Source of the DNA: Mytilus edulis
Taxonomy: Eukaryota
Length of the DNA: 64,000 bases
Assembly (NCBI RefSeq): GCF_963676685.1
Contig: NC_092350.1
Location: 82,522,001 to 82,586,000 of the forward strand
Direction of reading: 5' to 3'
Below the pieces are notes generated by a model, which worked only from the letters and a program-made list of their open reading frames with translations, was not told where the DNA came from and searched no databases. This document shows positions 1 to 64,000 of the stretch, in pieces (positions within the stretch are counted from its first letter, which is position 1; every line of letters starts with the position of its first letter). The translations under genes and the position numbers were made by a program.

Positions 1-289
1 ATTGCTAATTTACAAAACACTACACAACAGCAATATATTATACATATAAAAATAACCTTCAAAAGCCTTTGGTAATATCTGTTATAAGTTGTATGATATA
101 AAGTTAAACAATCGGACCGAGAATAAAGTAACATTGTATACCTAAGCGGTAAACTGCGTGTTATGAACGCATCACTTAATAAACATTATTTATCCCTTAT
201 AATTTGTTTATTTATTATATATTGGCATTCATGTATCACAGATTAAATATATTCGTTCATTGTGTGTTGATTTACATTTTTTTAATTGG

Positions 290-575
290 GTTAAGCCTTC
301 TAATTGATGTTTAATAGTGTGTCTTTCTATGTTCTGATGTCATACTATTGTTTCAAAAAAAGGGAGAACATGTATTGTGTATTGCCATTTAAACGTTTAA
401 TCCCGCTGCAAATTTTTGCACCTGTTCCAAGTCAGGAATGTACAGTAGTTGTTTTCTGTTTATATAGTGCATACGTGTTTCTCATTTCTCGTTTTTTATA
501 TATATTAGACATAATGCTTTCTCGTTTGAATGGTTGTCTGATTGGCACTCATACCGCATTTTTCTATATCTATAA
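290..575 (+). mobile_element. Degenerate non-coding repeat (family D) with a twister-like 3' half and the common ATTGGCACTCATACC(A/G)CAT tail
   Basis: 396-438 reads TTTAA-TCCC-GC-TGCAAA..TTTGCA-CCTG-TTCCAAGT-CAGG (cleavage loop, P2, P3 hairpin, P4/L4). The 5' GAGG strand is decayed. The tail at ~541-570 recurs at ~895-920(-), ~4555-4590(-), ~41895-41925 and ~60780-60820. Confidence 0.55.
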
Positions 576-1010
576 ACCTTATAATTCCTGTATTATAGGT
601 GATTAGTCACTTTAAACGTTTTTCAATTAAACAAAACCATTAGCTCGGGCATGCAATTACTCAGCCGACATTAAATGAGTGTAAACCCGATTGTATATCT
701 ATACCATAGGTTATTACACATGTTTGACATAATTATCTAATTGAAATGGCTTTATATTGAACAAATGTTGAAACTGAAAAAAACCGCGTGTGTATTGTAT
801 ATCTTTTGTCTCTTTATATCGATTGGTGATCAAGATCACTGCATGTAATACTTTGAAGTCAAGTAACATACATGCTTTTCTAGAATTGAAAATGTGGTAT
901 GAGCGCCAATAAGACAAAATTCCACCCAAGTCACAATTCATAAAAGTAAACCATTATATATAAACATTTGACATATTTGATATGACAATTAATTTGAAAA
1001 TGCTTCAAAC

Positions 1011-1120
1011 AAATATTTCAGAATTGCTATAAAACCCGGTTTAATCCCTCGTTTTGTTCATATTCAAAATATTTCAGAATTGCTATAAAACCCAGTTTAA
1101 TCCCTCGTTTTCTTCATATA
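1011..1120. repeat. Two-copy tandem duplication, period 56 bp
   Basis: AAATATTTCAGAATTGCTATAAAACCC(G/A)GTTTAATCCCTCGTTTT starts at 1011 and at 1067. It includes a fragment resembling the family A twister cleavage region (GCTATAAAACCCGGTTTAATCC). Confidence 0.85.
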
Positions 1121-1574
1121 CTTTTCGTGGACATTAGATGTGCGTATATCGTATCCATATTTCAACCACAACAAAAAGAGAAAATGTTTTGGACGCACCT
1201 TATTAATATAGAGTTATTTCCACAATAATAAATTGTCATTACATTCCATGAGCTTTAACGTTATGAATGTATTTGAAAATTTGGGTTATATAATAAGGGT
1301 TATTTGTATTGTATTGAGTTTATAACATCTTCTCAGTTAGTATTCACGGGTTCTGTGAATTTTTTCAATTGATTATAATGCAAAACCGCATGTATTCCAC
1401 AATTGACAAAATATAAGTATATAACAATCTAACAATGAATAAAATCATATCACTAAGGAGGTAACAACCCAGTAATAAAACACACAATGTGTTTAGAGAG
1501 CGTAAACAACGTAATTTAAAGCAATTCTATAAGCGTCGTGAAAGTTGCAATTAAATTTGCATTTGCCTTTTATT

Positions 1575-1880
1575 AAGTATTGAATGCTTCTTTTTGTAAC
1601 TGCATTGGGGTGTAAAAGCTTTGACCGAAGTATAAAAATGTGCACACGGTCAACGCGTTTACAGCCCTATGCAGTTACTAAAAGAAGCATCCTATACGTT
1701 TAATTAAATTTTTTTAGTTAGATCATGAAAACATTATTTTAGTTTTTATCTAATTTTCCTGCGCACTTTTTCGTGGGAGCTCGTGTCGTCGTGAATGCAT
1801 TTTTTAATTGTTTAATGAAGTTCATTAAGGAATAACGCGATATTGCAGTGATACCATTCAAAATAACGTATGATAATAAA
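1575..1880. mobile_element. Non-autonomous foldback element with a long terminal hairpin
   Basis: Imperfect inverted arms at 1575-1627 and 1647-1700 (e.g. ATGCTTCTTTT/AAAAGAAGCAT, GTAACTGCAT/ATGCAGTTAC, TTGACCG/CGGTCAA). The right boundary is approximate. Confidence 0.55.
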
Positions 1881-2161
1881 ACATACATCTAATGTAATTC
1901 AAGTTATATCTTTTTATACATATATACAGTTATGACTACCTTCTATCTTTGTTGAACTTAATTGACATTGTAAAATGTGGATACTTATCATTAAAACTAT
2001 CGAATAAAATATTTATATAGAAATGCTTTTAAATATCAATGCTTATTGTATAACATATAGAACTTAAAGACTCGTTCATGATTAAAATTATCATATGTAT
2101 TTGATCATTATAGCATTCAATATTTTACATTTTATATCAAAACAGAGAAAATGATTTAATA

Positions 2162-2341
2162 ACATTAACGGTACCAATTTTTCTGCACCAGATGCGCATT
2201 TCGACAAATAATGTCTCTTCAGTGATGCTCGTGGCCAAAATATGTAAAATCCAATGCTTATATAAAAGATGAAGAGCTATAATCTAAAAGTTCCAAAAAG
2301 TATAGCCAAATCTGTGAAAGGAATCAGAGCTTTGCATGAGG
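2162..2341 (-). mobile_element. Truncated hammerhead retrozyme, second family
   Basis: Contains the hammerhead at 2185-2228. The body (GAAGAGC..CCAAAAAGT..GCCAAAT) is recognisably related to, but distinct from, the 357-nt family. Confidence 0.7.
2185..2228 (-). ncRNA. Type I minimal hammerhead ribozyme (AUC cleavage triplet)
   Basis: Minus strand: GCAUCA-CUGAAGA-GACA UUAUU UGUC-GAAA-UGCGCA-UC/UGGUGC. The CUGANGA and GAAA cores are intact, helices I and II pair, and helix III is the short palindrome AUGCGCAU. Confidence 0.88.
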
Positions 2342-5300
2342 TAAAGTAGCTCAATGATTTAGTATTTGCAAGAACTGTGAACTCGGGAAATATTTCGAGG
2401 TTTAAATTCATGTGAATATAATAGTTATAGGATGAGAATTGCATTTAACTCGCATTCTTAATTTAATGAATGCATATGTGGGCACTTTTGTCTAATACCG
2501 CAATAAAAAAGTTGGCCTATTTTCTCTCGAAAATCCAAGAATGTTTTTTTTTTCAATTACAAATGTACAATTACTGTATCTGTTGTTGTCAACACACTGC
2601 AAATCAGAGAGAGGAGTTAATAGAAAAAAAGTATAATTACACTGATGAACTAATGACTTTCTCTTTATAGCTTGTAATATCCTAATCACTGATGCTTCTA
2701 CCTATTTACATTTGATTAAGGGTTTGTCAAATAATACTAAAATGAATATTAAATCATAAATTTTCATTTCGACCTTATTACTTTTTTTGGCATATTGACG
2801 AGCATTTCATTTCTTCATCTTTGTAATCGCATTTTCAATTCATTTTCGACTTATGAGTTTTGTGTCTCTTTTATTAATGATTACTCAAAAAAGAAGTTTG
2901 TAAGAATACACTCCTCAATTATAAATCAAATAATTTGACATATAACAAAAATATAGTTTTTCTAAAATTGAGCTTTAGGAAATTGTATGAACGCTGTTTT
3001 TTCATATGTAGCATGTGTTATATTTAGTTCAATTCAATTTTTATTAAAAGTTTTTATTTTGCTTTCAATTTACCAATTTAGAAGTTTGTTAAAACACAAT
3101 CTGTTGTCTTATTTTGAAATCATCAAACTAGAGATACCAATTATTCAAATGATCGTAAACAATACGGATGAAATATTAATAGCAAGTCAATATTTATTCA
3201 GTTAAATGTCTGTATCAGAACTTAATGGTTGATTATGTTTGATTGCATCTACAATATTTGAGGTCCCCATGGAGACGTTATGTATTATTTACACAATAAC
3301 AAAACGAAATTTATACTTCCAAGTACAAAAACTGTTCAATTAAATGAGGAATAAACTTCATTATAACATTCTCAATCAAATATTAACAAAAAGAAAAACA
3401 CGAAAGATAATATCAACATTATAAATATACTGGGAATACTATTCTGTTTCCATCAAAGCAATTTCAATTTGATAGAAGTTAAATATGTTTTTGTTAGAAA
3501 TCGTGTCATAGGACAATGAAAAGAATCGTAGGTAACGACTGATACGCAACGTAGTAAAACATGTATGAAATTTTATATCTGCAATATGAAATATGATTTA
3601 AATCTTGCACCACTCATAGTGAAACGCTTGTTTTACCTGTTTACTGCTTATATTGTTTATTTGTTTGATTTTTTTTTCTGCGGAATTTTATTTTGCTATT
3701 TACAAAACAAAGAATAAAAGAACACGAAATTAAGATTATTTCAATTGATAAGGACGAGTTGATAATTGTTGTTTGATGCTATTATGTCTGTCTATTATTG
3801 CTTATTTAGCTCGTCAATTGTTCTGCTTTTTATATTTCCTTGCATTTCTAATCTGTAAAAAATATATAATTAGTAAAACTGATACCTGTCCCACTAAACG
3901 CATATTAAACACATAATACTATATGTATTCTTGCTTCATTATACTGAAATCGTTATACATTGAAATGAAGCTTTAAAATATCGGTTGATAAAAGGTTTGG
4001 AAAAGTGTCAGAAAAGACGAATTCAACATAAAAAATAGCACTTGAGAGTAATGTATTATCTATTCAAACTACTTTTTAAGCGTACTTCATAACCTTCTGG
4101 ATATGATATAAACTTGTTTGCCTTTAACTGATGCTTGATTCCCAAGAACATTTACAAAATAATGATCCCATTTATTATAGCTAAGCTTCAATTATGTTGC
4201 CGTTATTTTTTCGCAAGATATAATTCCAACCAAATAAACTTTCATTTAGATTTTAGAGCTGACGGACCATATGATTTTATCTTATCAGTTTTATTACAAA
4301 ACGATATGCTTTTACAAAATCGTTATCAAGAAGACAAAATTGATTCAACATCGGAGAACATTATTGAAATAATAACATAGTGTTGTAAAGGTAGTTCTTT
4401 TTTAATAATGCACGATTGTAAATATCATCATTGTTTGTTCACCGACATTTGCGTTATGCAGTGCATGCTTTCCTAGTTCCGTGTTTTTACGAAATGAATA
4501 AGAATACAAAAAAAAAATGATGTCTTGAACGCAGACATTTCTTACATATACAAAGGAAATGTGGTAGGATTGCCAATGAGACAACTCTCCCCAAGATCCC
4601 AACCTGACACAGAAATTAACTACTATAGGTCACTGTTCGGTCTTCAACAATTAACAGAGCCCATACAGCATAGGCAGCTTATATACTTATTTTTTGGCTA
4701 CCACTTGATTTCAGACTTACCTATATTTGATGTTTGTCTTTTATTTTAAAAAGAAAAAGTAAGAATTATTGCAAAAGGCATAACTCTAAATTCTGAAGCA
4801 GTTTGTGCATTCATTATTTTTAAAGATAATATATTAAAAACATGCATACAGAGATATGTACCATCAGAATGTCAGTTTTCGTTATTCACATTATAAGATA
4901 TTCACCATTATATCTGACTTTAAAATGAAAGATGTTTGTTGTTGAATTTTCATAAAAATACAATATAATAAAAAAAATCACCTAAAAAATAAAGAAAAAA
5001 AGGCGTAGTATGTCAAAGAATACATTCGCAAAATAGATGACATAATCTGATAATAGCACGGAAAGTTATTAGGCAACCAAAACATATATATTTAAAATGA
5101 AACACAAATAAAACTAAGGACAGACCGATACAACCAAAAACTATGATTTAGGAGGGGTGAGCACATCCAGCTCAACAAGTTTTACTCGTAGCAAAATCCG
5201 TTGATACAAACTCGGTTATTAGACTAGATTAGTAGGGTTATATATGATTCAGACATTCAACTATAGTCATTCAATTCGGAAACCACAAAGAATCCAAAAG

Positions 5301-6755
5301 GGGTGTGGACGGATAAGCAGTTCCCGTCCTGTCATTTACATTAATTATCGTTACACTTGCAAATAACAACATATTACACAAATATAGTCGGTTATTTTAC
5401 AATCAACAAAACAAAAGTGGACGGAATCTTAATAAGTGAAAGCAAAAATAGTATACTGCTGTTAAATAGTTACAAATCGTTTTAACTGAAATTAATCCGT
5501 GTCACAAATGATTTAGAAAACTGCGATTGAAATGTATCCTTTTATCAAAACAATATTGTTTTCATAATTTTAACGAAATCAAAGCATTCAATCATATAAA
5601 ACATATCATCTTTAAAACACGTAAAATATGTATGAACAGAAATAGCTGTAAACCTGTAAAAGAAAACATTGATTACATCGGATTTACGGTGTATGTGCCA
5701 AAACATTACGTTTTTTTATGTTGTCGTCATTATTAACTGTTTTACATCGACTGATAAATTGCAATAATCCCTTGGTATATGCTGCTTTTTTATTTATGTG
5801 GTCGTGTAATTCTCTTGGGAAAAACCTATCTACTTTTTTTCGAAATACCATTTTTTTAGGATGAGACGACCAACATGATGATGAACATTTCAAGTGTAAG
5901 ATCATGTGGTTAGACAATGTTATTATTTTCCACCGTGCGGAAGTTAACTGTTTTCTATATCAACGAATAATAAGAACCAACAGACTTAATTTGACCACGA
6001 AGTATACGGTAATAATGTAACATATACAACCGTCAGAATTTAGAGTCAATAACCAAGTGAGATATTTCCACTGACCAGGGACATCAAAAATTATCTTGAT
6101 AAATGTTACGACACAAACGTGATGTGTTGTGGCTACTATAAGGTGTATAATGGAAAATACACTCTTTATAGCATATAAACATCCTGTTAGTGATTCAAAT
6201 CCTCTAATTTAATATCAGGTAGTGTGTCTTTTTCCTGCAAAGTATACTTTGATGAAAAGTTTAAAATTAAAAAAAGAAGAAAATACTTGCTAGTTTTGTT
6301 GGTTTTTTTTTCATATTTAGCCAACACTATTACCTGTTTCGATTTAAGTTATCATTTGTGTTGTCCCCTTCATAGATGTGGTTGTTTTTTCCTTGTAGTT
6401 CTACTGTAAATTGTTCATCCACTGAGGATGAAATTACTATAAATTTCTGAATAAGAAGATTAACATAATCATGAAAATAAAATGTAATAGTGTGAGATCA
6501 GATAGTCATGATTTCCCTGTGCGCATACGTTAACTTGCTATCTCACAGAATAATACAAACCAACAGACAATATCTGGCCATGAGATGACCTGTAATATTG
6601 TTATATATACGATCGTCAGGATTTGGAGTTTCTAACAAAGTTTAATGTTTCTACTGATTTGGGAAACCTAACATTAGCTTGAGGAATTCAAATAATAAAC
6701 TCTTGTGGTCAACCGATCAAGATGTTCTAAAAAATGTGATATGTCATTTTAACAA

Positions 6756-7059
6756 AAAGTAAAAACACAAAAATACTGAACTCCGATGAAAATTCAAAAA
6801 GGAAAATCAAAAATCAAAAGGCAAAATCAAAAGTCCAAACACATCAAACGAATGGATAACAACTGTCATATTCCTGACTTGGTACAGGCATTTTCTAATG
6901 TAGAAAATGGTTGATTGAACCTGGTTTTATAGCTAGCTAAACCTCTCACTTGTATGACAGTCGCATCAAATTCCATTACATTGTCAACGATGCATGAACA
7001 AAACAAACATACTCAAAGAGTAAAAATGTCAAAAATAGGGGTACAACAGTCAATATATA
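6756..7059 (-). mobile_element. Twister-bearing non-autonomous retroelement, family A, with a 6-bp TSD
   Basis: Flanked by TAACAA at 6750-6755 and 7060-7065. It is absent from the paralogous site (~61262-61275, CCATTTTAAAAAGAATG). Homologous copies lie at ~9880-10130(+), ~11325-11690(-), ~49660-49830(-), ~50010-50290(+) and ~56375-56643(+). Confidence 0.85.
6862..6961 (-). ncRNA. Candidate type-P5 twister ribozyme (intact)
   Basis: Minus strand: ACUGUCAUA-CAAG-UGA-GAGGU-UUAGCUAGCUAUAAAACCAGGUUC/AA-UCA-AC-CAUUUUCUA cau UAGAAAAUG-CCUG-UACCAAGU-CAGG-AA-UAUGACAGU. P5 is 9 bp, P2 is UCA/UGA, P3 is 9 bp and P4 is 4 bp. The pseudoknots are ACC/GGU and AC/GU. Predicted cleavage is between 6917 and 6916. 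Confidence 0.8.
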
Positions 7060-9127
7060 TAACAAGACTCTACACGAAATGAAAGGTTTTTAATGACATG
7101 TCGACGGCAGGTTAATATCAGATTTATCTAGATAAATATAGGTGGTGCGAACGCTGCACGATTATAATATAAAAAACTAAAAAAAAAAACGGTGAAAAAG
7201 TGACATAATAAAACAGATTTTGTTCTTCGTATATTCCTTAGTTAGTTCATCTCGTGTTAAATGCATTTCGTGAAGATCATTTTGACTGAATGATCGATCA
7301 TACAAATACGAAAAGCTTTGAAATAAAGTCACGTAAAAATTTAAAAGAACAGGTTTTTCAATAATATTATATTATTTGCAAGTAAAGTAGTCTATCTTGA
7401 TATTAGAAAAATGAATGCAAGTTTGGTTGGTAATGTTATGTAGGTTTTTTCCTAAAGAATGATTTCATGAATGAAAAGCATAGTTGTATAAGAACAGACA
7501 TTATTACTTTTTTTTAAAAACGTATTGTCTTGATATATATCGTTAGTATGGAAACATTATTTGTAAAACAGGGGCATTGCTGGTACGAAATATGAAATGG
7601 AAAACGCAATTCCAAACCATTGTTTCGATGGTAATTACATAATTGAATCATGTGTAAGAAATGGACACGGTAGAAAGAACACAAATGCCGCACACATTAA
7701 AGATGAATAATGCCCCAGTGTTATCTTAAAGACTGAAACTTTTTTATAGTTAAGCGTGTCGTACAACTTATCATAAATCATAATAACTAAATAATCTTCA
7801 ATATCAACTGACTCTTATATCATCATGTAACACTGCTTGTATCATAAAATTCATTTTCTAAAAATCCTCTTACGACAAAATCGTATTGCAAATTGCTTAT
7901 TCATGAGATGGTCTTATCAACTCATCGTTCATTCAAGGCTTCATTAAAGTACATTGTCATACAGGTATCCGTGATGCTCGAATCATAGAGTTCGACGGAC
8001 AAGATAGAGAAAACATTTAAGAGCATACATGATAAACAGCTAACATAGTCTATTCTTGGATAAAAACAGTTTTGGTATTCCGTAAAAGCCAATGTTATTG
8101 TAAATAATACAGTTATAAGCACAACCATTGCAATTAACTAGAAAAGACGACCACTCAATTTTAAACCATATATTATATGTAGTTTGCGTAACACTATATT
8201 TACTCTGAGCAAATGTTTCAAAAATGATCGCAATAATAATAAACAGCGGCGTGTCATAGTATTCCTTGCATGAATAAAATCACAATTAATTGATATTATA
8301 ATTGATTACTATTAAAACATGAAGTATCGACGAAAGAAAATAAAGCATCACTATACTTTCACAGAGAGGGAGCATGGTTTTTTTTTATCATTTTGATAAT
8401 AAATGTTTCAAAATGAAATACTCCTTCACCTTTCATATTCAAATAGTGATAAAAGATCGTTTCCGAACAAAATAAAAAAACAAAGAAAAAATGGAACTTC
8501 TCAAGGAACATTTTGTAAGCGTTAGGAAATTTGATTCAAGTCAAAAGATAAAACCTGCTGCATTGCTTCTTTTATAACTTACCTCTTTTAGTTCATCGAC
8601 TGATTTAATGTGATGATACAGGAATTACGTTTTTCCTTCAATGCATTGAATGTTATGAAAATAACCTGAATACATATGAATTTCAAAATAAAATTAGAAT
8701 ATTTGATATACATACTAACCATGCAACATTGCAGATATTTTTTAATCTTGTTTTCAGAAATATCCACTTAATGATTACATTATATTTTAGCCTTTGTGGC
8801 AGTAATCATAGTAATTACACATTTGCATGTATTATTTAGCAAGCAGAAGAAGCAACAACAACGTTTGAGATACATTTTTCATCAGGCGTTTTAATCACAC
8901 TCAAAACTGGCAAACAAGTACCATATAAGGCTCTTGAAAACAAAATGTAATAACATAGAATCATATTGAAAGAACAGTAAATTAATTTTCTAGATTTGAA
9001 CATATGGTCTTCAACAGTACACAAATGTAAATGCTCTTCAGAACTCGTTGTAAACCTATACATGTTTTGTTCTTCTAAAAGGTTGGAAAAGTGTTCAGTA
9101 TTACTTTTAACTAAATTTCTGTCTTAT

Positions 9128-9460
9128 TCTAATGTAGTTGAGAAAAACCAAACCTGAGTTATAGGTGTTTCGGTTTTTCTATGATGGTCCATCATAACAA
9201 AATAAAAGCCTCATTAAGAATATTTAGGCTTCGTTTGTAGTCCCCAGTATTCGTTGTAACACTATACTTGTTCAAACGTCGGAAATCGTCTCCTGCAGAA
9301 AGATTTAAATCAAGTTAATAGCTGTTTTTTTCTAATGTAATTTAGAATAAACAAACCTGAAATGATTCGATTTCTCTATGAAGGTCCATCATAACAAAAT
9401 TAAAGCCTCATTAAGTATTATTTAGGCTTCGTTTATTGTCACCAGCCTCGTTGTAGTCAA
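9128..9460 (+). repeat. Local diverged direct repeat, period ~200 bp
   Basis: TTCTAATGTA...GGTCCATCATAACAAAAT(A/T)AAAGCCTCATTAAG...TTTAGGCTTCGTTT occurs at ~9128-9260 and ~9330-9460. Confidence 0.8.
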
Positions 9461-9973
9461 AACCGGAAGTAAGGATTACCATCCCAAAATCGAGTTATTA
9501 GATTTCTTTAAAAGAGGACCATATAATTATATCAAGTCAGCTTCCGAGCAAAAGTGATAGTTTAGATCATATCATTTAAGACCAGACGAAAATAATTTGA
9601 CAAAATGATAGAAATAACGTACATTACCTTCCTATTATTACGAAATCGCAAAAGTATTGACTTTTTTAAGTGGAGAGTAATCCTTAAGATAGCATCTAGT
9701 ACGGCATCAACTTTCGTAAACATCTCATATATTTGCATTTCCTTTAAAGTCAAATGAAATAAGTGACTGGTAAAAAATATTGAAAATCTAGTTATTGAAC
9801 CAATGCATGCAAGTCAGCCACGCAAAGCAATGAGTGGGTTTTTATTTGATAGATGCTTTTTGTAAAATTGTAACATGGTGATGACTGATATACCCATTTT
9901 GACTCTTTTATTTGTTATGTCTGTTTAGTTCACGCATCGTTACACATGTATTAATATAACGGAATTTGATGAG

Positions 9974-10072
9974 ACTGTTGTACACAGTGGGAGGTTTTGC
10001 GCTATAAGACCAGGTTCAATCCATCATGTTCTACATTTAAAAATGAATGTACCAAGTCAGGAATACGACAGT
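9974..10072 (+). ncRNA. Degenerate type-P5 twister copy (family A)
   Basis: P5 ACTGTTGTA/TACGACAGT, GTGG-GAGGT, TTCAATCC and TACCAAGTCAGG are retained. The P4 5' strand is mutated (GAATG). Confidence 0.6.
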
Positions 10073-10254
10073 GATTAGGGACTTTCCGATTTTATTTTCC
10101 ACGGAAATTAGCATTTTTGTGATTTTATGTGATTTAATTCTTCATACATAATCAATGAACGAAAACAAACAAAAAACAAACCCAAAGAATATACAAACTG
10201 AACATCTGAAGATTCCTTTATCATCATATTATTATGTTCTTTTAACTGTAATAA

Positions 10255-10330
10255 CAAAAGAGGGACAAAAAATACCAAAGGGACAGTCAAACTCATAAAA
10301 CTAAAACAAACTGACGACGCCATGGCTAAA
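10255..10330 (-). mobile_element. Solo 3' tail of the Naiad-type element
   Basis: Closely matches 14229-14306 (AAAAGAGGGAC.AAA.ATACCAAAGGGACA.TCAAACTCATAAA). Confidence 0.8.
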
Positions 10331-11434
10331 ATATGACTATTAAGTGTCATGGACAAAAACAATTAGCTAGGTAACTTCAAGAGGAAAATCCAGTTAGTGA
10401 TACCAAGATAAGACCAGATGACAAATGTAATACCGCAGAAAAAACGAAAATCTCATAACCGCATAATATTATCAGTTCTAAGGATTTTGTCCATTACAGT
10501 ATCTAATAGCATCAACTAAGCTTTTCCATAGATAATCAGATAACGGCCTCAGTCTGTGTTATTGATAATCTTGTTACATAATTATGTTTTTAAAAGTAAG
10601 AAATTTACTTAACAGAACAGGTAAACAACTATAACAATAGACAATATCAAGACAACAAGGACATGCAAGGGTAACAAGAAAATAAACGAAAGGAAACATG
10701 TGAATAAAAGCAAAAAAGAATATGAATCAAGAGAGTAGCGCTATATTACACATTATAACAGTAATATAACCGTAGGAAGTTATTTATCGACCTCTAAAAA
10801 TAAACATGTAGTTTTTAATAATGACAAGAAAATTGACCATTCATCTTCCCACGCGTTATTAGTCATATGTGTATAAATACCTCAATTAAATAAAGAAGAA
10901 ATGATAAATAAAAAAAAATAGAAAGAATACGCAGTCCAAAATATTCGTTCATATATGTGATTATCAGAGAAGAATAGATTGAAACCAAACTGCACTTTTT
11001 TTTCAATACGCATAACGCGTTGAGTTTTTTTTACTAGAACTGACAAGAAGAGGCTTTTGATCTGTGTCTTTACTCATGTATGACTTCGAAGATGTTAGAC
11101 TGCAAAAAAAAAAAAGCTTTTTATATTGTCCTATTCCAAATTTTTGATTCTAAGATTTATGTGAATCTAAAAAACGGTTCAAACATGTACTGCTGAAAAA
11201 CCACCGTGCATTTCCTCATATTAGTCTATGTTAAATTTATCCGTTGTTTTTAATTGGCCAGATTGTATCTTTGTGTGCAATCTTTAGTAATAATGCACTC
11301 TCAAGCTTTTAAAATATTCTATAGAAAAAAGTAAAATCACAAAAATACTAAACTTAGAGAAAAATCAATTCGGAAAGTCCATAATCACATGGCAAAATCA
11401 AATAGCAAAACGCATCAAAAACGAATGGACAAGA

Positions 11435-11530
11435 ACTGTCATATTCTTGACTTGGTACAGGCATTTTCAAATGTAGAAAATGATGGATTAAACCTGTTTT
11501 TATAGCGTAAACCCTCTCATTTGATGACAT
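11435..11530 (-). ncRNA. Degenerate type-P5 twister copy (family A)
   Basis: Minus strand: UGUCAU..UGAGAGGG..UUUAAUCCAUCAUUUUC..GAAAAUGCCUGUACCAAGUCAAGAAUAUGACA. There are mismatches in P4 and in both pseudoknots. Confidence 0.6.
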
Positions 11531-12620
11531 TCTCATCAATATCCGTTGTATCTACATTGATGCGTTAACTAAACAGACACAACAAATAAAATAGTCAGAA
11601 TATGGGTACATCAGTCATTATCGTATAACAATTTTAAAAGGAACAATTTAATAGAACACAAAAACATCTATCTACAAACACATTCATTGAATCCCATTAT
11701 AAGAAAAAAAAATGAAATACCCAGGACATGTGTTGATGATTATAATTTTGTTTAATGCAATGAAGTGCAGGAAGAATCCCTACAAATACCAAGTTCAAAG
11801 TAATATTGTTTTACAAACATTTTTCGTATGCAACCGGACTTGACGTACTATGACTTGGTTGTATTACAACTATAGCAATATGCGCTTATCATATCTACCC
11901 ACATAGTATCTTTCTGTTGTGATCATCATACCTATTTAATTTGCATTGAAAAGTGTTTATGAAATTTGAAAATCAGTATGCAAGCGCTTCTATATGTGGT
12001 ACCATAATCGCTTTCTATTTGTAAATGTATGTATATCTTAGAGCGTTGGATGTGAATGTAATTTGTTTGTGTTTTCTCTTTAACTTGGATTTCATGAAAT
12101 AACTAGCAATAACAGAATATATAAATATCTACATTCTTATACAATTTAAAAGAAATCTGTTTCATAAATGAAAACAATGGTTCATCAACATGAATTTAAT
12201 CACGTTAATGATATCGGTTTAATACAGATATGTTTTTCAAAATAAAAAAGCCTATGCAAAAGGACTGAATCATATTACAATGTTCCTTAACATGAAGGTC
12301 ACCATAAAGATTTATCGATAAGCACAAAAGGACTTGCAGTGTTTTAGATGCTTTCGAACTAAGTTTGATTGCATATATTGTTGGCTTTATTAACCAATAT
12401 ATATTTCATTCACGTTCGAATAACAACATTACACATATAAAATTGTGTTTCCGTAACTGCCGAGTCAATATTGAATAACTAATAGAAAGAAAGCATGCAG
12501 TTGTGCAATTAATTAACAGTTGCTGTTTTCCTGGTGACGGACAAAAACACTATTTAAAGTACTAGGTTTCAGTACAAAACCATAGCTTCCCATGATTATC
12601 TTTCATTTTTAATGAGATTG

Positions 12621-12790
12621 CGATCAAAGTAGTTATAAAGGCAAACAAGTACAAAGTTGAAGAGCATAAGAGGATCCACAATTCCCAAAAGTTGTACCAA
12701 ATACGGCTACGGTAACCTGTTCCTGGGATAAGACTATCCTTAGTTTTCGAAAAATTCAAAGTGTTGTAACAGGAAATCTAAACAAAATGA
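12621..12790 (-). mobile_element. Retrozyme body fragment (no hammerhead retained)
   Basis: Aligns with 21598-21770 (CAAAGTTGAAGAGCAT..GGATCC..CCAAATACGGCTA). Confidence 0.7.
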
Positions 12791-13159
12791 AATCCTCAAA
12801 AATAAATAAAATAAATAGAAAACGTATGAACGACTGCTTTTAAATTAATCTAAATGAAAGAAGTGTATGATGGTATCCTTTTAGAACATCTGTTAAAACT
12901 TGAGCATCACAACAGGTGGTACTTGTGTAGTATGATCTGCGTACCCATACACACAACTTGTGAGTATTCCTGTATAGAATTATGTGGCTTAGTTTGTCTG
13001 TTCATTGTCTGTAGTTTTCTATTGATAGTGTTCTTATGTTATTTTCGTCTGATAAGTTTTGAATGTGACTTTTTCGGATGTGCTGCATTTCGTCGGGTTA
13101 TGTAGTGTATTTCGGTTGTTTCCTGTAAATAGTTAATATTTCAGTTTTATCATTTATCT

Positions 13160-13680
13160 TGTGTATAGTCATTTTATAAAATGTACTGTTTGCAAAAGTA
13201 TAAATTATTCTAAATAATAGGGATGTTCTTGTACCTAACAGAAAATCCTGGCCGTTTTTGGCACAACTTTTCAGAACGTTTGGTCCTCAATGTTGTTTAA
13301 CTTTGTACTTGTTTCGGCTTTCAAACGTTTGTATCTGGGCGTCACTAGTAAGTCTCGTGTGGGCAAAATGCACTTCTGGCGTATTAACATTTTAAACTTG
13401 CTGCCTTTTGTTAGCTATTATTCGTATGTTTCTTTGTCAATAATACTCTCCTATTTATTTATATTGTAGTCCTGTAGTGTTGTGTTGTCATTTTAATGTC
13501 ATATTTCACATGGCCATAAAAGAGGGAGGTTTGGCATGCCACAAAACCAGGTTCAACCCACCATTTTGCCTTTGAAAATGTCCTGTACCAAGTCAGGAAT
13601 TTGGTCATTGTTATATTATAGTTCGTTTCTGTGTGTGTTACATTTTAACGTTGGCTTTCCGTTGTGTCGTTTATTTTCTC
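13160..13680 (+). mobile_element. Composite element (family C): retrozyme-derived body, dead hammerhead and twister
   Basis: 13160-13382 aligns to the hammerhead retrozyme sense strand. The hammerhead remnant is at 13339-13382 and the twister at 13510-13608. The 3' part is homologous to 36120-36365(-) and 63810-64000(-). Confidence 0.75.
13510..13608 (+). ncRNA. Candidate type-P5 twister ribozyme (family C, near intact)
   Basis: AUGGCCAUA-AAA-GAGG-GAGGU-UUGGCAUGCCACAAAACCAGGUUC/AA-CCC-AC-CAUUUU..AAAAUG-U-CCUG-UACCAAGU-CAGG-AA-UUUGGUCAU. P5 differs in sequence from family A but still pairs. Predicted cleavage is between 13554 and 13555. Confidence 0.75.
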
Positions 13681-14229
13681 AACATGATTTGATTCAGCAG
13701 ATATCTGTTTGACATTTGATTGATATATATATATATATAAGCAAGCTGACTTTTTTTCCTTAACTCTTGTACTGTCCATAGATGATAAGAACAGTAAACA
13801 GACATATAAACAAAACTGTTTCATTAAGTTCTGTCATAATTTCTTCCTAGAACAAAAGTATTTATGACAAGCAGACGACCTTGATGGTTTATCACACTAT
13901 AGGTTATATGGTACATCACTGTCTTTGATAGCAGATGAAATTTCATTATTTACAACTCGCCTGATAAATCACTGCATAACAACTAGAAAACAATTTGAAT
14001 ATTTTACAATCGTTCCTATTAATTGCTTTTTGTCTTTAGTTTTTACGTGTTCATAATAAAAGAAATTAAAAAAAAAATGTCTGATATCTACAATTAGCGA
14101 CCAAATGACATCTACAATTATAAACCACCGTATGGCCTTCAACAATGAGCAAAGCCATTACCTCATAGTCAGCAATAAAAGGCCCAAAATGACATATGCA
14201 ACACAATTGAAACAAGAAAACTAATAGTC

Positions 14230-15499
14230 AAAAAGAGGGACGAAAGATACCAAAGGGACAATCAAACTCATAAATCTAAAACAAACTGACAACGCCATGG
14301 CTAAAAATGAAAAAGACAAACAGAAAAACAATAGCACACACGACACAACATAGAAAACTAAAGAATAAACAACACGAACCCCACCAAAACCTAGGGGTGA
14401 TCTCAGGTGCTCCGGAAGGGTAAGCAGATCCTGCTCCACATGTGGCACCCGTCGTGTTGATTATGTGATTACAAATCCGATAAAGAGTCTAATTCGGTAA
14501 GTCACATTCATGAAAGGGAAGGGGATTGTAGATACGACGTAAGGAACATATCCGATATCATTTGTGAAACGGTTATTTCATAACGGTCAACCAACTCGTG
14601 ATGGCGTCCGTAAAATTTACGAAAGGATGATTTCAACTTCACAATTTGGAACTCTTGGTTTAATAGCTTCCTTGTGAGCAGTAACCCTCTATCAAGAAAA
14701 TCATGATAGGAAATGCAAGCACGGGAATATCGTATCAATTGGGAGATATATACCCCGTATGCAGGTGCTGCTGGAATGTTGCTACTTAGAAATGGAAAGT
14801 TCACAATTGGAAAGCTGAAATCATCTCTTTTGTCGTAAAGTTTTGTTTTCAACCGACCCTCATTGTCAATTTCTAGATGTAATTCAAGATATGAAGCCGA
14901 CTTAACTGTATCTGTAGTATCCTTTATCTCCAATTCGATGGGATAGATGCGTTCCACATAGTCACCAAATTTTGAATTGTTTAGTGAAAGAACGTCATCT
15001 ATATAGCGAAAAGTAGAGTTAAAGGATATTGCTAACTTCTTATCTTTCTTCCTAAGAAGTTCCTGCATGAAGTCAGCCTCATAATAATAAAGAAACAAGT
15101 CGGCAAGTAGAGGGGCACATTTGTTCCCATTGGGGTGCCGACAGTCTGTTGAAAAACACGTCCTCCGAACGTTACAAATATGTTGTCAATCAAGAAATCA
15201 AGCATCTTGATAATATCGGTTTCAGAGAATTTTTTGTTTGAATGACAGTGATTCTTTATGATGTATCCCTCCCTAAGACAAGATACTTGTATCTACGTTG
15301 ACCATTCTTTTTTATGAAGCAAAGTAATACCAACTCTTTCAATTTGTCTTTTAGTTTGGAATGTGGAATACTTGTGTACAGAGAAGAAAAGTCAAATGTG
15401 TTAATACTGTTACAAGATGAAAGAGAGTTAGATTGTATGTACATGTATTCTAAAAGATCTTTGGAATTTTTAAGTATCCACATCTGATTCACGCCACCT
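14230..15499 (-). mobile_element. 5'-truncated Penelope-like retroelement, Naiad-type (RT at C-terminus, no downstream GIY-YIG)
   Basis: RT coding remnant at 15499-14508, followed by a ~280-nt 3' UTR whose fragments recur at ~10255, ~54190-54400, ~56337-56368, ~60963-61122 and ~62840-62935. Confidence 0.88.
14508..15499 (-). pseudogene. Reverse transcriptase pseudogene fragment (Penelope-like)
   Basis: Motif A TFDFSSLYTSIP, motif B' QQTVGTPMGTN/APLLADLFL, motif C FRYIDD and the PLE thumb region (LYDKRDDFSFPIVNFP...SQLIRYSRAC) are present. Frameshifts occur near 15258 and 15118. The ORF stops right after the thumb. Confidence 0.92.
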
Positions 15500-16613
15500 T
15501 AGTATAAGTTAATTTTAAGGAAAATCAACTTAGAAAATATACCAGGCTTATAAATGTGTACGCTAGACACGTGCTAGGTCAACATATGTTGTAGAGAGGT
15601 CCGCGTCAGTCATAGGGAAAGGACAAATACAAACAAACCATGAGGAACCAAATTCTATAAAATGATTTGTCAAGCTGTAAATATTAGAGTTGAAGTCAAT
15701 AAGATACTATGAATAAATGTAATCAACCAATTTGCTATTAGATGCATTCCAGACTGCAATAAATATTTTAACTTTAACGTGATTTGATAGGTCTGCACAT
15801 ACATAAAGCAGATTCCTCTCAAATTGTATTTATAGACATTGTTTTTGTTCTGTTCATTAGAGAAACGAACATGGCTGCCATATCTTATGAGAAAGTATGT
15901 TCAAGATTTGTCTTGTCTATGGTTGTATATGGTCAATTTGATGTGAAATAGCTATAGATATATAAATGCAAGTTGACTTGATATATTTGTATTTTTAATT
16001 TTGCTGCTGACAATTATTATAATGGATGCATTTGTCTTGTTTTAAGAGTTAGAAATAGAGGATTGAAAAAAAGACAACAGCAGAACGTTTCAGATATAAG
16101 GTATGTTAAAAAATGCTTTGCATCAATAATCAACATATGCTGGATTTTCAACATTTAGCAATCCTTCATCAAATGTAAAGAAGAAAAATGTTTTGCCTAT
16201 CTCATATGCTGCGCTTTTGACAACGTCAGTCATCTCAGTATCATATTGATGAACAAAGAGACAATTGTAATCATGCATTTGAAATTGGCATCACATGAGA
16301 AGCATTACTGTAATTGCGCACGCATATGTCGTAAACATTTATAATCTTATCCAAAAACAATTGATTGCAAATGCTAATATGACTGTTACATGTAACAACC
16401 TAATCGGTGTGATGGCCAAAAACATAATGAGACATGGTTTCGAGAAAGAATGGTTCGCCTTTTTTTTAACAATATCTATTAAAATATATGCAGTATCTAC
16501 TTCACAAAATATTCATGATGTAATATTCTATATACATTACTTGTTTCTCTTAACTTTTACCTTACTGTGCGTGTGTGTGTGCGTGTTCGGCGTATCACAT
16601 TATAAGCCTTTCA

Positions 16614-17303
16614 TAACTGTTTACACTACTTGGTCGATGCCACTACTGGTGGACGTTTTGTCTAAAAGGGTATCATCAGCCCAGTAGTCAGCACGTCGAT
16701 GTTGACATGAATATCAATGAATTGGTAATGTTCATAAAGTCGCTGTTTGCAAAGTATAATTGATTCTAAAAATTAAGGATTTTCTTATCGCAGGCATATA
16801 TTACCTTAGCCGTATTTGGCTACTTTGGAATTTAGGATGCTCAATGCTCGTTCCCTTTATACTTTGTCTTTTAACTATTTTGATCCGAGCGTTACTTAGG
16901 AGATAACTGTATTGTCTTTTAAGCTCTGACGGCATCAATTGGGGATTTGATAGTCGCAAACTAAGTTTACTGGCGACATGTTAGCGGAGAGAGTAAACGG
17001 GTATTTGCGACCATCAAATTCACAATTGATGCCGCCGGAGCTTATAATACAATATTGTTATCTCGATTATAATGAAACTGACAGAAAACAACGTTAAAAC
17101 ATGTGTTTAAAATCTGGCATATGCCGTCTGCGCTTGAGCGTACGTCCCATTGCATCAATTGTCAATTGATGCCATGTAAATAAGTGACGTTATCCAATCA
17201 AAATGAACGTTACAAATGTTGTTGCATTAGAATGATTGTTATAATTAAGACGGAACGCGCGTCTGGCGTTATCAAATCATAAGCCTGGTACCTTTGATAA
17301 CTA
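16614..17303 (+). mobile_element. Hammerhead retrozyme monomer interrupted within the ribozyme core
   Basis: Reverse complement of the 357-nt family. GAGCGTTACT (16887-16896) and AGACGGAACGCGCGTCTGGCGT (~17248-17269) are separated by a 337-bp insertion. Confidence 0.8.
16897..17233. mobile_element. Foldback insertion with two abutting inverted-repeat pairs
   Basis: Long arms at 16900-16960 and 17004-17064. A second pair is ATTATAATGAAAC (17066-17078) and GTTGCATTAGAAT (17221-17233). Boundaries are fixed by the host retrozyme, and there is no TSD longer than 1 bp. Confidence 0.8.
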
Positions 17304-17659
17304 CTAATACATTGAGTGTTTCTGATGTAAGGTGTTCAAGAGGTATGACCAAAGGCAAGTGCAGTTTTCATTGTGTTAACTCAGGTATGTATTTTTCATG
17401 CTATTTCTAATTTATTTGAAGAAAAGTGAATACGAATTTAAGTTTCTCTATACATTGGTAATCAATTACGCAGACATTATTGCTGGCAACAATCAGTTGT
17501 GTTTGCTTGTCCGTAATATATGTTTACACAGTTTCGCTGCTTGATATACATTCTTGTAATGTTTCAAATGCGCCTATTTTAGGTTAAACGTCCAATTGTA
17601 TATATATATAACGGATCCATAAACACCCTTATTTCGAGTGTGAGATTTAACGAACAAGT

Positions 17660-18116
17660 TAAAGTAGGTCCGAGACCACAATTATTTCCTAGTGCCTTTC
17701 TTTTAGAACATAAATGAAAATGAAAAAAATCCCACTTGCGTTTTCTCAATGAAATATTTACAGTGTGTTGTACTACTTTTGTGTCAAATATATCAAAACT
17801 ATAGAAAACTGTATCGGTTCTTACTTAAAATATGGACAATTGTATGCTTAGGACGTCTTGAAATCTTTTGACAGCTTCCGAAGTGCTAATGTTTAACCTT
17901 TTCAGCTGAACGAAATCACTACTTTCCTTTAAAATTCTGGACCCAAATTTTGTTAGTGTAATTTCACCCCCTTACCTGCAATTTGAGGCATCAAACATGG
18001 AGACATAAATTTGGAATTGTTATAAATTTAATTGGAAGTAACCAACTGTCAACACTAGGGACTATATGTGTGAACCAAGAAACTCATTTGACGACAATTC
18101 TGGTCACGGACCAGTA
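17660..18116. mobile_element. MITE-like non-autonomous DNA transposon
   Basis: TIR-like pair GGTCCGAGACCACAATT (17667-17683) and AATTCTGGTCACGGACC (18096-18112), 15/17 match. Confidence 0.65.
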
Positions 18117-21100
18117 GGTTTAATATCAATACACATGGCATGTTTTTTTAAAACAATTTTTAAAATATTAAGTTTGTTTCGGCATTAGTGTTGCCAATAA
18201 GAGTTTGCGTAACGTTTCACGTTTAAGTTTTATAAAGAGTGCTTGTTTTTGTATAAAGAATCCGTTTTGTATACTGATGGATTCCATTTAGATAATAAAG
18301 ATCTTTTGAAGCATATTAGTGTATTGTAAGCGTTTTCCATTGTCATACCATGTTGATCTGTCGCATAGGAATCCATTACATTGCAAAGATATTTGAACAA
18401 AGAAAATAAACATGAGGGTAAAAAATGTCAAAAACATGGGTAGATCAGTTAACATTGTTTTATCATCTGAATCAATATGAAATGAAGCAAATATGTCAAC
18501 AAAGATAAACACACTGCACATATAAAAAGCACATTAGCAATAACGAATGACAATACTATCAAAATTAACAATAGCAGAATAATACAATGACGGGATTTAT
18601 AAGTATCGAGCCACGTCAAATAGAAATTGCGAAATATTGACCAAACCGTAAACAGTTAAATGTACAAAGACACACAAAAGGAATAGCATTACACATTAAA
18701 TCTATTCTTTAAGACCATAGTATATCATCAGTAAGGTTCACCAATCTTACAACTCATTAAGTTTGTTCTATTACCGGAATAATTCAACTAGATTCAGTGC
18801 AAAACAGAATCTAAAAGAACTTTTTCATAATTGGACTTTTTACCTTTTGATTTGAGCGTCACTTGTAGACGAAACATTCGTATATATTCCAAGTATTTAT
18901 GACGCGTATATTATATAAACAAGTTGTATATACATATCCAATTGATATCGATTATAAAGTCGAAAGTCAGCCCCGATATTGCATTATTGTTCTTGAAACC
19001 TTTTTGTTATTATAAATAAACTCACTTTTGCATAAGGAGTTCAACTTTGTTGGTAAAAAATTTAAAACCATAATGAATTACATTTTACATTTATTGTTTT
19101 ATGAAATAAATTCAAGCGTAATTGGTAATACCTCCTGTTCATGTTTAAAGTGTGTATACTTTAGAATTTCGGCTTTATTTCTGATCGGTCCAATATCAAT
19201 CATGTAACCAATAGGTTGCAATGTCAATTAATTAGCTTTATCCATTGATTACATTGGACTTACTACTTTCTCAAAGGAGGCTTAAATACAACATTAATTC
19301 AGACAATTGTATGATAAAGAATTTTGTTTTAATTTTGAAAACTCAATGGAAATCAATTTAACATAATTAATTGACGTTTTATTTAGTTATCGTAATTTTA
19401 TTATTTAATTTGGCAGACCTGATGATAAGATTAATACTATTGGATATACTGTATATAGAAACCAGTATCGATACCATGCTTAACCGTGTGTTTCCATTTG
19501 TCTGTTGATTTTTAAAAGAAATGAAATATATATAGTTACAATTGTCTCCAGGTCTATAAAACACAAACAAACTGAAATAAACATTTTAATATCAACTTAC
19601 GGCACAAAGATACTTTAATAGCGCAATCTTCGTGCAAGTTGCTTATTTTTATAAAATAGCCATAATCAAGCATGTCCGTGCATGGCTATTCAAAGTTTAG
19701 AATGTGTTTCTTTTTTATTAGATCGTCAATGAAGAGGTCGGATTTGTATCTTTGATGATTTCTTACAAAAGATTTTTTTACAAAACTTTTGAGAGACATT
19801 TCTAAAGGTAACTGTATGTCCATGCTAACAAACAATTTAAAGTAGCAAAATAGCAACTGGGACATAAAAACACAAGAATCATCAATTTTCAATTAAAATG
19901 TTGACCTTTGATCTTAAAATCTAAGTTAAACTATCTGATATTTTGTGTTGTTTCACATCAAGAATAAATACTAAAGATGTAAGAAACATATATTTATTAG
20001 TATAAAGGTGTTAGAAACTAAAAAAAAAGACCAACGTTACTACTTTACAATTTTACTTTAGGTTGATTTGACAATAATATTTTTCGATCATATTCTGCTT
20101 AAAATTTTTCTATACTATACTATCATGGAGCAAATAAAAAATAGAAAATCGCAATTTTTATGAAACTTTACATTAAAATAATGACTAATGTCGAAGACTT
20201 TGTCTAAAAAGTACTAGTTTTCAGGAACAGTTCCTAGTAAATCCCAAGTGCACTGTTGGTCCACATCATATTACAATCTAGTTAGCTCTTTCTTCTCCTG
20301 TTGTATTGCATCTTGAAATACCATGATTTATACACAGTAATTACTTCAAAAATGAATGTCTATTATAGCAATCTCATAAAATTTGGGTTGATAAAAAGTT
20401 CTATAACAACAAAGGTTTCAGCACATATTTAATTATATATCGATAGAACAGGATTATGTCGCAATGAAATTACTAGAATGGAATAAAGGTGTTGTAACGT
20501 TGCGTCTATGAAATGTGCCTCTTGATAATAAGATTAACAATGTCGCATAATAGCTGCTAATATACCGCTAGAACATTTGAAGCTTCATTAATTCCAAAAG
20601 GTCCTTTCATTAATAGTTTACTTATTATGATACTTTAACAATGTTTACCGCTTCCGCAAATCCAAAAAGGTAAACATAGTGGAAACAAATATAAAACGAA
20701 ACATAGTTCATAGTTATTACTATTAAAAAACTAACTTATATTTTCTGCATGATCTGTGTTGACATGCACCTCGCCATTCATTGTCTTTTTGATTGTGCTT
20801 GCATTTGTTTTATTTCAGTTTTTATTTTTGTATATTCTGCCACATTGGTGAATGTAACAGTAGACTTGTAAATATTTCCAAGTTAATCTAATAAGAGAAA
20901 AATATAAAACAACTCTTTCAAAAAAATGTCAACTTATTTAGAAAAAAAAACAGTGTCTGTTGCTTTCCTTCGTGTTATAAAGTTATTCTAAACAAAAGCC
21001 CTTTAACTGTACAGGCTTAGAACAGCACCAACGACAATTACTTCCAAGCATTACAATGTCAGCGTTTTCAATTTGAGTCTCTCTATTTGGTATTCTGTTC

Positions 21101-21550
21101 CACCCATATTTGTACATAAAAAAATAATACATGCTATAAGCATGCAGGTTTACAAAAATGAATTAACGCTAGAAATTACAAACTAACACAATACATTTGA
21201 AAACCTAACTATTTAAGTCCGTCATTTTAGTATTACCCTTATCAACAATTGAAGGACTGGAAAGCAATAATCAATCTATTGGTTACTAATTGTAAGCATG
21301 AATTCATGTGCAGAAACAAACTCACTTATTGTTTATTTTAATTTCCAGAATATTTCTACAGAGGATTTTACTGATTTAATATTATGGTTTGAACAAGAAC
21401 AGTAGAAATAAATCAATGTGTCTTTGGCTTTAATATATCTTATTGGTCCGAACATTGTTTTATTTTCAAATTATCTGTTCATTTAAATTGCACATTAGCA
21501 AAAATGTGCATAAATAATAGTTATCAAAAGTACCAGGATTATAATTGTAT

Positions 21551-21594
21551 ACGCCAGACGCACGTTTCGTCTACATAAAACTCATCAGTGACGT
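21551..21594 (-). ncRNA. Type I minimal hammerhead ribozyme
   Basis: Minus strand: ACGUCA-CUGAUGA-GUUU UAUGU AGAC-GAAA-CGUGCG-UC/UGGCGU. Cleavage after GUC, between 21557 and 21556. Confidence 0.88.
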
Positions 21595-21907
21595 TCAGAT
21601 CAAAATAGTTAAAAAGCCAAATCAATACAAAGTTGAAGAGCATTGAGGATCCAAAATTCCAAAAAGTTGTGCCAAATACGGCTAAGGTAATCTACTCCTG
21701 GGGTAAGAAAATCCTTAGTTTTTCGAAAAATTCAAGGTTTTGTAAACAGAAAATTTATATAAAAATGACCATATAATTGATATTCATGTCAACACCGAAG
21801 TGCTGACTACTGGGCTGGTGATACCCTCGGGGAAGAAACGTCCACCAGCAGTGGCATCGACCCAGTGGTGTAAATAGTTATTAAAAGTACCAGGATTATA
21901 ATTTTAT

Positions 21908-21951
21908 ACGCCAGACGCGCGTTTCGTCTACATAAGACTCATCAGTGACGC
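21908..21951 (-). ncRNA. Type I minimal hammerhead ribozyme
   Basis: Minus strand: GCGUCA-CUGAUGA-GUCU UAUGU AGAC-GAAA-CGCGCG-UC/UGGCGU. Helix III is the palindrome ACGCGCGU. Cleavage between 21914 and 21913. Confidence 0.92.
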
Positions 21952-24064
21952 TCAGATCAAACTAGTTAAAAAGCCAAATCAATACAAAGTTGAAAGTTGT
22001 ATTTTTTTTAATAGAAAAACATTTATTACGCTTCAAGATGTAACGAATTATGAACACTTTGCATCAAACAGATACAATTGAAACAATTTTAATTCGGAAC
22101 GATTCACATCAACTTTAATTACAAAACTACTCTTAATGTTTCTGTTACTAGTGTTAAACGTAAATGAGGCAAATGGTTTATTATAATCTGTCAATAACGC
22201 ACGGTATGCATAACATTAAGACAAATTTATAACACACCCACTACATGTAAAAGCAAAATAAAAATGTTTGATTCATTTAAGATAATAAGATGATATTATG
22301 TATGCTGTATTGTCCTCCAATTAAATAGTCGATGGAAAACATTGTCATTTTTGTTGCTCTCTATGAAAACTACAAAATTAGAGTTGATTGTCAAAAAATC
22401 CTTTAACATGTTTTATTCATGTAAAGTATTTAAAGTTCATACTCTATTTTCAACATCATTAACAAATAGTAGATGCTCTGCAAAATTGCAGTAGAATAAG
22501 ACAAGTGTTTGTATATATAAAAAAGGTGGAGAGGGGTCTTGGCGTTGGGTATCTCTATCTATATTTATACGTAAAAAAGGAGGGGATCACTTCGGCACGT
22601 TCCTTTCTTCTTACTTTCACTTGGATGGTGTTAACAGTATGTCGACTGAGCAAGCACGACAGCTTGTAACACATGGATCTATAACGGTCTCCAAATTTTG
22701 GCATTTCTGCGGGAGGAAAACCCGTTTGCTTCAAAGACAAAACTCTACATTCTACATCATATGACAACTATCTCCGACTTTATATTGTTTCAATGGAGTT
22801 GCAACTCAATGCATTCAATTTCTCTCTTAAGCAGTATAGATTCAACTGACTTGTATACAAGCTTAAGCATTACATATTCCATTAATTAGGTATATGGCGC
22901 CATATATCTTAAACATACAGTTGATATGTACGACTAACAAAGTTATCTCAAGGGAACAAAGTTAATTACAGAAGTGAGCTTCTCCTGAAAAAAGGGTTTA
23001 TTCTTTAAATTGTAAGCTATTAGATCCAAGTGCCGATAAATACCAGCAAGTCAATTGAACAATCAATCGGTCAATATGTTGATCGGTGTAGTAGAGTGTT
23101 TGCATTGTGGATGAATAAGGCCTTCTTTTTGAAAGCAGAATACTTATGTTTTTTATTCTAATGGATAAGCGAACGTTTAATATAAATTACAGTGAAACAG
23201 TAAACAACAGCATTGTCATGGTATATAAATGTGTCAACAGGGAGTAATCCCACCGTCCCGATTCATCCACCTGTAAAGTAAAGACTTAAGTAGTAAGTTT
23301 CGTTAATAAGGGTAAGCTTGAGTGTAAGATCAGACCAAACACATAGAAAAAATGTAATTAACAGGAGAAACCAATATCTTTCTTAACGTAATCTAGACAT
23401 GTTCGATCTTTTTGTTTGCATATTTGTTCCGTAACGGGAGCTTACAGTGAAGATTTACACTTTACCCAACACGGAGCTAATTAAACATCCTTATTAATAA
23501 TGCTTAGGAAATCGTCAAATATTAAAGTTGTGCCTTGCAAATCGCACAATGTGGTCTAATTAGATGATTTATGTCAATAGAAGAATTATATCAGGTTTTG
23601 AATATGAAAAAAAAAATCTTTCAGTGTATTTAGAATGTGATCGTTTTCGTTTTCACAATTTAGGATGTCATCAGAGTAAATATGCTAAATCCATTAGAAA
23701 AGAGATGAATACTTTAACAACAAAATGCCAACATAACAAAGTGTCTGAACCCCGAAACACGTAAAGAAAATGCACCAGGGACAGATAGTTATGGTCCAAT
23801 GTTTTATTTCATTACCACGCAATTCATTTTCATAAAAGATTTGTAAATATGAATAACTTACAAACATAATTGTTAAATCTCAACAATGGCGAACCATTTA
23901 CAAAAAGCCTTATAGTTCACCAGGGAATGTTCAGAAAAATATTGGCACAATTTCAGTAAAGTATTTAATCATCTTCCAGATAATTATTCGTATAATTTCT
24001 CCAGAGTGTTGTCTCAGATACTTAAGCTAACTATTGGACTGCTTGTAGCAGGACATTCCAATAT

Positions 24065-24164
24065 NNNNNNNNNNNNNNNNNNNNNNNNNNNNNNNNNNNN
24101 NNNNNNNNNNNNNNNNNNNNNNNNNNNNNNNNNNNNNNNNNNNNNNNNNNNNNNNNNNNNNNNN
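24065..24164. other. Scaffold gap (100 N)
   Basis: Run of exactly 100 N. Confidence 1.
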
Positions 24165-25148
24165 TTTTCCTGGTGACGGACAAAAACACTATTTAAAGTA
24201 CTAGGTTTCAGTACAAAACCATAGCTTCCCATGATTATCTTTCATTTTTAATGAGATTGCGATCAAAGTAGTTATAAAGGCAAACAAGTACAAAGTTGAA
24301 GAGCATAAGAGGATCCACAATTCCCAAAAGTTGTACCAAATACGGCTACGGTAACCTGTTCCTGGGATAAGACTATCCTTAGTTTTCGAAAAATTCAAAG
24401 TGTTGTAACAGGAAATCTAAACAAAATGAAATCCTCAAAAATAAATAAAATAAATAGAAAACGTATGAACGACTGCTTTTAAATTAATCTAAATGAAAGA
24501 AGTGTATGATGGTATCCTTTTAGAACATCTGTTAAAACTTGAGCATCACAACAGGTGGTACTTGTGTAGTATGATCTGCGTACCCATACACACAACTTGT
24601 GAGTATTCCTGTATAGAATTATGTGGCTTAGTTTGTCTGTTCATTGTCTGTAGTTTTCTATTGATAGTGTTCTTATGTTATTTTCGTCTGATAAGTTTTG
24701 AATGTGACTTTTTCGGATGTGCTGCATTTCGTCGGGTTATGTAGTGTATTTCGGTTGTTTCCTGTAAATAGTTAATATTTCAGTTTTATCATTTATCTTG
24801 TGTATAGTCATTTTATAAAATGTACTGTTTGCAAAAGTATAAATTATTCTAAATAATAGGGATGTTCTTGTACCTAACAGAAAATCCTGGCCGTTTTTGG
24901 CACAACTTTTCAGAACGTTTGGTCCTCAATGTTGTTTAACTTTGTACTTGTTTCGGCTTTCAAACGTTTGTATCTGGGCGTCACTAGTAAGTCTCGTGTG
25001 GGCAAAATGCACTTCTGGCGTATTAACATTTTAAACTTGCTGCCTTTTGTTAGCTATTATTCGTATGTTTCTTTGTCAATAATACTCTCCTATTTATTTA
25101 TATTGTAGTCCTGTAGTGTTGTGTTGTCATTTTAATGTCATATTTCAC

Positions 25149-25247
25149 ATGGCCATAAAAGAGGGAGGTTTGGCATGCCACAAAACCAGGTTCAACCCAC
25201 CATTTTGCCTTTGAAAATGTCCTGTACCAAGTCAGGAATTTGGTCAT
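25149..25247 (+). ncRNA. Candidate type-P5 twister ribozyme (duplicate of 13510-13608)
   Basis: Identical sequence in the duplicated segment. Confidence 0.75.
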
Positions 25248-25868
25248 TGTTATATTATAGTTCGTTTCTGTGTGTGTTACATTTTAACGTTGGCTTTCCG
25301 TTGTGTCGTTTATTTTCTCAACATGATTTGATTCAGCAGATATCTGTTTGACATTTGATTGATATATATATATATATAAGCAAGCTGACTTTTTTTCCTT
25401 AACTCTTGTACTGTCCATAGATGATAAGAACAGTAAACAGACATATAAACAAAACTGTTTCATTAAGTTCTGTCATAATTTCTTCCTAGAACAAAAGTAT
25501 TTATGACAAGCAGACGACCTTGATGGTTTATCACACTATAGGTTATATGGTACATCACTGTCTTTGATAGCAGATGAAATTTCATTATTTACAACTCGCC
25601 TGATAAATCACTGCATAACAACTAGAAAACAATTTGAATATTTTACAATCGTTCCTATTAATTGCTTTTTGTCTTTAGTTTTTACGTGTTCATAATAAAA
25701 GAAATTAAAAAAAAAATGTCTGATATCTACAATTAGCGACCAAATGACATCTACAATTATAAACCACCGTATGGCCTTCAACAATGAGCAAAGCCATTAC
25801 CTCATAGTCAGCAATAAAAGGCCCAAAATGACATATGCAACACAATTGAAACAAGAAAACTAATAGTC

Positions 25869-27138
25869 AAAAAGAGGGACGAAAGATACCAAAGGGACAA
25901 TCAAACTCATAAATCTAAAACAAACTGACAACGCCATGGCTAAAAATGAAAAAGACAAACAGAAAAACAATAGCACACACGACACAACATAGAAAACTAA
26001 AGAATAAACAACACGAACCCCACCAAAACCTAGGGGTGATCTCAGGTGCTCCGGAAGGGTAAGCAGATCCTGCTCCACATGTGGCACCCGTCGTGTTGAT
26101 TATGTGATTACAAATCCGATAAAGAGTCTAATTCGGTAAGTCACATTCATGAAAGGGAAGGGGATTGTAGATACGACGTAAGGAACATATCCGATATCAT
26201 TTGTGAAACGGTTATTTCATAACGGTCAACCAACTCGTGATGGCGTCCGTAAAATTTACGAAAGGATGATTTCAACTTCACAATTTGGAACTCTTGGTTT
26301 AATAGCTTCCTTGTGAGCAGTAACCCTCTATCAAGAAAATCATGATAGGAAATGCAAGCACGGGAATATCGTATCAATTGGGAGATATATACCCCGTATG
26401 CAGGTGCTGCTGGAATGTTGCTACTTAGAAATGGAAAGTTCACAATTGGAAAGCTGAAATCATCTCTTTTGTCGTAAAGTTTTGTTTTCAACCGACCCTC
26501 ATTGTCAATTTCTAGATGTAATTCAAGATATGAAGCCGACTTAACTGTATCTGTAGTATCCTTTATCTCCAATTCGATGGGATAGATGCGTTCCACATAG
26601 TCACCAAATTTTGAATTGTTTAGTGAAAGAACGTCATCTATATAGCGAAAAGTAGAGTTAAAGGATATTGCTAACTTCTTATCTTTCTTCCTAAGAAGTT
26701 CCTGCATGAAGTCAGCCTCATAATAATAAAGAAACAAGTCGGCAAGTAGAGGGGCACATTTGTTCCCATTGGGGTGCCGACAGTCTGTTGAAAAACACGT
26801 CCTCCGAACGTTACAAATATGTTGTCAATCAAGAAATCAAGCATCTTGATAATATCGGTTTCAGAGAATTTTTTGTTTGAATGACAGTGATTCTTTATGA
26901 TGTATCCCTCCCTAAGACAAGATACTTGTATCTACGTTGACCATTCTTTTTTATGAAGCAAAGTAATACCAACTCTTTCAATTTGTCTTTTAGTTTGGAA
27001 TGTGGAATACTTGTGTACAGAGAAGAAAAGTCAAATGTGTTAATACTGTTACAAGATGAAAGAGAGTTAGATTGTATGTACATGTATTCTAAAAGATCTT
27101 TGGAATTTTTAAGTATCCACATCTGATTCACGCCACCT
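25869..27138 (-). mobile_element. Naiad-type Penelope-like element with RT pseudogene (duplicate of 14230-15499)
   Basis: Identical ORF fragments at 26147-26737 and 26895-27131. Confidence 0.88.
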
Positions 27139-28252
27139 TAGTATAAGTTAATTTTAAGGAAAATCAACTTAGAAAATATACCAGGCTTATAAATGTGTAC
27201 GCTAGACACGTGCTAGGTCAACATATGTTGTAGAGAGGTCCGCGTCAGTCATAGGGAAAGGACAAATACAAACAAACCATGAGGAACCAAATTCTATAAA
27301 ATGATTTGTCAAGCTGTAAATATTAGAGTTGAAGTCAATAAGATACTATGAATAAATGTAATCAACCAATTTGCTATTAGATGCATTCCAGACTGCAATA
27401 AATATTTTAACTTTAACGTGATTTGATAGGTCTGCACATACATAAAGCAGATTCCTCTCAAATTGTATTTATAGACATTGTTTTTGTTCTGTTCATTAGA
27501 GAAACGAACATGGCTGCCATATCTTATGAGAAAGTATGTTCAAGATTTGTCTTGTCTATGGTTGTATATGGTCAATTTGATGTGAAATAGCTATAGATAT
27601 ATAAATGCAAGTTGACTTGATATATTTGTATTTTTAATTTTGCTGCTGACAATTATTATAATGGATGCATTTGTCTTGTTTTAAGAGTTAGAAATAGAGG
27701 ATTGAAAAAAAGACAACAGCAGAACGTTTCAGATATAAGGTATGTTAAAAAATGCTTTGCATCAATAATCAACATATGCTGGATTTTCAACATTTAGCAA
27801 TCCTTCATCAAATGTAAAGAAGAAAAATGTTTTGCCTATCTCATATGCTGCGCTTTTGACAACGTCAGTCATCTCAGTATCATATTGATGAACAAAGAGA
27901 CAATTGTAATCATGCATTTGAAATTGGCATCACATGAGAAGCATTACTGTAATTGCGCACGCATATGTCGTAAACATTTATAATCTTATCCAAAAACAAT
28001 TGATTGCAAATGCTAATATGACTGTTACATGTAACAACCTAATCGGTGTGATGGCCAAAAACATAATGAGACATGGTTTCGAGAAAGAATGGTTCGCCTT
28101 TTTTTTAACAATATCTATTAAAATATATGCAGTATCTACTTCACAAAATATTCATGATGTAATATTCTATATACATTACTTGTTTCTCTTAACTTTTACC
28201 TTACTGTGCGTGTGTGTGTGCGTGTTCGGCGTATCACATTATAAGCCTTTCA

Positions 28253-28942
28253 TAACTGTTTACACTACTTGGTCGATGCCACTACTGGTGGACGTTTTGT
28301 CTAAAAGGGTATCATCAGCCCAGTAGTCAGCACGTCGATGTTGACATGAATATCAATGAATTGGTAATGTTCATAAAGTCGCTGTTTGCAAAGTATAATT
28401 GATTCTAAAAATTAAGGATTTTCTTATCGCAGGCATATATTACCTTAGCCGTATTTGGCTACTTTGGAATTTAGGATGCTCAATGCTCGTTCCCTTTATA
28501 CTTTGTCTTTTAACTATTTTGATCCGAGCGTTACTTAGGAGATAACTGTATTGTCTTTTAAGCTCTGACGGCATCAATTGGGGATTTGATAGTCGCAAAC
28601 TAAGTTTACTGGCGACATGTTAGCGGAGAGAGTAAACGGGTATTTGCGACCATCAAATTCACAATTGATGCCGCCGGAGCTTATAATACAATATTGTTAT
28701 CTCGATTATAATGAAACTGACAGAAAACAACGTTAAAACATGTGTTTAAAATCTGGCATATGCCGTCTGCGCTTGAGCGTACGTCCCATTGCATCAATTG
28801 TCAATTGATGCCATGTAAATAAGTGACGTTATCCAATCAAAATGAACGTTACAAATGTTGTTGCATTAGAATGATTGTTATAATTAAGACGGAACGCGCG
28901 TCTGGCGTTATCAAATCATAAGCCTGGTACCTTTGATAACTA
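28253..28942 (+). mobile_element. Interrupted retrozyme with foldback insertion at 28536-28872 (duplicate)
   Basis: Identical to 16614-17303. Confidence 0.8.
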
Positions 28943-29298
28943 CTAATACATTGAGTGTTTCTGATGTAAGGTGTTCAAGAGGTATGACCAAAGGCAAGTG
29001 CAGTTTTCATTGTGTTAACTCAGGTATGTATTTTTCATGCTATTTCTAATTTATTTGAAGAAAAGTGAATACGAATTTAAGTTTCTCTATACATTGGTAA
29101 TCAATTACGCAGACATTATTGCTGGCAACAATCAGTTGTGTTTGCTTGTCCGTAATATATGTTTACACAGTTTCGCTGCTTGATATACATTCTTGTAATG
29201 TTTCAAATGCGCCTATTTTAGGTTAAACGTCCAATTGTATATATATATAACGGATCCATAAACACCCTTATTTCGAGTGTGAGATTTAACGAACAAGT

Positions 29299-29755
29299 TA
29301 AAGTAGGTCCGAGACCACAATTATTTCCTAGTGCCTTTCTTTTAGAACATAAATGAAAATGAAAAAAATCCCACTTGCGTTTTCTCAATGAAATATTTAC
29401 AGTGTGTTGTACTACTTTTGTGTCAAATATATCAAAACTATAGAAAACTGTATCGGTTCTTACTTAAAATATGGACAATTGTATGCTTAGGACGTCTTGA
29501 AATCTTTTGACAGCTTCCGAAGTGCTAATGTTTAACCTTTTCAGCTGAACGAAATCACTACTTTCCTTTAAAATTCTGGACCCAAATTTTGTTAGTGTAA
29601 TTTCACCCCCTTACCTGCAATTTGAGGCATCAAACATGGAGACATAAATTTGGAATTGTTATAAATTTAATTGGAAGTAACCAACTGTCAACACTAGGGA
29701 CTATATGTGTGAACCAAGAAACTCATTTGACGACAATTCTGGTCACGGACCAGTA
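29299..29755. mobile_element. MITE-like element (duplicate of 17660-18116)
   Basis: Identical sequence in the duplicated segment. Confidence 0.65.
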
Positions 29756-32700
29756 GGTTTAATATCAATACACATGGCATGTTTTTTTAAAACAATTTTT
29801 AAAATATTAAGTTTGTTTCGGCATTAGTGTTGCCAATAAGAGTTTGCGTAACGTTTCACGTTTAAGTTTTATAAAGAGTGCTTGTTTTTGTATAAAGAAT
29901 CCGTTTTGTATACTGATGGATTCCATTTAGATAATAAAGATCTTTTGAAGCATATTAGTGTATTGTAAGCGTTTTCCATTGTCATACCATGTTGATCTGT
30001 CGCATAGGAATCCATTACATTGCAAAGATATTTGAACAAAGAAAATAAACATGAGGGTAAAAAATGTCAAAAACATGGGTAGATCAGTTAACATTGTTTT
30101 ATCATCTGAATCAATATGAAATGAAGCAAATATGTCAACAAAGATAAACACACTGCACATATAAAAAGCACATTAGCAATAACGAATGACAATACTATCA
30201 AAATTAACAATAGCAGAATAATACAATGACGGGATTTATAAGTATCGAGCCACGTCAAATAGAAATTGCGAAATATTGACCAAACCGTAAACAGTTAAAT
30301 GTACAAAGACACACAAAAGGAATAGCATTACACATTAAATCTATTCTTTAAGACCATAGTATATCATCAGTAAGGTTCACCAATCTTACAACTCATTAAG
30401 TTTGTTCTATTACCGGAATAATTCAACTAGATTCAGTGCAAAACAGAATCTAAAAGAACTTTTTCATAATTGGACTTTTTACCTTTTGATTTGAGCGTCA
30501 CTTGTAGACGAAACATTCGTATATATTCCAAGTATTTATGACGCGTATATTATATAAACAAGTTGTATATACATATCCAATTGATATCGATTATAAAGTC
30601 GAAAGTCAGCCCCGATATTGCATTATTGTTCTTGAAACCTTTTTGTTATTATAAATAAACTCACTTTTGCATAAGGAGTTCAACTTTGTTGGTAAAAAAT
30701 TTAAAACCATAATGAATTACATTTTACATTTATTGTTTTATGAAATAAATTCAAGCGTAATTGGTAATACCTCCTGTTCATGTTTAAAGTGTGTATACTT
30801 TAGAATTTCGGCTTTATTTCTGATCGGTCCAATATCAATCATGTAACCAATAGGTTGCAATGTCAATTAATTAGCTTTATCCATTGATTACATTGGACTT
30901 ACTACTTTCTCAAAGGAGGCTTAAATACAACATTAATTCAGACAATTGTATGATAAAGAATTTTGTTTTAATTTTGAAAACTCAATGGAAATCAATTTAA
31001 CATAATTAATTGACGTTTTATTTAGTTATCGTAATTTTATTATTTAATTTGGCAGACCTGATGATAAGATTAATACTATTGGATATACTGTATATAGAAA
31101 CCAGTATCGATACCATGCTTAACCGTGTGTTTCCATTTGTCTGTTGATTTTTAAAAGAAATGAAATATATATAGTTACAATTGTCTCCAGGTCTATAAAA
31201 CACAAACAAACTGAAATAAACATTTTAATATCAACTTACGGCACAAAGATACTTTAATAGCGCAATCTTCGTGCAAGTTGCTTATTTTTATAAAATAGCC
31301 ATAATCAAGCATGTCCGTGCATGGCTATTCAAAGTTTAGAATGTGTTTCTTTTTTATTAGATCGTCAATGAAGAGGTCGGATTTGTATCTTTGATGATTT
31401 CTTACAAAAGATTTTTTTACAAAACTTTTGAGAGACATTTCTAAAGGTAACTGTATGTCCATGCTAACAAACAATTTAAAGTAGCAAAATAGCAACTGGG
31501 ACATAAAAACACAAGAATCATCAATTTTCAATTAAAATGTTGACCTTTGATCTTAAAATCTAAGTTAAACTATCTGATATTTTGTGTTGTTTCACATCAA
31601 GAATAAATACTAAAGATGTAAGAAACATATATTTATTAGTATAAAGGTGTTAGAAACTAAAAAAAAAGACCAACGTTACTACTTTACAATTTTACTTTAG
31701 GTTGATTTGACAATAATATTTTTCGATCATATTCTGCTTAAAATTTTTCTATACTATACTATCATGGAGCAAATAAAAAATAGAAAATCGCAATTTTTAT
31801 GAAACTTTACATTAAAATAATGACTAATGTCGAAGACTTTGTCTAAAAAGTACTAGTTTTCAGGAACAGTTCCTAGTAAATCCCAAGTGCACTGTTGGTC
31901 CACATCATATTACAATCTAGTTAGCTCTTTCTTCTCCTGTTGTATTGCATCTTGAAATACCATGATTTATACACAGTAATTACTTCAAAAATGAATGTCT
32001 ATTATAGCAATCTCATAAAATTTGGGTTGATAAAAAGTTCTATAACAACAAAGGTTTCAGCACATATTTAATTATATATCGATAGAACAGGATTATGTCG
32101 CAATGAAATTACTAGAATGGAATAAAGGTGTTGTAACGTTGCGTCTATGAAATGTGCCTCTTGATAATAAGATTAACAATGTCGCATAATAGCTGCTAAT
32201 ATACCGCTAGAACATTTGAAGCTTCATTAATTCCAAAAGGTCCTTTCATTAATAGTTTACTTATTATGATACTTTAACAATGTTTACCGCTTCCGCAAAT
32301 CCAAAAAGGTAAACATAGTGGAAACAAATATAAAACGAAACATAGTTCATAGTTATTACTATTAAAAAACTAACTTATATTTTCTGCATGATCTGTGTTG
32401 ACATGCACCTCGCCATTCATTGTCTTTTTGATTGTGCTTGCATTTGTTTTATTTCAGTTTTTATTTTTGTATATTCTGCCACATTGGTGAATGTAACAGT
32501 AGACTTGTAAATATTTCCAAGTTAATCTAATAAGAGAAAAATATAAAACAACTCTTTCAAAAAAATGTCAACTTATTTAGAAAAAAAAACAGTGTCTGTT
32601 GCTTTCCTTCGTGTTATAAAGTTATTCTAAACAAAAGCCCTTTAACTGTACAGGCTTAGAACAGCACCAACGACAATTACTTCCAAGCATTACAATGTCA

Positions 32701-33154
32701 GCGTTTTCAATTTGAGTCTCTCTATTTGGTATTCTGTTCCACCCATATTTGTACATAAAAAAATAATACATGCTATAAGCATGCAGGTTTACAAAAATGA
32801 ATTAACGCTAGAAATTACAAACTAACACAATACATTTGAAAACCTAACTATTTAAGTCCGTCATTTTAGTATTACCCTTATCAACAATTGAAGGACTGGA
32901 AAGCAATAATCAATCTATTGGTTACTAATTGTAAGCATGAATTCATGTGCAGAAACAAACTCACTTATTGTTTATTTTAATTTCCAGAATATTTCTACAG
33001 AGGATTTTACTGATTTAATATTATGGTTTGAACAAGAACAGTAGAAATAAATCAATGTGTCTTTGGCTTTAATATATCTTATTGGTCCGAACATTGTTTT
33101 ATTTTCAAATTATCTGTTCATTTAAATTGCACATTAGCAAAAATGTGCATAAAT

Positions 33155-33633
33155 AATAGTTATCAAAAGTACCAGGATTATAATTGTATACGCCAGACGC
33201 ACGTTTCGTCTACATAAAACTCATCAGTGACGTTCAGATCAAAATAGTTAAAAAGCCAAATCAATACAAAGTTGAAGAGCATTGAGGATCCAAAATTCCA
33301 AAAAGTTGTGCCAAATACGGCTAAGGTAATCTACTCCTGGGGTAAGAAAATCCTTAGTTTTTCGAAAAATTCAAGGTTTTGTAAACAGAAAATTTATATA
33401 AAAATGACCATATAATTGATATTCATGTCAACACCGAAGTGCTGACTACTGGGCTGGTGATACCCTCGGGGAAGAAACGTCCACCAGCAGTGGCATCGAC
33501 CCAGTGGTGTAAATAGTTATTAAAAGTACCAGGATTATAATTTTATACGCCAGACGCGCGTTTCGTCTACATAAGACTCATCAGTGACGCTCAGATCAAA
33601 CTAGTTAAAAAGCCAAATCAATACAAAGTTGAA
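33155..33633 (-). mobile_element. Hammerhead retrozyme, 1.3 monomers (duplicate); ribozymes at 33190-33233 and 33547-33590
   Basis: Identical to 21516-21994. Confidence 0.92.
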
Positions 33634-35837
33634 AGTTGTATTTTTTTTAATAGAAAAACATTTATTACGCTTCAAGATGTAACGAATTATGAACACTTTG
33701 CATCAAACAGATACAATTGAAACAATTTTAATTCGGAACGATTCACATCAACTTTAATTACAAAACTACTCTTAATGTTTCTGTTACTAGTGTTAAACGT
33801 AAATGAGGCAAATGGTTTATTATAATCTGTCAATAACGCACGGTATGCATAACATTAAGACAAATTTATAACACACCCACTACATGTAAAAGCAAAATAA
33901 AAATGTTTGATTCATTTAAGATAATAAGATGATATTATGTATGCTGTATTGTCCTCCAATTAAATAGTCGATGGAAAACATTGTCATTTTTGTTGCTCTC
34001 TATGAAAACTACAAAATTAGAGTTGATTGTCAAAAAATCCTTTAACATGTTTTATTCATGTAAAGTATTTAAAGTTCATACTCTATTTTCAACATCATTA
34101 ACAAATAGTAGATGCTCTGCAAAATTGCAGTAGAATAAGACAAGTGTTTGTATATATAAAAAAGGTGGAGAGGGGTCTTGGCGTTGGGTATCTCTATCTA
34201 TATTTATACGTAAAAAAGGAGGGGATCACTTCGGCACGTTCCTTTCTTCTTACTTTCACTTGGATGGTGTTAACAGTATGTCGACTGAGCAAGCACGACA
34301 GCTTGTAACACATGGATCTATAACGGTCTCCAAATTTTGGCATTTCTGCGGGAGGAAAACCCGTTTGCTTCAAAGACAAAACTCTACATTCTACATCATA
34401 TGACAACTATCTCCGACTTTATATTGTTTCAATGGAGTTGCAACTCAATGCATTCAATTTCTCTCTTAAGCAGTATAGATTCAACTGACTTGTATACAAG
34501 CTTAAGCATTACATATTCCATTAATTAGGTATATGGCGCCATATATCTTAAACATACAGTTGATATGTACGACTAACAAAGTTATCTCAAGGGAACAAAG
34601 TTAATTACAGAAGTGAGCTTCTCCTGAAAAAAGGGTTTATTCTTTAAATTGTAAGCTATTAGATCCAAGTGCCGATAAATACCAGCAAGTCAATTGAACA
34701 ATCAATCGGTCAATATGTTGATCGGTGTAGTAGAGTGTTTGCATTGTGGATGAATAAGGCCTTCTTTTTGAAAGCAGAATACTTATGTTTTTTATTCTAA
34801 TGGATAAGCGAACGTTTAATATAAATTACAGTGAAACAGTAAACAACAGCATTGTCATGGTATATAAATGTGTCAACAGGGAGTAATCCCACCGTCCCGA
34901 TTCATCCACCTGTAAAGTAAAGACTTAAGTAGTAAGTTTCGTTAATAAGGGTAAGCTTGAGTGTAAGATCAGACCAAACACATAGAAAAAATGTAATTAA
35001 CAGGAGAAACCAATATCTTTCTTAACGTAATCTAGACATGTTCGATCTTTTTGTTTGCATATTTGTTCCGTAACGGGAGCTTACAGTGAAGATTTACACT
35101 TTACCCAACACGGAGCTAATTAAACATCCTTATTAATAATGCTTAGGAAATCGTCAAATATTAAAGTTGTGCCTTGCAAAATCGCACAATGTGGTCTAAT
35201 TAGATGATTTATGTCAATAGAAGAATTATATCAGGTTTTGAATATGAAAAAAAAAATCTTTCAGTGTATTTAGAATGTGATCGTTTTCGTTTTCACAATT
35301 TAGGATGTCATCAGAGTAAATATGCTAAATCCATTAGAAAAGAGATGAATACTTTAACAACAAAATGCCAACATAACAAAGTGTCTGAACCCCGAAACAC
35401 GTAAAGAAAATGCACCAGGGACAGATAGTTATGGTCCAATGTTTTATTTTCATTACCACGCAATTCATTTTCATAAAAGATTTGTAAATATGAATAACTT
35501 ACAAACATAATTGTTAAATCTCAACAATGGCGAACCATTTACAAAAAGCCTTATAGTTCACCAGGGAATGTTCAGAAAAATATTGGCACAATTTCAGTAA
35601 AGTATTTAATCATCTTCCAGATAATTATTCGTATAATTTCTCCAGAGTGTTGTCTCAGATACTTAAGCTAACTATTGGACTGCTTGTAGCAGGACATTCC
35701 AATATTTCTGTATTGTGTCTATTTCAAGAAAATGGTTTTGAATTTCCGGTTGATTTTAAATATACACAAAGGTTGCTATTGGGTGGCTTTAATATATATT
35801 AATAGTTTACACCACAAAAAATAAATCACAGCAATTA

Positions 35838-36365
35838 AAGGCAACAGTAGTAGACTGCTGTTCGAAACTCACGAATCGATAGAGAAAAAAAAATCCGGGT
35901 AACAAACTAAAACTGAGGGAAACACACTAAATATAAGAGGAGTACAACGACACAACAATAAAATGTTCACACACAGAAACAAACTAAACATTAGACAAAA
36001 TGCGATGAGACTAACAAATATAACATCAAAACTAAATATATGAAATCGGAAAAAAAAGTACCGTAACACGTGTTATAGTAATTTGAATTCACGCTGAAAT
36101 ATAAGAGGAAACAAACGACACAACAGAAACAACGTTAAAATGTAACACACACAGAAACGAGCTATAATATAACAATGGCCATATTTCTAACTTGGTATAG
36201 GACGTTATTTTTTAAAGAACAAAATGGTGTGTTGATCCTGGTTTTGTGGCTTGCCTGACCTCCCGCTTCAATGGATATGTTAAATATAACATTAAAATGA
36301 CAACATAACATTACAGGAATACAATACAAATAAATAGGAGAACATATTGAACAAAGAAACACATA
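35838..36365 (-). mobile_element. Family C twister element with full 3' tail; degenerate twister at ~36175-36278
   Basis: Minus strand: GCGGGAGGUCAGGCAAGCCACAAAACCAGGAUCAACACACC...CCUAUACCAAGUUAG. The tail ...GAACAGC.GT.TACTACTGTTGCCTTT also occurs at ~45780-45935(+) and ~56784-57020(-). Confidence 0.75.
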
Positions 36366-36949
36366 AATGTCGTGCTTACTGTTTTATTTTATATCATTAT
36401 CTTGTACTCCGTGAACATGGGATTACAAGGTTTACACCGTTATATGGCGACTTTTTGTTCACGGTTATGAAATACTTTCAGAAATAATTGAGGATTTTAC
36501 CCTTACATTTTTTTGTTTTGTATTTATATTGTGTCATAGATAACACGTTGTCGTTCAGTGTATATTCACTTGTTGTTTTCAGATGTCTTTTAAATGAGTT
36601 TTGCCATTTCAATTTATATTATATAGTCTGTCTTTCTATGTTCTTTCGGGTAAGGGTTAAAGATGAAACGTTTAAAAGCGATTCATTTATTTGCATTTCT
36701 TATAAGTCAGGGGAGTGATTTGCAATGGTTGTCGAGTTTTTTTTTATGAATGTTGCTCTTTTTTTTTATATAGATTAGATCGTTGGTTTTCCTGTATGAC
36801 ATGTTTTACAGGAAACAGCATACGGCTACCAAATGGTATTCAATAGAGCGTCAAAATCTCGAAGATGGGCTTCAGTAGGTCCCCCAAACAAACAAGTATA
36901 CCAGCTCAGTAAAATATGTACTAAAAATGAATTATGCATGACTTAAACC

Positions 36950-37260
36950 TTTTTTTAACTTATGTTCGTTCTGATATTGCACTGTTACACCACTGTAAAA
37001 GGTTACAGGAACAGTTTGGATCCTGCTGTCACAGTTACTTCTCCACATTCTGTATGTGTGTGACTGTCCTAAGTCAGGAGCCTGCAATTCAGATATTGTC
37101 GTTTGTTGCTGTATTATATATTTGTTTTTTTTGTTATTTTGTTTTACTCAAAGATACCGTTAGTTTTCATGCTTGAACTGTTTTACATTTTGTTATTTCG
37201 GGTTCTTTCATAGCTGACTCTGAGGTATTAACTGTGCCTATTTGAGAAGGCCGTTATTTA
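36950..37260 (+). mobile_element. Family B element with a decayed twister
   Basis: CCACATTCTGTATGTGTGTGACTGTCCTAAGTCAGGAGCCTG (P3, P4, L4). The upstream part is homologous to 63700-63797 and the downstream part to 41742-41860. Confidence 0.6.
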
Positions 37261-40200
37261 TGTATCTTGTCTTTTTTTTATATATGTAATAAAAAAAAAA
37301 CGAGACTAATAGAGACAAAATGTTCCGGAATTTGTGGGTTTACATCCTTTATTAGTGTACATTAATCAAGCATTCAATAATATTTTTTATACGGCAAGCA
37401 TAGATTGACATCACTAGCCGTCTACACTTGGTGGTTGACATTATCAATATATATTTTATTTCGTCAATGTCGAATGTTCTTGAAAAGCAATATTTACCCA
37501 ATTGGTAAGGTTGCATAAAGAGTCATTGAAGAGTATTCACCTGAAAAAATAAACTAGGTAAATGCTAAGACATTAAACTTGATATGTTTCCAATTCATTA
37601 TTACTTGTTATTTCCCGATCACTTTATACGGTTTGCTTGAAGGCAAAATCGTTCGATTAAATATTCTGACACAAGTCGAAAAAAATATTCAGAAAAGTGC
37701 TCATATTTCTGGTATTGTTTAGCTTTTTTATCAAGGAAATACTGAATGTTATACGACAAGAGTTACATACAGGCAGACAGACGAACAGACTAGAACATGT
37801 ATTACACTTTCATATAATATACAGGAAATAAATTATAACACAAAGTAATATCACAAAAATTCTGAACTCCAAGGAAAATTCCAAAAAGACAGTTTCTAAT
37901 GAAATAATAAAATCCAAAGCATAAACACATTAAACGAAAGGATAACAACAAAGTTTTTTTTCCCTACTGCAATGTAAAACGTTGTCATAATACAGATTTT
38001 TTAATAAAGGAATCGTCGCCCATAATTTATTTTAAAGTTTATAATATCACTTTCAAAAGACTAATTAATTCCTAGGAGGTATTTTGCACGTAGCCCATGT
38101 CATAAATTGAAACTTGAGATGCAAACAATCTTAAGGATGAAGATTTATAACTTTACATGGTATATGATTTGTTTAATATTACTCTTGAAATGAATACTGT
38201 CTGTGGATATGCACGATATTTTGGATTATTAAATAGGAATTGCTTGTCTCCTGAGGGACCAATATCGTGTGTAATTTGTTCACAGCCAAAAATATATAGT
38301 TTTCTTTAAGGGAACCAAATTAAATACCAATCTGTCGAATTTATACAATCTCTGGAATTAAAAGCATTCATATGCTAGAAATTGACACTGATACCTTACA
38401 GTGTGCGAAATAAAATCCGAAAACAACCATATGTTTCTTTATTTCACTTGTAGGTAAAGTCAAATATTAGTCTATCTCAATGACCAATGGCCTATCAACA
38501 TCACGTAAAAATGAAAATACTATGGTCAATAAGACATATTAAGTGATCAGTTACATTATGGACAGGATTGTGTGTGCATTTATAAAATAAAAACAGAAGA
38601 TGTATAATGTCCTAAAATATAGTACAAACTTCAATAAATTATGAGAAACACTGATCAAAACAAACTAGAGAACGCCAGAATTTCAGATAGGGTTAACATT
38701 AACATTTTCATAATTATACTTATTTAAACAATAAAACTATTTCTTCAAAGAGGTTTATTAACTTATGTTATAGTCTTATATTTTTACTTATTTATATATA
38801 TATTTTCACTAATGTATTTCTTTATATATTATATGCAGGGTTTTTAACTTCTCTGTAACATTTGTCTTGCAGGTTTTTATGCAAAATAAACTTGTTATCT
38901 ATCTAAATGATATGCCAAATAAACATACCACATCTTCTTTTTTATATACTAACTTGAATTTCTTGTATTCAAGCGTTACTAATGAATACTTTGAAGACGA
39001 ATCGAATCGGCATCAACGAGTTAGACATTATAACATTAGTTTTGACATGCCAGTAATCATTATAAAACAACCACTTAGACTGACCTACTACCAATGCCCT
39101 TGATCAATTTTGTTGTATTTGATCAAAACATGTTATCATACCATAAAACAATAGCGGATTCCATATAATACACCTTATGGAAACTCTGCATACGATGTAA
39201 GTTTACATTTTGATCTGAGGATCATTGGCAGCAATAATCCGTTCAAATCATTGCTTGAGAATAATAGTCGCGTGAATTTGCAAAATATTTCGAAGAGTAC
39301 AGTCGTTGTAATGTATGTTAAGAAAACGACTCGAAAGATAAATGTTATATTTATTTATTTAATCTATTTCGTTGTTTCTTCCACCGTTTTAATACGGATT
39401 AATATTGACAGAACATATTCTAGTCTAGTTTTTCCTGTACTCAATTTTCAATAATCCTTTTGGAACAATCAGCATTTTAACATCTCGTATTTCGTTGAAA
39501 TATTTTCATATCATTTTCACTTTGGACATGTTTGATTATATGTACACATTTGAAAAGTACACATTTTCATTAAATATTCCTTTGCTATGTCTTTAACATC
39601 TTTATGATAATACAAATAGCACATTCAAGATACGTGGGCTTTGATTACATTGTAAATGTAATAAAACAATCATCAGACTGAACAATGTGGCGCCTAACTT
39701 AGTAATTGTGTATAAAATTTGTTCTTTTTTAGATATTACAATCTGTGCTTACCCTAAATATACTTGCACATGGACTGAATGTTTACGATGTTTGGAAAGA
39801 TTATTGTCTGTCTGAAATTGTTTATAATAGTTAATACGTCAGAATAAAAAAATCCATTATGAATTATGGTGTACGATGAAACGGCAGTCATATTAAATGA
39901 ACGCATCAGAAGTAATGTCCTTCCGGTTACAGACAATAAGGAAATATATATGTTTGTCTTATTATAAAGGAGTTTTAAATGGACATGTAGGGAATTGCAT
40001 CTCTGAATGGCTAAAAGTGTAAAGAAGAATTATCTCTGCGTGGTAAATCTGGATAGGAATTATCATTACAAATGCGATAAAGTTTGCTGCTATCAGTGAA
40101 CTAAAAAGGAATTTGAAACAACATTAAATAATGTAATTTTTTCAATCTTGTTTAAGGGGACACAGAAAAAAAGATAACATATCTATAGATATCGATTTTC

Positions 40201-41495
40201 AAGGTTGATTTATCGCTGATAGGAGATTTTGTTTTTAACGCTGTCATCCACAGACAATTGTGTCTGGCCTTGTATAACCCAAAAACAAAGCTGACAGCAC
40301 TTTATGAACTATGGAATAGACTTCAACACGAATCTGCCAAGGATATATGGTTTTGTTGTTGATAAAAATATATTGTTTTTAGTAGATTATAAGATTGATA
40401 AAAACCTTGACTTACATATATTTGACTTATATATACATGATATATTTGAAAGAGAAAACAATATTTCTACTTTATATTCCTAACGTAAAAGCGAACCACA
40501 AACCTAAATGAGGGGAGCAAAAGTATAATCCTAGAAGTTAAATTCAGGGAGTCCCGCATGTAGATTGTAGATTCTCTATCTTTAGTTGATGCTCCGTTTA
40601 TCTCATGTGTACGACATTTATTCTGAAACTTACCTGTAATAATGTCAGTTAATCAACACCATATATTTATTTAATTGAAATAACTGTCGTCTCAAAGATA
40701 AAGTACAACATTATTCGCAGAAAATTTGATGATGGACATTTTCAAAATTTTATAAACTGAATGGAAATATATTTCATAAATTAATCATCCATTTTAATAG
40801 TTGTCTTGCCTCTACTTAACTTTGGAGACTCAATGGTAGGATTACCATTATTGAATATCAATAAAAACCACCACCGATTTTAAACGTCTCGATTTATCAT
40901 TGCATTTCAAAATTAGTTTCCAAACCCTATAAATTATTCACTTCATAAATGTTTGATGTTTTCTAATTCAAAGTGTATGCGAACACCAACATATGTATAG
41001 ACATTTTATTAATTGGCCGTTAATGATTGTGCAGTTTGTAAAACAGTTACGTTACAGAATTTATCCTCTGTTATGATGGTGGTAAAAAGCATTACCGTTG
41101 TAAAAGAATGAACACCTCACTAACTAATATAGCAGAGTGTGGAAAAGGATCGTGAAAGATAATCAAATTAGCTTATTGACTGTAAAACGTTCATACTTGT
41201 AACTATATTAACATGTTTAATTCAAACCATTTGGTCTTCCGAATTAAGTTCCATCGATCATTGCAACAACCTTATATTTTTTATTCATTTTTAACACTAA
41301 TAATTTTTGTTTTGGATCTTTCATTTTATTTATTTATACATTTTCTACAGATCGGTTTTGAAATTGAAATGCCGATCTTGATATCAAAGGTTGATATTTT
41401 GTATACAAAAATATGAAGTCGAAGAAAAACAGAAGACCCAAACGTAAGATACTATCTGAGATAGAGAGTGATTCATGAATATATATATATACATA

Positions 41496-42150
41496 CTAGA
41501 ACACACCCGCGAATTCGCGGGCATTCAGAGCGTTGTTTAAAGTATCAGTATGTAAAGTGTTGTTGGAAGAATTTTGTTAAATACAGAATGACTGGAGAAT
41601 TTCAGCAAAAGTATCATAAGTCATAGGTTATTGGGGACAGGAAAATGTTTTTTTTTACCCTCCATCTTTATTTCCAAAGTTCTGGTTTTCTATCAATTTC
41701 AATATGAACATACATTTAGTATGTTATGAACATTTATTTAAGTTAGGAGCCTGTAATTCAGTGGTTGTCGTTTGTTTATGTGTTACATATTTGTTTTTCG
41801 TTCCTTTTTGGTATGGGCTTTGCTCTTTGTTGAAGACCGTACGGTAACCTATAATTGTTAATTTCTTTGTCATTTTGGTCTCTTGTGGAGAGTTGTCTCA
41901 ACATGGCAATCATACCACATCTTCTTTTTTTTTTTTTGTAATCAATGAATTTTGTAAAATATTTAATGACTGGAGAATTTCAGAAAAAGTATCAAAAGTT
42001 CACATGAATAATTTTAGCGCTTATCTGTATATTATGAACATTCATTACTATATAAATAAAGCGTATTTACATTCAATTCTAAGTTTACTAATCGATCCAT
42101 GGTGATCATTGATATATAATACAGACCCTCTCTATTTAATAAATAGTAAA
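41496..42150 (-). mobile_element. Non-autonomous Helitron-like element with a nested family B tail (41742-41937)
   Basis: A perfect 16-bp palindrome CCCGCGAATTCGCGGG (41506-41521) lies a few nt from a terminal CTAG (41496-41499), the canonical Helitron 3' signature. An internal repeat AATGACTGGAGAATTTCAG occurs at ~41588 and ~41965. The 5' boundary is approximate. Confidence 0.6.
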
Positions 42151-42809
42151 CTTGAAAATGATAGCAGATAACATTCTGAAAATACACTTTATTCGTAGTA
42201 TATGTATGTTCAAAGCTGTTCAGTGACTAACCGTATGTGTGTATACCATATTAAGTCTTCAATTAGTTCACACTACACAAATAATCAAATATGTGTGCAA
42301 ATATAAACAGTTATGCTATACAATTATGTATCAGCTTTTATAATGTACAGTAACGTCGAAGTTGGTACAAACTGAAAATGCAAGTATTGAATACCAGCAA
42401 ATCATCCAGTAGGAGCATTTCATATGTAAACATATACTAAACCTTTTCCTATTATGCCAGTCGCATACAATGTCATTATATTGGTAGTATTTTGTTAACA
42501 AACCAAACGTACATAATAGGTACATCAGTCAACATTGTGTTACATGTATAATCTTAATCAGTAAAATGATATTATATGAATTAGAATATATATAACCCTA
42601 GTCACTATAATCATGATAATAATATTATGTTACTTGAAATATAATTATTAGTGTATTATAAGTGTTCAACACGTTCACTGTAACAGTTTATATGTTCTTC
42701 TATGTCAGTAACGTATTTTATTGACTTTCATGTCATACAATTGTAAATTTTCCTTTTCTCTATACCTGTTCACAACATTTTTTTGGGGTTTTGATTTTTT
42801 TCGTTTAAA

Positions 42810-42830
42810 ATGGCGGAATTGCCAGATCGG
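42810..42830 (+). CDS. Possible first coding micro-exon (MAELPDR) of an unidentified gene
   Basis: AAAATGGCG start context followed after 7 codons by a consensus donor CGG|GTAAGT. No downstream exon could be linked. Confidence 0.25.
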
Positions 42831-43081
42831 GTAAGTTCTACATAATAATAGAGTTTGTGACAATGATGGTTTAATCACATTATAAATATACCTCAGTAGT
42901 ACATGATTTCGTCAAAATGTAATTACTAGCACGATATTGAGGTGTAATGATACTGCATCAATGAGATTGACTTTCCACGCAGATCATTATGATATTAATT
43001 TCACATTTATTATCTCTAAAAAGAACGCTTGAAGCTGCCTTCATAAAACACTGTTCTTAATACACTACTTAACAGATTACG

Positions 43082-43560
43082 TTTTTATGCCCCACCTACG
43101 ATAATAAAGGGACATTATGTTTTCTGGTATGTGCCTCCTTTAGTCCGTCCGTTCGTCCGTCCGTTCGTTCGTCCCGCTTCAGGTTAACATTTTTGGTCAA
43201 TGTAGTTTTTGATGAATTTGAAGTCCAATCACCTTGAAACTGCCTACACATGTTCCCCATGATATGATCTTTATAATTGGAATGCCAAAATTAAGTTTTG
43301 ACACCAATTTTAGGGTCCACTGAACAAAGAAAAAGATAGTGCAAAGCTCAGGTTAAAGTTTTGGTTAAAGTTTTTGGTCAAGGTAGTTTTTGATGAAGTT
43401 GAAGTCAAATCAACTAAGAACTTAGTATACATGCTACCTCTGATATGATCTTTCTAATTTTAATGCCAAATTCAAGTATTGACTCCAATTTCACGATCCA
43501 CTGAACATATGCAATGATAGTGTGAGTGGGGTATCCGTGTACTATGGACACATCCTTGTT
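43082..43560 (+). mobile_element. Helentron-associated interspersed element (HINE, DINE-1/Pearl-like)
   Basis: 5' subTIR ATGCCCC with nearby inverted copy GGGACAT, a (GTCC/GTTC)n microsatellite at ~43143-43174, two ~170-180-bp tandem units (~43180-43348 and ~43349-43520), 3' subTIR GGGGTAT, a short GTGT..ACAC hairpin and T-rich ends. Confidence 0.85.
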
Positions 43561-46500
43561 TTAATCTAAAATAGATTAGATTTGAAAAAAATAGTCGATT
43601 TTAAAATGATGTTGATATTATAGATGTTATGCGATTTTACGTGTCAACTTATTTTTTCATCCATTCTATTTAACCTCCACCATATAATTAAGTCTCGTAA
43701 AATATTCCAATGATGTAAAATTACGGTACATTCTCGCTAAAAGGTATCATAAGTTAACGACTTAACTTATTTCTGCTGCATAAACATTAGTACATTGCTA
43801 AAAATTGGTTTCGGAAGATCAAGGTCACTTAATTGCTATTAATTGTTATTTACCATTCAAATTTAAATGCCTCCATGTAATTATATTTCAGTCTATAACT
43901 CATTTGCAAATGCACTCAATTTAAAATCACGTAAGATTAAAAGACAGAAGATACCAAAGGGAAATCAATCTGACAATTCAAATAAGAAACCCCGTAGGAA
44001 AAGCGAAAATCAAATAAAATACAAACGTTAGACTTTAAAAAAAACTAGAAGGATATAACAAGCAAAATATACAACATGAGAAAATCAAGAGTGATGCTAA
44101 AACCACAATATAGTGGTCCAAACATTGCTTAAACCAGCCAGTTATACAGATATCTGGCTCGATATTAAAATTGTTTGACTGTGAATTATAGGATCATTTC
44201 ATGAGGGTTCTTATTCATTGTTATTGGCAATAAATCTGTGGTCATGGAGGTATTTTTCAAACAAATGAATTGTTCCTACACATATATCAGATGAACGTAA
44301 TCTACACATTCAAATGCTTATTATTTTCCAAAAATATAAAAACAAGCCATACTACATATTTATTTTAGAAAATGCTTTTAATATTTCAGAAAGAAATTAT
44401 TGTTGGTTTTTTTTTCTACACTTCAGATTTGACTTTATATATTAAATGGTACAAACTGTAACATAATTTAGTACTATTTTTATGGAATTTCTTGGAATAA
44501 ATACTCCATTAATCATGTGTTAGAATGGCAATGCTGGAGGAAATAATATGCAGCTTGCTCTTCATGTTGTTGAAGGTAGTGGTTGTCATATCACTTTCAT
44601 AACTAGAAACAATAGTCATGAAAGTGATTTAGTAACATTAACTTTCAATTCAGGTTTAACAAACTGTTTTGGGCAAATGCCTGGACATCATTAGAAATAT
44701 AGTATTTTTTTTGCATTTTTTTCGGTTCATTCACAGCGTGAGATTTTGTCAGTTTTACAATGTTTTTCTTCTTGGAATTCCTCTTGCAATTTGGTATTTT
44801 GTTATACTTTTCACTCAAGAAGTCATCAGGTAATTATAACATACATGCAGACGCAATGTTGCCTTACATCACTATGTATACTAACTAGTTCAACCCGACC
44901 TCATACGTACATGCACGATGTCGGGCTATATATTCCTCCCAATTTTCCGAATTATGTTACGCAAGAAAATAATCATTACTTTGAATTCAAAACCTAACAA
45001 AATCTATAATGAATAACGGATAATGATTTCGATGTATTGTATCTGTTTATCTCGATGGAAATACTAATTAATATTTGTTTTCTAAAAAAAAATAACCCAA
45101 TCAATTGTGTAAAAAACTCATCATAGATACCAGGATTGAAATCATTTTGTTTTTATAGTAATGCAACTTTTTTAGCAGTGCACACTTACTTTGTACTGAT
45201 TAAGATTGTAATATGCCAGTCTCGTTTATTAATTATCCATGTTGTACATGTTATATTTTATTTCAGTTAATGTCATGTCTACCAAGACTTATTTGTTGAC
45301 TTTGTGGTATAACTTAGGTTAATAGAATGATATCAAATTTACAAACGAATAATTAAATAATCAAAGGTACGAATTCTGAAAAGATTTGGATTATGTTGAA
45401 AAGCTGTATGTTACATGTCTCAATATCGATGTGTATAAATTAGGTAAATTACATATAAACGATATCATTGCTAATGCAGTTAGGCACACTTTGAAACCGA
45501 ATGTCTCTTCAGCATGTTCAGTGATGATAGAAGACCCAACATTTGAATATCCAAAACGGATACAAATTTATGGGACCAAAAGACTTGAAAAATCCACAAC
45601 TAAAAAGATTACATTTCTCATTTCAAAATGTTAAGTTCGGGTTAATTGTTGTCACATTAGCACGCATACACCATAACATTATTGTACTATTTAAGAATAT
45701 CAAGTATAGTATCAGCCATCTGAAAAAGAATTTCATTATCAGCATGCTGACTCATGATGTTATATTTGTTATTCTCGCTTGGTCTGTTTCTGTGTGTGTT
45801 ACATTGAAATGCTGTGTCGTTTTCTCCTCTTATATTTAATGCGTTTCCCTCGGTTTAAGTTTGTTACCCCGATTTGGTTTTTTTGTCCATGGATTTGTGA
45901 GTTTTGAACAGCGGTATGCTACTGTTGCCTTTATTCATGCATAAACATGATAAATATATTCTTTTAAAAGAGAAATACATTGCAAGATGTTGCATTGTAA
46001 TTATTTAAATAAGCAGTCAAGCTTAAAAAAAATGCCTGTACCATGTCAGAAATATGATGTTACCGCACGTTCCTTTGGTCAATATCATTCGATTTGTGTC
46101 GTATTTATTCCCTTCTGAAATTACCAGTGAGTTCCGTAGTTTGTTTTTACTTTTCTATTTCAGCCAACCAAATAAAGGAAATGCGTGACGATGTAATCAT
46201 GTTATATAACAAGTAATTTGACGACAGTGCTTAACAATGTTAGTTATACTCAACTTGAAGACAAAATGACGCATGATAAACAATATTCTAAATCTTCTAA
46301 TTAAATAGATGAAGATTATAGTCACATTATCACGTATGGTTAACTGAGAAAATTGTTAATTATAAGACTTATCCTTGAACCCGACAAATATGTTTCAAAA
46401 ACACGAGAAGCCTGCACTAATTAAGATAAACGATATCATCTGAAAGTTATCCTCATTCCAATATATAAACGATGAGATAGGTTACTCAAGGGGTAACTAA

Positions 46501-48461
46501 GAACCATATATCAAGGAAAAGACAAACAAACAAACAATACCTTGTAAGAAACGATGGGACGATTAAAAAAAAATCTTAGTAAAATATAGTACATAATATT
46601 TTCCCTGTTATGTCAATGACATTATTTTCCAGCTGTTTCATTCATGAATATATATAACTAAAACAAAGAATATGGTAAAAACATTTACAAAGCTTGAAAC
46701 TCAATAGACTTAAAACATCCAATTTCTAAACAATAATCTGAGGCACAATATCTGCAATTGATTAATAATGTGTCCATTGGCAAATATGTCTTGCAAACAA
46801 CAAAACTAATTTATATGTTTTATAAATAGTCAGATGAATCAATGCAAACCTTTGTGTTCTGCAATGTTCAACGATATTGACGCTCGTCTTAGCGGGAAAA
46901 TGATTTTTAGATCCAAACTCCAATTGGACTTTGTGGACGAGGCTGCTATGATGTCAAATGTCCTACCAAGTATTTATTGCAGTATACAAGAATTTCAAGG
47001 GATGACCATAATTCTAGTAATTCGATAAAACCAATATATTTTGAAAAAAAAAATTCCTGTACCTAGTCAATAGTATCAAAGTTGCAATGGTTTCGTTTGA
47101 TGTGATTGAGCTTTTTTAGAATCATTCCATTTTAAATTTTGTCGGAGTGCGTTTTTTTTACTTTTTCTCAACCTTCGAGTGTCCAATAATACAGATTTTA
47201 CTAGATTTAACAATTTTTCACAGTCATCTGGTTATTTTTCCCCTGACATATGAAATCTAATCCTTCTGAAACACTAATTAACTTTCTGACGCACTTATCT
47301 TTCATACCGACGCTTCTTGGTCAAAGATTAATATCTTTGGACAATTAAATTCTCATTTTCCTCCAAAATCTTGAAGATAGACTGATATAAATAGATAGAT
47401 ACTTGTGAATTGATTAAGACTTGAAGTTATTTATAATTTGTAACCCAAACCAAGTACACATGTTCCTTAAATAAGTTTCAATACTAATTTTATTAAAAAT
47501 GTATCAAATAACTTATTCGAGTAATATTTTTGTCATCATTTTTAAAGTAACCCTTCATCTCTATAAACCTCTCAAATATAATAAATTCTTAACCTTATGA
47601 CATGAAATTATGTAAAAACTCATCAAAACTACATTAAGTCTATGTTTTATTGAAATTTAAAATAGCTTAATTAAGTATTTTTTTTTTATTTTCAAAAACA
47701 AAAATTACTTATATAAGTAACTTAAAAAAATTACTTGTTTAAGTAATGCCCCTAATTTATTATGTATATATGGCTGACACAGATATCACATTTGTAATTT
47801 TTCGTTTAGTTTAAAATATGACCGTTTTTAAATGTATGATCGAGATAATGACATGAAATTCACAGATCAACAACTCTTAATAGCTTGTCCTTCAAAAATA
47901 AAAAAAAATAAAATTTTTTTGATTTCAAGGAAAATTTTATACAAAGCACTATTTATTAGTAATACTTCAAACTTACGAAAGATAAAAAAGACAGTTTCCG
48001 TTTGAAAATATACAGTGTTTTATTAAATTAAAGTTTAAATTAAGCAACATTTGGTGGATGTGGTATCTTACAAAAACTGTTATAATTGCATTTGCATATT
48101 TATTCTAGAAAATAACGTTAATCGATGGCATGTCTTAAAAAAACTTACGAACGATTTAAACATAATGCTGACTAAGATGCATTTCTAAAGTAGATAACAA
48201 GTAAATAAAAATAAATAAAAATATTAATGTATTCCATACATGCGTGTATGAAATAAATCAGACAGAACACTAGGAATGCAATCAAGCAACGTGCAATTAT
48301 ATTTCATGTGGGAAAGATACAAAAAAAAAATTAGGTTTAACTGCGATGCGACATCATTATGAAAACCACATCAATTCTAATTATAAATGTAATAAGCAAT
48401 ATTATCATTATTGATATAATTATTACAAATATTTCTATTCTCATTATGATAACATTCATGT

Positions 48462-48499
48462 TACTACTACTACTAGTAGTAGTAGTAGTAGTAGTAGTA
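48462..48499. repeat. Self-complementary trinucleotide microsatellite (TAC)4(TAG)8
   Basis: Read directly: TACTACTACTAC followed by TAG repeats. Confidence 0.9.
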
Positions 48500-48992
48500 T
48501 TTTATTTTTTCATTTTGGAACATTGGAATATACCATTCTGCAGTACCAGATTGACTCTCAAAAACAAAAAGCAATTCAATTAATCATTACTAGGGGGAGA
48601 GGAATTCAAAAGGAAATAAGGTATGTTTGGCATGTGCATATTACTATTATATTTGCTTTTCAATCATACTGACCAATGAAGGCTTACTACAATTTTTTTA
48701 ATCACTTCATACATTTTTTTTAAAAGTAAATCCGTAAATTGTTTTCTGAAATGATATAAACCATTTGCTGACAATTTGCGAATAATGTAAAAATTATATT
48801 AATATTGGCAAACTTACACAAATATCAAAATGACTGAAAAAATCAAATATTAATATCCCTTTTTTTTTGTTTAATAAAGTACGCTTCTGTTAAAGTTTTG
48901 ATATTTAGATATAAGCAATAATTAATTGTCATTTCAGACTGAATATATAGATAGGTAATGTGATAGGGTGCCTCACTTTGGACAAAATAAAC

Positions 48993-50862
48993 TAAAGAAC
49001 TTGAATTGTTTAACTGTTGGTTGCAGTTGTGTAATCGATTGTCGGTTTACCACTGGACATTGTTTTGAAAGGCGCCATTTGTTTTCGTGACGTACCCATC
49101 AGTGATTCAATGTCAAACAAAAGAATGACATATTTATGCAAGTTGAACAAACATGCATATTTAAGTATTCTATTAGCTGGCAAATTTTCCAGTTCACATA
49201 CTTAATTGGCCATTTATCAATTAATATATGATGTATTCCTTCCTTATAAAGTCATGTTGCCTTGAGTTCATTGTTTTTTTTTTGTTTGACAACGTTTTAT
49301 GCTTACAGAGCATTACATAATGGATTAATAACCTAAAGCGGTAGACGCTCCACAAACCTAATGTGTTAAATTCGAATTTCAATTAGTCATGTAAAGGTCA
49401 AAAACGAAGTTTTCTAGAATGAAATATGATATGTGGTTTATTAGCTGTACCTAACATTATAAGAACGATACTACTTAAACGTAAAAATCGTCGAACTACA
49501 GTGTTGTGGGCAACAATTAGACAAGTAATCATTATATATAAAAAAAGTGCCAAAACATAGTCAACGTTTCCAATACAAAAAACAGTTTACAGTGGACATT
49601 AATGAATTTGCCTTTTTTATATCTTTATCTATACGTAATTATTACACATCCAATCACTTAAAAAGTAAAATAAATCGAGGAAAGATCTAAACGGATAGTC
49701 CCTCATAAAATTGCAAAATCAAAAGCACAAACACATGAAACGAAAGGATAACAACTGTCATATATCTTGGTACAGATATTTTCTTATATAGATTATACAT
49801 GTGGATTAACACACTGGTCCAATTGTGGCAGTATCGTGTTTTCTGCCGTTGGAATCTAATGATAATCCTTTCTTTGATGTTATTAACAAGACGTATACAC
49901 ATGTGATCATTTTTTACATTCACTATGTGTTACATGCAGCCAAAAGAATACAATACTTTTATTAATATCTCTTGTATGTATATTCCCATTAATATTACAA
50001 TGTTGACTCCTGTATCCAATTTTTTACAGTTTTACCTATTATGATTTGTTCACACATTGTTCTCAGTATAATACAATTTAATGCGACTGTCATACTGAGA
50101 GCTTTAGCTAACTTTAAAAACAGGTTTAATCTACCATTTTCTACATAGGAAAACACTTTTCCTTAGTAAGGAATATGACAACTGTTATTCATTCGTTTGA
50201 TGATGTTGAGCTTTTGATTTTTGACATTTGATTAGGGAGCTTCCTTTTTCAATTTCCCTCGGAGTTCAGCATTTTTGAGATTTTACTTTTGATTTAGTTC
50301 CCTGTTGTTAAAATTGCTATCCTGATGTAATATTTTGTATGGTCAGACGTTAGTGTTGATACTACGTCGGTTCATACGATATGTATGCAACTATTTGCAA
50401 CCACAAATGTTTAGTAAAGTCTTGTTTCACATAAGCTGCTTACTTATCAGCTTTGTGAGATATTAGATTTTGTTACATATTAAGTCGGCATACACCTTCT
50501 TTTTTATTATTACAATTATTTGTTCATTGACAACTCGTTTTAGTTTTGAAAAAAAGGCGTTATAAATACTCTGATAAAGCTGAATTGTTGAACTGTCTGT
50601 TGCAGTTATCTCAATAATTGTTAGTTAAATGACATTTACCACTAAATTAAAATTCTGAATGTCGTCATTTGTTTTCGTGCTGTGTCCATGAGTGTTATAA
50701 TGACAAACACAATACTGACAGACTAATGCAAGTTAAACAACATGCTTATTTAACTATTATATAAGCTGTCACATTTTCAATTTTTCAATTTGACATACAA
50801 AATTGTCAATTTGTTAAATAGAGTATTGTAATTTGATTTTTTAAAGTCTTTTAACCTTGAGT
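48993..50862 (+). repeat. Diverged ~280-bp direct repeat pair (48993-49270 and 50575-50862)
   Basis: Shared collinear words TGAATTGTT.AACTGT, GTTGCAGTT, TTTACCACT, CATTTGTTTTCGTG, ATGCAAGTT.AAC and CCTTGAGT. Confidence 0.7.
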
Positions 50863-50898
50863 GTACTGACATTTATACATGACATAGAGTATTGCGTT

Positions 50899-51268
50899 AA
50901 TAGTTATCAAAGGTACCAGGATTATAATTTAGTACGCCAGACGCGCGTTTCGTCTTCATAAGACTCATCAGTGACGCTCATATCAAAATATTTATCAAGC
51001 CAAACAAGTACAAAATTGTAGAGCATTGAGTATTCAAAATACCAAAAAGATGTGCCAAATACGGCTAAGGTAATCTATGCCTGGGATAAGAAAATCCTTA
51101 ATTTTTCGTAAAATGCAAAGTTTTGTAACAGGAAATTTTAAAATGACCACATTATTGATATTCATGTCAATATCGAAGTGTTGACTACTGGGCTGGTGAT
51201 ACCCTCGGGGACGAAACGTCCACCAGCAGTGGCATCGACCCAGTGGTGTAATAGTTATCAAAGGTACC
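50899..51268 (-). mobile_element. Hammerhead retrozyme, one 351-nt monomer plus a short terminal redundancy
   Basis: AATAGTTATCAAAGGTACC at 50899 and 51250. Collinear with 21516-21890. Confidence 0.9.
50934..50977 (-). ncRNA. Type I minimal hammerhead ribozyme
   Basis: Minus strand: GCGUCA-CUGAUGA-GUCU UAUGA AGAC-GAAA-CGCGCG-UC/UGGCGU. Confidence 0.9.
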
Positions 51269-53278
51269 GTTAACATTAGTCATAACGTAACACGGTGGGA
51301 GAACGTTCCATAATATCAAATCTGTTCAGTTGGGTTCGAGTTAAAATATTTGGAAGGCAGATCACGGACGTAAGTTAAAAAGCAAAAGAATAAAATATGC
51401 TAGATCTTGTTAGGCAAGTCATGTCTGACGATTGCTACATTCTATTAAATGAAGTTAATCGATAAATTGCCGTATCGATGCTATTCTGTTTCAGCGTATG
51501 CACCAGGATTACAAGGCACCGTTTGGATGATATGTCGGTTGTGAGAGTCTTTACATCCCTACTGTTGAATGAATATTCAGAAGAACTAAACTATGTTGGT
51601 CTACAATTCAATGTTATTTATTGTTTGCATTAAAAATGTTGACATGCATTTTTAAACGATGTATATATCATGTATATTGCCTTAGTTTATAGCAAAAGTT
51701 TATGGTTTTGGTAGTTTTCTTTGTATTCGCGGTTTATTTATTGTTCTTTCACAGCAATTTCTTTTTATTTTTAATGTTTAAGCATCATAAACAAAATTCA
51801 AGAATACCTCTAATATTACATGCCTGTGTCCATTACGTTTTAATATATTGCATTTCATAACAATTACTTTGCGATGCTTCCGTTACAATTACAATAACTA
51901 TTACATTTGTCACACGTAATTCATAACAGTACAATTACTGTGCATGTGTAGTGCATTACTTTACACACTACTTTTTTTTTTCTATATAAAAACTAAAAAA
52001 ACATTCTTTAAGAGGTTTTTTAAAAGAAATTGACCGGGATATATAAGAAATAAATAAATTAAGATACAATTTTTTTTCTAACATTGATCACTTAATTATT
52101 AAGCATCATACAGGGATTGCAAAGGGATATAATAGATGTGTCATTAAAGGATTATCTTGTTAAATACCTAAGGGCTCTGTGAGGATAAACATATATTTAG
52201 AAGATTTGATTGCAATAAAAACACTCTGATGATAATAAGGCGAAACAACCACACACACAGGACCGAAACCGCAGTTTGGTGTAAAAACGTTGACTTACCT
52301 ATTCCTTATATCATTGAAATACATGTAAGATCTGTATAGAATTATGAAAATTTCATATTAAAAATGTTCTTTTCATTTATATAGTTATGTTTAATAATAG
52401 TTTTAGAAGAATGATTTTCGTGGACCACTAAACACCAAAATATTCCCAATATCAGAAACCAAGATCTCGACTCGAAAATTTTCAACATTCCCACTCCCTT
52501 TTTGCCAATTGAAGAAGTTTTATATTCGTTACCTTAAAGGGGTGCATTTAGGTTTGATGCAATTAGAAATAAAATTCATAATAAAAACAGCACTCATTTT
52601 TTTTTCATTTACTAGCTTAAATTAATTAACAGTGACAATAATTCTGTTCAATACTTTTTTTTTTTAATAATCTTTTATTTTAATCTTACTATATTACTCA
52701 ATTGATTTATTTGACCAATTTGTAATAAAATGTAATGTACAGTAATGGAAGCATTACATTGATTAAAGTATCAATTACATGTAATTGTAATGCAGTAAAT
52801 GTGAATAAGAAACTACTTGCCCTTGCATTAAATAAAAAAGTGTAATGTTCATTATATTACAATTAAAAATAACCCCAGGCCTGCCTCTTTACCATTTACA
52901 GGGAAAAATATCATTGACAATTGCACAATTCAATTAACAAAATCCATCATGCTTAAAACATACTTCCTTGACGGTGATCTGTGCACCATTACCAAAAAAA
53001 ATTATAATAACTGCTTAAAATCCTAAAATGATACTATTTGAGAGCTGCTTATATGACAGAGCAGATCTAGATAATATACTTACAATGTGTGTTGCAACAA
53101 TATATATCTAAAAGTCACACGGAATGGAGCACATCCATTAAAAAAAAACAAAAAAAAAACCAGATGTCTAGCCTTAATATAAAAAATAACATGTATCAAA
53201 CATCTTATGCATAGCCCTATTGCTTTCTGTGTACAATTCGACAGTTTAAGCTGTTTTGCCTATTTGTTCTGAAGTTAA

Positions 53279-53668
53279 GGATGTTCGCTACTCTGTTTAA
53301 AAATAACAAGCTTTTTAAAAGACTGTTATAAATTGAAAGTATATAAATAAAGAAACTAAAAAAGCAGAAAAAAATGGAGGGTCCGTGTGCTTGTTTTTGA
53401 GATATAAGCCGTTGAAAATTTTGGGGGAAATAATTATCTCTAGATTTTTCTTTCACTTAACATTGACACCTTTTTTGTTTAAAAAACTATGACAAAATTA
53501 CAACGATTTTATAAGATTTTGAAATATGGCTTTTTAAATGATGTGTGATAAAAATATGAAAAGAAAAGTAGGAGTAAGTGGGCAAATTGTTTTAATGTTA
53601 ATACATGGATAAAACCAGAGGATTCTGAAAATCTCACAAAAATTCAAAAAGTAGAGGAGCAAACATCC
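53279..53668. mobile_element. TTAA-target MITE (Kolobok-like)
   Basis: TTAA TSD at 53275-53278 and 53669-53672. TIRs GGATGTTCGCT / AGCAAACATCC start with RR, as in Kolobok elements. Confidence 0.75.
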
Positions 53669-56439
53669 TTAAAATAAAGTGGCAGTCATTTTATGTTGAA
53701 ACTTTACCTGTGTTGTACTTAAAAAAGATCTAATACCTTTTATAGCATGCCATACTTGATGTTAGATAGCACAGTTTCCCATAAGTTTGGTAGACAAACA
53801 GGTACGTCTAATCTGAGTTCCACATGTATGATTTGTATCAATTAAGTGAAATCTTTAACACCTGCACAGTGATATCAAAATTAACCACTTAGTTTACTTC
53901 TTGACATAGTTGCATGTATTTGTAGGAACTATTTTGTTTAAAATATGTACTACTTTCGTGTTTGTACGTTCGAAGTATTAGTTTTGTTATACAAGTTATC
54001 ATATGCCCATTCGTCAGTCTGTTTTGGATAGCTATTGAATTGATTAAGGGGATTCTGATCGATACTATATGATGACTTGGAGATGTTCTTTCAAAGGTTT
54101 GTCTTTTCAAAATATACGCAATGGGTATTTAAATGCACAAGTCCATATTGATTGCGCCATATCTGGAAAAGAAAAAAGTCAATAGAAAATCAATGGTACT
54201 GAAAACACAACAAAGAAAACTAAGGCCTTGGAAACAACTGCTACACAAACACAACTAAAACCTGGATGGTCTCAGGTACTCCAGGAAATAAACCAGATTT
54301 CTCGTGTTGCTCATATTAGTACAAATCCGGTAATAAGTCTAATTCGGAAGGTCACACATGTGAGAGAAAAGAGACTGAACTGTAGTTACGATATATGTAA
54401 CAAACTATGATTTGAAATTAAAAATTTGACCCTCTAGAAATAAAAAAAGCTAATGAACAAATGAATTGATATGACTTATATATCTACATGTATGTTATAC
54501 AATCACTATAATAGATATGAATTATACGAGCAAAAACCTTTCGACGACGTGAAATGACAATTCCTTTCACTTAAAAGCATTTTTATCAACATGAATTATG
54601 CATAAATATCAATGCATTGTGTTTTCTAACTTCAACTATGTTTGTTATGTTTCGTGGCCGTTTACACATTACACTTAATACTAATTCATTATTCATGTTC
54701 TTCACCACACCAGAGAGCATCAATCAATTTAAGAAGTATGTCTTGCCTTCTATACTTTCTTAAGAATATTCACTTTATTATAATTATTCTGCAAATAACC
54801 TACGTACCCAAGACGATATTTCCTTATTTTTGTACGACACACCATTAATAAAATCAGAAGTTGACAAAACATTTGCTACAGATACTGTTGTCTGCAATAA
54901 AGTGATCAATTCATCTTTTTTAAACGAAACGGAGGAATTTGACAATAATAAGAACGTTTCAGTGAAGATTCGCACCAACGCCATGTCATAATGAATACTT
55001 ATTAGGGTACATTATTTTGTAAAAATATAGGACTAATAGAAGGGGTTTCGTATACACAATGTACATATAAACTAACGAAAATGAGAAAAATGCAAAAACT
55101 TGGAAATATCGTAGACACACCTTGAGTTATATACTATACATTCTAATTGGATTTTTTTTTACGCTGAGTTGGTACATATCTTACGTTTATATAAAACAGA
55201 AACAAAATAGTACACCTTACTCAATGTTCAATAAGACTCAAAGAATGATAAAAACATGACATAGAAAAACATTTTACATAATATATGTTAAAAATTTGTT
55301 AACCAAACTTACCAATAATCAGACACGCAGAAACGAAAGACGTTTTTTTCATATAGAGCATGGATTGAAGGTCTTCACTTAAGTAATGTATTGACAAAGA
55401 CTAATGATCAATCTGTGTTTTGTTTTGAAAATCATCAAAATAGAGATACCTTATATTCAAATGTTCGTAAACAATACGGCTGAAATATTAAAAGCATGTC
55501 AATATTTATTGAGTTTTATATTTGTATTAGAACTTAATGGTTGAGTATGTTTAATTGCGTTTTCAGTATATCATATCACTAGGGAGAAGACATGTATTAT
55601 TTACACAATAACAAAACGAAATTATTACGTCCACGTACAAAGCTGTTCAATTAGATCAGGAATAAACTACATCACAACAATCTTAATCAAATATTAACAA
55701 AAACAAAAACATGAAAGGTGACACAACATTGGCAAAAAAAAATTCCAACAACATAATTTCATTTTGATTGTAGTTGACCGTGTTATTTTTTTTTCAAATC
55801 TTGTCAAAAATAGAACAAAGAAAAAAAATCGTTGGTAACGATTGATACTGAAAGTAGTAATACATGTATGTTATATTTCTACAAAATGACAGACGATTTA
55901 GCTTTAATATTTCGGATAATCAAGCGCCTTTTCTTACCTGTTTTAATGTTTATATTGTCTATTTTTGGAATTTTGGTATCAGTTATTTGTATTTTACAAT
56001 TTGCAAAACAAAGATAATAGAACACGAAAAAAAACACCTTCTTGAATGTAACTGCAAACAATTACATATTAAATGAATAGTATAATAGTACATACAAGAC
56101 ATAACACTATAGTAATGAGACCTTTACATCGCAAGTATTTTTCAATGAATAGTTAGAGTAGCTGTTCATTATTTTTCAGCGTTATTCGTTGTTTCAAAGA
56201 CGTATGCTATGACATATTTAAAGTACATCTAAAAGTTTAACGTATCAATCGTTAATACGTTCCCATTAATGGTTGATTATGCTTCATTGCGCGTACGGGA
56301 TTTGAGATCCCTATGGACAAGTTATGTATTATTTACACACGACGGTTGCCACATGTGGAGCAGGATTCGTGTTAATGTTGTACCCCTATTTGTGTCATTT
56401 TGGTCACGCATCGATGTCAATACAATCGAATTTGATGCG

Positions 56440-56541
56440 ACTGTCGTACAAGTGAGAGGTTTAACGCTATAAACCCAGGTTCAATCTTCTATTTTCTATT
56501 TTTGAAAAAAAAAAACATGTACCAAAGTCAGGAATATGACC
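56440..56541 (+). ncRNA. Degenerate type-P5 twister copy (family A)
   Basis: ACTGTCGTACAAGTGAGAGGTTTAACGCTATAAACCCAGGTTCAATC...TGTACCAAAGTCAGGAATATGAC. P2 and P4 are damaged. Confidence 0.55.
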
Positions 56542-59385
56542 ATTTTATTCAATTCGTTTAATGTGTTTCGACATTTGATTTTGCCATTTGATTTCCATTT
56601 TGAATTTTTCTCGAAGTTCAATATTTTTGTGATTTTCCTTTTTTGTAGTACTCATAGTTTTATGGTCCTCCATTATGATTATCAAGTTCACCTTTTTATG
56701 TATGTATTTATTATTTTGTGTATGCATTTTGAATATGTAAAACATATATACTAGTATTTAGTCAAAACGATACTTGTCCAACCTAAATAAAGACAACAGT
56801 AGTATACCGCTGTTCAAAACTCGTAAATCTATGGACAAAAAGCAAAATGTGGGTAACAAACTAAAACTGAGAGAAACGCATTAAATATAAGAGGAGAACA
56901 ACGACACAACATTAAAATGTAACATACATAGAAACGGACTAAACATTAGACAAAATCCGACGAAAATAACAAATATAACATCAAAACCAAATACATGAAT
57001 TTGGGATAGAAAGGTACTGTAACCTAACCCATATTAAACACACAATAACGTATGTATTCTTGCTTCATTAAAATTAAATAGTTTTTTGTCATTGAAATAC
57101 ACTTCAGAGTAATGTATTATACCCCTATGCTATCATTTGAGCGAACTTTATAACCTTCTTGATATGATATAAACTCGTTCACCTCGTTCACCTTATCCAA
57201 TGCTTAATTTCCAAGAGAATTCACAAAATAATGTTCTATTTATTAAAGATAAGCTTTAATTATGTTGCCGATATTTTTTCTCAAGATATAATTCCCACTA
57301 ATAAGCTAACCTTTAGATTTTAAAGCTGATAAACCATATAATATCAGTTTTATTACAAAAAGGTATGCTTTTACAAAATCGTGATCAAGAAGACAAACAT
57401 TGATTTAACATCGCAGAACATTATTGAAATAATAACATAAATGTGTAAAGGTCGTTTTCTTCAATATTGCACAATAATGAATATTGTCATTGCTTGTTCA
57501 CCGATATTTTTGCTATACAGTGTAAGATTTTTGTATTCCTCGTTTTTTAACAAATATATAAATGATATTTTGATAACAACTGGATTAAAATAATTACATT
57601 AGATATTTCATATCTACTTATTTTACAAAATCCAATATAAAGGAAAATTTTGTCATTTGAATTCGGCCTGAATGAATTTTGGATGTTTGTTTTATTGAAA
57701 AAAATGTACACGTTCTTGCATTAGGCATGACTATCAATTCAAAAATTATTGCATGCATGGAAACAGATATCTAACTATATTCAGTCAACTCGCAGTTGCA
57801 TCCGATAACACGTTACAATCAAGAATCAATAAAAACAGACCGCATTATAATAAATCGGAAACATACTAACAAAATCACAAACGATTAAAAAAAAAACACT
57901 GCAGAAAAATGAAAAACATAAGCAACACAAACCCCACCATTTAACATTGTTTAAGCTAAATTGAGATGTTTCCAAGAGGTCAAATTAAAAAAATGCGAGT
58001 AGATTATATCTGAGGATACTACACATATTTTTTTAATCAACTCGTTCAATCGTACATCGTTTAAACAACGTAGGTTTGTTATGAAAAGAGATAGCTGTTG
58101 GCCTTTAATATTTCCTTTCAAATAAATCCTTGATGACGTCTGAGCTAAATGCATTTATTATAATGTTGAATGTATTCCTCTGCATCCGTAAATCATTTTG
58201 TAACGTCCTGTACAAGAGGATAAACGATTGTGCAATAACCATTCTTATATATATATATGTGTTGTTGTAAATACGACAATCATTGTTTTATTATAGGAAA
58301 TGATTTTGTCATAATTAGCCGAAATTTTCATTTATCGATTTCCTCCAAACTGATATATGTTAGTCTGAATGTAAACGTCTAAGCAATTATGAAAGACTAA
58401 ATAAAAATCATAGCACCAATGCACAGAGATAATGTGTTATGTTATTTTGTATTATCACAGTCTTCTTTTAGGGTATTATACGAGACATTAATCACTTTTA
58501 TTCAATCGAATGTCATTGAGACAGCATCCATGGATTATCACACAAACTTCGAATTTGCTAGTTGCAAATTTTCTAGACGACGTTTCTTTTTTATTATAAG
58601 AATTGTAAGAATGCAAATATTGATGTCAAAACTTGTATCTGTTTCTGATTATAGGATGACATACAGTAAATAGGACAATGCACACAAGTTAACTAGTCAC
58701 GATCTGAAAACTGCAGACGTCAGTCAAATATATAACTTGAACGGGAGAACTGATTTAAAAAAATAGTATTTGTGACGTCACCAAATACAAATGTGTCATG
58801 AATGTTTTTCATCTAAATGTCTTGATTCTAACCATTTCCATACATAATATGCAAGTTCGGAATAATTGTCAAACATTTGATTAATTTGCTCTGGCCAAGA
58901 CTGGACCTTAAAGCCTCTACTTTGTTGTAAATCAATACATGTTGAAATATAACAGCTTGGATAGCCTCTTTTATTAATGAATGATCGTAATTTTTCGTCG
59001 CACTGAATATGAAACACATTGGTATTGTATGAATTATTTTCCGACAATGCAGTGGCATCAGCTGTACAATTATATATATGGTGTATGTGTCAACAATTTA
59101 CTAGTTTGTTTTCTTTTTTTATTTGGTCTATTAACTCTTTTACGCCGACTGAACAATTGAAATAATTCCTTGGTATATGCTGTTTTTTTTTTTTCATTTT
59201 TGTGGTCGTGTTATTCTCTTGTGAATATTCTATCCACTTCATTTTAAAAGACCATGCATTTATGGATGAGAAGACAAACATAATGATTAAAACAAGATAT
59301 TCAAGTGGTTGGACAAGGTCGTGATTTACTACTCTGCGGAAGTTAACTGTTTTCTATCTTAACGAATAATAAGAACCAACAGACA

Positions 59386-59969
59386 AAAGGAGTAGGTTCA
59401 GTAAGACCCCTTTTTGGCCCAAAAATATAGCAGTTTTACAAAACTGTTAAAATGTAAACCTTTAGTTATTTATTGGACAGTAGAATGCTTCTGCTACATA
59501 AATATGGGGTGTTTTTGACAATACAATGCACATATAACCGGTACTAGCACCATTAAGTCTTGCTAAATTACTGAAATCTTCATAATTCTAGCATTTTAGT
59601 TAAATTTTAGACGGTTTTCGTGTAAAACGAAAGTGGCCGCATTCGTGTTCATCCTTAATATTTAAATGTAAGTTGTATTTTATGATAATACATAACATAT
59701 ATAAAGGTTGAGGATGAACACGGATGCGGCCACTTTCATTTTCACCAAAAACCATCTGAAAAGTGACATTTTTCGGCATATTAGGTAGATTTTTCATTTT
59801 TGAGCTTGAATCGAATCGTTTTTAATGACTAAATCTGTTAAAATCTTTCACATAAACTAATTAATTCAAATAAAATAGACACTTAAGTGTTTAAAAAGTG
59901 ATCAAAATCTTTCGTCAGATGAACCTGAAATTTTAGGCCAAAATCGGTCCTTACCGGACCTACTCCTTT
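59386..59969. mobile_element. MITE with TIRs and a central hairpin
   Basis: TIRs AAAGGAGTAGGTTCAGTAAG / CTTACCGGACCTACTCCTTT. Internal inverted arms at 59629-59656 and 59710-59737. Absent from the paralogous site at ~5985. Confidence 0.85.
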
Positions 59970-60529
59970 GACCATGAAATGACCGGTAATAATGTATTAT
60001 CATAATGACGATCGTCAGGATTTTGAGTACATAAGCAAGTGAGATATTTCTGCTGAGCAGGGACATTTTAAATTAGTTTGATGAGTGTTATGATGCATAA
60101 ACGAGAGATGATGTGGCTACTATAATGTGAAAAAGAGAAAATGTATCTTCATAGAATATAAACATCCTGTTACATGTATTGAGTCAAATCCTCTTATTTA
60201 ATATCAGGTAGTTTTTTTTTTCTCCTTGCAAAATCTTCATTGATGAAAAGTTTTAAATAAAAATAAAATGATATAAGAAAATGCTTGCTAGTATTGTGTC
60301 GTTTTTCCATCATAAGGCAATACTATTAACGGTTTTGATTAAAGTTATTAATTGTGTTGTCCTCTTCTTATATTTTGATTTTTTTCCCTTATTAGTTCTC
60401 CTCGGAATTTCCCTTCCACTGAAGATGAAATTTGAAATTACATGAATTTCTGAATAAGAAGACAAACATTATAGCTTGCTGTTCGGTATGGCACTATGAT
60501 CCGTATTGAATCCTGAAACTTTACCTATG

Positions 60530-60740
60530 CTGTGTATTCATTTATTTTCGTGGGTACCAATTTTCGTGGATTAAGAAATACTTAATGCATGTTCGTTGGT
60601 ATTTAATTTCGTTGTTTTGCTGAAATCTGCTTACAAGCCTATAGAACATTGTCTATTCGTTCAACATTCAATTTCGTGGTTAACCTGTTCCCACCAAATC
60701 CACAAAAGATGCTATCCATCGAATAATAATAAATCCACAG
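60530..60740. mobile_element. TA-target MITE nested in a family D tail (60470-60820)
   Basis: Ends are CTGTGTATTCATT / AATAAATCCACAG. The right flank is TA and the left flank TG (probably a mutated TA). Internal TTTCGTGG repeats. Confidence 0.65.
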
Positions 60741-60962
60741 TAATGGTTTACTCTTATACATTGTGACTTGTATGGATAGTTGTCTTATTGGCACTCATAC
60801 CACATCTTCCTATATCTATATTATAATGAAAACAAGATGTAAAAGTGTGAGATCAGGTGGTTCGATAAGGCCATTGTGCATACATTAACTGTTTTGATAT
60901 CTAAAAAAATAATCAACATCATAATACAATATTTGACCAGAAAATTACCGTTAATATTGTTA

Positions 60963-61122
60963 CATGAAAATAACAATAAAAACCAAGGAGTAAACAAAGA
61001 CTCACAAAACCAAGGGACATTTACATCAACCGTTATAAATAATAAATAACAAACAACACGAACTCCACTAAAAACCAGGAATGAAATCAGGTGCTCCGGA
61101 AGGGTAAGCATTCCCTGCACCG
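60963..61122 (-). mobile_element. 3' tail of a second Naiad-type subfamily
   Basis: Shares CAGGTGCTCCGGAAGGGTAAGCA and AACAACACGAAC with 14368-14426. Absent from the paralogous site at ~6603. A partial copy lies at ~62840-62935. Confidence 0.75.
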
Positions 61123-62520
61123 TATACGACCATCAGGATTTGGAGTCTTTAACAACGTTAAATGTGTCTATTGATTTGGGTAACGTAACGTTAGGCTGAG
61201 GAATTTTGAATAATAAACTCTGTTAGTCAACCGATCAAGTGGTTATAAAAACGTGATATGCCATTTTAAAAAGAATGAGCATGAGATGAAAGTATTTTTA
61301 TAACATATCGACGGCATGTTAATATCAGATTTATCCAGATAATCTCAATAAATGTAGGGGGTGTGAACTTTGCACAATTATTGTCAAATTGAAAAAGGAT
61401 AAAAAGTGAAATAATAAAACTGACTTTGTTCTTCATATATTCTTTAGTTAGATAATCATTTGAATTTGCATATCTGGAGATTATATTGACTGAATGATCG
61501 ATTATACAAATACAAAAAAAAAAGCATTGAAATAGGTATACGTAAAAAAACAGATAAGTTTCTCAATAGTATTATATTATTGTACTAGTATATGAGTCTA
61601 TCTTTATATTAGAAACTTGAATGCAAATTTAATTGGTAATGTAATGCATTTTTTTCCTCCTAAAGAATGATTTGTTTGAATAAGCAGTATAGTTGTATAA
61701 GAACAGAAATTATTTGTCTTTTTAAAAAAAAAGTATTGTCTTGATATATAACGTTAGTATCGAAAAATTAACTCGTAAAACAGGCACTGTTGGTACGAAA
61801 GTGAAAGTCAAAACGTATTTAAAACCATTGTCCCGATGGTAATTGTAGAACTGAATCATTGGTAAGCAACGGACACGACAGAAAAAAAATACACAAGGCC
61901 TTAAAATGTAAAATGCAAAATGCTCTGCTGTTCTCTTAAAGATTGTAACTTTTTTTCGATAATTAAGCGTGTTGTACAACTGATCATAAATCAGAATAAC
62001 TAACTATTTCAATTTCAACTGACTCATATATCGTACATTTAAGTACATAGGACTTGTATTTTACAACAGATTCATCAGTGATGCTCGAATCACAAAGTTC
62101 GAAGGACCAGATAGAGACACAGTTATAAAGCATCAATAGTTTAAAAAAAAATCAGATACGTTTTGACAAAAACATCTAAATTAGTCTGTTCTTGGGTAAG
62201 ACCAGTTTTAGAATCCCGTAAAAGCCAATATTTTGGTAAATAATAACGTTATAATCACAACCATTGCAATTATCTAGCAATGAAGATCACTAAATTTTAC
62301 AACTATAGCTTACATTTTGTAGTTTGGGTTACGCCATATTTACTGTGAGGAAATGTCTTAAAAATTATCGCAATAATAGACAACAGGTGTGTCATAATTG
62401 TATTCCTTACATGAAAAAAAAAATCACAAATAATTGATACAAGAATTGATTAATATTAAAACAAGTATCGACTAAAGAAAAGAAAGCATACCAGATAAAT
62501 AAATGTTTCAAAATAGAATA

Positions 62521-62785
62521 GGGGACTCGGTGGCCGAGTGGTTTAAGTAGTTACTACTGTAGACACTAGCCAGTCAACACTGAGGTTGTGAGTTCGAACC
62601 CCATTCATGTTGGTGTCACTCGATTCCAATCTGAATTTGCTAGTATTGTCAGTTTTCCTACCGAAGTCGGTGGTTTTCTATGGAGACTCCGGTTTCCTCC
62701 ACCAATAAAAACTGGCCGCCATGAAATAGCCTAAATGCGGTTTTTAAAAGTGGCGTTAAACCACCCAAAATCAAATCAAATTAAA
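62521..62785 (+). mobile_element. tRNA-derived SINE with a V-domain-like core
   Basis: A box TGGCCGAGTGG (62531-62541), B box GTTCGAACC (62592-62600), GGTTTTCT...ACTCCGGTTTCCTCCACC core (~62669-62703) and a (CAAAT)n tail. Confidence 0.85.
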
Positions 62786-63559
62786 ATCGAAATTTTAGAT
62801 GAAACTATACTTGAATATCTTCTACCAGTTTAAAGACAATAACAATAAAAACCAAGTAAACAAAGACAGTCAAAACCAAAAGACATGTACATCAAAAGTT
62901 ATAAATAATAAATAAGAAACAACATGAACTCCACTGCAATTATCTCTAAGATAATCTAATAAGATAATGACAGGTAATGTTATAAATAAGGTAAACTGTA
63001 TTATCAAGTAAAGCTGATCTGAAATTTAACCGTCATTATATGAGTTTTTTTTTTTATGATGGTCAATTATAACTAAATTAAAACCTTATGTAATATTATT
63101 TAGGCTTTGTTTCTTTTCACTAGAAACTTTGTAATCGAACCCGGAAGTAAGGATTACCATACATAAATATAGTTATTAGATTCTTTAAGATGAGAACTAT
63201 ATCATGTATATGATTATATTACGTCAGTTTCCGAGCAAAAGTGATAGTTTAGATCATATGATTTAAGACCAGACGAAAATAATTTGACAAAATGATAAAA
63301 ATAACGAGATTAAAGACGTACATCACCATCCTACATTACGTTCCTTCTACAATGAAATCGCGCAAGTATTGACTTATTTAAGTGGAGACTGATCCTCAAG
63401 ATAGCATGTAGTATAATATTTAGATTTTTTGTTCAATTTTCGTAAACTACTCTATACATTGCTGTTAAAATCATATGAAACGAATAACCAGTGAGAATAA
63501 TAGTGATTCAATTATTGAACAAATGCATGCATTAAGTCTTAGATGCATAATTGTTTTAT

Positions 63560-63797
63560 TAGTTGTAAATGGCTTTGAATTAGCTGTCAGATAACTGCAA
63601 GTACTCTCAGATCAGTTCCTAGTGTCTTTTTGTTGTTGGGATGTACAAGTACCCGGCCATGTCCACTTGCATTTTTGTCCATCTGATGATATAAGCTTTG
63701 TTCAACTTATTTGTATAGTTCGTTCTCATGTTGTACTGTTATACCACAGTCCCAGGTTAGGAGGAGGGTTGGGATCCCGCTAACATGTTCAACCCGC
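63560..63797 (+). mobile_element. Family B element ending inside its twister (5' half only)
   Basis: CAGGTTAGGAG-GAGGG-TTGGGATCCCGCTAACATGTTC/AACCCGC, then an abrupt switch to an inverted family C copy. Confidence 0.65.
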
Positions 63798-63809
63798 AAC
63801 ACTACGACA

Positions 63810-64000
63810 CAACATAAACACAACATTTAAATGTTACACCCACAAAAACGAACTATAATATATATAGTGGCTATTTTCCTGACTTGCTTCAGGCCATTTT
63901 AGGAAAACAAAATTAGGTTGCACCTGGTTTTGAGGCATGACAAACCTACCGCTTTCATGGCAATTTTGAATATAACATTAACATGACAACATTGCATGAT
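63810..64000 (-). mobile_element. Family C element with a degenerate twister (~63867-63963)
   Basis: Minus strand: UUGCCAUGAAAGCGGUAGGUUUGUCAUGCCUCAAAACCAGG...CCUGAAGCAAGUCAGGAAAAUAGCCA. Confidence 0.65.

Follow-up and report, generated by a model that had tools for sequence, protein, structure and literature searches.

Twister-like motifs with two palindromes in place of stem P1 in Naiad retroelements of mussels and clams

Naiad Penelope-like retroelements of the mussel Mytilus edulis carry a twister-like motif, predicted to cut itself, in which two palindromes stand in place of stem P1. We propose, giving the idea about an even chance of being right, that these palindromes pair two RNA copies and that this pairing switches on, or strongly speeds, the predicted self-cut in tandem transcripts. 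The starting point was the first-pass annotation of a 64,000-nucleotide stretch of the genome (the whole stretch analysed, hereafter the window), which had reported a different palindrome in each of three twister families and had suggested that such ribozymes may work as dimers, so that only tandem or multimeric transcripts would be cut.

The host element

According to the presence of a GIY-YIG motif N-terminal to the reverse transcriptase (RT), of a DKA motif and of a partial tandem arrangement with pseudo-LTRs, the host element is a Naiad; these features and the inverted copies are shared with the Naiads described in PMC8557442. The first-pass annotation had recognized neither this host nor the second palindrome described below. 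In the window, the family-A motif belongs to a solo, 5'-truncated 3' end of such an element (6754..7056, minus strand), which is 99.0% identical over 303 nt to the end of the tandem Naiad at locus L107 on its 3' side and at whose limits (6754/7056) the reads cease matching. The 3' end of a family-A2 Naiad with a decayed twister-like fold (11323..11649, minus strand) and a Naiad-type RT fragment of another family (14511..15185, minus strand) are also present.

The motif is placed within its element by several tandem copies found elsewhere in the genome. In L071, two family-D copies lie 3,968 nt apart, and the interval between them holds an N-terminal GIY-YIG, the DKA motif and an RT whose frame contains a TGA; L107 and L108 harbor the family-A motif in both repeats around an N-terminal GIY-YIG and RT, and L109 the family-C motif in both repeats around an RT fragment. 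The motif-bearing direct repeats are 1,555 nt (L107), 384 nt (L108) and 558 nt (L071) long, and the motif lies on the coding strand in both repeats of the tandem Naiads. Families A, C and D are in this way tied to an RT, family A2 was so once, and families B and C2 are without a direct tie. Pfam returned no family for five RT fragments, and a PDB search with RT fragments gave nothing useful. Seven of the first 100 exact family-A matches, counted by eye, have an exact partner on the same strand within 6 kb.

With a single exact pattern, at least 23,432 matches were obtained in this genome of 1.37 Gb, and the sorting of 158 copies from 127 fetched sequences (130 copies assigned) revealed at least six families rather than the three originally claimed. 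Family A matches, by eye, the 3' end of Naiad_Mgal. Of the 54 published Naiad consensi (PMC8557442 supplement; most names inferred from the order of the file), 17 were inspected at their 3' ends: five have the twister fold (Mgal, which corresponds to family A, Bpla, Mphi, Scon and Mmer), nine have another motif (five pteriomorph bivalves and four hemichordate elements) and three have neither. PMC8557442 reports no canonical hammerhead in Naiads, and the word "twister" is absent from its main text; here, the twister-like fold or the motif called motif II below fills that place.

Three further observations concern the structure of these elements. The in-frame TGA of family D is located at positions 5311-5313 of L071, just after the DKA motif, and SECIS matches lie 3' of the RT in the related loci L187, L194 and L197, one of them over the gathering score; clams are known to have selenoprotein Naiads, and family D is probably one of this group. 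In L011-L013 (207-nt period) and L110-L112 (1.3-1.8-kb period), units that carry the twister are repeated in short tandem arrays with no RT motif in between, and their layout suggests retrozyme-like, non-autonomous derivatives endowed with a twister. Finally, inverted pairs of Naiad ends occur in L113, L114, L115 and L116, a typical Penelope insertion structure.

The twister-like fold

The family-A fold (6861..6962, minus strand) has the type-P5 order: P5 and P2' are followed by the GA at 6945-6944, by T1' (6943-6941) and by the palindromes, the predicted cut falls between 6917 and 6916, and past the cut come P2, T2 (6911-6910), P3 (6909-6889), P4/L4 (6888-6873) and P5'. The family-C fold occupies 13510..13607 on the plus strand, with the predicted cut between 13554 and 13555. 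Position labels follow the rice-twister numbering. The twister anatomy recognized in the first-pass annotation was recovered, in the order P5, P2', GA, T1', a 21-25-nt segment, Y^AA, P2, T2, P3, P4, L4 and P5', which is that of type-P5 twister elements (PMC5408937). The motif shares with the type-P5 twister (PMC5408937, Rfam RF02684) this order, the elements P2, P3, P4, L4 and P5, the two pseudoknots, the Y^AA cut motif and the GA before T1'; it differs from it in having two palindromes, of 6-12 and 8-12 nt, in place of P1, and in the absence of any score with the Rfam models.

In nine aligned copies, 93.9% of the 99 cells of the core are paired, and both T1 and P2 show double changes; a value as high was reached in four of 500 shuffles, and slid registers gave 20-42%. 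T2 is paired at 100%, T1 at 89% with a U-A/G-C change, P4 in all nine copies, and P2, which often consists of two pairs and a bulge, at 83% with one double change. Variants of P4 and P2 also occur in the metagenome loci, where T2 appears as AC/GU, GC/GU and CC/GG, and more changes in T1, T2, P2 and P4 come from the same loci and from the published clam and mussel consensi (the latter judged by eye); the third T1 pair is mismatched in several clam-type loci. The L1/L4 bases N^AA, GA and U-NNN-AA-G are invariant columns of the alignment.

The idea that the palindrome forms the loop of a P1 hairpin did not hold, as the canonical P1 register pairs at 0-1 of six positions in all six family representatives. 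P1 is listed as essential in the twister consensus, even though it has been reported to be dispensable, and it is because of its absence within one molecule that we call the motif a twister-like variant, for which cleavage is predicted. Genome searches with the Rfam models twister-P5 (RF02684) and twister-P3 (RF03154) retrieved no match; they show little, since none was retrieved from any of 14 control genomes either. Three full Rfam scans, the sole route that covered twister-P1, gave no twister match. On the strength of the core and its compensated changes, we nevertheless consider it very probable that the motif is a self-cleaving twister.

Families A and D are expressed or at least present in RNA libraries. 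Their reads, from about 6% of one raw-read run, span the site of the predicted cut, and read ends do not accumulate there; this is a weak check, the library being fragmented and the copies mostly old and solo. The absence of cut ends fits a poor cutting of single copies and proves nothing.

The palindromes and their compensation

The segment replacing P1 holds two palindromes, the first beginning 1-2 bases past T1' and the second, directly ahead of the predicted cut, ending 0-1 base before it. In the family-A copy of the window (minus strand), palindrome 1 is a perfect 10-nt sequence at 6930..6939, with predicted energies of 0.0 kcal/mol as a hairpin and -14.0 kcal/mol as a homoduplex, and palindrome 2 (6918..6926) has a 4+1+4 layout, its last base being one short of the predicted cut. 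The family-C copy (plus strand) has a perfectly self-complementary palindrome 1 at 13532..13541 and palindrome 2 at 13545..13553. In the family-B copy (63745..63804, plus strand), the two palindromes lie at 63771-63778 and 63782-63789.

All five strings of the window that had been claimed to be self-complementary proved to be perfect palindromes, correctly placed. The order in which GAGGN precedes the palindrome was also seen, with the difference that the family-A copy lies on the minus strand and reads from 6945 downward. As for family B, the palindrome at 63771 is perfect, but the copy is not a whole ribozyme: it is 3'-truncated past T2 and has no P3, P4 and L4, the similarity to family B stopping at about 63804, where a minus-strand family-C remnant starts.

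The family-C copy recurs 11,639 bases downstream, inside a near-identical duplication flanking the 100-N gap at 24065-24164, and may therefore have been counted twice in the window. The duplication itself is in tandem and about 11.5 kb long (12526-24064 and 24165-35705, on either side of the gap); it is possibly an assembly artefact. Elsewhere in the window, a 75-nt inverted repeat with a 7-nt loop (59605-59761), whose matches to miRNA families are weak and far below threshold, is probably a small foldback element.

Perfect palindromes arise in the window at a chance rate per position of 0.0027 (10-mers) and 0.0075 (8-mers). When each element was shuffled, p ranged from 0.002 to 0.058 for palindrome 1 (17 of 17 elements) and from 0.006 to 0.041 for palindrome 2 (16 of 17). 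This set of 17 comprises six consensus-like family representatives and 11 metagenome loci, the latter chosen among 80 loci that had been taken by RT similarity (the best 80 of 349) and searched with a descriptor that demands the conserved unpaired letters and is blind to the palindrome segment, so that circularity in counting the palindromes is avoided. The descriptor found 14 loci (0.49 Mb) with a sense-strand match 3' of the RT, two misplaced matches being dropped, and two matches in 2.47 Mb of shuffled sequence; three redundant loci were then left out. Palindrome 1 is present in all 14 loci, with at least 8 nt in 13 of them; palindrome 2 is clean in 12, has a two-base centre in one and is imperfect in one.

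The sequences of the palindromes change, and their symmetry is kept. Palindrome 1 has 16 different sequences and eight central tetramers among the 17 elements, and its central dinucleotide is CG in five, GC in five, AT in four and TA in three, with no non-complementary case; the elements are related, so that these counts are not independent draws. Several of the changes are nevertheless seen directly. Two loci, L167 and L172, share 98.5% identity over 2,412 nt, and a change from GC to AT at the central pair makes up two of their 27 mismatches. When the centre of the family-C palindrome was left free, the first 100 of 3,961 matches had AT in 87 cases, TA in 11 and another dinucleotide in two. 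Families D and B differ by an A-U versus G-C change in the palindrome stem, and palindrome 2 changes at both inner (C-G, A-U) and outer pairs. Compensation in palindrome 1 was counted by parsing rather than on the alignment because MAFFT misaligns this palindrome in families B and D. Predicted energies of palindrome 1 in the 17 elements range from 0 to -2.1 kcal/mol for hairpins and from -10.9 to -21.1 kcal/mol for homoduplexes.

The first-pass annotation had pointed to the conservation of palindromicity in subfamilies as a check of its idea; it is preserved, central pair included, in different subfamilies and species. That pair cannot form in a hairpin and yet stays complementary, so that pairing between RNA copies is well supported; compensation at pairs impossible in a hairpin is also what an obligate dimer would be expected to leave. 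Two-strand pairing is the simplest reading of this pattern, and we hold with good confidence that the palindromes pair between RNA copies.

Motif II

The window contains an unrelated conserved 3' motif, here called motif II (14406..14451, minus strand), of the Naiad family to which the RT fragment at 14511..15185 belongs; it includes a 10-nt palindrome (14436-14445) and a 6-nt one. The window also contains its duplicate copy (26045-26090, minus strand). Motif II has 9,471 matches in this genome and lies 3' of the RT in 24 of the 80 metagenome loci (L131-L154 and others), none of which is among the 14 twister loci; 42 loci have neither motif, and some of these may end too early. In 23 of 27 rows, an even palindrome of at least 8 nt occupies a fixed place, its sequence taking many forms; a second palindrome, of 6 nt, is found in most rows.

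Rfam gave no ribozyme match for four loci holding motif II. Its layout, compared by eye with those of hammerhead, HDV-like, pistol and twister-sister ribozymes, fits none of them; the comparison layouts were taken in part from PMC11620745. On an RT tree of 38 rows, the twister/motif II label needs three changes, of which the starred branches force one, which suggests an exchange of modules between twister and motif II. We regard motif II as a candidate new ribozyme or dimer signal, and its existence raised, in our evaluation, the odds that pairing is a general need of Naiads.

Hammerheads of the window

In the window, Rfam revealed five hammerheads of type I with E<=0.0015 and scores under the gathering threshold. 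Two type I hammerheads stand in tandem at a distance of 357 bases and form a retrozyme-like unit at 21551..21951 (minus strand), and the one at 21908-21951 has a palindromic helix III; a type I hammerhead-like motif of a second family (2185..2230, minus strand), which has no Rfam row at E<=1, has a palindromic helix III at 2192-2199. The palindromes that the first-pass annotation had placed in helix III of the hammerheads are perfect, and of 21 intact hammerhead copies fetched, 19 have a palindromic helix III; the analogy that it drew from them, i.e., a palindromic helix III and action as a dimer, is in print (PMC4209133). A mussel hammerhead, however, was reported to cleave itself at about 0.1 per min when a single genomic repeat had been cloned (PMC7229834), so that the mussel hammerhead, too, may not need a dimer.

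A decayed hammerhead frame (13339..13382, plus strand) lies 143 nt upstream of the family-C twister. Such a frame was found 134-154 nt upstream of the twister in 16 of 40 family-C/C2 copies, with the core intact in none of the 16; core changes shared by several copies suggest that the hammerhead of a retrozyme was captured and then decayed within the master element.

Relation to known systems

The closest parallel is offered by the type I hammerheads of Penelope elements with a palindromic helix III, which work as dimers (PMC4209133, PMC6765202) and for whose elements a circular template has been proposed (PMC4209133). As in those elements, the ribozyme lies in both pseudo-LTRs and on the coding strand, and the stem beside the active site is reduced to a palindrome; the catalytic fold is different, and the Naiad motif has two longer, family-specific palindromes instead of one of 2-8 nt. 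The twisters of the Schistosoma LINE Perere-3 (PMC8501958) resemble the Naiad motif in their missing or weak P1 and in being tied to a retroelement, as are the RTE twisters announced as in preparation in PMC7761336. Unlike the Naiad motif, Perere-3 and RTE twisters lie at the 5' end of non-LTR elements, are of type P1 and have their P1 completed by the target site; PMC8501958 makes no mention of a palindrome or dimer for the Perere-3 twisters. Bivalve type-P1 twister candidates were added by PMC11662667. In the literature searched, which covered sources outside subscription, we found no published account of a palindrome-paired twister in Naiads.

A palindrome-mediated, strand-swapped dimer has reportedly been seen in a crystal of the hatchet ribozyme. 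This resembles the arrangement considered here, in that a small ribozyme swaps strands through a palindrome; it differs in concerning another class and in being seen in a crystal rather than compensated in evolution.

Does cutting depend on the pairing?

The weakness of P1 claimed in the first-pass annotation was found, and it is no argument for a need of dimers, since in other twisters P1 is dispensable: twisters without it cut at an almost wild-type rate (PMC5408937), a result termed inefficient in PMC8501958, and in a screen of 2,625 candidates imperfections of P1 entailed no loss of cleavage, while flaws in the pseudoknots lowered it (PMC11662667). We also considered a self-inhibition of the monomer, palindrome 2 masking T1'. 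In predicted folds, this effect is not clearly above that of shuffled segments (median fraction 0.15, with a value of 0.1 or less in three of the 17 elements). Bases of T1' are, moreover, paired in the best predicted homodimer of 16 of the 17. On balance, we give an even or marginally better chance to the possibility that pairing raises cleavage substantially.

If it does, the following steps might be envisaged. A transcript running through two repeats would bring two motifs together, and the exchange of one palindrome would give a strand-swapped dimer, in which each core combines the 5' half of one copy with a 3' half contributed by its partner, and the palindrome-1 duplex would stack beneath T1 in the manner of P1. 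Cuts at both repeats would free a unit-length RNA, which would probably be ligated to a circle; a circle is proposed because genomic copies end about 160 nt (family A) to 280 nt (family D) beyond the predicted cut and would thus derive from a template RNA that was uncut at the site. A motif present once, in a circle or in a host transcript, would cut poorly and stay largely uncut, and single copies are the great majority. An arrangement in which both palindromes pair between the same two intact cores was ranked lower, because, by reasoning, two closed loops would interlock.

The strongest rival, tentative but of real weight, is that the twister cuts as a monomer and that the palindromes promote dimerisation for some other step by which Naiads transpose, such as the holding of two RNAs or of two cut ends for ligation, RNP assembly or template jumping. 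The dimer-initiation site of retroviruses is the natural comparison. Its main support, which equally weighs against the explanation that we prefer, is that the unrelated motif II of other Naiads has the same two-palindrome layout at the same place without a twister core, so that pairing may serve the element rather than the core; the dispensability of P1 elsewhere, whereby a monomer could cut, points the same way. The family selectivity of the palindrome-1 duplexes would also suit such a signal, a family's own duplex having -12 to -18 kcal/mol and most cross-family ones 0 to -6, apart from the cross pairs among A, C2 and C, which reach about -11.5 to -11.8 kcal/mol (the row of family B comes from a damaged copy). 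Nevertheless, both palindromes sit on the strands flanking the active site, abutting T1' and the cut, as a pure signal need not do, and the hammerhead precedent, from the same class of elements, links the palindrome to cleavage.

It appears improbable that the palindromes exert their effect on DNA, in fold-back priming, in the pairing of cDNA strands or in the formation of the inverted copies typical of Penelope insertions, the RNA fold merely tolerating them. Self-complementarity holds for DNA too, and inverted copy pairs such as those of L113, L114, L115 and L116 are common; however, G-U pairs lengthen or interrupt several of the palindromes (family B, L130, L187, Naiad_Bpla), which suits RNA.

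Slightly less probable still is that two short intramolecular hairpins replace P1, their symmetry deriving from two-base loops or mutational bias. Outer pairs would covary in a hairpin as well, and template switching is known to correct quasi-palindromes, which would speak in its favor. The central pair is impossible in a hairpin, though, and all four complementary dinucleotides and no other occupy it in the 17 elements; moreover, the predicted hairpins are near 0 kcal/mol, and the P3 loops of the same elements are, by eye, mostly asymmetric. Least probable of all is a protein-binding or dimerising 3' structure that resembles a twister without cutting, a view with which the missing Rfam match and the RNA reads without cut ends would agree, and which is opposed by the recurrence of the AA after the cut, of the GA before T1' and of the U and AA of L4 in mussels, clams and metagenome loci, by the compensated T1, T2, P2 and P4 of those loci, and by the 14 correctly placed descriptor matches in 0.49 Mb against the two in 2.47 Mb of shuffles, these letters being demanded by the descriptor.

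Implications

A broader scenario, which we offer as a speculation with the odds clearly against it, is that the Naiads of bivalves and hemichordates use exchangeable modules at their 3' repeat, either the twister or motif II, the latter being a new self-cleaving class, and that the two palindromes gate both modules as family-specific keys, so that pairing, cutting and circularising would be confined to RNAs of one family. Motif II offers itself as a candidate for another ribozyme.

Many invertebrate genomes are dominated by Naiads, which have been described as doing well although they lack the hammerhead found in other Penelope-like elements (PMC8557442); this was taken to suggest that the ribozyme could be no more than a passenger. 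A twister at the place of the hammerhead, reshaped towards a like use of palindromes, speaks for a role of ribozyme processing and RNA pairing in the way Naiads move. If cutting does depend on the pairing of two copies, as we propose, the Naiad motif would be a naturally dimer-gated twister.

Follow-up and report, generated by a model that had tools for sequence, protein, structure and literature searches.

A type-P5 twister-class domain as a candidate self-cleaving module of mussel retroelements

A stretch of 64,000 nucleotides from Mytilus edulis (NC_092350.1, hereafter the window) carries short dispersed repeats in which the segments of a twister ribozyme appear in the order expected if the ribozyme were opened in its P5 helix. 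This raises the question of whether such repeats hold a twister domain at all, and if so, what kind of element carries it and whether it would cleave. The twister class is reportedly that of Roth et al. 2014. The initial annotation of the window proposed that the repeats are "twister retrozymes". Our analysis leads to a different carrier. In our reading, a superfamily of RNA-copied retroelements has a type-P5 twister domain, oriented in sense, among its conserved modules, and we consider it quite probable that a twister-class domain of this kind, able to cleave itself, is the overall explanation of what is seen.

The focal copy and its relatives in the window

Read on the minus strand from 6961 to 6862, the focal family-A copy begins with ACUGUCAUA (P5), CAAG, UGA (P2′) and GAGGU, passes through a 23-nt segment to C|AA, and continues with UCA (P2), AC, a 9-bp hairpin (P3), CCUG-UACCAAGU-CAGG, AA and UAUGACAGU (P5′). 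The initial annotation had laid out these segments exactly, including the predicted bond C6917/A6916, and the bond it predicted at C13554/A13555 in the copy at 13510-13608 follows the same plan when the segments are mapped. The GGU of GAGGU pairs with the ACC of loop 4 to give pseudoknot T1, and the AC of L2 forms pseudoknot T2 with the GU of loop 4. The first G of GAGGU is presumed to be the catalytic guanine. The 3-bp P2 of this copy, UCA/UGA, is a private variant; the family-A majority has UCC facing GUGA, with only 2 bp. The Rfam twister-P1 model gives a local match of 23.1 bits to the copy at 6853-6968, spanning P2-P3-P4-L4, and 20.9 bits to the family-D copy at 340-454. Reading the focal copy as type P1, with UAUGA supplying P2′, was rejected, as no GAGG follows UAUGA.

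A covariance model, R1, based on an alignment (A3) of 15 copies that represent five families, was used to search the window, which includes 100 N at 24065-24164. The search returned 13 matches (Table 1). These cover every site that the initial annotation had listed under families A, B, C and D, all of which are real repeats, and they add two more, 25140-25256 (+) and a weak match at 45962-46065. The majority of the window copies are mutated in P4, T1 or P2. Families A and C had been called otherwise dissimilar. This was wrong, for in a self-comparison they align over ~250 nt.

Table 1. Motif copies and element in the window, segments of the focal copy, and layouts of the five families
Positions	Strand	Feature	Details
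340-454	+	Family-D copy	UAA-UCCC-GC, P2′ GGGA, own P5 ACUAUUGU/ACAGUAGU; L1 3′ strand decayed to GAACA
6756-7059	-	Whole family-A element, ~304 nt	6-bp target-site duplication TAACAA (+ strand) at 6750-6755 and 7060-7065
6853-6968	-	Best-preserved family-A copy in the window	R1 87.1 bits; every twister segment present
6953-6961	-	P5 5′ strand ACUGUCAUA	Partner UAUGACAGU at 6862-6870
6941-6948	-	P2′ and L1 3′ strand	UGA (6948-6946), then GAGGU (6945-6941)
6918-6940	-	Segment in the place of P1	UU, palindrome 1 (AGCUAGCU, 6938-6931), linker, palindrome 2
6926-6918	-	Palindrome 2, AACC-A-GGUU	Adjoins predicted cleavage site
6915-6917	-	L1 5′ strand CAA	Predicted scissile bond C6917/A6916
within 6873-6914	-	P2, L2 and P3	P2 UCA, L2 AC, P3 hairpin (6909-6889)
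within 6873-6914	-	P4, L4 and P4′	P4 CCUG (6888-6885), L4 UACCAAGU (6884-6877), P4′ CAGG (6876-6873)
9967-10081	+	Family-A copy, P4 broken (AAUG)	Matched by R1
11426-11538	-	Family-A copy, AGCGCU-type subfamily	GAGGG with loop UACC; L2 AU; P4′ mutated to CAAG
13501-13617	+	Family-C copy, all segments	R1 92.7 bits; P2 only 2 bp; predicted cleavage C13554/A13555
25140-25256	+	Identical duplicate of the 13501-13617 copy	11,639 nt downstream in coordinates; matched by R1
36166-36287	-	Family-C copy, decayed	Matched by R1
36985-37098	+	Family-B-like copy, decayed	Matched by R1
45962-46065		Weak R1 match	
50079-50191	+	Family-A copy, heavily decayed	GAGCU; P4 and L4 mutated
56433-56551	+	Family-A copy, decayed	P2, L2 and P4 mutated
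63739-63836	+	Family-B copy, 5′ half only	GGAG-GAGGG-UU-GGGAUCCC...CAA-CCC-GC
63859-63973	-	Family-C copy, decayed	Loop 4 AAGCAAGU
		Family E (n = 28)	5′ part GGCUAGAGG-UAUA-GGGG-GAGGG-UU-GAGAUCUC-AYAAACAUGUU-UAA-CCCC-GC-P3; after P3, CCUG-UCCCAAGU-CAGG-A-(G)CCUCUGGCC; palindrome 1 GAGAUCUC; second stretch AAACAUGUUU
		Family A (n = 22)	Layout like focal copy 6961 to 6862; palindrome 1 AGCUAGCU or AGCGCU; second stretch AAACC-A-GGUUU
		Family D (n = 18)	...GGGA-GAAGG-UU-UGG(AU/UA)CCA-UUAAAACGUU-UAA-UCCC-GC-P3-CCUG-UCCUAAGU-CAGG...; palindrome 1 UGGAUCCA or UGGUACCA; second stretch AAACGUUU
		Family B (n = 13)	...GGG-GAGGG-UU-GGGAUCCC-GCUAACAUGUU-UAA-CCCC-GC-P3...; palindrome 1 GGGAUCCC; second stretch AACAUGUU
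		Family C (n = 10)	Layout like the 13510-13608 copy; palindrome 1 GGCAUGCC; second stretch AAACC-A-GGUUU

Five families, covariation and the twister fold

The motif is abundant. In the 1.37-Gb genome, the P4-L4 core pattern CTGTNCNAAGTCAGGA has 51,189 matches (25,697 + 25,492), as opposed to 5 + 1 for a reversed control. A sample of 127 distinct genomic copies was clustered into five families, E, A, D, B and C, and majority-rule summaries were made solely for the 185-nt non-coding core. All five families keep a common order: P5, P2′, GA(G/A)G(G/U), ~21-25 nt, (U/C)AA and P2 in the first half, followed by (G/A)C, P3, CCUG-U(C/A)C(C/U)AAGU-CAGG and P5′ in the second. A metagenome scan returned 80 loci, among which 3 are true relatives, all on JYMV01 contigs; most of the loci are chance matches. 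In the relative at L163:2761-2867 both P5 (CGUAAUG/CAUUACG) and P3 are new, P2 is GGG/CCC, GAGGU goes with UACC, and AC with GU. Every pairing is kept, with a new P5 and P3, in a related copy on contig JYMV01050407.

Covariation was counted in 106 copies aligned to R1 (alignment A4), with T1, T2 and palindrome 1 added by hand to the modelled helices before the pairs were counted. Paired cells amount to 84.4%, compared with 67.7% after shuffling (0 of 500 shuffles reach the observed value) and 35-43% with slid partners, and the covariation score is 0.44 observed, 0.18 shuffled and 0.05-0.09 slid; for related sequences a shuffle control exaggerates significance, and these copies stand for about five related lineages, the covariation resting on few independent events. 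P5 changes on both sides in 9/9 pairs. The claim that P5 changes while its pairing is kept was borne out, as P5 differs and pairs in every family, and P3, also as claimed, differs in sequence per family yet still pairs. As the initial annotation had it, P2 begins with a U-A pair in A and a C-G pair in C; D likewise has U-A, and E and B have C-G. In alignment columns, the P2 pair 29-104 is GC in 40 copies and AU in 38.

The pseudoknots are absent from R1, so the alignment was not fitted to T1 or T2. T1, a pseudoknot of 3 bp, shows two separate family-level double changes. In families A and C the pair C25-G49 is replaced by A25-U49. In family D, U27-A47 stands in place of C27-G47, and GAAGG is combined with UCCU in 16/16 parsed copies; for most of these D copies the search pattern had fixed the loop, but not GAAGG. 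In an unselected list, GAAGG with UCCU is the majority D state (5/8 D copies). By alignment column, the T1 pairs are 39-149 (GC 55, UA 22), 34-151 (GC 59, AU 17, GU 9) and 38-150 (GC 86). The partners of the L1 3′ strand and loop 4 are GAGGG/UCCC in E and B, GAGGU/UACC in A and C, and GAAGG/UCCU in D. The loop-4 pairing put forward earlier stands where ACC accompanies GAGGU and CCC accompanies GAGGG; it fails in a large family-A subfamily (palindrome AGCGCU), where GAGGG with loop UACC leaves an A.G mismatch in T1. The observation that AC or GC faces the loop-4 GU holds in the set of 106 copies. T2 consists of a C-G pair plus G.U in E, B and D or A-U in A and C, the A-U pair requiring a P2 one base shorter (3 nt), a placement that MAFFT and the model do not make unaided. 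P2 itself is longest in E and D (4 bp), with 3-4 bp in B and only 2-3 bp in A and C.

The unpaired nucleotides also follow the twister plan. The L1 5′ strand is UAA in E, B, D and part of A, and CAA in C and part of A. Its AA is invariant in 8 window copies, and in the 15-sequence alignment of the five families the second A never varies and the first almost never does. P4 is 98% paired and closes an 8-nt loop, U(C/A)C(C/U)AAGU, to be compared with the twister consensus UCCCAAGC; the last loop-4 base is U here and C in the consensus. Conserved across families are the presumed catalytic positions, GA of GAGG and AA of UAA, and also the loop-4 AAG. Minimum-energy folds of B, of D and of one metagenome copy recover P5, P2, P3 and P4.

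When the Rfam Twister-P5 model was run on a family-E copy (a 141-nt search), model positions 1-58 of 58 were aligned, with 23.1 bits and an E value of 0.0036, in the expected register, GGGG-GAGGG-[21]-UAA-CCCC-GC-...-CCUG-UCCCAAGU-CAGG. The score lies below the Rfam gathering cut-off of 37.6. At gathering thresholds Rfam finds zero twister matches in the window or in 8 loci, and a genome scan with RF02684 at gathering gave no match among 79 scored of 31,236 candidates. Nothing is reported by Rfam at normal search sizes, and hence routine annotation misses the motif. The Twister-P5 check proposed in the initial annotation gave a full-length alignment to the E copy that stays below threshold and nothing at gathering in the window. 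The same genome does contain canonical type-P1 twisters above the Rfam cut-off, up to 70.6 bits, with the layout ACUU-UAA-CUCU-GCC-P3-GCCGG-UCCCAAGC-CCGG-AUAAA-AGAG-GAGGG-AAGU. Set against these and against the published Schistosoma twister layout, the repeats have all segments present, in the order of the P5-open permutation. Covariation in P2, P3, P5, T1 and T2, together with the end-to-end if sub-threshold Twister-P5 alignment, supports the earlier proposal of a twister opened in P5 with a weak P1. On these sequence comparisons, the identification of the motif as a twister-fold domain in the P5-open (type-P5) arrangement is well supported.

Carrier elements and the retrozyme question

Family-E copies have a fixed 3′ end (...UCUCAAUUUUAU) and many different 5′ start points. 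The longest of them extend upstream, across an A-rich stretch, as far as an ORF whose reverse-transcriptase motif is FRYLDDIL (L106:6000-6617), and a genome search with this ORF gave at least 151 matches, mostly ~88% identical (150 scored of 43,731 candidates). A 73%-identical ORF also precedes the family-D tails, in the same orientation (L061, L062). In both families the motif stands ~420-830 nt past the stop codon of the reverse-transcriptase ORF, and in E it is ~265 nt upstream of the fixed 3′ end of the element.

Families E and D look like the 3′ tails of Penelope-like reverse-transcriptase elements. Craig et al. (PMC8557442) describe Naiad-type Penelope-like elements as ending at a fixed 3′ position, being often 5′-truncated, forming partial tandems of 3.4-4.4 kb, showing poor target-site duplications and dominating in bivalves, and report that canonical hammerheads are missing from them. 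E and D lie 3′ of a reverse-transcriptase ORF, as such tails do, and the variable 5′ ends and ~4-kb tandems seen here match as well. Pfam and protein atlas searches with the reverse-transcriptase fragment (C-terminal 205 aa) gave no clade, and the only named family, HTH_animal, came up in relatives. The Naiad-type assignment is a lead that fits the tail features.

Families A, B and C are seen only as short non-coding copies, and the core is common to all families; the window contains nothing but relics of this kind. The whole family-A element at 6756-7059 sits inside another repeat, of which an uninterrupted copy, the empty site, is found at 61123-62006; in the self-comparison its flanks match 61123-61275 and 61267-62006. 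ARAGORN finds no tRNA-derived head in the window, and no clear A and B boxes were seen.

Twister retrozymes, as proposed in the initial annotation, would be non-autonomous elements excised by flanking ribozymes, releasing unit-length RNAs that would become circular and act as the intermediates of transposition. Hammerhead retrozymes of 350-390 bp do occur in mussels (PMC7229834), and the window has type-I hammerheads of its own, in two pairs spaced 357 nt (21551/21908 and 33190/33547) and singly at 50934, scoring 30.5-33 bits against a cut-off of 34. The pairs are real retrozyme-like arrays and match the mussel retrozymes in size (PMC7229834). Twister cleavage, too, would leave ends that cellular ligases can join, and the parent elements occur in partial tandem, with some reverse-transcriptase ORF copies 4,031 nt apart. 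The twister copies, however, have one ribozyme motif per element. None of the 13 in the window forms a head-to-tail array, all being isolated or in opposite orientation, and tandems are rare genome-wide: among the first 100 genomic sites, same-strand neighbours lie <1 kb apart in 4/99 pairs. The fixed 3′ end, the variable 5′ truncation and the target-site duplication fit linear RNA templates, E and D run into a reverse-transcriptase ORF, and the predicted cleavage site does not mark the ends of the element. The retrozyme reading of the twister copies is not supported, and we regard it as very unlikely.

Predicted cleavage, palindromes and known systems

As a conserved retroelement module, the type-P5 domain is probably active. 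The RNA would cut between U or C at position -1 and A at +1, leaving a 2′,3′-cyclic phosphate and a 5′-OH, and cleavage would process the retroelement transcripts, much as has been supposed for the hammerheads of other Penelope-like elements. Copies truncated at their 5′ end exactly at the predicted site (AACCCC) were sought in family E, at 139 sites defined by a non-T base before AACCCC.... There was no enrichment, with ~10 truncations among 100 listed of the 139 sites and ~8/79 at a control position 4 nt upstream of the predicted site. The comparison lends cleavage no support, nor is it evidence against cleavage, as cut RNA may not be copied. Tens of thousands of copies hold both halves, which means that their RNA templates were uncut. 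Both the lack of a truncation excess and the dominance of whole copies would suit a former twister kept solely as a folded RNA module, for example as a recognition structure for reverse transcriptase, that no longer cleaves. The missing P1, the weak P2 of A and C, the amplification of an A subfamily despite its T1 mismatch and the score under the Rfam cut-off point the same way. Against such a module, the unpaired AA of L1, GA of GAGG and AAG of loop 4 are relevant to catalysis and are conserved without an obvious structural role, and compensating changes maintain both pseudoknots. We find loss of cleavage unlikely on balance, though more plausible than circular retrozymes. Chance resemblance, an ordinary repeat core with stems that merely look like twister, could draw on the lack of an Rfam match at the gathering threshold and on the weak z-scores of single folds, but it is barely credible, as segment order, conserved loop nucleotides and two compensating long-range pseudoknots would all have to coincide. 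A type-P5 twister that cleaves itself is the reading we prefer.

The region where P1 should lie differs from that of a standard twister. A P1 hairpin was sought in the 21-25 nt between GAGGN and NAA; none formed, and the Rfam alignment skips the segment. All families have UU followed by a perfect 6-8-nt palindrome between GAGGN and NAA, and this palindrome 1 changes on both sides in 4/4 pairs. Another self-complementary stretch reaches as far as position -1 or -2, and at least 8 nt of it pair in 67-97% of copies vs 2-5% in shuffles. The central bases of the palindromes stay complementary, although a hairpin does not need them, and our interpretation is therefore that the palindromes of two RNAs or two copies pair with each other. 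In Cofold, dimers come out ahead by 8-17 kcal/mol, a preference that any palindrome would show. One possibility, which we hold only tentatively, is that the twister here works only when two copies pair and jointly build the missing P1 helix. The partners would either share one tandem or partial-tandem transcript or belong to different RNA molecules, and multimeric precursors would be cut while single-unit templates are spared. Published work indicates that twister cleavage without P1 is possible, if inefficient. Dimer-dependent control, suggested by the palindromes that stand in for P1, is an idea open to direct test. If the dimer reading is true, Naiad-type elements and their short derivatives, supposedly without ribozymes, would gain a self-cleaving one. 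Lunse et al. 2017 are said to have described dimer-dependent minimal hammerheads, and the replacement of a helix by palindromes seen here recalls them.

Our search of the open-access literature turned up no account of a P5-open twister from bivalve repeats or from the tails of Penelope-like elements. The closest relative by fold is the type-P5 twister (Rfam RF02684). Both share P2′-GAGGG-[~20 nt]-UAA-P2-GC-...-P4-UCCCAAG(C)-P4′ closed by P5, and both pseudoknots can form here. Unlike RF02684, the mussel motif scores below the cut-off, ends loop 4 with U, and has a long P3 and palindromes for P1; it is also embedded in eukaryotic retroelements, in >50,000 copies.

By setting, a close parallel is offered by the twister variants with which Perere-3/RTE non-LTR retrotransposons begin at their 5′ end (PMC8501958; PMC7761336). 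These too are twister-class motifs in a retrotransposon, with a degenerate P1 and a high copy number. Perere-3/RTE twisters are, however, type-P1 and 5′-terminal; they cut off upstream RNA, and the target-site duplication forms their P1. The motif described here is P5-open and internal, in a 3′ tail, where cleavage would split the element RNA. If active, it would far exceed the twister population of any other genome, with >50,000 copies where Schistosoma is reported to have ~1,000.

In canonical Penelope-like elements the corresponding tail region holds a hammerhead. The mussel motif resembles the hammerheads of Penelope-like pseudo-LTRs and mussel retrozymes (PMC7229834; PMC8557442) in being a small predicted self-cleaving motif in a non-coding tail, and differs from them in its ribozyme class and in having none of the short tandem arrays that define retrozymes. 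An active motif would place a ribozyme in the tails of a bivalve-dominating Penelope-like group described as lacking one, and would sharpen the open question of what use ribozymes are to Penelope-like elements.

Finally, mollusc SINE superfamilies share central domains, such as MESC, Nin-DC and V, none of which was assigned a ribozyme in that work (PMC4758252). Compared by description only, our families are like these superfamilies in having a conserved core of ~100 nt across families with different flanks. The common core may also provide a biochemical hypothesis for the conserved central domain of short interspersed repeats.

Twister architecture and its relatives

In all families of the twister core, the ~100-nt motif open at P5, two palindromes occupy the place of P1, the helix adjoining the cleavage site, and compensating changes preserve their self-complementarity. 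In families A and C, palindrome 1 is flanked by GGUUU...AAACC, whose pairing can also enclose it in a hairpin; this fold would be in competition with T1, the pseudoknot of GAGGN with loop 4.

Canonical type-P1 twister ribozymes also occur elsewhere in the M. edulis genome (G000), at loci L001-L012 (e.g. G000:C1:118936226-118936285), five of which score above the Rfam gathering threshold, at up to 70.6 bits. Their host repeat is non-coding and distinct from the P5-open twister repeats; 3' of these ribozymes lies (TA)n and then tandem AAAAAGCGCAAAUGUCC units, and there is no long ORF near L001. Relatives of the twister core were found on three contigs filed as metagenomic, L133 (JYMV01052387), L136 (JYMV01012139) and L163 (JYMV01050407), which for that reason probably derive from an invertebrate host.

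Reverse transcriptases

The window carries a 196-aa ORF fragment of a Penelope-like reverse transcriptase, reading FRYIDDVL ... YDKRDDFSFPIVNFPF. It shares 49% identity with the ORF that precedes the family-E tails. No twister lies 3' of this fragment on its own strand in the window. Among the genomic matches listed, reverse-transcriptase ORFs related to the family-E tails recur in tandem every 4,031 nt. In many of these listed copies the open frame spans 480 aa exactly, so there may be a conserved in-frame stop upstream.

Duplication, inverted repeat and hammerheads

A segment of ~10 kb carrying a twister copy, a hammerhead pair and the reverse-transcriptase fragment is present twice, the second copy displaced from the first by 11,639 nt along its whole length. 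As copies lie on both sides of an assembly gap, the arrangement may reflect either misassembly or a tandem duplication of recent date. The window also contains an inverted repeat that is long and nearly perfect. On each strand, models of plant miRNA precursors match it below threshold; it is probably a hairpin-forming repeat rather than a miRNA gene.

Coordinates of features (window positions unless a contig is named)
Feature	Position	Strand	Remark
Palindromes at P1 place, examples	6931-6938; 6918-6926	-
Palindrome at P1 place, example	13533-13540	+
Duplicated segment	~13484-23500; ~25123-35140
N run between the copies	24065-24164
Reverse-transcriptase fragment	14508-15098; duplicate near 26147-26737	-
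Type-I hammerheads	21551-21594; 21908-21951; 33190-33233; 33547-33590; 50934-50977	-	Rfam score just below cut-off
Inverted repeat	59605-59761
Tandem reverse-transcriptase ORFs, examples	C4:74632532; 74636563; 74640594		G000 genome search

The five hammerhead ribozymes in the window score 30.5-33 bits against an Rfam cut-off of 34, and have no relation to the twister repeats. Within each of two pairs (21551/21908 and 33190/33547) the spacing is 357 nt, similar to the 350-390 bp of mussel hammerhead retrozymes (PMC7229834).

Follow-up and report, generated by a model that had tools for sequence, protein, structure and literature searches.

The window, as we call the whole stretch of 64,000 nucleotides of Mytilus edulis DNA that was analysed, carries a defunct internal piece of the 3' UTR from a Naiad-type Penelope-like element (PLE), here called family C (Table 1). 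The fragment at 13068-13680 is truncated at both ends, there is no open reading frame at the locus, and the final ~275 nt of the element are missing. It lies in a direct duplication of about 11.5-11.6 kb (12526-24064 versus 24165-35705, 99.98% identity) that flanks a 100-N gap. This duplication is probably an assembly artefact, and the paired features of the window are therefore to be counted once. The free retrozyme that serves as our comparator is likewise duplicated, at 33154-33633, and has a further copy at 50898-51268. Free retrozyme fragments also occur near the family C locus, at 12622-12790 (-), 16581-16902 (+) and 17248-17306 (+). Elsewhere in the window a long near-perfect inverted repeat at 59605-59761, with weak Rfam matches to plant miRNAs that are far under the gathering scores, is probably a small inverted-repeat transposon.

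Table 1. Positions in the window of the features discussed in the text.
Feature	Positions	Strand	Remark
Internal fragment of Naiad family C 3' UTR/pseudo-LTR	13068-13680	+	Extent from comparison with 28 dispersed copies
Retrozyme-derived segment, unit positions 63-357	13130-13420	+	From alignment to free retrozymes
Dead type I hammerhead	13339-13382	+	Pairing kept in helices I and II; mutations in both core boxes and in the palindrome of helix III
P5-permuted twister-like motif	13510-13608	+	Arranged as in PMC8501958, Table 1
Palindrome 1, in place of P1	13532-13541	+	Pairing predicted with its counterpart in another copy
Palindrome 2	13545-13553	+	Directly before the predicted cleavage site
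Identical second copy of the family C fragment	24707-25319	+	Inside the 11.6-kb duplication around the 100-N gap
Further family C copy	35832-36363	-	Truncated at the 5' end shortly past the retrozyme segment; decayed twister
Free hammerhead retrozyme, comparator	21515-21994	-	1.3 units, intact cores
Homologous twister-like motif, Naiad family D	6859-6961	-	Family D UTR without the retrozyme segment

The upstream part of the fragment is derived from a hammerhead retrozyme. The preliminary description of this DNA had placed the retrozyme homology at 13160-13382. The homology is real (72% identity, E-value 4e-28, between 13164-13422 and the 357-nt repeat at 21773-21513), but it is wider than that, and the multiple alignment extends it to 13130-13420, or ~290 nt, beginning with a decayed second leader hairpin and finishing at the fixed insertion end of the retrozyme. 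A hammerhead with paired helices and lost cores had also been described here, and this is what the sequence contains. Helix I is formed by GCGUCA (13339-13344) and UGGCGU (13377-13382) and helix II by GUCU (13352-13355) and GGGC (13361-13364), while the two core boxes read CUAGUAA (13345-13351) and AAAA (13365-13368) where the free repeats have CUGAUGA and GAAA, and the palindrome of helix III is broken. By standard hammerhead numbering, the core changes affect G5, A6, G8 and G12. The core of a type I hammerhead (CUGANGA with GAAA) is thus missing from the window copy and from its subfamily. The free 357-nt repeat scores 30.5-33 bits with the Rfam model Hammerhead_1, below the gathering score of 34, and elsewhere in the genome it forms tandem arrays of short non-coding units with an intact hammerhead. 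Family C has a single partial unit inside the UTR of a coding element and so does not qualify as a retrozyme, which consists of short tandem units with an intact hammerhead.

The same lesions are shared by dispersed copies. In 28 dispersed family C copies the first box is CTAGTAA in 23 and CTGATGA in none, and the twister core is retained in 21 of the 28. A pattern admitting both intact and dead boxes matched 143 places, with no intact box among the first 100 listed, although older subfamilies would be invisible to this pattern because it demanded the flanks of the window's own subfamily.

The twister-like motif starts 128 nt downstream of the hammerhead remnant. Twister ribozymes, including type P5 (RF02684), were reportedly introduced by Roth et al. 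in 2014. The preliminary description had put a near-intact twister about 130 nt downstream in the same orientation; its position and strand hold and comparison supports it, but Rfam misses the motif, P1 is absent and P2 is weak. P5 pairs 13510-13516 with 13602-13608, P3 pairs 13562-13567 with 13575-13580 and P4 pairs 13582-13585 with 13594-13597, and both P4 and P5 form. P2 joins 13557-13559 to 13522, 13524 and 13525 with A13523 bulged, and is followed through by the conserved G13526-A13527 and the pseudoknots T1 (13528-13530/13587-13589) and T2 (13560-13561/13592-13593). The cut is predicted to fall between C13554 and A13555. Compared with Table 1 of PMC8501958, the twister nucleotides of L1 (N^AA, GA) and of L4 are present. 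All five Naiad families that carry the motif retain the conserved G-A, the AA where the cut is predicted, the U and AA of L4 and both pseudoknots, and none has a P1 stem. The three pairs and bulge of P2 in the window copy compare with a perfect 4-pair P2 in families E, F and H. A C.C mismatch at the first P2 pair occurs in 49 of the first 100 listed of 3,094 family C matches (hand count) and is also found in the youngest intact family C subfamily (locus L168, 4790-4860).

Support for the motif is comparative, since Rfam misses it and its folding energy is unremarkable. Rfam scans of the window, the locus and 19 copies recognised no twister, and genome searches with RF03154 and RF02684 came back empty. 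The z-score of the folding energy is +0.87 for the window motif, -1.8 for family F and -2.6 for family D. A descriptor built on the conserved bases alone matched 9 places in a search space made up of the window and 600 kb of random genome; 8 of these were the motif and 1 was an AT-rich chance match. Reversed and complemented control sequences had 0 matches. With a looser descriptor there were 28 matches in 1 Mb, 11 of them AT-rich chance matches, and the reversed control had 3.

Family C itself is an autonomous Naiad-type Penelope-like retroelement, with the retrozyme segment and the twister-like motif in its 3' UTR/pseudo-LTR. The 5' half of its twister has 3,094 exact matches, which gives at least 3,094 copies of the family. 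These copies are variably truncated at the 5' end and share a fixed 3' end ~275 nt beyond 13680, and in long copies an RT reading frame lies upstream of the UTR. In a young subfamily the element forms tandem units of 4,555 bp, 99.97% identical, with an ORF of 1007 aa. The ORF at locus L168 has a GIY-YIG domain at 138-226, N-terminal to the RT (Pfam, E-value 1.4e-4, 22.5 bits with a cut-off of 22.6), and RVT_1 at 711-856 (Pfam, E-value 0.013). The CxC motif and DKA in place of DKG are found in families C, D and G. Family C also shows the partial tandems forming pseudo-LTRs and the 5' truncation by which Naiads are recognised, and the upstream repeat contains the twister-like motif in 4/4 tandem insertions inspected. 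Two copies deserve a mention of their own. Locus L098 has an RT 99% identical to that of the young subfamily and a divergent UTR with a deletion running through the twister, a combination that suggests recombination between subfamilies. At locus L031 the UTR holds a 115-nt direct repeat (7289-7403 and 8414-8521, 84%), one copy following the stop codon and the other following the twister.

The joint presence of a retrozyme-like part and a twister in many insertions, which had been proposed as a check, is borne out. All 40 scored candidates (of 5,299) match 13100-13680 at 91-100% and have the junction between dead hammerhead and twister-like motif, with 2 of the 40 being the window's own duplicated copies across the assembly gap and hence not independent. 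The chance adjacency of two insertions can be rejected on these counts.

Related twister-like motifs occur in Naiad families D, E, F and H. Exact matches to the motif number 4,766 for F, 1,979 for E and 1,641 for H. A Naiad-type RT lies upstream of the motif in the longer copies, at 3/20 loci of D, 5/15 of F, 2/25 of E and 2/25 of H, where the counts for E and H exclude L176 (its RT groups with G) and L221 (the match is in the middle of the ORF). Family D also has an ORF of 1056 aa. The UTRs of C and D can be aligned solely across the ~100-nt motif. Retrozyme homology is absent from the UTRs of D, E, F and H, and the segment is confined to lineage C among the six families compared. Looking at the extant UTRs of C, D, E, F, G and H, none has a canonical hammerhead, and the consensus of a fossil subfamily, which we call C0, does have one. 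With the twister-like motif in four Naiad families that have no retrozyme sequence, the motif is likely older than the hammerhead segment. The motif types, C and D on one side and E, F and H on the other, follow the same split as the RT tree, which is unrooted.

The structure can be compared across 9 representatives. T1, T2 and P4 are paired in 100% of them. T1 exists in three sequence types with 2/3 of its pairs changed on both sides, and double changes are seen in 11/19 pairs overall, a count equalled in 0/500 shuffles. This last figure should not be read as a probability, because the 9 sequences are hand-picked relatives on which the structure itself was worked out. In T2 the variation is confined to one side, and P4 and one T2 pair are invariant and hence show no covariation. 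Three rows of lineage C fail P3 in the pair count merely through an offset of one column.

Family G groups with C and D in the unrooted RT tree and is without the twister, yet it is young and abundant, which indicates that the motif is not required by all Naiads. The region 14293-15498 (-) and locus L035 are family G fragments with a 300-nt 3' UTR lacking a twister. This UTR has a conserved stem-rich motif, consisting of a 10-nt palindrome and a hairpin, with 17 distinct matches in 1 Mb and no match in Rfam. It is a candidate for a different ribozyme, and if it is one, the true exchange of modules among these Naiads would have taken place in G.

Every twister-bearing family has a palindrome without a loop and a second self-complementary stretch where P1 would be. 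The palindrome centre is AU in C and UA in C0, and it varies by lineage but stays self-complementary; in family H it is AU in 62, UA in 31, GC in 1 and broken in 6 of the first 100 listed of 1,641 matches (hand count). These centres count in favor of a dimer, because a hairpin loop would not constrain the bases in this way. Forming a homodimer is computed to gain 10-17 kcal/mol over two separate monomers. The replacement of P1 by two palindromes suggests that cleavage of the Naiad twister-like motif may depend on dimers, a gating that we infer from the sequence and the computed pairing. Twisters lacking P1 are described as cleaving inefficiently in PMC8501958, and PMC4209133 describes palindromic helices working in dimers in PLE hammerheads. 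RNA reads from one raw run, of which ~6% was read, come from both strands and show no pile-up of ends at the predicted cut; assembled RNA contigs are of a kind that cannot show cleavage ends.

Where the retrozyme segment came from can be judged from its two ends. Free retrozyme arrays finish at unit 354-357 in 24/38 unselected arrays (18/26 by a looser cut), and the retrozyme homology in C ends at the same unit point, in the middle of the UTR and ~550 nt before the Naiad's own end. At the other end, the first 62 nt of the retrozyme resemble the leader of family C with compensatory changes, and the first 89 nt (21871-21783, -) match the leader of family G (L307-L309) through the start codon. 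The leader match scores are 92 for G, 50 for C and 44 for D, with the G match spanning 87 nt and including a second small hairpin. This points to family G as the source and likely helper of the retrozyme. The segment in C includes the leader-derived unit 63-89, which is missing from C's own leader, and so the segment most likely came from a retrozyme. As it runs from a G-type leader to the fixed end of the retrozyme, it is likely a captured insertion. A signal of target-site duplication around the segment was not convincing (p 0.002 in 1/8 variants, p 0.02-0.15 in the others) and we have not used it, because it is T-rich, weak in 7/8 variants and absent at free insertions. One exact empty-site pattern for an insertion-free sister of C gave 0 matches, and truncation at unit position 63 is not frequent in free retrozymes. 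A third non-coding tandem family with 707-bp spacing and no ORF (L240 7990 and 8697; L158 4094) has both retrozyme leader hairpins, with compensatory changes. The L158-type leader was considered as a Naiad start and ruled out, as it has no ORF and belongs to this other tandem family.

The probable order of events can be read from subfamily C0. A search for an intact core together with a C-type loop found 11 places, 10 of them free retrozymes and one a C-like copy, and C0 consists of the relatives ~80% identical to that single intact copy. Its consensus has CUGAUGA, GAAA, the second leader hairpin and the twister core. Both hammerhead boxes are kept in 10/30 copies, a count in which 23 of the 30 were parsed, the query is included and some copies are neighbours on one contig. 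An RT lies upstream in 5/30. C0 is identical to the free retrozyme at 254/285 positions against 211/285 for the window copy. In an unrooted tree it lies between the free retrozymes and the dead clade, and C0 and C together form one side of a branch with support 100/98. The younger subfamilies broke the hammerhead core in different ways, either by an 8-nt deletion or by different substitutions. In another sample the hammerhead core was absent from 40/40 C-type segments compared with 19/75 other segments. Across five C variants the match to the window is 121/125 (97%) for the twister core, whose positions were chosen from cross-family conservation, 145/202 (72%) for the hammerhead and 78-80% for the adjoining UTR. 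With C0 intact and the younger subfamilies dead, these data point to a likely capture, a stage with two ribozymes and then the loss of the hammerhead. The C0 series and these conservation figures support the earlier idea that an originally intact hammerhead was lost in this lineage and the twister core retained. A canonical hammerhead core in the family consensus, which had been named as counter-evidence, is absent from the extant C subfamilies sampled and present in the fossil C0.

We consider it probable that the twister was ancestral, that a retrozyme was captured with its core intact, that the element passed through a two-ribozyme stage and that the hammerhead then decayed while the twister core was kept. 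In mechanistic terms, a Naiad RT would have reverse-transcribed a retrozyme RNA, starting at the fixed end, into the UTR of C's ancestor, and would have stopped at the base of the leader hairpin. The second ribozyme may then have been redundant and so have drifted. Where insertions lie in tandem, the upstream and the downstream pseudo-LTR each have a twister, and the two could pair through their palindromes and cut at C^A. Such cleavage would release a circularly permuted RNA of unit length as the template for the RT, as has been proposed for hammerheads in other PLEs, and lone copies within host transcripts would be cut poorly.

The modular replacement of one ribozyme by another, as first suggested, does not fit this history, since the twister was probably present first and nothing was replaced. 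A true swap would need a different beginning, in which a hammerhead-bearing Naiad C ancestor, ending at what is the fixed end of the retrozyme, spawned the retrozyme through an internal deletion and then received, from a D-like Naiad, a tail with a twister, and its hammerhead became inactive. Several observations agree with it. The retrozyme has a leader hairpin of Naiad type that is homologous to C's too, the base of that hairpin is precisely where the segment starts, C0 and C stand apart from both free retrozyme families in the unrooted tree, and a preprint derives Xenopus retrozymes from PLE pseudo-LTRs (bioRxiv 10.64898/2026.07.22.740005). However, the retrozyme leader is nearer to that of G than to that of C, and C's own leader lacks unit 63-89. 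Moreover, in a sample enriched for C queries, 55/58 copies spanning the upstream junction continue into the twister tail. Of the remaining three, two are truncated and one breaks off close to where the segment ends. The swap also requires that the twister was lost and then regained. Because both trees are unrooted we still grant this whole chain of events some probability, and rate it as quite unlikely. The original form of the proposal, in which family C descends from a non-autonomous retrozyme to which a twister module was added, would also account for the shared junction and the shared core lesions. It falls short where C runs upstream into an intact Naiad ORF and downstream to the Naiad 3' end, and the loci examined hold no 357-nt-type tandem in which the hammerhead remnant is joined to the twister. 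With family C being an autonomous Naiad's 3' UTR and four other families having the twister without the retrozyme, we regard this origin as very improbable and the earlier claim as not supported.

A different kind of doubt concerns function. The capture history could be true with the fold of lineage C being non-catalytic, serving instead as an element for RNA dimerisation or protein binding, or with the palindromes acting as DNA. The lack of P1, the weak P2 with its C.C mismatch in roughly half of the listed C copies, the failure of Rfam to match the motif and the absence of a pile-up of RNA read ends would all suit such a role. On the other side, five families keep the G-A, the AA, both pseudoknots and the U and AA of L4, and E, F and H have a perfect 4-pair P2 like that of the Schistosoma mansoni twisters in PMC8501958. 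On balance we think a non-catalytic fold unlikely. The full statement, that Naiads process their RNA with a new dimer-only variant of the twister and that one lineage captured an active hammerhead retrozyme, spread with both ribozymes and lost the hammerhead, is a tentative one that we would put slightly short of an even chance.

If many Naiads, the most prolific PLE clade in bivalves, use a twister that standard models miss, this may be a testable answer to their want of the hammerhead found in other PLEs. A natural twister gated by dimers would, if true, be a new ribozyme variant, and the gating would explain how thousands of genomic copies persist without cutting host RNAs. The series from C0 to C indicates a flow of sequence from a retrozyme to an autonomous element, the reverse of what is usually assumed, and this matters for the reading of homology between retrozymes and PLEs. 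If the history is right, it is a full fossil record of the gain, redundancy and loss of a ribozyme, with the retrozyme as a parasite built on the leader of another Naiad. What the locus adds is the retrozyme capture, the fossil two-ribozyme stage and the G-type origin of the retrozyme leader. In a full-text literature search, with subscription journals and some supplements outside its reach, no paper joined 'Naiad' and 'twister', and 'retrozyme' with 'Naiad' returned only two papers, both cited here. Among titles and abstracts there was none on twisters in PLEs or on natural dimeric twisters.

It is useful to set these elements beside the systems already described. Naiads are diagnosed by an N-terminal GIY-YIG, CxC and DKA (Craig et al. 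2021, PMC8557442), and are reported there without a canonical hammerhead, with Mytilus Naiads listed in File S1; the supplement has no occurrence of 'twister' and no HHR comment on its two Mytilus rows. The elements here share with them the N-terminal GIY-YIG, the C-terminal RT, CxC, DKA, a Zn-finger-like motif, 5' truncation and pseudo-LTR tandems, and differ in that five families have a twister-like motif and one fossil subfamily has a canonical hammerhead. Comparison with the S. mansoni twisters and the T-variants of the Perere-3 LINE (PMC8501958) shows the same order of L1 (NAA / GA plus T1), P2, T2, P3, P4 and L4, as well as an A-rich L2 strand, an association with retrotransposons and a tolerated weakness of P1. 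Unlike these, the Naiad motif has two palindromes instead of P1 and a T2 of AC or GC with GU, P2 is bulged with 3 pairs in C and D, and the motif lies in a PLE 3' UTR and is missed by Rfam, where the S. mansoni twisters lie at the 5' end of a LINE.

The free repeat resembles, by description, the Mytilus non-LTR retrozymes of Cervera and de la Pena 2020 (PMC7229834), with tandem units of ~355 nt, a type I hammerhead and two sequence families. PLEs were proposed there as helpers of these retrozymes. In contrast to that account, the truncated unit here is a fixed passenger in the UTR of an autonomous element, and the leader of the retrozyme can be matched to one particular Naiad family, G. The minimal hammerheads that act as dimers in PLE pseudo-LTRs (PMC4209133, Cervera and de la Pena 2014) are similar in having a ribozyme in the pseudo-LTR, a short palindromic helix and a proposed dimer that releases RNA of unit length, but the Naiad motif belongs to another ribozyme class and has two palindromes rather than one. 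Finally, the Xenopus preprint (bioRxiv 10.64898/2026.07.22.740005), which in its available part samples no mollusc, infers a flow from PLE to retrozyme. It agrees with our case in the sequence common to retrozymes and PLE ends, and differs from it in that the UTR homology here is best read as running from retrozyme to PLE, a flow that could mimic the signal on which that preprint relies.
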